Shown: in pieces, positions 1 to 64,000 of the stretch
Layout: every line of letters starts with the position of its first letter
Numbering within the stretch: position 1 is the first letter of the stretch
From: a bacterium
GTDB lineage: Bacteria; UBA8248
NCBI GenBank assembly: GCA_965213685.1
Contig: CBDBZY010000064.1
Coordinates: forward strand, 32,001-96,000
Direction of reading: 5' to 3'
Length of the DNA stretch: 64,000 nt
Program-made: the position numbers and the translations under genes
Notes under the pieces: model-generated
Databases searched by the model: none
What the model was told of the DNA's origin: nothing
What the model saw: only the letters and a program-made list of their open reading frames with translations

Positions 1-121
1 GAAAGCAATAATAACAAGGTATGTTGCAGTTTATGTACATGTACATAGGTGTACTATTAGTGATTTGAATTGTTCACAACAGTACTGGCCAATATGTTAA
101 TCTTGGCTATGCAGGACTTAC

Positions 122-203
122 ATAGAGGTTATTCTGTTCATAGACAACTGTCATTGTCATGTCTGTGTCAGCATACGTGAAGAAGACCTCAGTTGTCCTG
201 TTG
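122..203 (-). CDS. Probable internal exon (NRTTEVFFTYADTDMTMTVVYEQNNLY) of a secreted protein gene running off the left edge
   Basis: Open 82-nt frame bounded by a pyrimidine-rich CAG acceptor and a GTAAGT donor; phase compatible with the exon at 968-1147. Confidence 0.45.
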
Positions 204-967
204 CTGAGGGTCAAGACAAACACGTACAGCAGTGAGTGTGTGTACAGAAACTATCTAGCCCAGTCCGGTGGCCACTCCATGACAGACTGCTGGCCCACTC
301 AGACAGCATCCCTGTCCCCTATAGTCCTGTTGCTGTCCACTGGTTCCATATAGCCATATATATTTCAGTGCTCTTTCTTTATTAATTCATTAATTGATCT
401 TTCTGTGACCACATACTACCAGTTCACCACAACTGAGTATTTGTGGCCAGCAGTATAAACAAAATGCCAAATGCATTCTTATAGTAGTTAATGCTACCAC
501 TACCAGGTACTAGTTCATGATACTGCTCAACTGAACCTTTCTTGCTAACTACTATTGTACCGAGGTCAAATCTGATATATACAGCATTAGTGAGTGGCTA
601 CCTTACACTGCAAACAAAAGCACTACTTGTGCTGCAGCCTCAACAGGAATTCTCTTATACATTCTGTTTAAGAAAGGGTACATATATGTCTACAGCTGAG
701 AAAGACTCCCACAGCCTATTAGACGACTGATTGAGAGGATCCTTTCCTTGTTCCAGGGTCACTCACTTTATGGTGGCAGCCTGAAGCAGAGGTAGAAGTT
801 TCCTGTATGTTGTCCATAATGTGCTTAAGGTGGATGAAAGCCAATCCTTGACATAATGAACCTCACATGACAAACATCATTGTCAAAACAACAGTTTGTT
901 TTTGCTGTGCATAGGACCGCACAACACACGACAACAAATAAGGCCAACGGCTATTGAATACACTTAC

Positions 968-1147
968 GGATACTCGAAGTAGTAACTGATGTCCACGATC
1001 ATAGTCTTGCCGGTGTTGGGGTCGTAATACCCGCACACACACGGATCTGCCATGTCCCACGTACACTCTGTCAGGGTCTGGGCTGTGGTCTCGCTGTACT
1101 GGAGGACCAGCAGGAGAAAAGGTACACGCAACTAGCGAAAGCTTCAT
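968..1147 (-). CDS. Probable first exon of a secreted Cys-containing protein (possibly MRH/mannose-6-phosphate-receptor-like), with a 1-nt frameshift
   Basis: Removing one T from the TTTT run near 1117-1120 gives MKLSLVACTFLLLVLQYSETTAQTLTECTWDMADPCVCGYYDPNTGKTMIVDISYYFEYP, a signal peptide-like start ending at a GTAAGT donor. Confidence 0.5.
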
Positions 1148-1339
1148 GTCGAATCGTGGCCGTGATGGCTTTTTGAGCACGCGCTGTGTGCGCTAAATCA
1201 TACTATGGTATGGTAAGGTATGATGGGTGGCGGCATTATTTTACATGAACAATCACGTGCATAGTGCACTACAATGAAAGAAAGAAGAGAACAGAGAAGA
1301 AAGAAAGAAGAATCACACACTATAAAATAAACTAAAATT

Positions 1340-1485
1340 CACAACAACCTCAACGTCTTAGAAAAATATAGTTTAATTTTGGAGAACAGCCTTAACGGCG
1401 TAGAAAAATAAATATAATTATGTAACAACCTCATCGGCTTAGAAATTTATACATCTGTAATAACCTCAATGGCTTAGAAAAATAT
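1340..1485 (+). repeat. Four ~26-nt repeats (AACAACCTCAACGGCTTAGAAAAATA-like) with variable AT-rich spacers
   Basis: Units visible near 1344, 1385, 1424 and 1459; a related array lies at 30510-30660. Confidence 0.8.
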
Positions 1486-1607
1486 ATATTTTAAAAACAA
1501 AGCAACAAGCCTACACGTATAAGAATAAAACTCAGAATGAAGGGCAGATGGCCCCACATGCCCAACCTTGAGAGTTGAGAATGGGGCTTAATGTGGTGGG
1601 CTACCAT

Positions 1608-1970
1608 AATTGGGCGAGCCCACCTAGTCGTTGCGCTGGAGCCCTCCTCTAGTATGTCATCGGCAATGCCACCTTTTGGTTCCCGCGGGCCCCCCGCGCT
1701 ACAGGCAAACGTAAAGCCGGCTCGATCACATCCGGTTACATGGTGAAACAGGGAAGTTGCTGCTTAGTGACAGTTGGCGTGTTACAAGCAAGTCTTGGCT
1801 AGTGTGTTGCGACTCAAGATTTGGACTACCCCTGCGCCTTACCTCGTCAAGGCTCAGAGCGTAGCTACCGTTCGATGCGTCGTTACACGCGGCCCGGCAA
1901 GAACCTACTTCACTGGTGGCGTGACGAGGCAGGGCTAGGACTAGACTACAGACTGCGACTAGCATGTAGT
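1608..1970 (-). mobile_element. Partial copy of the HINE-like element at 61760-62722
   Basis: Diverged reverse-complement match to about 62330-62722, including the TGGGCGAGC terminus. Confidence 0.7.
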
Positions 1971-2691
1971 TGGCTCACTCCCACTCGCACACGGGCATTC
2001 TACTAGTAATTCTTTTTAATGCTACTCTTGGCTGATAGCAAGCCCGGCAAACAAGAAACCACAATACTCAGTGGTTGAATAACAACATTAGAGATCTTAT
2101 CAACCATTTTCAGGACTTGTATTGCAAAGCGATGAGCTGCAGGTGGCTGTTCCTCGTTAATGAGATTCATAGTTTTCCTACCATGTGCAGGACCTCTGCT
2201 TCTCATCAAAAATATAATAAATCTGCAGTCATTTCTTTTGAGCTGGTCAATCCATCACTTTGTTGTACAAGGAGCAAAGCAGGTCCAATCGATTGCCTTT
2301 TTAGAATATTGTTTGTCATTAAAGTTTTATAGGGTGAAATGAAGGTATATTATACTTTTCTTGAACACTTTGGCTTATTCTGGAAAGGCTGTTTATACAA
2401 AAGGCATCGTATGTACCTCAAATGGGCTCGCTAAAAGTCGAAGATCTCTAGTTCTTTCTGCTAAGCCATTTTCATGTAGATACATTTGATGAAAACATTA
2501 GTGACATTTGACCACATGTGTAGCTGTGCTCGTACAAGATACACACATCATGTTTTGCTGGAGCGTTTTAGACTTTCTCTCTAATTGTGCTCCACATTAT
2601 ATATCCCAGTTTCTACATGTATGTGTGCGCCAGAGGTTGTTGAATCTACACAGGCTGAACATGGCCACGCTTTGATGTTCCACCACCTTAA

Positions 2692-3193
2692 TCCTTTCGC
2701 TTACCAAAGTTGCACACTTGCTAAAACAGTGTAAAACAAGGGAAATATCAAACATTTGATGATGTAATGTTGGTATGTGGGCAATTTATTGATAAAAAAA
2801 CTCCCACACACCCCTTGAAGTGGCCTGTCAGCGCTTGGATGTGGCGGTAGGAGCATTGAAGTAGCTTTCATCTCTGCTATTGTATACTTTAAAAAAAGCA
2901 AGAAGCCTAGCAGGCAGTGTGATAAACTGTCAGAGAGGGCTATAGGTAGCTGCAGCGATGTCTAGGCTCTGTACATAGCCATAAATCGGCCATGCGGTTT
3001 CGATCTGTAGGAATACGAAGATTTGAATTGGGTGCCAGGAGACATGTGGGGTACACCTTTACCATGGACGTAGCCAGGCTACGCTCATGCACTGGGCGAC
3101 GTTTTGACCCCAGGGTTTGGAAGTACACAGAGATTTAAAAACAGCCGTGTCACTTCATTCGCTCATTCTAGCACGAGAACTCAAGTGAAAGGG
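2692..3193. mobile_element. piggyBac-type MITE (diverged copy)
   Basis: TTAA|TCCTTTCGC...GTGAAAGGG|TTAT; homologous along its length to 56524-57017. Confidence 0.75.
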
Positions 3194-3946
3194 TTATAGG
3201 AACACCCCTATGAAAGTCATTATCTTTTTCATTCCTGCACACCTTTTTAGTACTAACATATAATTGGCTCAGGCAGATGGTTGGTATACGAATTCTATGT
3301 CTATTGGCATATTGGAATGCTATCTACCCTGGTGCCACATAGACGTTGTAGCTGCATACCACAAACAGTTATCTGTGTTATTACATAATAATTAGGATAG
3401 GGACAGAGCAAAGTGTTTTAGCAAAGACCTTTGTCACATACATGTAAGTTGTAAGGCCATGCTCTTATAATATTATTATTTATACTACAAATTTTTCATG
3501 ACAGCTATTTGGGGCCATGCTGAGGCCACACAATAAGGAAAGGTTGTAATTGTGTAGTAAGTGGGAGGGAATTATGGACTGGCATTATATATAACACGTA
3601 CATGTAGATGTGCAACTCCCATAACAAAGGTCTTTGTTAAAACAACAATTCTATTTTTGCAGTGCATGCATTGACTTCCACTTTTAATGTGCCTTTAACC
3701 AATAAGTATGTCTATCTCAGTTGCACATTATATTTTGTTCCCCACCTGGTACTGAACAGATGGTGTACAAAATGTATATCCTACTAGAAGCTTAGGGCAT
3801 TTAGTAATAGTCCGCCAAGCTTGAAATAGCAGTAAGCACACATTATGGGTTGTTTACCCATCACAAGTTCCAGTCACAACACAATACTTGGAGATACTCT
3901 ACACATTGCACCAATGCATTCAGTCTCATACTGGAGAAATACTAGT

Positions 3947-4215
3947 GGCTGGAAAGCAAATTCCCTCTTCGATGTGTTTACGTACACTGTACCCAAATTT
4001 AGAGAAAATACTTGCATGTGATTTTGTAAAACTCTTAAATGCCACACATAGTCCTGAGTACCAAAACTCCTGTCTAATGAATTTTGTGTAAGCTTGTAGT
4101 GCCTTTCTTTAAACTGCACAAAAGTACTACATATTCTACCAATACGTACTAGTTGGGAAATATATACTCCATATGCTGGTTTAGCAGGGGTATTTGAGCT
4201 CAAATGAGGGAAATT
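3947..4215 (-). pseudogene. Penelope-like element RT C-terminal fragment
   Basis: FPHLSSNTPAKPAYGVYISQLVRIGRICS motif typical of Penelope-like reverse transcriptases; frameshifted. Confidence 0.7.
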
Positions 4216-5250
4216 TATAACGTCAAATTACGTGTAGATAACTTACCGGTCACTCTCCCTGAGTGACTGAACTTATATACCAAACTTACCTCTTCTCTGC
4301 CCACCAACCACAGTGCCATCCCTTGGATCCCCAGCCGAGGACTGAGACTGAGGCTGGGTAGAGCATGGTTCTCCATATAATTTGACCTTCCTAACCTCCC
4401 ACACATCGATTATGTACTCCTTCTCTAAAGCAAGCATAGAATCGAAATTCTGCGTCCAAAGCTCACAACCTAACACAAAAGAAGCCCTTTCAATATTATC
4501 TAATGCTTCAAAGTCTTTAAAAGCCTCTCCTAATGTGGACCTGAGCTTAATCATGAACTCTTCCCTACTATCCTTGTAAGCAGGACACTCCCATAAAACA
4601 TGGACAACACTCTCGCACTCATCGCCACATAAAACACACTCAGTCCTGCCATTCCTTCCCCTATGCCTACCAAACTCCTCATTCAAACCATGTGTTCCTG
4701 ACCTAAAATTTAAACAAGAGTCTAGTTCCGGCATCACTAACCCCATGGAGGTACCTTTTGAACTTTACTTCCTTACTAAATGCTTTATACAACCCTAACA
4801 TAACTTTGCTATTCAATCCTCCCTTTATTTTCTCTATTACTTACACAGTCATTCACATTCAACAAAAACAAGCTAAATGGACATTGCCCCCCTTCTTAAT
4901 ATCATCTAACAATTCACCTTTAGGCAATCCTAGCACACCAAATAATTCATCTACACACTTATTCCAAGGCTTCCTCTGTCTGCCTCTATGTGGTTTCACC
5001 TTCCATTCCTGATCAAAAAGCTGCCTTGGATACTTACTGACATAGATGCTAGTTTATACCACCACTTAAGCTTAGCCTTGTCTCTATGACTCTTCAAGGT
5101 CTCTAAACCCATGTCCCCTCTAACTGCCTCATTACAAGTCTTAGATGAGCATCCAAGAATCCTTTTTGCTCCCCCCAAGAGAATAGATTCTAAAGCACCT
5201 GCCTGACTTTTATTACACTTACTGCTATATTCTATGCTAGGTCTAAGGAT
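4216..5250 (-). pseudogene. Non-LTR retrotransposon ORF2 C-terminal fragment
   Basis: AKRILGCSSKTCNEAVRGDMG, FRSGTHGL and the CCHC knuckle CVLCGDECESVVHVLWECPAY; several frameshifts. Confidence 0.8.
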
Positions 5251-5739
5251 CTGGTGTTAAGTATGCGTGAAAACCACGCAGAGCCATCTTGTGTATAGGC
5301 CTACAGAGTAAGTATGTGATAAGTGGCTGTGTAAGGACGTGTCAAACCTCAGGGCAATGCATACTAATAACCTCTGCTAGACCCTACTCACGCTTCACAC
5401 TTGGAGTAGGGTCTAGTTCCAGGGTCTAGTCCGATAGACTAGAGAAATACATACTGGAGAAGTAAGACTCAGTGCAGGAGTGGCATGATGTCATTCAGCT
5501 GCAACTGAGATGACCATAGCAAGGTTAAGATCATGCTTTTTTTGCTATGTACACATAAATGTAGCCTTACTGTGGGCTGTATAAGCATGGGACATACATA
5601 CAAACGTATCCTTACTGTTGATTTCTCCTGTCTCAGCTCAGCTTAGTTTCAGAAATGGGCAGTCTCCATAGTGTATGTTCTAGGTGGTAGAGTGCTGTTC
5701 ACTTAGTGACACCATTACGGTGGGGCCATTACCTCAGTA

Positions 5740-5915
5740 TAGTGAAACCTCTGTATAGTGTTCACTCTGTAAAGCAGCCACCTCATTATTACAGCCACCT
5801 ACTCAGGTCGCTTGGGATATAATGCCCAATATTTACACCTCTATTAAACAGCCACCTCTCTATTACAGCTACAAATTTATGACCCATAGGTGACCACTCT
5901 AGGGAGGTTCCACTG
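5740..5915. mobile_element. Tc1/pogo-type MITE (second copy at 33356-33531)
   Basis: TIRs AGTGAAACCTC / GAGGTTCCACTG with internal AACAGCCACCTC repeats. Confidence 0.65.
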
Positions 5916-6014
5916 CAATGGCTTAAAACTGTGCACAAAACCTGCTGGTTGGCAAAAAGTGCATGGAGTGCTAGTCGGCTAGTACTAGTGTATCGCCTTG
6001 TCAGTGGTAGCACC

Positions 6015-6250
6015 ATGAGTAATGGTTATGTCAACCCATTGGACTACCAGGCCAGGAAGAGATACTATGAAAAGCTGGAAGCTGGAAGCTGTTGGCCTGT
6101 CTCTTAATGTTGAACCATATAGCGCTACTGATAGATTCCATTCTGACACGACCCTTTGGCCAAAGATCGAATACAGTTTAATACATTTCAGGCCTGGCAC
6201 CTACGTTCAGGAACAACTTCTCTCATGGAAGCAGATGGAAGCACCCAGCT
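6015..6250 (+). pseudogene. N-terminal fragment of a transposon accessory ORF (resembles SWIM/YqaJ proteins of ISL2EU-like elements); copies at 33631-33845 and inverted at 13245-13366
   Basis: MSNGYVNPLDYQARKRYYEKL..GLSL..EPY...WPKIEY...RPGTYVQEQLLSWKQMEA pieced across frames; family assignment from recall only. Confidence 0.45.
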
Positions 6251-6471
6251 GGATTCAAAAACGTGTGTGACAAGTCCACTGACTGAGGACTGAGCACACC
6301 AGCGTCAGCCGTTGGACGGGAAGAACACTATAGCTAACACAGTGCAACTATCAGAAAACTCTAATCTATGTCTATTCCTCACTCACGATGTTTCTGTCAT
6401 ATTCTCTCTTCAAGAGAGGAGGTTACTGCCGTACAGTCAGTCAGGAACGTGTTTATACACAGCACGGTTGT

Positions 6472-7050
6472 TACTAAAACCCAGGACGGGACAGGGTGAA
6501 TCCGAGACATCCCGTCCCGTCCATACGTGTATGATAGCCACGCTGGCGGCAGTTAGGCACTCCTGGCACGTATCTACTATGGACTCTACAAGTGCTTCGG
6601 CAGGACATGTAGCTACTACGGACTCTACAAGTGCTTCGTCGCATCATACCTTTACACTGTATCCTTGCAAATTTCACAGTTCATGACAAGACTGTGTTAA
6701 TATTACTTTCACAAAAACAACAAAACCTCTTGTGAAGACCTACACAAGATGCATGAAACCGTTCCATACAAGTGTCACAAGTGTCACATTCAATCATGGC
6801 ATTGCCATTGTCTGGGAGTCGGTATGAAAAGTATCCCTGTGATTGCTTTAAGAAAAATCTGTTTCTTCCATCTTTCGCTATTGATCGACTATTATAGTAT
6901 AACACTTTTCCCAGATTCGTAAAAGCGTGCGGCAGATATCGATCTCGGTTTATTGGTCCCGGATTTTGAGTAGGCGGCCGAATCCGGGAAAAGTGTTATA
7001 CTATAATAGTCGATCAATGGAAGAAACGTAAAGCAATCTCTCCGCAATCA
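6472..7050 (-). mobile_element. Short TIR element with PHD-finger remnant (rearranged copy)
   Basis: Starts TACTAAAACCCAGGACG; MIECDTC..ERFHASCVGL...FCCFCES on the minus strand. Confidence 0.65.
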
Positions 7051-7130
7051 GCTGTAGAAGCACCTACAGATGGTGCTTCATTACTTCAATCACCTGACGC
7101 CCACACATAGATGAACATGATGATTACTGG

Positions 7131-7790
7131 CTGCTCCCCCCACCTGTGTCAGCAGAGAAATTCTTACCATACTATCTCCAGGTGAACTAAGACTTCCTAA
7201 TAATATCAGAACAGTAAATCCTCCCATCCTGGCTCCTTCCTGATGGGGACGTGTTCCAGTCGACATACTTAAAGGGGTTCTGACGGCACAAGATTTGAGG
7301 GTCTGCCAGTGTGAGGTTGGCAGATTTGCCAATGACCACTGGTTGTACTTAGGAAAGAATGGACTCCCAGTCTCTGGGTCCAGGCTCGGTGCCCAAACAG
7401 AAGTTATTCTTTCCTTTCTTTCCTTCTTCACCTGTGTCAGCAGAGTAATTCGTACCATACCATCTCCAGGTGAACTAAGACTTCCAAATATTATCTGGAC
7501 AGTAAATCCTCTCATCTCGGCTCCTCCCCTGATAGGGAGGCGTTCCGGTTGTCCCCTAAAGGGGTTCTGACAGCACAAGATTTGGGGGGTCTGCCAGTGT
7601 GATGCTGGCAGATTCGACAATGACCACTAGTAGTACTTAGGAAAGAATAGGGAGATAAACTTTTGTCCTGGGTAATGGCCTGGTGCTTAGTGTACTGGAC
7701 TCCCAGTCTCTGGGTCCAGGTTTGGTGCTCGGACAGAAGTTTACCTTTCCTTTCTTTCCTTCATCAACTGTGTCAGCAAATTCTTAGACT
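7131..7790. repeat. About 290-330-bp tandem repeat (roughly 2.3 units); related 1.3 units at 18977-19395
   Basis: CACCTGTGTCAGCAGAG...CCAGGTGAACTAAGACTTCC recurs at 7141, 7429 and partly 7764. Confidence 0.85.
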
Positions 7791-8251
7791 ATGGCTATTC
7801 AGCCACGTATCATTCTCTCAACCCCTGGCACTGAACAGATGTGAAGAATATTTGTGTGAAATTCTTACAAGTTATGCATATGAGTCATAGAGTAGATGAC
7901 AATTCTTTGGTCTAGTTACGACCTCCCATTATGGGTCATTTACCCATCACATATCAAACTCCTGCCATAGCACACACTCTAGTTACTCTGGAGACGGATA
8001 TCCTATACCTAGTACCTTGTGCACATGCACCCCATCTCAAGAGTATACTCAGTGTGGGAGTGACGTGGCATCACTCAGCTGCAACTGAGATATACATCCA
8101 TACCAAGGTTAAAACTAACCATCTCTCCTATCATGCCAAGGGAGAGCTACGTATCATATGCATATGCAGTAGGTGGTATGTTCAACACTGAACATTTGAA
8201 TAATAAGTACCTCACATCAAAGTATACAATCAATGCATAAAGGCACAATAT

Positions 8252-9910
8252 CTAAAACCTTCTATGACAGTTACATTTACTATCAACCACCTTTGATGGC
8301 CTTCTATCATGTATGGATATGCAACCTATGTCTGTAGCACTTTTGTTTACCGACAGAAGAAAGTCTTTTAGCTCTTGTTTCAACACTGGTACAAGGTCAG
8401 TGTGCTGGTCAGATATATCAGTTGTTTCTTTAGGATCAGCTACCACATCGTAAAGATTGACACTCTGTATGTTTCCTTTATTGTACTTAACAACAAGTTT
8501 TTGTGAGTCTCGTAATACTGCACCATAGAAAGATGAGTTTAAATCTCCCTTTTTAATGTGAAAGGCAAAAGCAATTGAACTATTGCGATGATTGACATCT
8601 CCCTTGAGAAATGGCAGAATAGAGACACCATCTATTGGTCAATCTTGAGGAGGATCAATGCCAAGGATATCACACACAGTCGGTAGCAGGTCATTTGTCA
8701 CCACAGGATAATCAGACTTTCGATTGGCTTTAATCACTGCTGGCCATTCTAATATTGCAGGGACTCGAATACCACCTTCAAACACTGTCCCTTTCTCTCC
8801 TCTCAAACCAGCTGTAGAGCCTGGAGTGCCTTTCTGTGGGCCATTGTCACTTGAGAACCACACAAATGTGTTGTTCTTAATGCCATATGTTTCCAGTAAA
8901 CCTCTGACTCTCCCTATTGCTTGGTCCAGTTGCGATATAGCTCCATAGTAATGGGTAACATCTCTTGAGTAACCTTGTTTTCTGTACATAGTGTAGTAGG
9001 GATCAAGAGCATAGTACACACGATGCACGTCATGAAATGCAAGTATAACAAAAAAGAGCTTTTCACTAGAATGCAATTTTTGAAGATATTTCTCAAACAT
9101 GTCCACAATAAAATCTGAATCTCCAATTATGGAGTTGTGGTAGGCTTGCAATTTTTCTGACTCCTTATCCATGTAGTGATAATCTCTGCAGGTTTTGTGT
9201 TGGTACCATCTCTTCTCAACAGTACAACTGAAGCGTTCAGAGCATTGGCAGTTTGGTGCCACTGAGGATGTGTCTCTTTCAGTTACTAACCACAGGTCAA
9301 AACCATGCATGCCAGGATGGGACACAGGCCACTTCTTGTTACCCCCTTCAATAACTTTCAAATCACCAACATGCCATTTCCCAAATATGGCAGTTTTGTA
9401 GCCTTCATTCTTTAGAAGTTCAGGCAGTGTTACTTCAGAGGTAGGTAGGGGCATAGAACAGGGGCATTCGCCATCATTACATGGAACACCCAGATCCGCG
9501 TGCCAGATACAGTACCGATTGTGGTTACGTCCTGTCAACAGAGTGCCTCTGGTTGGTGAGCAAACAGGACCTCCCAAATAAAACCTCGTTAGGAGGACAC
9601 TGTTTGGTCCTCGGGCCATTTGGTTGAGATTTGGTGTCTTAGCTTTTCCTCCATTATACTCCACGTCACCATAGCCCAGGTCATCAGCTAATAAGTACAG
9701 AATATTTGGATGTTGCAATGGATTCTTGTGTCTGTTAGGTAGTGAAAAATTGTCCTCAAGAAAGTTAGGAAACCTATATTGTTTCTTCTTTACTCTTCTC
9801 CTAAAAGTAATGCCATTGACATCTCCTAGTGCGCTGTACAACACAATTACTAAGATACCCACCACAACTGTCGCTAGTACTATTGCCACTCTGAAATCTC
9901 CCACTTTCAT
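8252..9910 (-). pseudogene. S1 sulfatase paralog 1 with one in-frame nonsense codon
   Basis: 553 codons from MKVGDF; ADDLG, CSPTR, GKWH and SDNG motifs; Arg CGA of the paralogs is TGA at 8639-8641 and the frame continues to the normal stop. Confidence 0.9.
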
Positions 9911-10197
9911 AGTTTGGTGAGGAGACACACTTGCAGCTGTAGTACAGAAGGAGAGAACAGTAGTAGGAAGTGATCTCTCTACATAAGCAGGGTACATATA
10001 CACAAACATGGCCTTGCTGTGGGCCGTGTATAAACACAAGACATACAGGGTACCAACATAATGTCCCTTTTTAACTTGAGCCATTCACATACGCAAATAC
10101 AGCCTGCTATGGGCTGTGTACAAGCACGGGACATGCAATTCTATGCTAATCTTAAAGTGGTGGGCTACCGTTATGCGCTTGATATCTAATTTAAAGT

Positions 10198-10410
10198 ATG
10201 AAAAACATTTTCCAAAAATGTAGAGGAATGTAGGTATGGCAGTGCCAAAAATCACAGAAAATAGGTATAGGGATGGCGGTGTGCAGGCAAGACAGGGCAC
10301 ACAAAGATTACACAAGTAACACCATCCCTATATCTTTTTTCTTCACCATGCACCAGTGTTGTTCGCAGTAATCTCATAGTGTAACCTGCATAAGGATAAC
10401 ATGGAAAAAA
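10198..10410. mobile_element. Truncated hairpin-ended HINE-like element (one arm plus loop; copy G)
   Basis: AAGTATGAAAAACATTTTCCAAAAATGTAG...CCATCCCTA arm followed by the CAGTAATCTC loop. Confidence 0.8.
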
Positions 10411-11499
10411 TCACGCTTTCTGTACATGAGCAGCCGTCTCCGAACACCTTTATCAAGGTCTTCTTCAAGGTCTTCTTGCCGAGGGGTTCTACCAGCCAAG
10501 GAGTGATACCAGCCTGGAAGCACACATGAACCCTTACACTTTACGCCAGTGCGTGACTAGTGATATACCAGTGGAGGAGAGAACGGAAACACTTATACTT
10601 AAAGTCAGTGCGAGCCCACGTACACGTACTGCACGAGGCTATTTACTGCGTATATGTACCTCTAGTACTCTTATATACTACAAATGTTTCATGACAGCTG
10701 TTTTGGGCCATGCTGTGGCCACACAATAAGGAAAGGTTGTAATTGTGTAGTAAGTGGGAGGGAATTATGGAGAGGCATACATGTACATGTAGATGTGCAA
10801 CTCCCATAACAAAGGTCTTTGTTAAAACAGGAGTCCATAAGCGCTGCAAAGCGATACTAATAGAATTGTTGTTTTAACCAGGAGCCCATTGGCGTCGCTT
10901 CACGGCGCTTATGGGCTCCTGGTTAAAACAACAATTCTATTATTGCAGTGCATGCATTGACTTCCACTTTAATGCAATAAGTATGTTTATCTCAGTTGCA
11001 CATTTGTTCTCTTAACACCTGGTACTGAACTGATGGTGTAAAGAATGTGCAAAATGTGTAGGTAGGATATCCTTCTAGAAGTTAAGGGCATTTAGTGATA
11101 GTGTCCTTTAGTCCACTAAGCTTGACATAGCAGTAAGCACACATTATGGGTTGTTTACCCATCACAAGTTCCAGTCACAATACAATACATACATATACTC
11201 GAGAGATACTCTACACATTGCACCAATGCATTCACGCAGTCTCATACTGGAGAAATACACACTGGAGAAGTAAGACTCAGTGCAGGAGTGGCAGGATGTC
11301 ATTCAGCTGCAACTGAGATGACCATCAAAATCATCATGGTTCTTTTGCTATGTATACATGTAGCCTTTCTAAGGGCTGTGTATATATAAGCATGGACATA
11401 CATACAAACATAGCCTTACTGTGGTTTTTCCTGTGTCAGTACCAGCTTAGTTTAAGAAAAGGGCAGTCTCTAGTGTATGTTCCAGGTGAGTGCTGTTCA

Positions 11500-13212
11500 G
11501 GAGCTGCGATTGAGCTAATCCCTCCAGGCTGCAAGGTAATAGCCTTAGGTGACTTCAATGCTGATTTGGGTGCCTTGGGAGGCCCCATGTCGTGTTCCAC
11601 CAAATGAACAGGGATCCATCTCCTCATCATACTAAATGCCTGGGACTTTGCCTCTTCACATTTGCACCTCAGCCCTACTAATTCTACATACACGTATGAA
11701 AGTGAAGCACACTCCTCCTTTTCAACCATTGACCACATCATTTGTCCCCGATACATACTTTCTAACTTCTGCTCCTCAAAGGTGCTTGATGACCATCCAC
11801 TAAATACCTCAAACCATCTACCAGTAACTGCAGAGTTTCTATGCTCTCTTTTTACTCCTACTTCTTCCACAACACAGGCCACACAGCAGCCAGTTCCTAA
11901 CTGGAATAAATGCTCAAAAGATGAAATTCGGCAGCTGTACACTGAACCATTACAATCTAGCCCTGCTGATCTCTTCCATCAGTTTCTTTCACAAGCAAAT
12001 GTCCTCTTACAGCCATACCTGTTAGATGATATTCTCCATTCTTTTGGAAAATGTTTGTGAACTAGTGCCATGAACATTCCACAGAAACAATTCCGTAAGC
12101 ATAAGGTTCCCAAGTGGAATCATCGCCTAAAGGAAGCACAACAGAAGAGTAAGCTCCTGTATAAGGAATGGGTATCTGCTGGTCGCCCTTGGTCTGTGAA
12201 TCATCCTGCTCGTGTGGCATATAAAGCAGCAAAGAAAGAGTTTAGAGCATGCCTCCGTCAGCATAGGAGAGATCTTAACACGGAATTTTATGAATCCTTA
12301 GATGAACAATGCTCTGACCCACAACGACTATTCCAATCTATAAGGAACTACACTAATCCTGCTAGTGCAACTTCTACTCCTTCAAAACTTATTGTTAATG
12401 GCTCTCTCTTTCAAGGGGACTCTATACTGGATGGTTGGGCTAACTACTTTGTGTCTCTCAGCATTCCACATGACACATATTTCACTCCAACTCAGCTAGA
12501 TCTTGTCTATGAATATCAATCCATCTGTTCCACTGCCAGTGGGTGCTCTGATGTGTTTGTCCTGGATGAAGTGACTGATGCAATTTGCTCCCTTTCGCGT
12601 CGTAAAGCAGCTGGACCTGATGGAATAGAGAATGAACATCTCATCTTTGGTGGTTCAATGGTTCCTGTTTGCCTTACCACTATATTTAACTCTATCCTCC
12701 TTTCTGGATATATCCCAGAGTGCTTCAGGTATGCCTATGTAATACCAATCCTGAAAAGCCATAATAATGATCCTGCAATTCCTTCAAACTATAGAGGAAT
12801 TTCTCTCCTGTCTGCAATTAGCAAAGTGTTTGAGAAGCTTCTACTCTCTCACCTTCACCAGCTAGCCCATTCACTTAACCCACTTCAAGAAGGTTTTCGT
12901 GTGGGATACAGCTGTCTGCATACGGCCTTTGTTCTACAAGAGGCTATTGCTTCTCGATGGAAGAAGAGTAAGAAAGTTTACATTGCTTTTCTTGATGCTA
13001 AAAAGGCCTTTGATACAGTGTGGCATATTGGCCTCATGGTGAAACTTCGCCGAATAAATATTCCCTCATATATCTGGCATCTACTGAATAACTGGTACAG
13101 CAGCTCATCAGCATCAGTGCGATGGAATAACAACAATTCAAGACCATTTCCTATCAAGCAAGGTGTGAGGCAAGGAGCTATTCTCTCCCTGTGTATGTTA
13201 ACAATCTTCTAA
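11500..13212 (+). pseudogene. Non-LTR retrotransposon (RTEX-like) ORF2 fragment, APE endonuclease end plus RT
   Basis: LGDFNA, TIDHI, SNHLPV, KAAGPDG, NYRGISLL, FLDAKKAFDTVWH, GVRQG; in-frame stops; truncated at both ends. Confidence 0.9.
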
Positions 13213-13483
13213 ACTATCAATCATCACTTCCATCTCCATCTGTTTTCTGGAATCTATCACTAGTGCTATATGGCTTATCATTAAGAGACAGGCCAACAGT
13301 TTCCAGCTTTTCATAGTATCTCTTCCTGGACTGGTAGTCCAATGGGTTGACATAACCATTACTCATGGTACTGCCACTGACAAGGCGATACACTAGCACT
13401 AGCCGACTAGCACTCCATGCACTCTTTGCCAACCACCAGGTTTTGTGCACAGTTTTAAGCCATTGCAGTGGAACCTCCCTATA

Positions 13484-15683
13484 CACTGCAAAAACTACAT
13501 AGTTAGTTTAACGTACATAAAACTGAATTTAACAATAACTGAATTTAACATACATAAATGCAGTTAATTTAACAATAACTGAATTTAACATACATAAGTG
13601 CAGTTAAACTAAGGCTACATTTGGTAAAATAACCTAGGGTAGTTGTAATAACTATTATCATGTGATTACAACCCTAATAAAGTTGTATTAACTATATGAA
13701 TATTAAAGTAACCAAACTTGGTTAAATTACATTCATCCATGGAGATAAAATTAAGTACTTCAGCACTGAAATTAACCATTTTGCACAACAATTCTTGAAA
13801 CACACTACATCTGATCACACACATTATCTACAGTTCCAGATGGTGCTTTAGTGTTACATAGAGATATTCAGGGATGAAAGAAAGACTCCAAGAGTGAAAG
13901 ACAAAAGGGTCTCTTAGTGATGTCACAGGGAGAACTGACTGAAAGATGTGACGTAGTGATTGAAACCCACCGGGGGTGGCACAAATTTCTTCACTAACAC
14001 CATGTTTTGTTAGGTGTTGGGTGTCAATAGCTTTTTTCTTGTTCAAATTTAACTTGAGTTCGACTTGAATGCAAGTATTGATGACAGTCTCGCAGTTGGA
14101 GTCTACGCATCAGTGCTTGTAGCCGCAAACACTGTGCATGCGCACTAAGTTTCAGCCAGCATGTGAACAGCTGCGTTCAAAGGGATCTCGTGAATGCTGC
14201 AGCTGCTTGGTGCACCTTTGGCAGATGGCTGAATTTACTCTTCCTCATGAAGATTCGTCGCCAGAAGATGTTGCCAGTTGGCTGCAGGAGTAACGGAATA
14301 CCTGAGGAATACTGTACAGCTTTTAGTGGTAAGCTTTCTGTCCCTTTTTAGGGAGCCGGCAGAGGTGCGCCTGGGTAGCGGAGTAGCGGAGGCGGGTGTT
14401 CGCCCGGCAGCTCTTGCCCCCCTAGACTTGTCTTCATGACCACCCCGCGCACGCATGAGCAGGAGGGGTAAATTCACTACTAAATTGATTGGTTGGTTTT
14501 TCATCTTTCCTTAGATATATGTCCGACATATGCTGGAGCTTTTTCTCCGCACTCAAGGGCCAGCAGTGGTGAGTGTTTTTTTCCCAAACCATACACAGTT
14601 ACATAATTGTATGGGATACAACTAAGTGTTAGCTTCTTCATATTGTGAAAGGTATATTTACCAGTATACCTGATATACCTTACCATGGACATTAGGTTGA
14701 GCAGGACATGGAGCTGTTCATGCAGCAGAAAGGTATTGTTCAAAACACTGCAAATACCTTGGAGAGAAACTTGGATGCCAGCTGTGTTAGAATTGGAGAG
14801 AAGTTCCTCCATTCAGACACTCCTGGAGAAGTACAAGAGTGACGAGACAGGTATATACTTATAGCTGAACATGTTGCCATCTTTTTCTCTGTGATGACTT
14901 CCATGGGCATCTTTCTCATCTGCTTTCTACATTTCTTACAGATAATGACAAAGACGTTCTTCATGCTGTGAAGGTTCTGGTGGCACTTTACTTAGCTAAG
15001 GCCGAAAAAAACTTGGACACTTTGATCCATCTATATGAGAAATATGAGGTATAGGATAAAAATAGCATGGTCTTTCATCTAGACCAAGATATTTACTTTT
15101 ACAGATGTTTACTATATACAATGGAGGAGGCAGCAACAAAGGAGCCACAGCGAACCTCTCCCTGTATTGCAGCCTTCAATAGGGACAATGCCAAGCAGTA
15201 TTTCTCCTTCATGTCTTCTGTGAGGCACCTAACCTCTCAGCAACACTTATTTTGTGGTTTTATAATTATATATAGTTTGGTATCTTTTGTTGTACGTGCT
15301 GATAACCTGTTACCACAGTTTTTGAAATATAATATTATCTAATCTGTCCTTGGGTTGGAATAACCTATGGTGACCTTGTATGTATCACAACCATAGAAGT
15401 TGTGTTAATAACATCAAAGATTAAAGAAAGCCTGCAGCAAAGTTAAAACAACCACAATAGCATGGTTACAGTAGTGTTTACTATAACTCTGCTTTATGGT
15501 AAATGTCACTTTGCATATATAGTTAAATTAACTTTTCAGCCATATTAAACTAACAAGAAACAATGAAGTTAAGTATTAACCACAAAATATTCAGTTAAAT
15601 TAACTCTGCAGGTGGGTTGTTCCAGTTGCATGCACTTTCATACAAAATATTGGGTGAAATTAACCAAGCAGTTTTTTGCAGTG
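13484..15683. mobile_element. CACTG (EnSpm/CMC-type) non-autonomous DNA transposon
   Basis: TA|CACTGCAAAAACT...AGTTTTTTGCAGTG|TA; subterminal GTTAAATTAAC-like repeats at both ends; decayed internal coding remnants. Confidence 0.85.
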
Positions 15684-15899
15684 TAGTTGGTCCATACTCT
15701 CCTTGAAGGGGTCAGTACAACCAGACCTGCTAGGAAGATAAACTACAATAATAAACAGTGGGCCATCACTGTAATCCAACTTAATGCCAATCATTCATGA
15801 GGAAAGTATGTGGGGCACAGCAGAAATGAGAGAGTCAAGGTTTCTACACTACCCTATGGCAACTCCACTATGTCCTCTTACAAGGTGGGGGATACAATA

Positions 15900-16358
15900 G
15901 ATATTGTAGCCCGTTAGCGTGGGCGTTCAAAGGTGCCGCCAGGGCAATATATCTCATACACGCTCTTTGTCATGTGAACACAGGGAAATATCGATATTTC
16001 CCTGTAGCCACGTGACAAGGGTGCACCGTGTACAGCTCGACAGCAAATACACGCAAAGGTAACGGTCGGGGTACAGGACAGTTATACCATGATAGTCAAG
16101 GCTGTTAGCGGGCTAAAAGCTTGACATACCATGGTAGCTCACGTACAGTTCGACGGCAATCACACGATCAGAGGTAGAATTGAGCTACACAGGATAGCTA
16201 TACCGTGGTAGCCTAAGCTGCTACCGGGCTAGCTAGAGCATGCCTACGGCGGGCTTTATCTGAAACGGTAATATTCCTTAACCCCTCAGGCTTCGCCCTC
16301 GGGGTTAATGAATATTACCACGTGTATTTCTGATAAAGCCCTGGTAGGCATGCTCTAT
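15900..16358. mobile_element. Crypton-like non-autonomous palindromic element
   Basis: About 125-nt hairpin at 16234-16358 with a GGCTTCGCCCTC loop; palindrome ACAGGGAAATATCGATATTTCCCTGT near 15980. Family assignment from recall. Confidence 0.5.
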
Positions 16359-16660
16359 CCGTAACTTATCTTCAATTTCAGGAGAAGCCATTGCCAAAAA
16401 TTTCAAATTCATATCCAGATCAAATATTGACTTTAGATTATAATTATGCAGCCAGTGTTCAGATAAAGCAATTATGTCAATGTCTGGACTCCAACAAGGA
16501 GGGTGGTGTTGTTCAGACACATGCTAACTATGTAGTTGAAATCATTTTTTCATCATAAGCACTGTAAACCACTCCTCACTGTCATCCATAGCCGTTGCAA
16601 TGAATATAAATATTAACGGTGAAAATTATTGATTACAACACATAAAATACAACTATGTCA

Positions 16661-17184
16661 CAGTGGCGTAGCCAGGGGGGGGCTTAGGGGGCTCGAGCAC
16701 CCCCCTTACTGACTTCAGTCAGACCTAGAGTAGCGGGGAAAGCCTAGCTGTGCTAGACTATTCCTGCTTTCGATGAACTTATTACCTGTGTATGCTAGAG
16801 CATTAGTTACATGCCTTGCAAGAATTGTTAGCGTCAGTTACAGTTACTATAGTGCAAAGTTCAACATAATATACAAGCTGCCCTGTAGTCAGGCTGTATT
16901 TTTCTGGTGGGAGGAGCAAGGGAAAAAATATGGCTGGCTCGCAAGACAAAGCTGCCCTGTTGGTGTACATCGCACACGAAGGAGAGCCTAGGGACGAGGG
17001 GGACGAGGCTACCTTATCCCCAGGCCATTTGCTCGTGCTATCTTTAACCCCTGGCTCAGGATAGCGTCGTCCTCAGGCCCTCCGCTGGAGCAAATTTACG
17101 CACGACCTCTGACCCCCCGTGGACCTATGACGTAATGTGAAGACGTAACTGAGCCCCCTCACAAAAATCCTGGCTACGCCACTG
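16661..17184. mobile_element. hAT-type MITE with 5-bp TSD
   Basis: 16-bp perfect TIR CAGTGGCGTAGCCAGG; TGTCA on both sides. Confidence 0.85.
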
Positions 17185-17324
17185 TGTCATGTATATGTCA
17201 TGGCCAACTTGAATTTTTCTGCATACGACAACGCAGCAGCTAACAACCATCATGCCGCTGACACTTCGCGCCACTCTTTTGCCAACCAGGTGCGCGTTAA
17301 TTTGGAATTTAGCGCCCAGTGTAT

Positions 17325-18104
17325 TAGTCTCGTGAACCAGACCGCATTCCGTGAACGCGCATGTGCGAGCGAAAGGGGGAGGGGAAGAAGGGAAAATACG
17401 GTCTGGCCAAACTCGCCAGGTTTTCGAGGCCACGACAAGATCTTGTCGTGACCAATCAGATTTCAGATCTGCATTGATTGGCGCTATGCGCGTTCCGCGA
17501 AAACCTCAAAGCATGCACATCTTAGTGTGGCATATAATTATGTATGCAAGTGTCTGAGGTGGTAGAGAAGTCTCCATGGCTCGCTATCGAGCTACGAGAC
17601 TACCAGTATCTAGTCTAGCCCTAGTCTAGCCATAGCCGTTCCTCAGCCATATGATCGTATGCTGTAGTCCCTAGCCTAGCCCTTACCCTATTACAAGATG
17701 GAGCCGCAAACTCGGGGACACAGTTTTCTAGGCTTGTTCATCCAGCGCAAAACATGGGAGAATCGTCAGTTGTTAGACGTCGTCATGCTACGTGTACTTC
17801 GGAAAGTTCACCATACTATGCCACCCAACCAACTAATCGTGTCTCCGCTTTCGGCGGCAGTGACATTAGCTGTAGGTCTATCCACGTTTGTGTGTGCCGA
17901 AAAGAACAGACTAGAGCAACAGATAGAGCTGCTGTAGCCAGTGTATGGCGGAGTCTTCCTGGAGTCATGGTTCCTTGAGGTTGCTTATGTATAGTGTTAA
18001 GTTCCTATTGCCAATTATTCACAGGTGACAACATTCCAAGCGGAAACGAAAACCTGGCGAGTTTGGCCAGACCGTATTTTCCGACGGTCTGGTTCACGAG
18101 ACTA
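17325..18104. mobile_element. AcademH-type non-autonomous DNA transposon
   Basis: TIR TAGTCTCGTGAACCAGACCG, a 33-bp subterminal IR (near 17394 and 18047) and 9-bp TSD CCAGTGTAT. Confidence 0.85.
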
Positions 18105-18403
18105 CCAGTGTATGTTGTCGGCACACGCACGAGGTAAGTTTGCTGACATTGATGGATGAAACTCTAACACCCTGCGTAGAGCAAGGGGGAGCTGAATTCA
18201 AAAACGTGCGTGACAAGTCCACTGACTGAGGATTGAGCACACCATGCAGCGTCAGCCGTTGGACGGGAACAACACTACATCAGAAAACTCTAGTCATGAT
18301 GTCTATTTCTCACTCACGATGTTTCTGTCTTTAAGAGAGGAGGTTACCGCCGTGCAGCCAGTCAGGAAAGGTGCGACACGTCGCCAAACAACAGCACGGT
18401 TGT

Positions 18404-18901
18404 TACTAAAACCCAGGACGGGACGGGATGAATCCGGGACATCCCGGCGTCCCGTCCCGCCTACTCAAAATCCGGGACCAATAAACCGAGATCGATATCC
18501 GCCGCGCGCTTTTACGAATCCGGGAAAAGTGTTATACTATAATAGTCGATCAATGGCGAAAGATAATTTTCGTAAAGCAATCTCTCCGCAATCACAGGGG
18601 TAAGCTTACTTTTCATACCGACTCCCAGACAATGGCAACGCCATGATTGAATGTGACACTTGTATGGAATGGTTTCGTGCATCTTGTGTAGGTCTTCGCA
18701 AGAGGCACACTGTGGTTTTGTCGTTTTTGTGAAAGTAATATTTACATAGTCTTGTCATGAACCGTGAAATTTGCAAGGATAGGCCTATATAAGGTGTAAA
18801 GGTATGATGCGATGAAGCACTTGTAGTAGCCACGTGTCCTGCCGAAGCACGCGCCTCGGTACGCGTGAAAAGCTTAGCATAATACGTCCTGGGTTTTAGT
18901 A
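18404..18901 (+). mobile_element. Short TIR element with PHD-finger remnant
   Basis: TIRs TACTAAAACCCAGGACG / CGTCCTGGGTTTTAGTA; MIECDTCMEWFRASCVGL...WFCRFCES at about 18643-18736. Confidence 0.75.
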
Positions 18902-19689
18902 GCACAATATGCTCAAACTTCCGGTTCACCAAAATGGCTGCGTAATCAGGATCTGAGTGCGTTGTGAACTTATCGCTGGGTCCAGGCTCGGTGCCCGAAC
19001 AGAAGTTATTTTTTCCTTTCTTTCCTTCTTCACCTGTGTCAGCAGAGTAATTCATACCATACCATCTCCAGGTGAACTAAGACTTCCAAATGTTATCTGG
19101 ACAGTAAATCCTCCCATCTCGGCTCCTCCCCTGATAGGGAGGCGTTCCGATTGTCCCCTAAAGTGGTTCTGACAGCACAAGATTTGGGGGGTCTGCCAGT
19201 GTGATGCTGGCAGATTCGACAATGACCACTAGTAGTACTTAGGAAAGAATGGGGAGATAAACTTTTGTCCTGGGTAATGGCCTGGTGCTTAGTGTACTGG
19301 ACTCCCAGTCTCTGGGTCCAGGTTTGGTGCTCGGACAGAAGTTTATCTTTCCTTTCTTTCCTTCACCAGCTGTGTCAGCAGAGTAATTCTTAGACTATGG
19401 CTATTCAGCCACGTATCGTTCTCTCAACCCCTGGCACTGAACAGATGTAAAGAAAATTTGTGTAAAACTCTTACAAATTATGCATATGAGTCATAGAGTA
19501 GATGACAATTCTTTGGTCTAGTTACGACCTCCCATTATGGGTTATTTACCCATCACATATCAAGCTCCTGCCATAGCACACACTCTAGTTACTCTGGAGA
19601 CATCCTACACCTTGTGCACATGCATCCCATCTCAAGAGTATATTGCAGAGTGGGAGTGACATGGCATCATTCAGCTGCAACTGAGATAT

Positions 19690-20907
<1,218 letters not shown>

Positions 20908-21050
20908 TACCACGGTTAAAACTAACCATCCCTCCTATCATGTTAAGGGAGAGCTATATGTATGATATGCATATGCAGCAGGCGGTATGGACATTTGAAT
21001 AATAAGTACCTCACATCAAAGTATACAATCAATGCATAAAGGCACAATAT

Positions 21051-22751
21051 CTAAAACTTTCTATGACAGTTACATTTACTATCAACCACCTTTGATGGCC
21101 TTCTATCATGTATGGATATGCAACCTATGTCTGTAGCACTTTTGTTTACCGACTGAAGAAAGTCTTTTAGCTCTTGTTTCAACACTGGTACAAGGTCAGT
21201 GTGCTGGTCAGATATATCAGTTGTTTCTTTAGGATTAGCTACCACATCGTAAAGATTGACACTCTGTATGTTTCCTTTATTGTACTTAACAACAAGTTTT
21301 TGTGAATCGCGTAATACTGCACCATAGAAAGATGAGTTTAAATCTCCCTTTTTAATGTGAAAGGCAAATGCAATTGAGCTATTGCGATGATTGACATCTC
21401 TTTTGAGAAATGGCAGGATAGAGACACCATCTATTGGTCGATCTTGAGGAGGATCAATGTCAAGGATATCACACACAGTCGGTAGCAGGTCATTTGTCAC
21501 CACAGGATAATTGGACTTTTGATTGGCTTTAATCACTGCTGGCCATTCTAATATTGCAGGTACTCGAATACCACCTTCAAACACTGTCCCTTTCTCTCCT
21601 CTCAAACCAGCTGTAGAGCCTGGAGTGCCTTTCTGTGGGCCATTGTCACTTGAGAACCACACAAATGTGTTGTTCTTAATGCCATATGTTTCCAGTAAAC
21701 CTCTGACTCTCCCTATTGCTTGGTCCAGTTGTGATATAGCTCCATAGTAATGGGTAACATCTCCTGAGTAACCTTGTTTTCTGTACATAGTGTAGTAGGG
21801 ATCAAGAGCATAGTACACACGATGCACGTCATGAAATGCAAGTATGACAAAAAATGGCTTTTCACTAGAATGCGATTCTTGAAGATATTTCTCAAACATG
21901 TCCAAAATAAAATCTGAATCTCCAATTATGGAGTCGTGGTAGGCTTGCAATTTATCTGACTTTTTATCCATGTAGTGATAGTCTTTGCAGGCGTCTTGTC
22001 CATAGAATCTCTTCTGAACAGTGCAACTGAAGTGTTTTGAGCATTGGCAGTTTGGTGCCACAGAGGATGTGTATCTTAGAGTTACTAACCACTGGTCAAA
22101 ACCATGCATGCCAGGATGGGACACAGGCCACTTCTTGTTACCCCCTTCAATAACTTTCAAATCACCAACATGCCATTTCCCAAATATGGCAGTTTTGTAG
22201 CCTTCGTTCTTCAGAAGTTCAGGTAGTGTTACTTCAGAGGTAGGTAGGGGCATAGAACAGGGGCATTTGCCATCATTACATGGATTACCCAGATCTGCGT
22301 GCCAGATACAGTATCGATTGTGGTTACGTCCTGTCAACAGAGTGCCTCTGGTTGGTGAGCAAACAGGACCTCCCAAATAAAACCTCGTTAGGAGGACACT
22401 GTTTGGTCCTCGGGCCATTTGGTTGAGATTTGGTGTCTTAGCCTTTCCTCCATTATACTCCACGTCACCATAGCCCAGGTCATCAGCTAATAAGTACAGA
22501 ATATTTGGGTGGTGCAATGAATTCTTGTGTCTGTTAAGTTGTGAATTTTTGTCCTCTATAGGAAATCTAAATTGTTTTTTTACATTAGCTGATGTCATAC
22601 TTGTGTTTGAAATCTTGTCTTCCTTACTGTCTACTCTTTTCATTGAAGTAACACCATTGACATCTCCTAGTGCACTGTACAACACAGATACTAAGATACT
22701 CATCACCATTGCCGCTACTACTATTGCCACTCTGAAATCTCCCACTTTCAT
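21051..22751 (-). CDS. S1 arylsulfatase-family protein, paralog 2 (566 aa, N-terminal membrane anchor)
   Basis: Intact single-exon CDS; LADDLGYGD, CSPTRGTLLTG, GKWH, SDNG, GEKGTVFEGGIRVP; hydrophobic segment right after MKVGDFR. Confidence 0.93.
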   Translation of the reverse strand: MKVGDFRVAIVVAAMVMSILVSVLYSALGDVNGVTSMKRVDSKEDKISNTSMTSANVKKQFRFPIEDKNSQLNRHKNSLHHPNILYLLADDLGYGDVEYNGGKAKTPNLNQMARGPNSVLLTRFYLGGPVCSPTRGTLLTGRNHNRYCIWHADLGNPCNDGKCPCSMPLPTSEVTLPELLKNEGYKTAIFGKWHVGDLKVIEGGNKKWPVSHPGMHGFDQWLVTLRYTSSVAPNCQCSKHFSCTVQKRFYGQDACKDYHYMDKKSDKLQAYHDSIIGDSDFILDMFEKYLQESHSSEKPFFVILAFHDVHRVYYALDPYYTMYRKQGYSGDVTHYYGAISQLDQAIGRVRGLLETYGIKNNTFVWFSSDNGPQKGTPGSTAGLRGEKGTVFEGGIRVPAILEWPAVIKANQKSNYPVVTNDLLPTVCDILDIDPPQDRPIDGVSILPFLKRDVNHRNSSIAFAFHIKKGDLNSSFYGAVLRDSQKLVVKYNKGNIQSVNLYDVVANPKETTDISDQHTDLVPVLKQELKDFLQSVNKSATDIGCISIHDRRPSKVVDSKCNCHRKF

Positions 22752-23604
22752 AGTTTGGTGAGGAGACACACCTGCAGCTGTAGTACAGAAGGAAGGAACA
22801 ATGGTAGGAAGTGATCTCTCTACATAAGCAGGGTACATATACACAAACACAGCCTTGGTGTGGGCCGTGTATAAGCACAAGACATACATGCCCCCTGCAA
22901 AAATTCCATGGTTATTTTAACCATGGTTTTCTCAGTTGCATGGTTTGCTCAGTTGTATGTATATACTGATAATCATCAGTATTACTGAAACTGAAAGGGT
23001 TAACAAATAAACGTAATGTCTCTCATATGCACTACTAGGAGTTAGTTCTAGTGCACCAAACTCATTGTTAATGGCACTGTACTTTTTCAGTTACTGTGCA
23101 TTATATTGTAGCATCATAGTGTACAGGAAGAGAGAGATAATCATCAGTATCACAAGAAGTAAAGTGGTTAACGAAAATATTTATGCACTAGCCACCAATG
23201 CCATGTACCTGCATGTGCAATATCATGATTAATGGTACTACGGTTTTTGAGTTTTGTTTCTTCAACCGGAAGGAGAAGAAGAAGAAGAAGAAGAAGAAGA
23301 AGAAGATGGACAATTTGTGAAATGCAATTTTGCATATAAAACACACCTTATATAGCATTTTCCCACAATTTTTAAGGTACAGTTAACATTTTGCATGCTC
23401 TTAACTTGGATACCACTAGAAGTCAGATTGCTGCCATAGTGAAAGTGAAAATTGCAAATTTCAAATGTACAGGTTTGATGCTGAGGACCCTGGCCAATTC
23501 CTATATACACCTACTACTGTAGGTGTGATTATAGCTAAGAGCTTCCTGCGCACAGAGAATGCAGTAGAAGTACTTACATGGGTATGCTTGACAAACTGAA
23601 TTAT

Positions 23605-24862
<1,258 letters not shown>

Positions 24863-24887
24863 TAGCTATGTGTATATACATATATGT

Positions 24888-26080
24888 ACAAGTATGGAAA
24901 ACATTTTCCAAAAATGTAGAGGGATGTAGGGATGGCAGTGCCGAAAACGGCGGAAACTAGGTGTAGAGATGGCAGTGTACAGGAAAGACAGGTTATAAAA
25001 AGACTACACAAGCAACCCCATCCCTACATCTTTCTTTTTACTTGAAATTGTTCTGTGAGTTTAGCTATGAAAATTCTGGGAACATCAATGCCATGTGGTG
25101 AGAAAAAGAAAGATGTAGGGATGGGGTTGCTTGTGTAGTCTTTTTATAACCTGTCTTTCCTGTACACTGCCATCTCTACACCTAGTTTCTGCCGTTTTGG
25201 CACTGCCATCCCTACATCCCTCTACATTTTTGGAAAATGTTTTTCATACTTGTTTGTGTACTTTTTCTTGTATAATAGTACACAAAATATTATTGCAAGT
25301 TTCATCCAACAAACATATAGGTGATCAGAGCAGCCATTGCTACTAGTCAGCGGCGGAGATACGGGTGGGCCTTAAACCTCATGATCAGTCACTTACGAAG
25401 TTGGGAGGCTGAGCCCCTCTAAAAAGTCCTGAGCTAGAGTAGTTTCCTCAGTGTATCTGACTAGCTAACTCATACCAGTTACATTGAAGTTCGTTGTACA
25501 ATTGTACGGCGAAGTAAGAACGCGCTGTTTTCAGTGACAAAAGATCGAGTAGCCTTTGCTATGTCAAGCCATCGAGAAATTAATAGGCGTGGCTTCGCGA
25601 GGCCCCCCTCACATGCTTACAATTTGCGCCACGTGACAATAATTATTAGAAAATGGCTTCCAAATATGGCAAAGTTGTCTGGGGCTCTAGATTCTGCCCA
25701 TAGTAGAGAAGATACTAACATTTTGTTAGCGCAGATCATACTTCGTAGTGATTACAGTGGATCTGTGAAAGAACTATGGTGATTACTTCAGCCAGTTTTG
25801 AGTAAAGTCGTTTGAAAGATATCTCGTAAGAAGAAGAAGAAGAAGAAGAATAAGAAAGAAAAACAAAATTACCTTTCGTCCATTATCTGGCAGTAAGTCA
25901 AGGAATGCATTCTAACTACTTGTGGGGTATCGTTGGGTAGAGAATCGGTTGAATAGGCCATTCGCGTGCCGAGAAAGGCTTAAAACGCGAGTGTTCGAGA
26001 GCTAAGAAGGCTTTCCAATGTACGCGCACTATGGGAGTGTCGGCGCCATCCCTACATAGAGAGTCTGCCGACTCTCTGAT
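24888..26080 (+). mobile_element. Hairpin-ended HINE/Helentron-like element, copy C
   Basis: Long IR 24888-25253, (GAA)n tract, 3' subTIR plus stem-loop; close relative of 62877-64000. Confidence 0.9.
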
Positions 26081-26169
26081 ACATGTATGTAGACAAACTC
26101 TAGCAAACACTGCCGGAACATCATGCTTTCTTGCAGGACTCTTATACAAAGGCTCTACACTTCATTCAG

Positions 26170-26340
26170 AGCTATATACGTGCTGCAGCTCACATATAAG
26201 TGACTGTTTGTATACCAGCCTCTAGAATGGTAGTGCTAGTGTTCCGCTCATGTGACATCTCAAATGCCTGTTGAGTGGAACGGTTCTAGACGCTGGTATA
26301 CAAAGTCACTTGTATGTACGCTGTAGCACGTATATAGCTC
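26170..26340. mobile_element. Small foldback/MITE
   Basis: GAGCTATATACGTGCT...AGCACGTATATAGCTC; arms pair over most of the 170 nt. Confidence 0.7.
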
Positions 26341-26661
26341 AATGAGCTATAGACATGTATGATGTTCAGTGTTCAGTGTACATCAGGAGTGGTAAGTGCA
26401 ACATTGCAAAGAAATCAGTGACAAAACCAGCCTTTGCTAGGTTCCCAGGTCTGTATGGGGAAATTCTAAGTTGGTCCAGGTGGGATCCCCTTAGCACTCC
26501 ACAACTTGTAATAAGGGCTCTCTGCTCTGCCATGCCAGTTACTTACATACATGTACATGTGGCAGTGCATTACACAATAAGTCATGTGAATGCATACTGG
26601 TGATAGTGGGCAACATAAATCAGAATTTACTGTACTGTAAAAATGATGTATAGTGCAGGCT

Positions 26662-28365
26662 TTAGATTGAACTTCCAGGACAACCACATTTACCACTAAA
26701 CATCTCTGATGGCCTTCTATCATGTGTGGATATGCAACCTATGTCTGTAGCACTTTTGTTTACTGACTGAAGAAAGTCTTGTAGCTCTTGTTTCAACACT
26801 GGTACAAGGTCAGTGTGCTGGTCAGATATATCAGTTGTTTCTTTAGGATCGGCTACCACATCATAAAGATTGACACTCTGTATGTTTCCTTTATTGTACT
26901 CAACAACAAGTTTTTGTGAGTCTCGTAATACTGCACCATAGAAAGATGAGTTTAAATCTCCCTTTTTAATGTGAAAGGCAAAAGCAATTGAACTATTGCG
27001 ATGATTGACATCTCCTTTGAGAAATGGTAGGATAGAAACACCGTCTATTGGTCGATCTTGAGGAGGATCAATGCCAAGGATATCACACACAGTTGGTAGC
27101 AGGTCATTTGTCACCACAGGATAATTGGACTTTCGATTGGCTTTAATCACTGCTGGCCATTCTAATATTGCAGGGACTCGAATACCACCTTCAAACACTG
27201 TCCCTTTCTCTCCTCTCAAACCAGCTGTAGAGCCTGGAGTGCCTTTCTGTGGGCCATTGTCACTTGAGAACCACACAAATGTGTTGTTCTTAATGCCATA
27301 TGTTTCCAGTAAACCTCTGACTCTCCCTATTGCTTGGTCCAGTTGCGATATAGCTCCATAGTAATGGGTAACATCTTCTGAGTAACCTTGTTTTCTGTAC
27401 ATAGTGTAGTAGGGATCAAGAGCATAGTACACACGATGCACGTCATGAAATGCAAGTACGACAAAAATAGGCTTTTCATCAAATTGTGATTTTTGGAGGA
27501 ATTTCTCAAACCTATCCACAATGAAATCTGAATCTCCAGCTATGAAGTCATTGTAGGCCTGCAATGTTTTTGACTCCATATCCATGTAGTGATAATCTCT
27601 GCAGGTTTTGTGTTGGTACCATCTCTTCTCAACAGTGCAATTAAAGTGTTCAGAGCATCGGCAGTTTGGTGCCACTGAGGATGTGTCTCTTTCAGTTACT
27701 AACCACTGGTCAAAACCATGCATGCCAGGATGGGACACAGGCCACTTCTTGTTACCCCCTTCAATAACTTTCAAATCACCAACATGCCATTTCCCAAATA
27801 TGGCAGTTTTGTAGCCTTCGTTCTTCAGAAGTTCAGGCAGTGTTACTTCAGAGGTAGGTAGGGGCATAGAACAGGGGCATTCGCCATCATTACATGGAAC
27901 ACCCAGATCTGCGTGCCAGATACAGTACCGATTGTGGTTACGTCCTGTCAACAGAGTGCCTCTGGTTGGTGAGCAAACGGGACCTCCTGAATAAAACCTC
28001 GTTAGGAGGACACTGTTTGGTCCTCGGGCCATTTGGTTGAGATTTGGTGTCTTAGCCTTTCCTCCATTATACTCCACGTCACCATAGCCCAGGTCATCAG
28101 CCAATAAGTACAGAATATTTGGATGTTGCAATGGATTCTTGTGTCTGTTAAGTTGTGAATTTTTGTCCTCTATAGGAAATCTAAATTGTTTCTCCACATT
28201 AGCTGATGTCATACTTGTGTTTGAAATCTTGTCTTCCTTACTGTCTACTCTTTTCATTGAAGTAATGCCATTGACATCTCCTAGTGTGCTGTACAACACA
28301 GATACTAAGATACTCACCACCACTGCCGCTACTACTATTGCCACTCTGAAATCACCCACTTTCAT
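26662..28365 (-). CDS. S1 arylsulfatase-family protein, paralog 3 (567 aa, N-terminal membrane anchor)
   Basis: Intact single-exon CDS with all sulfatase motifs; distinct C-terminal tail EMFSGKCGCPGSSI. Confidence 0.93.
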   Translation of the reverse strand: MKVGDFRVAIVVAAVVVSILVSVLYSTLGDVNGITSMKRVDSKEDKISNTSMTSANVEKQFRFPIEDKNSQLNRHKNPLQHPNILYLLADDLGYGDVEYNGGKAKTPNLNQMARGPNSVLLTRFYSGGPVCSPTRGTLLTGRNHNRYCIWHADLGVPCNDGECPCSMPLPTSEVTLPELLKNEGYKTAIFGKWHVGDLKVIEGGNKKWPVSHPGMHGFDQWLVTERDTSSVAPNCRCSEHFNCTVEKRWYQHKTCRDYHYMDMESKTLQAYNDFIAGDSDFIVDRFEKFLQKSQFDEKPIFVVLAFHDVHRVYYALDPYYTMYRKQGYSEDVTHYYGAISQLDQAIGRVRGLLETYGIKNNTFVWFSSDNGPQKGTPGSTAGLRGEKGTVFEGGIRVPAILEWPAVIKANRKSNYPVVTNDLLPTVCDILGIDPPQDRPIDGVSILPFLKGDVNHRNSSIAFAFHIKKGDLNSSFYGAVLRDSQKLVVEYNKGNIQSVNLYDVVADPKETTDISDQHTDLVPVLKQELQDFLQSVNKSATDIGCISTHDRRPSEMFSGKCGCPGSSI

Positions 28366-29237
28366 AGTTTGGTGAGGAGACACACCTGCAGCTGTAGTAC
28401 AGAAGGAAGGAACAATGGTAGAAAGTGATCTCTCTACATAAGCAGGGTACATATACACGAACACAGCCTTGCTGTGGGCCATGTATAAGCACAAGACATA
28501 CACGCCCACTGCAAAAATTCCATGGTTATTTTAACCATGGTTTTCTCAGTTGCACATTTGTTCAACAGTGGACACTGTGCAAATATGCAGGAAATTCATC
28601 TTAAGAAGTGTGGGAGGATTGAGAAACTAAATGACAGGTTTTAGTTCATTAAGCATGACATACAATGTACATGTAACTGTAAGCATCCATTATGGACTGT
28701 AGCTACAGTGTCATGGCCAGGCCTTGCAAGAGCTCAGTATGTAGAACAGCTACACTTAGTGAGACTAGAAGACTTTGATAATACTTACAGCAAGTCAGAT
28801 TAGCTTTGTGGCCTGCTGTCGAGCGTGTCCAATTTTGGGTGTATACAGTACTTCATTAAGTCTGTACACACATACACACAGCTAATAGCACGAAAGCAAC
28901 TAGATGCTTTGAACTTTTTAAAAAGCATTATACACAGTGTGTTCATATCTTTGACTATTAAACGGTCACTGCAAATGCGAGTACTCTTGGTTTAGTCTAT
29001 TTCATTTTTGCATGGACTCTATTTGCCTTACATTTTCACTACATTTCACGTCTGTAGTTATTCTGATGTCATATTCTTTGGGTTGAAGTTGTCACCACAC
29101 TAGTAGTGGTATGTTGTTCAACTTCATTTTAATTGAGTTGTGAGAAATCATATTATATGTTTGACAAAATACCACAGTTTTTGGATAAGTAGTATGTTGT
29201 GCTGCAAGTTGTGTGCTGATCATTGAACTAAATTCTA

Positions 29238-29911
29238 GAAACATGTTTGAAAGATGTAGGGACGGCTGTGCCAAAAACCACAGAAACTAGGTGTAGGGAT
29301 GGCAGTATGCAGGCAAGACATGTTATACAAAGACTACACAAGTAACCCCATCCCTACATCATTTTTTATACCTGATATGATTTTGCTGGCTATGCATGCC
29401 ATTAGGTATTGAGAACAACAGTTTGAAGCAAAAAATGTAGGGATGGGGTTACTTGTGTAGTCTTTGTATAACATGTCTTGCCTGCACATCCCTACACCTA
29501 GTTTCTGTGGTTTTTGGCACAGCCTCCCTACATCTTTCAACATTAAAAAATGTTTTTAATACTTGTTTGTATCCTTTTTCCTGGTAATAGTTCACTAAAA
29601 TGTATTCTGTTCTTGCAAGCTTCTTTCAGAATCCCTCGAACAAATCATAACAGCCACTGCTACCCATTAGGAACAGAGTAGAAAGGGGCTTAACCGGAAG
29701 GAGCTTGACCACCATCACGCCATTTTGAAGTTGGGGGGCTGAGCCCCTCCACAAAGTCCTGAGCTAGAGTGACTACTTCACTACATGTATCTAACTGGCT
29801 AACTCATACCCGCTACATTAACGTTTTTGTACAATAGAAAGACGCTGCTCAAACCTCTCTCGAATCAGCGACAACGCCAGCCTAAAATTAATAGGCGTGG
29901 CTTCGCGAGGC
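29238..29911 (+). mobile_element. Hairpin-ended HINE-like element, copy D (3' truncated, diverged)
   Basis: Long IR about 29238-29569 and body homologous to copy A up to TAATAGGCGTGGCTTCG. Confidence 0.8.
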
Positions 29912-30509
29912 CGTTCTCGCTAGGTGCAGAGAAAAAGCCGCACCCGAAATTACAGGTCCAACCCTTACGTCACTGTGGTGCTGTAATTCAAGGGAAGGAA
30001 TGTTGTGAAGACGAAGAGGAATACAATTGACCTTATGCAGTGAAATGAATACACTAAGTCTCTTGAACAGAGATCCAGTTACAGTGACAGTTGAATAATC
30101 ACTGACCAGGTGAAAAAGGCGTCCAGCGTGAGAGTAGAACCAAGGTGTGGTGACAGTAAGCAAGAACTCGATGCTACACTCTTAGCATGCATGCTAGCAG
30201 CCCTTAGGAGTAGGCTGGACCCTGCCATGTTTACCTCTCTTTCGATACTCTTAGCCATCCTTATTTAGTACATGAAATAACATGTGCATAGCACACCAGC
30301 TATATAGAAAGAGTCAAAGAAAGTTAAAAGAAAGGTGAATTAAGGCCATAACCCCCTATACGTATACATGTAACACAATGAGCACAACACACCTGGATGC
30401 CCAGCCTTGAGAACTGGGGTGGTGGGTTGAAGATCTTTTATGGCGCCAACTCTCCAATTAAGTGCTGTCTTGAACTCACATATACACAGACACAGACATG
30501 AACAACAAA

Positions 30510-30660
30510 AACAGCCTCAAGACTTAGAAAAATAGCTCAGAGCAATTTAACACACCACAGCCTCTAGGCTTAGAAAATAACTTTGACATACAGTAGCCTC
30601 TAAGCTTAGAAAAATCTAAATTGGAAAACAACTAGAACAGCCTCAAGGCTTAGAAAAATA
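30510..30660 (+). repeat. Four ACAGCCTCAAGGCTTAGAAAAATA-like repeats with variable spacers
   Basis: Direct inspection; same motif family as 1340-1485. Confidence 0.8.
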
Positions 30661-30894
30661 AATTTAACACACCAGCGTATACTGCGCATTGCGCAGCATT
30701 GCGCGATATCACGTGACCCTCGATGGGCCAGTATAGTACAGTACTAGTACTTGACTTGCTTACTACGTAATTTTCATTACTGCGCTTGCGTTGTTTGTTC
30801 TAAAACGGCAGCTACTACACAGGAAGTTGGAAGCGGCGACGAAATCATGCGACTTAAATCCCACACATAAACAATTGTGAAGGCATAGACTTAA

Positions 30895-31467
30895 GGGAGG
30901 GCGAGTCATGATTGCGTTCTTCGTCAATTACTCTACCGTCGCTTTCCCCCTACAATTACCAACGCTAAAACGACAGCAATTCTTTGGCGCGGTTGCAAAT
31001 TCGCTGGGAAAAATTCATATTTTCCCTCTACCGTTGGACGTGCGGCGCTATGTGGCGCCAACCGGTGAAGAGGTGGATGCTCGCCAAAGGGGAGTGAACT
31101 AGTTTATGCGCAATGGGTTGCTCGAGGCTTGGCTTGCTACTTTACGGCAGAATTTGCTACCGTTTTTCTAAATTCTGCAGCACGAAGAAAACGATTATAT
31201 GTCTAGAAAGAAAGATTTAGCACGGATTTTTAAAGCAAACGTAGATAGCCAACATGCTTAGTAATCATCCACCGAAGTTTCGTCTCTGCAGCATTAGCCG
31301 TTATTGGCCAATTTTTTTCAATAATTAGCGATATGCATATTGCGTAAATTTTATAATTCTATGAACCGACATATCACGCAAAACTACGTTATATCGCTAA
31401 CAGGCATCATTAGGAGAATACAATAAAACATAAATCAGGCAAAATCATGTCTTAGGGTCGTCCTGCC
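30895..31467. mobile_element. Kolobok-like non-autonomous element inserted in the left TIR of the element above
   Basis: TTAA duplicated at 30891-30894 and 31468-31471; GG...CC termini with imperfect TIR. Confidence 0.75.
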
Positions 31468-31815
31468 TTAAAATGGAACCTTAGCCACACTTTGTACTTT
31501 TGAGTAATGAGCCTCCAAAGTGGAATGTTTGCAGGGATTTACCCTCTGCAATGTCTGCCATTCTTTGGGCATCAGCGCATTCCATTTACGTTCAAAAGTT
31601 TTTGCATGTACTAATTAGTTGCCATAGCAACCAGATGTGGCCACGCCTACCTCGTTATTGCTAGCTGAATGTATTAAGAGACTTTCAGCACTGCGCAAAA
31701 CTGATTTTATACCAACTTATTTGTTGGTTTCGTGAGTCCTAGACAGGAAATAGAGTGCAACAATGTAAGCTAGTGAGTCTTTGTGTGTTAAAAGCAGAGA
31801 GTCTACTCGAACATC

Positions 31816-32439
31816 ATGGCTATCCGGGCCACAAGACCCACAACAAGGGAAGCCCGGAGGGAGAGATCTAGGGAGATCTACAAGGCTGGTAAATCAAGAG
31901 GACCATACAGACTTAGCAGGAGTGTCAACGAGTCTCTCAATAAGAGCAGCACTGAAGGCGAAAGTTCAGAGGTGGGCACTAATTTGGACGGCATATGCAC
32001 GAAGTGCCATCCGGTTCTATCAAGGTGTGTTGATACTTTTAAGTCCATAAAAAAGCAAGGATCTAGTCTAAAGATGGTGAAGAGGATAAATCCTGTACCA
32101 AGAAGAGCAGACATGGATCATTATAGAGATGTGAAAACTCAGAATGACTGGCTACGTTCAAATGTTTTTGACTCCATGGGAAATTTTCTTTATTGTGCCA
32201 AATGTATACGTGCAGCTTTTGGTATTTCCAAGCAGTGTCTTGCCCGACAGCATAAGATGGAGCAGTCTGCTTCACAAGAGCCAATCACACATTTAACGAA
32301 AGCTGAAGTCGAAGAAAAGCGATTAGGAGAGTTTGTTGTCATGCCAAGTGGATGTGATAAGCCTTTAGTACATGGTGGAAGAGGAAAGCTTCAGGTGATG
32401 TTGTCAATGTCAAATATCCTCACGAATGACACAGATTAG
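31816..32439 (+). pseudogene. N-terminal part of an unidentified transposon-encoded protein
   Basis: 207-aa basic ORF with CxxC motifs (CTKCH; FDSMGNFLYCAKCIRAAFGISK) lying between TIRs. Confidence 0.55.
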
Positions 32440-33103
32440 CTGGAAAAGTCTCAAACTCTGCTAAAACTGACACAATGCAGGAATCCGCACACTCCACGAT
32501 TTTGTGATCATAAAACACATCCTCACTGATGAGGTCATCATGCATGTAAGAAAGCTGTGTTATACAGGAAGTTTTGAAAGCTCAAAAATGAAAATAGCAC
32601 AGGGAGTTAGCTCAGACCTAGATGCTATTCCCAAAGAGAGTAGCTCATACAAAGCTACAAGTGAGTAAAGCTTCAAAGAAAATGGAAGATTTAAAGTCTA
32701 TGTACACTAAGTTTGTATGCCGTACTAGGTGGCCAGAATTCTTGCAGGAACAGTAGACAATAATAGTTTATTGTAGTGTTCTTCATCATTGTAAGGTTAT
32801 TATTTGGTCATATAGCACTGTAAAAGACAATTCTATTAATAATGAAATGATTCTGACCAAAAAGTGCATTTGGGATAGGTGTGGCTAAGGTTCCATTTTA
32901 AGTCTATGCCTTCATTATTACTATACCGTCAATGAGCATATTTAGCATATATACCAGCCGAGTTGGTAGGTTTGTGAAAGCGCTCCTGTAGCTATGCGTG
33001 TCAGGCAGGTATCGTCGCTATATATCTTCTACACTGGCCCTAGGCGCTACCTGTTTACATTGCTGAAGCTCTGTCGTGCGTTGTGCCGTAACTCGCCAAT
33101 TAC

Positions 33104-34386
33104 GCAACTGAGATGACCATAGCAAGGTTAAGATCACGCTTTTTTTTGCTATGTACACATAAACGTAGCCTTACTGTGGGCTGTATAAGCATGGGACATA
33201 CATACAAACGTATCCTTACTGTTGATTTCTCCTGTCTCAGCTCAGCTTAGTTTAAGAAATGGGCAGTCTCCATAGTGTATGTTCTAGTTGGTAGAGTGCT
33301 GTTCACTTAGTGATACCATTACCCCTATTGTGTGGGCAGGGCCATTACCTCAGTACAATGAAACCTCTGTATAGTGTTCACTCTGTAAAACAGCCACCTC
33401 ATTATTACAGCCACCTACTCAGGTCACTTGGGATATAATGCCCAATATTTACACCTCTATTAAACAGCCACCTCTCTATTACAGCTACAAATTTATGGCC
33501 CATAGGTGACCACTCTAGGGAGGTTCCACTGCAATGGCTTAAAACTGTGCACAAAACCTGCTGGTTGGCAAAAAGTGCATGGAGTGCTAGTCAGCTAGTA
33601 CTAGTGTATCGCCTTGTCAGTGGCAGCACCATGAGTAATGGTTATGTCAACCCATTGGACTACCAGGCCAGGAAGAGATACTATGAAAAGCTGGAAACTG
33701 TTGGCCTGTCTCTTAATGTTGAACCATATAGCGCTAGTGATAGATTCCATTCTGACACGACCCTTTGGCCAAAGATCGAATTTCAGGCCTGGCACCTACG
33801 TTCAGGAACAGCTTCTCTCATGGAAGCAGATGGAAGCACCCAGCTGGATTCAAAAACGTGCGTGATAAGTCCACTGACTGAGGACTGAGCACACCAGCGT
33901 CAGCCGTTGGACAGGAAGAACACTATAGCTAACACAGTGCAACTATCAGAAAACTCTAATCTATGTCTATTCCTCACTCACGATGTTTCTGTTATATTCT
34001 CTCTTCAAGAGAGGAGGTTACCGCCGTACAGTCAGTCAGGAACGTGTTTATACACAGCACGGTTGTTACTAAAACCCAGGACGGGACGGGGTGAATCCGA
34101 GACATCCTGTCCCGTCCGTACGCATATGATAGCCACGCTGGTGGCAGTTAGGCACTCCTGGCACGTATCTACTACGGACTCTACAAGTGCTTCGGCAGGA
34201 CATGTAGCTACTACGGACTCTACAAGTGCTTCGTCGCATCATACCTTTACACTGTATCCTTGCAAATTTCACAGTTCATGACAAGACTGTATAAATATTA
34301 CTTTCACAAAAACGACAAAACCTCTTGCGAAGACCTACACAAGATACATGAAACCGTTCCATACAAGTGTCACATTCAATCATGGC
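33104..34386 (+). repeat. Segmental duplicate of 5501-6800
   Basis: Near-identical co-linear sequence. Confidence 0.9.
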
Positions 34387-35019
34387 GCAAGCATTTTTCG
34401 TAGTATGGTACAGTCTGCTTCCCTTTCATCACCCTGAAATAATGTCAAACTCTTCTCAATTGGCATAATGTACATGGCTTGGGCAATCATGTGACCGCTT
34501 CCAACCTCCTCTGGTTACTACAAGTACACCAGGCCTGACTCAGCAACACGAATGCCCTATGACATGTTAGTGAGACACATGATAACCCCTCAATCGACAA
34601 AGTGGTTAATAAAGTCTGGGGCAGCCAAACCCAGCCCAGCCTAGCCTGGTTATGTATGAGGGAGGAAAAACTCACTGCCGTATCATCTGAGTGATGGAAA
34701 GAAAGTGGAAGAAAAAGTGGACTCCTGCTGACATTCTACCGACTGAGTCAGAGCTAAAGAGCCCAGCCAGCAGGCAGGCTGTTTGTTTGTCATGTTTGTT
34801 TTCCCCCCTCATACACCAACCAGGGGTTATCATGTGTCTATACTTAAAAAAAAAACAGACCCTTAATGGGTCTCCTGCTTCAGCCACTGCCCCTCAGACT
34901 AACTAGGCTAGGCTAGGTTGGTTGCCCTAGACTTTAATAACCATCCTGTCTGTTGGGGCAGCAGGAAGCTTCATTGCAGACCAGCAGAGACTGTTGTCAG
35001 GATATGGTATCAACTTTGC

Positions 35020-35117
35020 CTGCTGTCAGAAGTCGGAAGAGCGTCAGCATGTATAGAAAGCTGAGAGTTGTGGGTTCGAGTCCCGCAAGAGTCCACTTTT
35101 TCTTCCACTTTCTTTCT
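35020..35117 (+). repeat. tRNA-derived (SINE-like) head
   Basis: GGGTTCGAGTCCC T-arm/B-box, TCAGC/GCTGA stem, degenerate D arm; internally deleted inverted copy at 34697-34755. Confidence 0.5.
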
Positions 35118-35349
35118 CTTAGAGAGTCTAACTGATGAGACTAGTGTGGGCTACGGCAAAAGCCTTTGATACCAAGCGCTGCCGTTCATGATGGCTTTGC
35201 CATCAGATAGTAATGAACAAAGCACTAGTAACAGTGAAGCAAGTGGGAATGTTTCTGATCAGCGCTTCCCGTCTCCTTTTTTGGTCATGGACTGAGGGCA
35301 TCTGGCCGTACCGTGGTGGGTGATCATTCACACTCAACACAATTATCTA

Positions 35350-38196
35350 ATCATGAGACACTGACAATTATGTATTCAAATGCTCGAAGTTTGTTACCTA
35401 GATTGAAGAACTACAAGTTTTAGTGTATAGTAATCTATGTATTGTTGAATCATGGCTATCACAAGGCATATTTGACAATGAAATAACAATTATGGGTTAT
35501 AACTGTCATAGAAAAGATTGTAACAGGATGGTGGAGGTGTATGTGTATATACAGGTCAGCATCTTGCCACAATGAATATGTCAGAAGAAGTTCATGCAGA
35601 TCTGGAATGTATATTTGTGAATGTTTTGAAAGGTACAGTCAAAACAACAGTTGGATGTTTCTATCGACCACCCAATTCTCCAAATTATATTTTTGATACT
35701 CTCACAGATTCTATTTTTGCACTTCAGCCTAACCTGTTGACTAATTTCATCCTTATTAGTGACTTTAATGTTGATACTTCAAGAGGAATTAATACATGTC
35801 TGAACAATTTCATGGCAACATTGAGTCTCAGCCAAGTGGTCACCACAACAACACATATTTCTCCCTCTGGACGAGAGACTACAATTGACTTGTGCTTCAT
35901 GTCATGTATAGAAAATCTTATTTCTTGTGAAACAAGACCTCCACTTGGAACCTCTGATCATAAGTCTCTTGTTGTCACCTTGAAAAGTGGCTGTATGCGA
36001 AGGAACAAATTTCATTACGAAAAACTTCTATGGAGGTACACTGAAGCCAATGTAGAAAGGGCATGTGCATTGATAAGGAACACTGACTGGAAAATAATCT
36101 TGACGAGTAATGTAAATGAGTCATGGCAAAACTGGAAAAGGATCTTTTTAGACATAATGCAACAGTGTGTTCCATGAGCTAAACAGCAATGCCGGCGTTA
36201 TTTGCTTTGGATTAACAAAAATATTATGTGTGTTATTAAAAGAAGAGATCACTTGTATTGTAAGTTCAAGATATCGCAGAGTGTATCTGCTTGGAAGAAG
36301 TATAAAGAGATGAGAAATCGAGTGGTCAAACTCATTAGGTCATCCTGAGCTGTTTTTTTCTGTAACCTCTCCAGAATGGCAAATGATCCTCAGAAGTTTT
36401 GGAAAATAGTGAACTCTTCGAACACTGTTTCAAGTCATATTCCTACACTGGTTTCTGATAATACGTTGGTGTCGGAAGACGCTGAGAAAGCTGAAGTACT
36501 GAACATTTTCTTTGGTGAGAGCCTTAACAAATCAGATTCTTCTCTTCAACATTCTCCATCTCAACATCTGAGTGACTCCACCTCAGATATATCATTAATT
36601 GACATCTCTGAAGAGGAAGTTGTGTGCCTGATTTCTTCCCTGAAGCCCAAACGTCACCTGGAATAACTACTGTTGAAATGTTACAGTTGGTTGCCCAGTG
36701 TATTGGGCCAGCACTAATGCTGCTATTTAACATTTTCTTGCAATGGGAAAAATTCCATCGGAGTGGAAAGTTGGAAAAGTTATTCCTATACGCCATCTTC
36801 AGCTGCCGTCCAACTATCATCCAATTACGCTTCTACCCATTGTCAGCAAGATTTTAGAACGACATATCTTTAATATTCTGCGTGACTTCATGCACAACCA
36901 GTGCCCACTCTCTCCAAACCAGTGGGGGTTCTGCTCAGGGAAATCCACTAGCACTGCTCTAGCTTACATTACACATTGCTGGAATGCAAAGTTGCATACT
37001 GGTGTGGATATATGTGCAGTCTTTTTTGACTTAAGAAAGGCCTTCGATAGGGCACTGCTTCAGAAACTTTCTAAGCTAGATTTACCTCCTCTGTTGTTCC
37101 AGTGGCTCCAGGACTGCTTAACTGGTAGATTTCAGCAAGTTGCTATCGGAGAGGCAATATCCAGGTTACTTCCTGTTCTATTGGGTGTGCCTCAAGGGTC
37201 AATACTTGGTCCGCTGTTGTTCATCTTTTTCATTGATGATATTTGTGATCTCCCACTATCGAAGGATTCCACTCTTGCACTCTATGCAGATGACATCTGT
37301 TATTCCAGGCCTATTTGCAGCAGTGAGGACTTTGCAATTGTACAAAGGGACATTGACTTAATTGGAAACTGGTCCAGTAGTAACCATCTGAAATTTATTA
37401 AAGATAAGTGTCAGTGGATGTTTATATCTCCAAACGATCTAAGAACCCTGAATGTCATGCAGTCGACCTGTTTGTTAATGTAACTAAACTAAATCGTGTC
37501 TTTGAAGTGAAGTACTTGGGTGTACTTATCACTCACAACCTAAATTGAGCTGCACATATTCATTCTGTGGTCTCCAAAACAAGACAAAAACTGGGTTTTC
37601 TCTACCGCAAGTTTTACAAACACTGCAACACTACAGTTCTCCGGAAACTATATGTATCATTAATATGCCCAGTACTGTTGCATTGTATGGGACCCCTTCA
37701 CAAAGGGCTCAATTGAACACTTGGAAAAAACTCCAAAGCTGGCTGCAAAAATCTGCCTGAAGAAGTGGAACTTATCATACACTACCATGTTGAGGGAGCT
37801 TAACTTGCCTACATTGCAAATTTGCAATCTAGGAGGCACATTATGAAGCTATGTGTTGTTTATGCCATACTTAATGACTCAATGTACTTCCCATCAGGTA
37901 TCTTTGATCGCAATTCCAGTGTCAGCACTAAAACCAATACTCCACTGTGCCTCCAGCCTGTACATTGCTCTACCAATTATTTCATGTTTTCTTTTGTTCC
38001 TCATTCCATCCTTCTGTGTAACAGTCTCTCACCATGCATCTCTGGATCTGCATCATTGTTGTCTTTTAAACGCGCATTACATGTTTGGCTTTAGTTCCCT
38101 GTCCTTGTTCTGTCTTGTCCATTCCTTATATTTATTGACTATATTGCACTGAAGTACGTCACTAGCTATTGTACTATTGTACTTCGTATTTCTAAT
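35350..38196 (+). pseudogene. Decayed CR1/L2-group LINE ORF2 (APE + RT)
   Basis: YRPPNS, SDFNV, SDHKSL, FFDLRKAFD, GVPQGSILGP, LYADD; many stops and frameshifts. Confidence 0.92.
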
Positions 38197-39442
38197 AACG
38201 GACTCACCCTCGGAACGCCTGGGTATGAGGCTAGTCGCTACTAAGCCTCGGCATAACCAACTCTAGCGCTTCTGCTCCATGCCGTCGCTATATACATCCG
38301 CATGTACGTGTACTCGGGTACATTTAACAGCCGATAGGCCAGCGGTCCAAATATTGCAGATACAGGAAGTCAATACGTGCTTTCATTCCATTGCGCAATT
38401 TTCTCATCACTTACATCCTGCTTCTTTTCCTCGTTATATCTCGGCAGCGACTCGACCTGGCGACTTGAGCAGGTACTAGCAAGTAGAGCAGCCCTTTTGC
38501 GTTCTACCTGTGTGTAGTACAACACTGTTCGTTACTCAAGCGCCCCACGATGACGCCGCATCCACACACTATTTGCTGGCCAGCGCTCGCAGTACCCCAC
38601 GCAGAAGCTATCTCATTTTGGTTTGCCTGAGCCAATTCTCACAGTTCGAGCGCTACAGGTCAGGCATGCTGGTAGTTATAACATACAGCAAAGTTAACTG
38701 GTTCCGCTAAGTTGTAGTGGAGTTACGAGTGGTGAAAATGTAATCAAAAACAATCATTTAACGCATGCACGCAATGAGAAAAGCATACATAACAAATACA
38801 CTAGGATCACGTTCTCCACTTCTGGGACCTCCAAAAACGTGTTTCACACTAGGGGACATAGCATGTATCAAGGACAGAGTTCCACAAATATAGACGAGCT
38901 GTTCCACAAATGTAGATGAGCCTCATCCTGTCTGGTAGATGTATAAGAAAGTAATACAGATATAGGCAAAAATGAATACCATGCAGGTGGCAAACAATGG
39001 TATGTTTCACATGAAGAATGTGAAGGAAAGCATCTTAAACATCACTCACTGTTGTATCACAAAATTAATGTCAGGCATAAACTTTTAACAATCATTTTCA
39101 TTCCCATCTTCAGTTTCACTAGTGTCACTCTGAATATTGTTAACCATGGCAATGTTGTACTTCCACTTAACCATGCTACCAGTTACCTCTCGTTCTCCTT
39201 GCTCACTCATCCATTTCCACTGCTCTACCACAAGGGATGTTTTGGTAGTTACTACACCTATAATTATAATGAAAAGCACTTGGAAAGTGCATAACCCTCG
39301 TGAGATGGATAATGGATAAATGTATTCACCGTAGTCATGCCATTCATTTTTGATGCATGTCTTTGTAGAAGTGTATGTTAGCCTTATGACTAGCACTGCT
39401 GAATAGCATTCACAAACATTGCACTTGCAAAGACAGACAAAC

Positions 39443-39563
<121 letters not shown>

Positions 39564-40120
39564 CACATAGACACACAGTACAGCAGTCTTTGCTACGTCT
39601 ACCATGTACCAGCAGAGTTAGAGGAGGGTGGACATGGCGGGCACGTGATATACCTACGACAAATCAAGGCAGTCTCATTGATCATAGCTATATACACAAG
39701 GAGCATCTACATGTAGAAGTATCACCTCAAAAATATAATTACAGTATATCAGCTCAGTGCTAGATGTTTGAGTAGGAACAGAAGCTCGCTTGGCCTTGAG
39801 CAGCCCAAGAACATACACTTCTTCAATAGGTGCGCACCCAAGTACTAGCTAGGCTGGCTGGACACATTTGAGTCGAAAAGCTCCCAACTGCGTATATGAC
39901 ACCAGATCGTACCATTTGTACTTCCACTCCATTAGTAGCTAATGGAACCTTAACAACGCGACTTTACACAACCTTGAAAAGTTACTTTTGCTCACCAATA
40001 GCCTCACTATCAACCGAGCGACTCCAGAGTTCACCAATTCTGAGAGACTATGATGCTTCTCCGATTCTCCACTTTGAAGAATGCAGCATCTACTGTTACG
40101 GAGAAAATCCACGCATGCCT

Positions 40121-40260
<140 letters not shown>

Positions 40261-41332
40261 ATGCGTGCGAGGGTTAACTATATTTGGCAGTTACTATACC
40301 TACTATAATTATGTAGTGGCACATCTCTTTCTAGCTTTCATGCATGCATGAGCATCTGAATGGACAGGAGCTAGGATTAATTGTATCTCTTGCCTCCACT
40401 AAAACACCGGAAGAGTCGCAGTCAACCTGCAAGCAGCTATCGCTAAGACCTAGCAGCTATCCACCGAAACCTACAGAGCAGGAAGAGGTATTAAGTGTTC
40501 TGACCAAGTGGTATCGTCATCACGTTTACGTTTCACCCCATAACTTATAGTGTCACTTTCCCTCACATTCTTCATGTAATACACAAGTTTTTGGTGCTGT
40601 GTACAGGAGACTAGTACTACACACAATCCTTCCAATACCAACACAAAGCATGCTTGCTAGTTTTAACATCAACTGTCTCACAAAATGGAATACAACACTA
40701 TCATTTCCTTTATCCCATCGAAATCTGAAAGGTTCACCATGTCTATGCTTCTTCAGAGAGCGCCTAATGCTGCTTTCACAAGATTTGCACATGCACACAT
40801 GAGTATGGAAGACACTTGCTCGTTGAAGAGTGTCTGCAGGGCCTCGGACCACCGTTGGACCTTCCACAGAACTTAGAGGAGCCAAGGGAGGACGTGCTGG
40901 AAAGACCCGGACTCATCCTGCCATACACGCAATGCCACGTGGAGCTGTAATCAACAAGGGTATTCGGTCCCGTGTATCTCCGTAGCTATCGAGCGGAACC
41001 TGACTGTTTTATACTATATTGTAGCCCAGCGTAAGGACTCTACGTCAGCGTAGAACTGTGAATATTGCTTCAGGCAAACCAAAATGAGATAGCTTCTGCG
41101 GAGGGTACTTCGAGCGCTTGCGATTACATAGCGTGTACAAGCGGCGCCACTACAAAGATTAGGAACGCTTTTTCTTCACGCCATTTGCACTTTTAGAATG
41201 TAGAAGGACTAGCCTACAGGAAACCTTTGCCTCGAGTCCCTAGCGTCAATCGCCTCTAAGATACAGCACGAAATATACCCAGGAAGTATGCGTTGAGAAA
41301 ATTGCATAATGGAATGCGGGCACGTAGAGGAA

Positions 41333-44300
41333 GTTATCAAAGATCGGACACCATGTATATTCGGACGCTCCCATTCTGGTTAAGAGGTGCCTATGGAAGA
41401 CATTCAGGCACAAATTCAAACCTTAGTTCAAGGCCACTCTATAGCCCAAGTTTGACTTAAACCCTCGCTATATTCAAGGAGCTGCAGGCGTTCAAACTAG
41501 AATATCGGACACAGCAATAATCGGACGAAGCTATATATCGTTGGACACCGCATATTACTTTCACGCTGGCCACCTTCTAGCCTAGTAGTGACGCAGAAAA
41601 GCCTCTACCAGCTATCCAAGAGCGTTATCTGTCCAGTATGACTCCGGATATGCCGCATATCTAACGCGATCTCCCCACCTTCGTACCCTGCGCGCGCATG
41701 CGTGTCAGGTTACACGTGAAGAATTTCCTATTTGTGGATAGCACGATGAGCTACTCCAGATAGCTGCTGTGGGTGTATTGTAGCACCAGTAGACAATGGG
41801 TTATCTGAAGTTTGTGTGTGGCAGTCTGCACTAAGTCATTTATTTTGCGGTGCGCGTTTGTGTGAATTCTGTGTTGTGTGTTGTGTAGCATAATGCTCCA
41901 TTGCATAAAATAGGTGTGTACATGTGGAACTAATCACAGTAGCACAGGCTCCAACATTTCCAGAAGAGTTTCCAGGACCAAAACTTATTAATTAAAACCA
42001 CGCTCACTTCCAGCATTAACTCCGTCCATACCACGCCTTTTATAAGGCACGGCCAGTGATCGTAGCCTTCTAGCCTAGTAGTGACGCAGAAAAGCCTCTA
42101 CCAGCTATCCAAGAGCGTTATCTGTCCAGTATGACTCCGGATATGCCGCACATCTAACGCTATCTCCCCACCTTTGTATCCTGCGCGCGCATGAATGTCA
42201 GGTTAGAATTTCCTATTTGTGGATAGCACGATGAGCTACTCCAGATGGCTGCTGTGAGTGTATTGTAGCATCAGTAGACAATGGGTTATCTGAAGTTTGT
42301 GTGTGGCAGTCTGCGCTAATTCATTTATTTTGCGGTGCGCGTCTGTGTGGGTGTGTGGCATACCACAGATTTACAAAGTTTGGCACCCACGTCAACTCCA
42401 AGTAGCATGTGATGCTGTCAAAAACAGTCTCCACACCATGGGCTTTGGAAGTATTTTTCATCCTATGGTCAACACTGCATGATCATGTCTCTGGAAGGGT
42501 AAATGGCATGGTAGACACCGCTATAAGGACCTCGCCTTTCAAAGCGCTGAACGCCTTTCACATACCACGATGTTGGTGAGCACACCTGGTGCTTTAGACA
42601 ATTTTTTTGAGGATACTCTTTTCACAAATGACCTCCTTCAAGAGCCTAGCAGAATATTCAAAATTGATGAAACAAGCATTGCCCTGAACCCTTTTTCCTT
42701 CGGGGCATCAAGTACTTTCAGATGGTTTCAAGTGGAGTTAGGAATCAGATATTTGTTGTTGGTTGTGCGTGCTGTGGTGCAGGTGGTACTTCACTGCCTC
42801 TTATGGTAGCATTTGATCACCAGAGGTTAAGACCTGAGTGGGCAAAAGGTGAGGTTGCAGGTACATTTTAGGGTCTCTCAAACAGTAGATGGATAGGTGC
42901 AGTTATTTGAGCTGTGGTTTAAGAACCCTTTTCTTGCACCTCCAACTCACCCCCTCCCCTTGTTTCTGGATGGCCATTCATGTCCTTTTCTGCCTGCTTT
43001 TATTCGTGCTAAAAAAAGATTGTTTTCTGTTTACCGCCTAACACTTTTTACCTAACACAACCCTTAGATAAAAGCCACAGCAGATGTTCTGGAATGAGGA
43101 ATGCCTGAAGTACACGGTGCCGCATTTTTTTGAAGCAGTTATGTAACTTCAGTGTGATAGTAATTCATGGGGCAATGTTGTGACTAAGCCACAATCTTTA
43201 GATTTACTGGGATGTACCAGCTTATCAGAATACTCCCTGGCTGAAGCAACACAAGAGGACGTTGGCTGAGAATGTGCATATCCCTGTACTAACTCAGGTG
43301 AGGCGTAATTTTTCTCAACTTCCCTGGACACCTATACACGTACATACACTCCAGAAATCCTCATGACCATCTCCTGCAGCAAGCATGGCTGCCATCACAC
43401 AGGGATGCAAGCTTACCATGTTTTGCGGAAAAGTTAGATGTTCCTGGCACACTCTTGTGAAACATAGTTCAGTGATGAACTAAATTGTACCACGCTTCCG
43501 CTTGTTCTTTTCTGGAGATCTCATCATCTTTTAGCCTTGCTGCAGCCATTGCCTTAAAAGCACATGCAGGACCATGCACAACATAACAGTCATCACTAAG
43601 AAAACGAGGCTACTGAATAGGCTCCAACTGTTCCGGATTTTTTGCTCTTGTCTCCGAACTCGGAAGGCCTTACTACAGTCTTCTTGCTTGTCCTGGAAGT
43701 AGGCTAGACAGTTGTATAATGTGGCTGCTTTTTACTACAATAGATTAGACCGAGCAGTATCGCGTGTAGAACTATTGGTTACTGCTAGCTAGCGGTAGCC
43801 ATCGTATAAAAATCGACAACATAATTAATTTTGTGAGCGTGTCTCCAAATTGCGTACATACATGTCCATGATTGTACACGCTCGCGCCTACGTCACGTAC
43901 CGACGCAACTTGCGTGAGCTTTGACGAGCAGTAATCAACCTTTGTTTTTTGTCCCAATATGCACCAGGTTCACTCTCAAAGCATTAAATTTCAAAAAACT
44001 TTTCTGGGGGAGCATGCTCCCAGATCCCCCCTAGACTGCTCTGGGCTACGCCCACATCCAAATTATATACATATCACAAATTTCCTGGCTATGCCACTGG
44101 CTATCTACTCATTATACGGTCGGAGGCTACGAACACTGGCCGTGCCTTATAAAAGGCGTGGTATGGACGGAGTTAATGCTGGAAGTGAGCGTGGTTTTAA
44201 TTAATAAGTTTTGGTCCTGGAAACTCTTCTGGAAATGTTGGAGCCTGTGCTACTGTGATTAGTTCCACATGTACACACCTATTTTATGCAATGGAGCATT

Positions 44301-44859
44301 ATGCTACACAACACACAACACAGAATTCACACAAACGCGCACCGCAAAATAAATGACTTAGTGCAGACTGCCACACACAAACTTCAGATAACCCATTGTC
44401 TACTGGTGCTACAATACACCCACAGCAGCTATCTGGAGTAGCTCATCGTGCTATCCACAAATAGGAAATTCTTCACGTGTAACCTGACACGCATGCGCGC
44501 GCAGGGTACGAAGGTGGGGAGATCGCGTTAGATATGCGGCATATCCGGAGTCATACTGGACAGATAACGCTCTTGGATAGCTGGTAGAGGCTTTTCTGCG
44601 TCACTACTAGGCTAGAAGGTGGCCAGCGTGAAAGTAATATGCGGTGTCCAACGATATATAGCTTCGTCCGATTATTGCTGTGTCCGATATTCTAGTTTGA
44701 ACGCCTGCAGCTCCTTGAATATAGCGAGGGTTTAAGTCAAACTTGGGCTATAGAGTGGCCTTGAACTAAGGTTTGAACTTGTGCCTGAATGTCTTCCATA
44801 GGCACCTCTTAACCAGAATGGGAGCGTCCGAATATACATGGTGTCCGATCTTTGATAAC
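41333..44859. mobile_element. Foldback element with 736-bp near-identical inverted arms
   Basis: 41333-42068 is the reverse complement of 44124-44859 with only a few mismatches seen. Confidence 0.92.
42350..43200 (+). pseudogene. Heavily decayed pogo/Tigger-like transposase (HTH-psq + DDE)
   Basis: YKVWHPRQLQVACDAVKN, STLHDHVSG, LLQEPSRIFKIDETS, LFLDGHS and TQPLD remnants in different frames. Confidence 0.75.
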
Positions 44860-47766
44860 AGTGTTGTTTTGGTATGGCACTAGCCATTTCAATTACAGTT
44901 TTGGTTACAATCTATGAGTAGTCAGTAATTTGATTTTGATTGAGTAAAAAAATATGCTTTAAAGATATCATGGTTACAGTTAAAGTTGACATATGCCAAA
45001 CAGTGGTGACAATAGTTTGGTTTTAGTAATATTGGTTTTAGTTATGGTTGTGATTAATAATAATTATATACTTCAGTGATAGTGCCAGTGAGCTAAAGGA
45101 AGGACATGTTTCTCTTTAGCATGATTTCCCTCTCCAAGTTCCTGTCAGAAAGTCGATTTCGCCTTCCAGAGGAAACTAGACCGGCTGTTGAGAACACTCT
45201 TTCAACAGGGGCGCTTGATGCCGGAATTGAAAGAACATCAAAAGCCAATGAGGCAAGCAGAGGGTAAGTGCTCTCGTTCTCCATCCAAAATTGTAATGGA
45301 TCAATGTCTTCATTGATGTCGAGCTCGCTTGATGCATACAATCTGACTTCTTCTTGCTCAGGCATCAAACATGGACTAGTAGACCGGGAACTTGCTTGTT
45401 CCTTCTTCTTTTCAAAAAGAATGCTTGAAAGGTAACGAAATTTCTTAGATGGTGGGGGCTGTTCTGGTTCTGTAACATCCTCTTCAGTTGTGTGCATTTC
45501 AACACTAGCACCAACATTCTGAAACTGGATGAGAGAATAACACTTATGTAAGGTGGTCATTTAGTTACACTCTAATTTTACAACCACAACAAGGTGGCGG
45601 CAAAATATCCCACAAGGAAATTGCAACATGAAGGCCCATATATTTAAGAATGCTACACATCTACAATAGCCAGGATGTATACTTTGACTAACCTCTTTCA
45701 GTATGCTCTTTTTGGCACTTTCCATCTGATCCTTGTTGAGCAAGAGGCGGTACCGTGGATCCAAGTATGTTGCCATTGTATGAATGGGGTCAAAGTTTAC
45801 AGACTTTGGGTCCTGCACTTTCGCAAACCTGGTCCCTAACTCCTTCTGAAGAAGAGTAGCTACCTGCCTCAAACCTGTTTTCTCTTTTGCCTGTACAGGT
45901 GACAATATTATGCACAGTCAAGTCACTTAACTGCAACTCACACATTAAAACATACTAAACATTTTACCCACTAAACACGCAGTACACTCTGAGAATACAA
46001 ATGACATACAAAGGACGTACAGCTTCAAGGTGACAATCCAGCTCCATGAGTACAGGAATAACGGTAGAGATGGTTGTGAATTCTTCTCCACTGGTCAGTG
46101 ATGTATACTTTGCAAATGGCTCCAGGAGGAAGTGAATCTGCTCTAATGTCTTCCATTCGCTGTTCTGTAAACCATCCCATCCTAACTCCACCAGCACCTG
46201 TGAGAGTTCATCCTTGACTGAAAGAAGACGCTCTATTAGAAGAAAACTGGAATTCCATCGAGTTGGACAGTTACTGACGAGCTTTCGCCCTGAAAGGGCA
46301 ATCAGCTTCTCAGTCGCTTTCACAGACTTGTTGACTTTCTTTACCAGTCTGTGAGCACTGGCAAGTACACGCTTAAGTGATCGAACACTATCAAATTTTC
46401 GTACCACAAGTTGAAGCACATGAGCAAAACAGCTTATCCGTTTGTGCAGGGTGAAAGCAACATCAAACTCTAATTCACACTCTTCAAAGTTGGAGATATC
46501 ACCAAGCACATCAGCACCGTTTTCTTGCTCTTCACCATCCTCACTCATTGTCTCCTCTTCATGCAAAGGGGAACTGGAAGTACTTGCCACAGCAGTTTCC
46601 TCAGTATCTTCGCCTACATCTTCAGGATCTGCTTCCATATCCACCCACTCACGAAAAGCTGCAACCATATTGCTGCCATTGTCTGTCAAAATGGCGCTAA
46701 CTTTGTCTCTTGAGAGCTCCCATTCACCCATCACCTCCTCCACAATTTCCTCCACCCTTTCAGCTGTATGTGGTGATGGCAATCGCCTAACAGCTATGGT
46801 TGCATTTCTCCTTTTGTGGTCAGAGCGTGTAAAAAAGTGTGCCGTCACTCCCAAGTATGAGGCAGTCATGCTCTTTCTGGACCAAATATCTACAGTGAGT
46901 GAGACCCTACGGGAGTCACGAAGTACGGACAGAAGCGACGCTTTCAAGTCCACGAACACCCGGTCCATTTCTTTCGAAATAGCCGCGCGATTGGGAACAG
47001 TATAGCGATCATCGAGTTCGGCGATCAAGTCACGAAATTCTTGACTGTCAACAATCGAGTTTGCCACATAGCCAACGCCCACAAACGTGGCTAGCTTCCG
47101 AGTTATCTTCTGATACTTTTCGCTTTCTTTTGTGTACTTCTTCGTCCTCTTGGTAGCATCCTCAATGGACAGCTGGGTCGCCAACTTCACTTCACGACCA
47201 TGCTTTTGTTTCGCCTTTTCCTTTAGTTCCTCCTCCATTTTACACAATTCGGTATACCGACCAGGATGCTTCGCTTTGAGGTGCGCTTTCAGATTCGTTG
47301 GATACTTCCCGTTGATTTCCATGCCACAGACCGAGCTCTCGCTGGCGTCGCCGCTTGACACTTGGCATGTACTCTTGCCTTTGGTACTGTCATAAAAGAA
47401 ATAATTCCAGACAGCGCTCTCCCTAGGACGGCCAGAATGACTACCACTAGCTTTAGACATCTCAAACGGTGGCAACAACTCAAACTTCAGCAACACGAGG
47501 TAGTCACACACTCACGTGCATGTCATATGACACAAATTCAAATGCGCATGCGCACTTACTAATACTAATACTAGTATAGTCTACTAGTAATCCTCAATTC
47601 CTGATTGGTTAGAATCACCCTTGGTCCTTCAAATTACAACACGTTAAAGTTATGGTTATGGTGGGTACTTGAGAGTAGTGTTAGTTACAGTTATGATGAA
47701 CTCTTTTGTTAGTTGCACAAAACTAAGATGTTTTAGTTGTAGTAGCAGTTAACTAATACAATACTT
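44859..47766 (-). mobile_element. hAT DNA transposon
   Basis: Ends CAGTGTTG...CAATACTT (imperfect TIR); subterminal GTTACAGTT-like repeats; contains a transposase; no TSD seen. Confidence 0.8.
45093..47460 (-). CDS. hAT transposase (BED finger, DDE, C-terminal dimerization domain), 3 exons: 47460-46021, 45890-45693, about 45524-45093
   Basis: SAVWNYF..C..C..NLKAHLKAKH BED finger; LTVDIWS, LTDNGSNM, CFAH, TRWNS, SSAPVERVFS; phase-0 GT-AG introns join the three ORFs to about 690 aa. Confidence 0.9.
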
Positions 47767-47820
47767 CCTGTATCTGCAATAACTCTATTGTTTGTGGACC
47801 GCTGGCCTACCGACTGTTAA

Positions 47821-48448
47821 GGACTGGGACCGCGTTTCCGCCCACGCACAATTAAATGCCCCCGTTGTTTCACGTGATGAATAAGGCGTTTGTATGCGTA
47901 TGACGTCAAATTATCATGTGACACCATTATAGACAAAGGAAATATAGGCTGAATCTCCACTTTCACGAGGCGGATTTGTTGCCGGGTAGCTACAACTTTA
48001 GTTTTTGTGTAGCAGTGTTGCATTTTGATGTTTAAGCATCGTATCAACGGTAAGTGTCGCTTCGCAGTCAAACAACCGAGATATAGTCCAGAGTATACCC
48101 CTGACAGGTGCCGTGTTTTGTGTTTTTTGTTCATAACTCGCTACTTCTCTAACTTTAGCGCTTTTACAATTGATACATGTAAGGCCAGCGTATAAGCTTT
48201 CTTTTGGTGTATCAAACGCTTTGCTCAACCTTCGTCTTCAAATCCGCCTTTTGCGTTTTAGTGCGAAATAGGTCAGCCGCTAAACCTTCCATATCCCATC
48301 GGCGAAAGGGTGGGTGGGGCTTACTTTTGCCCTGCCTTTTGTGGTTTCATGGCACTTTAGGATAAACCTAATTTCGAGTTGTTGATAACTGCAAAAACAC
48401 GTGTTGAAAATGTTGCCAAATCTGATGATTTTGCGCGTGACCCAGTCC
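47821..48448. mobile_element. Kolobok-like non-autonomous element
   Basis: TTAA|GGACTGGG...CCCAGTCC|ATAA; removing it restores the outer TIR. Confidence 0.75.
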
Positions 48449-48731
48449 ATAATGCACCTGAGTAGTAAATGTAAACGTCATCAATGGAACGCAAGACGTC
48501 ATTGACAAATTATTATATTACGTAATGTAATCAGTGTGTATCTGGCGTTCCTCCTCGCCGCAGAGTACAAAACCACGTTTATAATGTATTGTGCAACACT
48601 AAATATTATGGGGTGTGATCTGTGTCAAAATTGGTAATGGAAGCTTTCAATAATACTTTGCATATTTATGCAGGGATACACATAATAGCAATCTGCTAAC
48701 ACAGGATGTGTAACCTTATATACTAATTAGC

Positions 48732-50487
48732 AGGCAGGGGGCATAGATGGAATTGGACCAAGATGGAATGGATAGGCAGGGGGCATAGATGGAATTGGAC
48801 CAAGAGTTTTGAAATTTTGTGCTACTGCACTCTATCAGCCACTTGTTCATGCTCAGTCTTTCTCAACATTATATTCCACAAGAATGGCGTGTTCATTGTA
48901 TTACTCCAATTCACAAGTCAGGAGACAGATCGCTAGTCAACAACTACAGACCAATCTCATTACTTTGTACAATATCTAAAGTCCTGGAAAGAATTGTCTA
49001 CAATGCAGTTTCTGAATTTGTTACTCAGTCAATCACAACTGCGCAGTTCGGCTTCATTCGTAAGCATTCATCATTGCAACAGCTACTAATCTTTATAAAT
49101 AACATTATGAGCCCCTCCAAACATACTGATGTTCTATACCTGGATTTCAAAAAGGCCTTTGACAGTGTTGCGCACAATGAACTCCTTGTGAAGCTATGGA
49201 GATTTGGCATTACCGGAAACCTATGGCATTGGTTCAGAGGATACCTTCTTTATCGCTGTCAGTGTGTTTGTGTCAATAATGTGACTTCAGGAACATTGCC
49301 AGTGCTCTCTGGAGTACCCCAAGGTAGTATCCTTGGACCATTAATGTTCCTTATCTTTGTTAATGACCTACCAATGTCAGTATCTAGCTCTCATCTACTA
49401 CTATTTGCAGATGATACTAAATGCTTAAAAAAAATTGATAATTCAGAAGACTGTAGTGCCCTCCAACAAGATCTGCACAACCTAACACAATGGAGTGAGT
49501 ACTGGAATCTACATTTTAATGATTCCAAATGTGTTCTTCTAAGATTCCTGTCAAGAATCCCTGACTCTTCCTTTGACCACATATATTACATCAAAACTCA
49601 ACCTGTTGCTAGAAGAGAGAGCCATAAAGATCTAGGAATTTTAATATCTGAAGATCTGTCTTGGATAAAACATTATGACTACTTACAGTCCAAGGCCTAC
49701 AAAAAAACTTGGCTTTCTCCGTAGAACTCTTTCCAAAACAATGACTATCCACACAAAGAAAGTTCTATACACATCTCTAGTTCGATCTCAACTGACCTAC
49801 TGTTCTCCCATCTGGCGCCCGCAGTTTTTGAAAGACATTCAGTCCATTGAGAATGTACAGAGACGGGCAACTAAATTCATTCTACATGACTACAAGTCAT
49901 GCTACAAAAATCGCCTTGTGGCCCTTCACTTACTTCCGTTAATGATGCAGTTCGAACTCATTGATATATTATTCTTTATATCCAGCCTTAAATGTCCAAC
50001 TGAACGCTTCAACATTTTTCAATACGTTACCTTTTCTGCAACATCAACACGCGCAACCTCAAGGCATAAGCTCGTTCACAACTTGTGTAGAACAAATCGT
50101 GACAGACACTTCTACTTTAATCGTCTGCCCCGTCTTTGGAATTCTCTTCCAATCATTGATGTGGACCAGTCATTTAACACCATCAAGCGCAAACTAAAAT
50201 GTTTTTTCTGGAGCTACTTTGTTGCAAACTTTGACCCTGAAAATTTATGTTCTTATCACTTTGTTTGTCCGTGTAACAAGTGTGTTACTTTACCAGTTAC
50301 GTGCACCTTTCAAGATGTTACTCTATAGAAGCCATTTGTCCCCCCATTGTGTTTAATATGCATATGTATTTGTGTTAAAGGCTAGGAGTACATGTACTAC
50401 TAGTCCTTCAGTACAACTGTCCATGTATCATCTGGTCACTTCCTCCTTTTCTATTTCCTGTACTGTAAAGCTTCTAATAATAATAAT
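48732..50487 (+). mobile_element. 5'-truncated CR1/Crack-group LINE with (TAA)n tail
   Basis: NYRPISLL, YLDFKKAFDSV, GVPQGSILGP, LFADD, ENVQRRATK; frameshift near 49705; TAATAATAATAA at 50475-50487; 31-bp duplication at the 5' junction. Confidence 0.93.
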
Positions 50488-50510
50488 TACAAAGCTAAAA
50501 CTAACAGGTA

Positions 50511-50979
50511 CACTGCACAAAATCCATGGTTATTTTAACCACTAAGAATGGTTATCTCAGTTGCACATTTGTCCTCTCAACACTTGGCACTGAGCAGAGG
50601 TATAAAGAATGTGCAAGATGTGTACGATATCACGCAGGAGGAATTGAGTGGTAGAAGACAGTCCATTAGTCTACTGAGCATGACAGAGGAGTGACCCCCC
50701 ATCATGGGCTGTTTACCCATCCTCTGTCAAATTCCTGTCTTAGCACACAATTACTTTTACAATTACTCACATATATTATTATTGGGGACACCCTACACTT
50801 TGCCCAGAAGGCTTCAATCTCAAGATTATAGGATAACTCTGTGTGGGGGGTTACATGATGTCATTCAGCTTCAATATTAAGAGTATAGGACAACTCAGTG
50901 TGGGAATGAGATGGTGCCACTCAGCTGCAACTGAGATAACCTTAGCAAGGTTTAAAATAACCATTTCTTTTTTGCAGTG
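50511..50979. mobile_element. CACTG (EnSpm/CMC-type) MITE, full length; relics of the family flank the sulfatases
   Basis: TA|CACTGCACAAAA...TTTTTTGCAGTG|TA with subterminal TCTCAGTTGCA / TGCAACTGAGA. Confidence 0.85.
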
Positions 50980-52444
50980 TACAGATGGTTATGTGCAATA
51001 GGAAACAACATTTTGTTTGAAGTAACCATATGTGGAATTCAACACAGGTGAAGCCTACTACGCGTGCATGTCTTGCTAGGAATCTTGCTAGGAATGTCGC
51101 TACATAACATTGTGGCCAGCAACCACACCCGGGGGGGTGTCCGGAACAAGCCCTGAACAGACTCTCGCTTGCGGAGAGAGTCTGGCTACGCGAGACTACT
51201 CTCGGTTGGAGCCCAGTCGCGCCCTCTGGTTGCCAACACCTATTGCTTTCGGAAACCAGTAGAATCTTGTGTGCTTGGTGCCTCCGTACGCGCTACAACG
51301 TACTGCCATTTAGTACGCAACATGGACGAAAATACAATGCAATATACTGGGGCAAAATGTGGCATACTGTAATACCATAGAACGCAACATACGCTTTACC
51401 CACCAAGCGCTTTCTTACACTTTTGCACCTCGCTAAGCGCCCTCAGTTCTGCAGCACCACCCCGCACGGCTCCTGGAAAGTACATGCGAGTTCTAGCTGA
51501 TATTGAAGGACGAAACCCCAACACTCTGTGTCACAATCCGCGTAGAGTGAAGGAGGGCTGGATTCAAAACGTGCGTGACTAGTCCACTGCGGAACACACC
51601 AGGCACAATGTCAGTCAGTGGGCTGGAACGACACTACGACACCATAAACTATGTCTATCACCCTACTCATTATGGTTCTTACCTAATATTCAGGAGAGGA
51701 GGGTTTTGTGCGTAAGAGGTACTTGCTATGCTTGCTGCGTTTAGCAGAAAAGGGTATTGTATGGGCCCTTTAGAGCGAAGGTATGAAGATATTTTAAGTG
51801 GCCTTAAACGGCGGAAGCGGAAGTGCCCGCCCCTTGCATGTTGGGCCATGATGAAAGCAGGTGTAGAATAGTCTCGTCCAGACCCTCACGCGCTCCCCGA
51901 AAGAGGGTCTGGCAACTATACTCGACCCTATGACGTGGCCGTCCGGCATGTGGGATGGCCAATCACAGCGCAGCATTCTTCAATTCTACGTTCCATAGTA
52001 GATCGTTGCCTGTTCAACAAGTAACGCCACCCAATCATTTATTTTTACTTGTTACCTGCATTTGTAGTCTTTGTATGCCCTGTCTTGCCTACATTTTATA
52101 CACAGCAAAAATAGAATTGTTGTTTTAACAAAACAAGGCCAAGGCACAGCTCACAACAGCTGTTACAACTATATTTGTAGTACAGTTTACATGGCCCTGC
52201 AGCAAGTATAACAAAGGTCTTTATCATAGGAACAATGTCATTTTTGCTGTGTACACAGCTAAAAAGAGATGGACAATTGAAGGTTATTCCAGGTACTAGC
52301 ACTCACCACATCATTCAGTTTTCTTGCCACTATTTCTCTTTCAACCTCTTAATGACAGAATAGGCGAACAATGAATCAATGCTGGTGTCAGTTTATGCTC
52401 AGTGGATTAAAAAATGTATTGTCGTACTTCTTAATCATCCCTAC

Positions 52445-56060
<3,616 letters not shown>

Positions 56061-56072
56061 TCTTACACATTG

Positions 56073-56448
56073 TACCGTAGATCGGTCATTGTTAAAATAT
56101 TTTCGTCTGTGTCTCTAACGACAAAAATTGAACGCGCGAAATATTTCCACGTAATACACGCGAAATGTTTTCCACGTAGTTCGTGAAACACTTCAGCGTG
56201 TACACGTGTGCAGAAATGGCTTTGTTGAGGTATATGAAACCAATCCGTTCTTTACCTGATCTTAGATGAGACTCAATCCGTGTACGCAAGTGTACAAAGT
56301 CCGTAAAACGCCGCCTTAAATATAATTTTGTCGCGTTTAAAATTTCGTCATTTCGTCGGTGTACTGCATGGAGCGACCAAAGTAAATTAACGCGAAAATA
56401 TTTAACAGACGAAAGTTTCCACCGCTGATAATTTCCTGATGTACGGTA
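56073..56448. mobile_element. Tc1/mariner-type MITE
   Basis: TACCGTAGATCGG...CTGATGTACGGTA, TA TSD, subterminal TTTCGTCTGT / ACAGACGAAA. Confidence 0.7.
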
Positions 56449-56523
56449 TATAGTGCGTCAGATCAGGGGCGTAAGAAGATGCTTTCGATGGGGGGCTGAC
56501 CCTGTGGGCGGCCCAACCTTTAA

Positions 56524-57017
56524 CCCTTTCGCTCTCAAAAGTGCGCATTTTTGCGCACTTTCTAAAACAGCGTAAAACTGGAGAAATATGGAACATTTGA
56601 TGATGTAATGTCGGCATGCGGGCAATTAACTGATAAAAAACTCCCACGCACCCCTTGAAGTGGCCTCTCGGCGCTTGGATGTGGCGGTCGGAGCTTTGAT
56701 GTAGCTTTCATCTCTGCTATTGTATACTTTAAAAAAAAAAAAAAAAAGCAAGAAGCCTAGCAGGCAGTGTGATGAAGCGTGAGGGAGGGCTAGAGGTGGC
56801 TGGAGTGAAGTCTGGGCTCTGCAAGTAGCCATAAATGGGCCGCGCGGCTTCGATCTATAGGAATACGGAGGTTTGAATTGGTTGCCAGGAGACTTGCGGG
56901 CTATGCCGTTGCCATGGAGGTAGCCAGGCGAGCGGAAGGGCCGGAAGTAAACGGAGATCTAAGAGAGACCGTGTCACGTCGCTCGCTCGTTCCATCGCGG
57001 GAACTCGAGCGAAAGGG
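56524..57017. mobile_element. piggyBac-type MITE
   Basis: TTAA|CCCTTTCGCTC...GAGCGAAAGGG|TTAT. Confidence 0.8.
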
Positions 57018-57184
57018 TTATTCCTTGGTGTTGCTGCGAAAACGACACGGGATAAAGCGCCTTATTCCGAAGAGAGAGGCGTCTCTGCTGTGTCTACGGA
57101 AAGAATTAAAGAATGGAAGAGGTCAGAATCGGGCGAAAACGAGAACAGCTCGAGAGAAACGAGCTATCACGGTTAGCAGAGAGT

Positions 57185-58470
<1,286 letters not shown>

Positions 58471-59417
58471 TGCACCTTGAATCGGCAGCAGACTTGTACA
58501 TGTACATGTAAGTGTCTTTGCACTTTCTTTAGGATAGTGATAGTGTATATTACTCAATATTAACATGCTATTGATACTGCATAATTTCACTCTACGATGT
58601 ACAGAGCTTGGCCTAAGGATCTACTTGCCTTTCGTCTGGATTAGTACTTTTGGAGCGGGTAGGCTCACAGAAAGGGGTAGACCAGGAGCTGCCAAGGAAA
58701 GAGTAGATACGGTGAGAAAGAATGAGAGAGTGTGTTACTTTGTTCAAGTTTCAGATGTACATGTACATGTAGGTTTGAAGAGGAGGCACATGTACAGTAC
58801 ATGTACATGTACATGTAAGTGCCATTGTCACAGCATAGTAAGAGGATGCTACCACAGACAAGCTGCTTTGCTGAATTCCACCGGCACTGACAGCTTCAAC
58901 TGACTCTTCTCTGTGTATTTCCTATTGATTTGTATGTATGTACATGTACATGTATGTGTGAACATGTGCATGTGGAAGTATGTACATGTACATGTACATG
59001 TATGTTGAGTGTGTATTCAGTGAGATTGTGTGCTCTACACTGTGTTTCCATGATTTTGTATGTATGCATTTGCTTTTAGATCAGTTGTTTGATGATTTCC
59101 TGAAGTTTCAAAAATTGAAGCAACCCTTAACTAGGGGCATGTCTCCCCTGGAAATTACTTCAATGTGCACGCTCTGAAATCAGTTCTAGTGCATTCTGAG
59201 ACAAACCCATATTATGAAAGCAAACTAGACAGCTACAGCTACTAAAAGTTTCAGCTAAAGCAGCGAATACTTCAATAGCAGCATGCATGATAGTATCTAT
59301 TACTAGTGCAATAACTGGGGGTGTGGCTTTTACACAAACATGGGGGGTTGTAGCCCCCCCAGCCCCCCTGCTTCTTACGCATTCTTGCAGATGTAGTACG
59401 AACAAAGATGCGGCAAC

Positions 59418-60445
<1,028 letters not shown>

Positions 60446-60475
60446 AATATGATTATGGTACGAGATATTGGCAGT

Positions 60476-61737
<1,262 letters not shown>

Positions 61738-61759
61738 AACTAGTAGAATGCTGAGCATT

Positions 61760-62722
61760 GTGGGCGAGCGGGAGCGAGCCAGGTGCAATAAGCAGAAAAT
61801 TATCTTGAATGATAGTTTGACATGGTTTGGAGTGAACATCTTATGAATGTAGCAACATTTGCAAGAGCAGCCAAAGTACAATGTTGGATCACTAGCTGTG
61901 ATGTACAGCTCTTGTGATTGGCCTCAAAGTTAATGCCCAAGAAATTGCCTGCTAAGCTATCAAGTGGTGTGTGAACGCTCACAGCATGTATCCCAACATC
62001 CAAGTCATTTTCTCAGCCTGTTGAAGTGAAGTGGAATCATAGATGTAGTAAACAGCTTCCTATGTACTGTACACCAACTTCGTACTAGTCTACAAGCAAG
62101 TCGCAGTCCCTAGCGTCACACCACCAGTGAGCTAGTCCCTAGCGTGGGCCCTAAGCTACATGTAGCTAGCCCTTGCCGCGTGTAACCGGACGCAGCGAAC
62201 AGTAGCTGCCCTCCGAGCATTGACGAGGTAAGCGGCGACCGTGGGGTAGTCCGAATCGTGAGACGCAATACACTAGCCAAGGCGATACACTAGCCAAGGC
62301 TTGCTTATAACACGTAGCTTAGATATCCTAGCCCTAGCTCTGCCTCGTCACACGGCCAGTAAGCTAGTCCCTAGCGTGCCAGTGGGCCCCAAGCTACATG
62401 TAGCTTTTGCGCGTGTAACGACGCAGCCAACGGTAGTTGCCCTCTCAGCGTTGACGAGCTAAGGGATAGTCCGAATCGTGAGACGCAATACAGTAGCCAA
62501 GGCTTGCTTGTAACACGTAGCTTAGACATCTAAGCACGTAGCGAGGTTCAGCTCTTTCCCCGTCCAAGTAACCGGATGTGATCGAGCTGGCTATACGTTT
62601 GTCCGTAGCGCAGGGGCCCGCGGGGACCAAAAAAGCTTCATCGCCCGATGACATATATATATATATATATAGAAATCCGCTCCAGCAGAACGACTAGATG
62701 GGCTCGCTCCCGCTCGCCCAAA
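61760..62722 (+). mobile_element. HINE-like element with internal tandem repeat
   Basis: Ends TGGGCGAGCGGGAGCGAGCC / GGCTCGCTCCCGCTCGCCCA; about 215-240-bp internal repeat twice at 62115-62530. Confidence 0.7.
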
Positions 62723-62876
62723 TTATTGTAATTCCTCTCTTTCTTATGCAGGTTGAAGAAACAAAACCTAACAACCATAATACCAATGATCAGGAAAGTG
62801 CACATGTTGGTACCTGCCTCTTGAGATGTTGATGATTATCACTGTCTTCCTGTACATTATAAAGCTATAGAATAGA

Positions 62877-64000
62877 ACAAACATGAAAAACATTTTCCAA
62901 AAAATATAGAGGAATGTAGGGATGGCAGTGCCAAAAACCACAGAAACTAGGTGTAGAGATGGCAGTGTACAGGCAAGACAGGTTATTAAAAGACTACACA
63001 AGCAACCTCATCCCTACATTTTTTTTTTTAACTTGAAAATGTTCTGTGAGTTTAGCTATGGGAATTCTGGGAACATCAATGCCATGCGGTAAGAAAAGAA
63101 AAAGATGTAGGGATGGGGTTGCTTGTGTAGTCTTTTTATAACCTGTCTTGCCTGTACACTGCCATCTCTACACCTAGTTTCCGTGGTTTTTAGCACTGCC
63201 ATCCCTACATCCCTATACATCTTTGGAAAATGTTTTTCATACTTGTTTGTGTACATTTTCTTGTACAATAGTACACAAAATGTTCTTGCAAGTTTCATTC
63301 AAAATCCAACAAACATATCAACTTGATCAGAGCAGCCATTGCGACCAGTCAGCGGCGGAGATAAGGGGGTAGAGTGGGCCCTAAACCTCGTCATCAGTCA
63401 CTTACGAAGTTGGGAGGCTGAGCCCCTCTAAAAGGTCCTGAGCTAGCTATAGAGTAGTTTCCTCAGTGTATATGACTTATACCACTTACATTAACGTTCA
63501 TTGTACAGCGAAGTAAGAACGCGCTCTTTTCAGTGACAAAAGATCGAGTAGCCTTCGCTATGTTAAGCCTTCCAGAAATTAATAGGCGTGGCTTGGCGAC
63601 ACCGCCCCTCACGTGCTTACAATTTGCGCCACGTGACAATAACTATTAGAAAATGGTTTCCAAATATGGTAAAGTTGTCTGGGGCTCTAGATTCTGCCCA
63701 TAGTAGAGAAGATACTAACAATTTGTTAGCGCAGATCATACTTCGTTGTTATTACAGTGAATCTGTGAAAGAACTACGGTGATTACTTCAGCCAGTTTCG
63801 AGTAAAGTCGTTTGAAAGAAATCTCGTAAGAAGAAGAATAAGAAAGAAAAACAAAATCATCTTTCGGCCATTATCTGGCAGTAAGTCAAGGAATGCATTT
63901 TAGCTACTTGTGGGGTATCGTTGGGTAGAGAATCGGTTGAATAGGCCATTCGCGTGCCGAGAAAGGCTTAAAACACGAGTGTTCGCGAGTTAAGAAGGCT
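62877..64000 (+). mobile_element. Hairpin-ended HINE/Helentron-like element, copy F (runs off window)
   Basis: Long IR 62877-63248; co-linear with copy C. Confidence 0.9.

Follow-up and report, generated by a model that had tools for sequence, protein, structure and literature searches.

A contig placed in a bacterial bin carries a recent cluster of S1 sulfatase genes in sponge-type DNA. The genes belong to an S1 subfamily that we hold, with high confidence, to be old, pan-sponge and shared with protists. A fuller account adds that marine glycan-degrading bacteria are the likely source of this cysteine-rich subfamily, that it probably reached the sponge stem by way of a protist, and that its enzymes are predicted to desulfate sulfated glycans, either within the secretory pathway or on the cell surface. 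We give this account an even chance, below the core statement because the protist route is its least certain part. In chemistry and fold these sulfatases follow a well-known enzyme family; the interest of the locus rests on the history of the gene. The presence of a gene tree ordered by sponge class, together with protist enzymes and among bacterial glycan sulfatases, makes it a candidate transfer into the sponge stem, and transfers of this kind bear on the extent of horizontal gene gain in early animals.

The window copies and their protein features

The window is the whole stretch of 64,000 nucleotides that was analysed (contig CBDBZY010000064.1, positions 32,001 to 96,000; the contig is abbreviated C64 below). 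An earlier sequence-only reading described a tandem array of three intronless coding sequences of about 1.7 kb. All three lie on the minus strand with starts at 9910, 22751 and 28365 and are uninterrupted by introns, and the CSPTR motif and N-terminal hydrophobic stretch are present in each reading frame (Table 1). Copy 1, however, is not an intact coding sequence. Its TGA at codon 424 reflects genuine decay of the gene rather than misread sequence, because a duplicate elsewhere on the contig (C64:133451) carries the same stop. The array is real as well, but the copies are not arranged head-to-tail, and it continues well beyond the window. The spacing between the window copies is ~11 kb and ~4 kb, mostly repeat DNA.

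Table 1. Features of the window (positions count from its first letter)
Feature	Position	Strand	Remarks
Copy 1, S1 sulfatase, pseudogene-like, 552 codons	8252..9910	-	Premature TGA at codon 424 (8639-8641); CSPTR 9548-9562
Copy 2, intact S1 sulfatase, 566 aa, single coding exon	21051..22751	-	CSPTR 22347-22361
Copy 3 (P0001), intact S1 sulfatase, 567 aa	26662..28365	-	CSPTR 27961-27975
Copy 3 hydrophobic N-terminal segment (about residues 8-25), then 57-residue stem	28291..28344	-	Predicted type II anchor; cleaved signal peptide possible
Block with copy 1	1587..16784		Duplicated at C64:125127-140202, 96-98% identity
Block with copy 3	26079..38104		Recurs in pieces at C64:159486-170187 and elsewhere, 96-98% identity
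Dispersed repeats across whole upstream region of copy 2	22965..26097		No unique DNA about -202 to -3346 of copy 2 ATG
Acceptor-like site, copy 3	28392..28425	-	Polypyrimidine tract, YAG, no other AG in 28 nt before
Acceptor-like site, copy 2	22778..22811	-	As in copy 3
Acceptor-like site, copy 1	9937..9970	-	As in copy 3
Weak candidate donor GTATGT, copy 3	28496..28501	-	Would yield a 110-nt 5'UTR intron
Equivalent candidate donors, copies 2 and 1	22882-22887 and 10041-10046	-	GTATGT position

The Pfam Sulfatase profile (PF00884) scores 173.3 bits against a curated cut-off of 25, and in copy 3 the Sulfatase domain covers residues 82-432 and SGSH_C residues 387-530, with six N-glycosylation sequons. 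NCBIfam matches of the window protein were all far below cut-off. A tie between PF14885 and fucanases, and placement in S1_23, found no confirmation in literature searches, and neither enters the interpretation. The residues D90, D91, C131, R135, K192, H194, H310, D369, N370, and K387 form the catalytic set and are invariant in 26/26 aligned rows; all but C131 and R135, which belong to the signature, correspond to the metal and catalytic positions (DD, GKWH, His, DN, Lys) of S1 structures. C131-S-P-T-R135 and T140 G141 R142 are invariant in the same 26-row alignment and agree with the S1 signature, C/S-x-P-x-R followed by LTGR, given in the available text of PMC5066984. Judged by these residues, the window proteins are S1 (formylglycine) sulfatases with a complete catalytic set.

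Six cysteines (148, 235, 237, 243, 255, and 544) characterize the subfamily: nearly all sponge sequences (22-23 of 23 rows) and protist-type sequences (18-19 of 19) have them, and bacterial sequences hardly ever do (0-2 of 28). One asparagine is likewise common to sponges and protists, against the bacteria. One arginine column shows a different distribution, with 20/23 sponge rows, 10/16 near bacteria, and 0/19 protist-type rows.

The hydrophobicity of copy 3 shows one peak, at residues 6-28, and the stretch after it could be a signal-peptidase site. An anchor plus stem occurs in 37 of the 50 proteins of the window's subclade versus 16 of 70 others, and the linkers are only 2-21 residues long in the named basal sponge and protist members. 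The anchor-plus-stem arrangement, with the anchor as predicted, is a derived demosponge feature, in line with the earlier suggestion that an anchor was gained.

The protein would enter the ER, and the host formylglycine-generating enzyme (FGE; SUMF1) would turn Cys131 of CxPxR into formylglycine; FGE matches lie only on high-GC bacterial contigs in this assembly, which holds only 4.9 Mb of host DNA. The six subfamily cysteines may pair as disulfides, and the enzyme would hydrolyse sulfate esters, presumably those of sulfated glycans, with a divalent metal. Ancestral members with a short signal peptide would have been secreted or lysosomal digestive enzymes, and the demosponge lineage of the window would have gained the longer anchor and stem, leading to retention in the Golgi or plasma membrane. 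Such a switch from secreted to anchored enzyme is a testable handle on the turnover of sponge sulfated glycans.

Phylogenetic position and origin of the subfamily

The named members of the family come from Geodia, Halichondria, Dysidea, Sycon, Oscarella, Acanthoeca, Ploeotia, Rhynchopus, and Nonionella, and three sponge classes are represented (demosponges, Sycon, and Oscarella). Sponge proteins form one eukaryote clade with choanoflagellate, euglenozoan, and foraminiferan proteins, with support of 100/95 (LG+G4, 73 rows) and 100/100 (PMSF, 45 rows), and the sponge clade itself has 97/88 and 99/96. Within it, Sycon and Oscarella are separate from the demosponges, among which Dysidea is basal. 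Judged by where they branch, P0195 and P0201 may come from glass sponges. Because the gene tree follows the relationships of the sponge classes, the gene was probably present in the sponge ancestor. The PMSF tree places the eukaryote clade as sister to the near bacteria (90/99), nested among further bacteria, whereas in the LG+G4 tree it is not nested but branches as the sister of the closer bacteria taken together.

Among named prokaryotes, the nearest relatives belong to Planctomycetota, Verrucomicrobiota, Acidobacteriota, Bacteroidota, and Kiritimatiellota. Among 22 scanned loci of near bacterial relatives, other sulfatases were found in 12 and none neighbouring in 10, glycoside-hydrolase domains in 5 (alpha-L-fucosidase in 2), and SusC/SusD-type genes in 2. 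In search scores, the foraminiferan protein (306 bits) exceeds the best single-domain bacterial-type match (279 bits), and the chains of GALNS, STS, ARSB, and ARSA reach 152.5, 151.5, 135.3, and 112.5 bits. The family profile gives the same ranking as the single-protein search, so that canonical animal arylsulfatases are not the nearest relatives.

The Planctomycetes/Verrucomicrobia affinity proposed from motif style was thus well founded, and the phylogeny places the clade among Planctomycetota, Verrucomicrobiota, and Bacteroidota sulfatases, far from human ARS/GALNS in search scores (the trees themselves hold no canonical animal sulfatase). It does not place the sponges with bacteria alone, since they group with protists at 100/95 and 100/100. 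The further idea of a bacterial gene domesticated in this one lineage is not supported, in view of the three sponge classes, the single clade with protists, and the six cysteines absent in bacteria. The history that we prefer builds on what the trees show, one sponge clade, branching by class, inside one eukaryote clade, itself inside bacterial diversity; its least certain step would be a eukaryote-to-eukaryote transfer into sponges from engulfed protists.

The most serious competitor is vertical inheritance, in which eukaryotes had this S1 subfamily early on, paralogy is hidden, sponges and a scatter of protists kept the gene, and the remaining animals lost it; we consider it possible, at somewhat less than an even chance. 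A long stem (0.56 changes per site in the PMSF tree) leads to a single clade that takes in all eukaryote-type proteins. The sponge clade is deep and is not nested in any one protist lineage, being sister to the protist proteins in the PMSF tree (82/87) and part of a polytomy in the LG+G4 tree. The subfamily is present in choanoflagellates, and few losses in animals suffice. In the available text of Barbeyron 2016 (PMC5066984), patchy eukaryotic S1 sulfatases are ascribed to loss after early acquisition. On the other hand, a single clade of sponges and Acanthoeca is rejected (AU p=4e-5), which excludes the named choanoflagellate copies as sponge orthologs. The protist-type rows are mostly unnamed and may include a true choanoflagellate ortholog, e.g. 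P0346. The named protists deviate from the species tree, and Acanthoeca groups with the diplonemid Rhynchopus, as would fit transfer among protists. Moreover, throughout the sponge clade a single open frame on genomic contigs encodes the catalytic part, which is uncommon in an animal gene of great age and vertical descent. However, an uninterrupted frame cannot serve as a diagnostic sign here, because several kinase domains on the host's contigs are uninterrupted too. The family is presumed missing from other animals because three homolog searches gave no eumetazoan among the named rows of the 360 matches listed (at most 120 per search), most rows being without a name.

A bolder version of the preferred route, from bacteria through phagotrophic protists to the last common sponge ancestor, is doubtful. 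The gene would be sponge-wide and missing in other animals, and one demosponge lineage would have built an anchored family for editing the sulfated glycans of the sponge's cell surface or matrix, whose paralogs would differ chiefly at residues 232-312 and so in specificity.

It is unlikely that the sponge stem received the gene straight from a bacterium of the Planctomycetota/Verrucomicrobiota type and separately from the protist copies, a version of the earlier reading's proposal shifted back to the sponge ancestor. The nearest named prokaryotes come from these phyla, comparison of structures in the Atlas puts the Geodia member next to bacterial clusters (most commonly Verrucomicrobiota and Planctomycetota), and the arginine column joins sponges with near bacteria. 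A looser constraint uniting sponges and near bacteria against named protists and the far outgroup is also not rejected (p=0.127). Against this, a tree that splits the eukaryotes, with sponges beside the nearest bacteria and protists beside the next bacterial clade, fails the AU test (p=2.4e-4). Eukaryote monophyly, the six cysteines, the shared asparagine, and the higher foraminiferan score all unite sponges with protists; the animal sequences do not group with bacteria to the exclusion of other eukaryotes.

Expansion by retrocopying from a canonical arylsulfatase gene of animals (ARSB/STS/GALNS type) is very improbable. The single coding exon and the steryl-sulfatase-like and GALNS-like database names would suit it, and the language-model feature neighbours are animal ARSB/ARSJ clusters (0.93-0.96), but bacterial clusters score nearly as high (0.93-0.94), the canonical enzymes fall far behind in bits, and the copies moved with flanking DNA in blocks and not as processed inserts. 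The sequence-only reading had named descent from an intron-containing pan-metazoan parent as fatal to its proposal; the evidence gathered here goes against such a retrocopy.

Viral contigs gave only 2 weak loci (27% identity; a 40-residue piece) and no viral carrier. In a metagenome scan, 1 of 79 loci belonged to the family (L081), the remainder having 30-42% identity, and a GTDB scan with the window protein, whose search patterns were too specific, gave no match. Literature searches turned up no description of this clade, and SulfAtlas member lists or supplements may already give the subfamily.

Duplication, host context and upstream sites

The contig holds 10 near-full sulfatase copies, 7 of them intact, across about 215 kb, which agrees with the earlier impression of an expanding family. 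Many copies sit in duplicated blocks (overall 95-98% identity), and some have decayed. Pairwise dN/dS is 0.17-0.58 in 36/36 pairs of array copies, and the contig copies evolve under purifying selection. The array is a recent cluster formed by ordinary birth-and-death duplication. Positive selection in a variable loop was considered and rejected: residues 220-312, a region picked after inspection of the data, take 43/80 non-synonymous but also 19/50 synonymous alleles (ratio 0.53, Fisher p=0.10). The nearest neighbours among copies switch along the gene, which would be consistent with gene conversion homogenising the rest of the gene.

The window's contig is repeat-rich, CpG-depleted, sponge-type host DNA binned with a bacterium. 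It has a GC content of 44%, a CpG o/e of 0.46, and 192 AC microsatellites, with LINE RT fragments in the window, and its ORF cover is 26% versus 96-98% on bacterial contigs. The bin scores as 94% complete and 3.7% contaminated, yet ~4.9 of its 8.0 Mb are low-GC, largely host-type DNA, and such a bin would assign nine or ten host sulfatases to a bacterium. An assembly artefact or contamination, whether bacterial genes or haplotypes joined into a false array, is extremely unlikely: the contig does sit in a bacterial bin and some pairs are 98% identical over kilobases, in the range of allelic divergence, but the genes match the host contig in composition (CDS GC 43%, GC3 37.5%) and are surrounded by eukaryotic repeats, most pairs have dS of 0.03-0.12 with different flanks, four other runs (one study) carry pieces of gene and flanks with variant letters, and other sponge contigs are also multi-copy (e.g. 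7/13 cluster members on one 645-kb contig). Composition, repeats, and the contigs of other runs together mark the genes as integrated in the host.

A polypyrimidine tract ending in ...TACAG lies 26 nt upstream of the ATG in all three window copies, where the earlier reading had seen an acceptor-like site at about 25 nt, and in 10/10 contig copies, which share ancestry and count as one observation. Only 0.2% of 218,470 contig AG sites match it in strength, and at a slightly looser threshold a comparable site turned up within 50 nt of an ATG in 81 of 5,000 drawn at random. It is an unusually strong candidate splice acceptor. The candidate donor is located where inter-copy homology starts (about -137), and GTATGT, at 0.66 per kb on the contig, may occur there by chance. 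A coding in-frame extension upstream was rejected, with a stop 22 codons upstream in 3/10 copies and a frameshift in 2 others. Contigs of the four other runs (type unrecorded) hold no joint at the acceptor among the matches listed, which has no bearing on splicing. An Rfam search of the window gave 0 matches.

Comparison with known sulfatases

The characterised S1 enzymes, including S1_16 and S1_19 carrageenan sulfatases, bacterial GalNAc-6-sulfatases, GALNS, STS, and ARSB, share the fold family and formylglycine chemistry. The best profile scores among their structures are 195-256 bits, bacterial enzymes first, and their specificity is not transferable because none is closely related. Sulfatases acquired horizontally by tunicates are family S3 in the available text of PMC13390645 and are unrelated to the S1 proteins of the window.

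The PMSF sister group consists of uncharacterised S1 sulfatases from the five bacterial phyla named above, among them those of Aporhodopirellula rubra (L015), Zobellia uliginosa (L017), and Pontiella sulfatireligans (L078). They have a CSPTR-type motif and a C-terminal domain as in the window, at about 35-40% identity and in loci rich in sulfatases and glycosidases, but lack the six cysteines. The protist proteins from Nonionella stella, Acanthoeca spectabilis, Rhynchopus euleeides, and Ploeotia vitrea (EukProt) fall in the clade of the sponge proteins and share the cysteines at about 37-40% identity. Several have C-terminal additions or long inserts, and those with a complete N-terminus have signal peptides and no anchor-plus-stem.

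The sponge members from Geodia barretti (P0032), Halichondria panicea (XP_064390216.1), Sycon ciliatum (XP_065178317.1), Dysidea avara (P0378, P0401), and Oscarella pearsei (EP00118_P025379) belong to the same clade and have the same six cysteines and catalytic set. The Geodia member, 57% identical, likewise has anchor plus stem, whereas short signal peptides are found in the members from Sycon, Oscarella, Dysidea, and Halichondria. Locus L081, which is Halichondria-like, has its signal peptide on a separate exon, followed by a 141-nt phase-1 GT-AG intron; in contrast, the anchor of the window genes is encoded within the large exon. Database names such as steryl-sulfatase(-like) or N-acetylgalactosamine-6-sulfatase-like on sponge proteins are automatic best-match labels, and true STS and GALNS score far lower.

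In the available text of Conaco et al. 2016 (PMC4784904), Aqu1.227479 of Amphimedon queenslandica is a single-exon PF00884 gene of 1,527 bp, put forward as an HGT candidate on the strength of Alien Index alone and treated as prokaryotic in source. It has homologs in Haliclona amboinensis and Ephydatia muelleri and counts of 5213 in adults versus 21 in larvae (PMC4784904). It is a plausible member of the sponge sulfatase clade. The window family shows how screens by Alien Index can label a gene bacterial though its nearest relatives are protist.

Sulfatase array and host contig

The sequence-only reading described three uninterrupted sulfatase genes. Three minus-strand frames are present and copies 2 and 3 are intact, but copy 1 is stopped by a TGA at codon 424. 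An identical stop occurs in its duplicate at C64:133451, on the contig that carries the window (as C64:32001-96000), and is therefore inherited and not an error. C64 holds 10 near-full copies (7 intact, 3 broken) at positions from 9 to 227 kb, besides 2 decayed sulfatase fragments. Many copies sit in duplicated blocks of 95-98% identity and up to 12 kb in length, which bears out the claim that the family is expanding. Among nine alignable copies, dN/dS is 0.17-0.58 in all 36 pairs, with dS of at most 0.12. The array is a young birth-and-death cluster with purifying selection acting on it.

The assembly comprises 71 contigs, the majority at ~65% GC with 96-98% ORF cover, and its bin is scored as 94.19% complete and 3.68% contaminated. 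C64 is 1.64 Mb long, with 44% GC, a CpG o/e of 0.46, an ORF cover of 26% and 192 AC microsatellites. Contigs below 56% GC number 22 and sum to 4.9 Mb of the 8.0 Mb assembly; all eight of these that were profiled are eukaryote-like, being CpG-depleted, microsatellite-rich and ORF-poor. The composition of C64, its reverse transcriptase fragments and these low-GC contigs therefore identify the window as host DNA inside a bacterial bin. We infer a demosponge host, because the window proteins branch among demosponge proteins, adjoining Geodia.

The MITE-like elements of the window have 70-97 matches elsewhere on C64 alone. A Pfam scan of 45964-47460, within the transposase-like ORFs, gave no match. 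ARAGORN reports 62 tRNA-like genes on the whole of C64, at least 11 with anticodon CTA, which are probably tRNA-derived repeats or pseudogenes.

Coordinates of features in the window and on other host-type contigs
Feature	Location	Strand	Remark
Sulfatase copy 1	window 8252-9910	-	frame start 9910
Sulfatase copy 2	window 21051-22751	-	frame start 22751; 566 aa
Sulfatase copy 3	window 26662-28365	-	frame start 28365; 567 aa
LINE-type reverse transcriptase and endonuclease fragments	window 12070-13212, 35572-37483, 48849-50328, 52662-54552		
MITE-like elements	window 19545-20894, 23582-26097, 28999-29912, 60458-62283		very high-copy, non-coding, internal inverted repeats
Inverted repeat	window 41333-42068 / 44124-44859		736 bp, 99.7% identity, internal 292-bp direct repeats
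Two ORFs	window 45093-47460	-	presumably hAT-type transposase, by motifs
Sulfotransferase-domain cluster	C51:427291-437834		
Protein-kinase domains	C41:348580-569403; C7:154009-162448		

Relatives and origin of the gene

The first search returned at least 120 homologs of 46-91% identity, mainly full-length ORFs on long contigs. Named sponge members are Geodia barretti, Halichondria panicea, Dysidea avara, Sycon ciliatum and Oscarella pearsei, representing three classes of sponges. Next come cysteine-rich proteins, the named ones being those of Nonionella stella, Acanthoeca spectabilis, Ploeotia vitrea and Rhynchopus euleeides; a profile of one protist subclade added at least 120 further proteins, 15 of them from EukProt among the matches listed. 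The likeness to Planctomycetes and Verrucomicrobia seen earlier holds, as the closest named bacteria are chiefly Planctomycetota and Verrucomicrobiota, with Acidobacteriota, Bacteroidota and Kiritimatiellota. In a comparison by one query and one program, the best single-domain bacterial-type protein scored 279 bits and a foraminiferan protein 306, and GALNS, STS, ARSB and ARSA, which we take to be the human chains, scored 152.5, 151.5, 135.3 and 112.5.

Trees contained sponge-type, protist-type and bacterial rows, with no canonical animal sulfatases among them: an LG+G4 tree of 73 rows hand-picked from ~550 proteins and 81 loci, a PMSF mixture-model tree of 45 of those rows, and an earlier FastTree of 235 domains. 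Sponge-type and protist-type proteins form one clade in all three (LG+G4 100/95, PMSF 100/100, FastTree 0.995), within which sponges form a clade (97/88 and 99/96 in LG+G4 and PMSF). PMSF separates a Sycon+Oscarella branch from one holding two long-branch proteins and the demosponges, with Dysidea basal; this agrees with the accepted branching of the sponge classes. The long-branch proteins, P0195 and P0201, are sister to demosponges (96/82), a position where glass sponges would be expected. PMSF (90/99) and FastTree place the nearest bacterial group as sister of the eukaryote clade, which is nested among further bacteria; LG+G4 instead makes the eukaryote clade sister to both groups. Six cysteines mark the sponge rows (22-23 of 23) and the protist-type rows (18-19 of 19) but are nearly absent from the bacterial rows (0-2 of 28); one alignment column runs counter to this pattern.

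An old, sponge-wide gene common with protists is well supported. As to its route into sponges, we give transfer from a protist an even chance, and vertical retention of an old gene, with loss elsewhere, a somewhat lower one. The AU test rejected grouping sponges with Acanthoeca (p=4e-5), and also sponges plus near bacteria versus protists plus the next bacteria (p=2.4e-4). Direct domestication of a bacterial gene in this lineage, as first proposed, is unlikely, because the gene is sponge-wide, forms one clade with protist members and shares their six cysteines; the AU test did not reject sponges plus near bacteria versus protists plus the far outgroup (p=0.127).

Predicted gene layout, anchor and substrate

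The acceptor-like site, which the sequence-only reading placed ~25 nt upstream of each ATG, lies at 26 nt in all 10 copies and is among the strongest 0.2% of AG sites along C64. Homology between copies ends ~137 nt upstream, at a weak candidate donor that would define a putative 110-nt intron; beyond this shared stretch, copy 2 has repeats only. A coding extension upstream of the ATG is ruled out, because five of the 10 copies carry a stop or a frameshift there. At the related locus L081, a signal-peptide exon is followed by a 141-nt phase-1 GT-AG intron and then by a single uninterrupted catalytic exon, which matches the Halichondria RefSeq protein at its N-terminus. L081 lends support to the overall gene layout. 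Intronlessness alone is weak evidence, because, of the 27 kinase-domain matches in this assembly, 11 also span the greater part of the domain within a single frame. Separately, contigs C41 and C7 carry several uninterrupted protein-kinase domains, four on C41 near-identical in length, which suggests another expanded intron-poor family.

The protein matches the Pfam families Sulfatase (173 bits) and SGSH_C, and 26 aligned rows (sponge-type, protist and bacterial-type) show no variation in the S1 signature or at the metal and catalytic positions. A single hydrophobic peak near the N-terminus precedes a 57-residue stem, and the protein has six sequons. The predicted anchor-plus-stem is derived, because a hydrophobic segment with a stem of 40 residues or more is frequent in the window's motif-defined subclade (37/50, versus 16/70 others, among 120 top homologs), while short signal peptides are found in the named members from Sycon, Oscarella, Dysidea, Halichondria and protists. 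Paralog differences concentrate in residues 232-312, a region variable throughout the family, and a selection test on it gave no significant signal (p=0.10).

By established S1 chemistry, FGE in the ER would convert Cys131, in the CSPTR motif, to formylglycine, and the enzyme would then hydrolyse a sulfate ester at the metal site. A lumenal or extracellular enzyme would fit the eukaryote-only cysteines and sequons. A scan of 69 of 119 neighbouring ORFs at 22 of 24 near-bacterial loci found further sulfatases in 12 of the 22 loci, glycoside-hydrolase domains in 5 (alpha-L-fucosidase in 2) and SusC/SusD-type genes in 2; sulfated glycans are therefore our best guess at the predicted substrate. 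On contig C51, also host-type, five clustered matches to the sulfotransferase domain (PF00685), located in long open frames, form a second intron-poor array related to sulfation.

Comparison with known sulfatases

A literature search for this sponge and protist sulfatase clade found no paper on it, and sponges are absent from the main text of Stam 2022 (PMC9825549). Most bacterial-type S1 subfamilies are described as having no known substrate (Barbeyron 2016, PMC5066984). Adult Amphimedon is reported to up-regulate several sulfatases, with matrix remodelling and digestion suggested (Conaco 2012, PMC3447736). Sulfatase is listed among the HGT-candidate domains of Salpingoeca (Matriano 2021, PMC7971027), and a single-exon sulfatase among the HGT candidates of Amphimedon (Conaco 2016, PMC4784904); the latter is plausibly a member of this clade. 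The array is genuine and is an ordinary cluster of duplicates from a known enzyme family; the subfamily to which it belongs has an unusual distribution.
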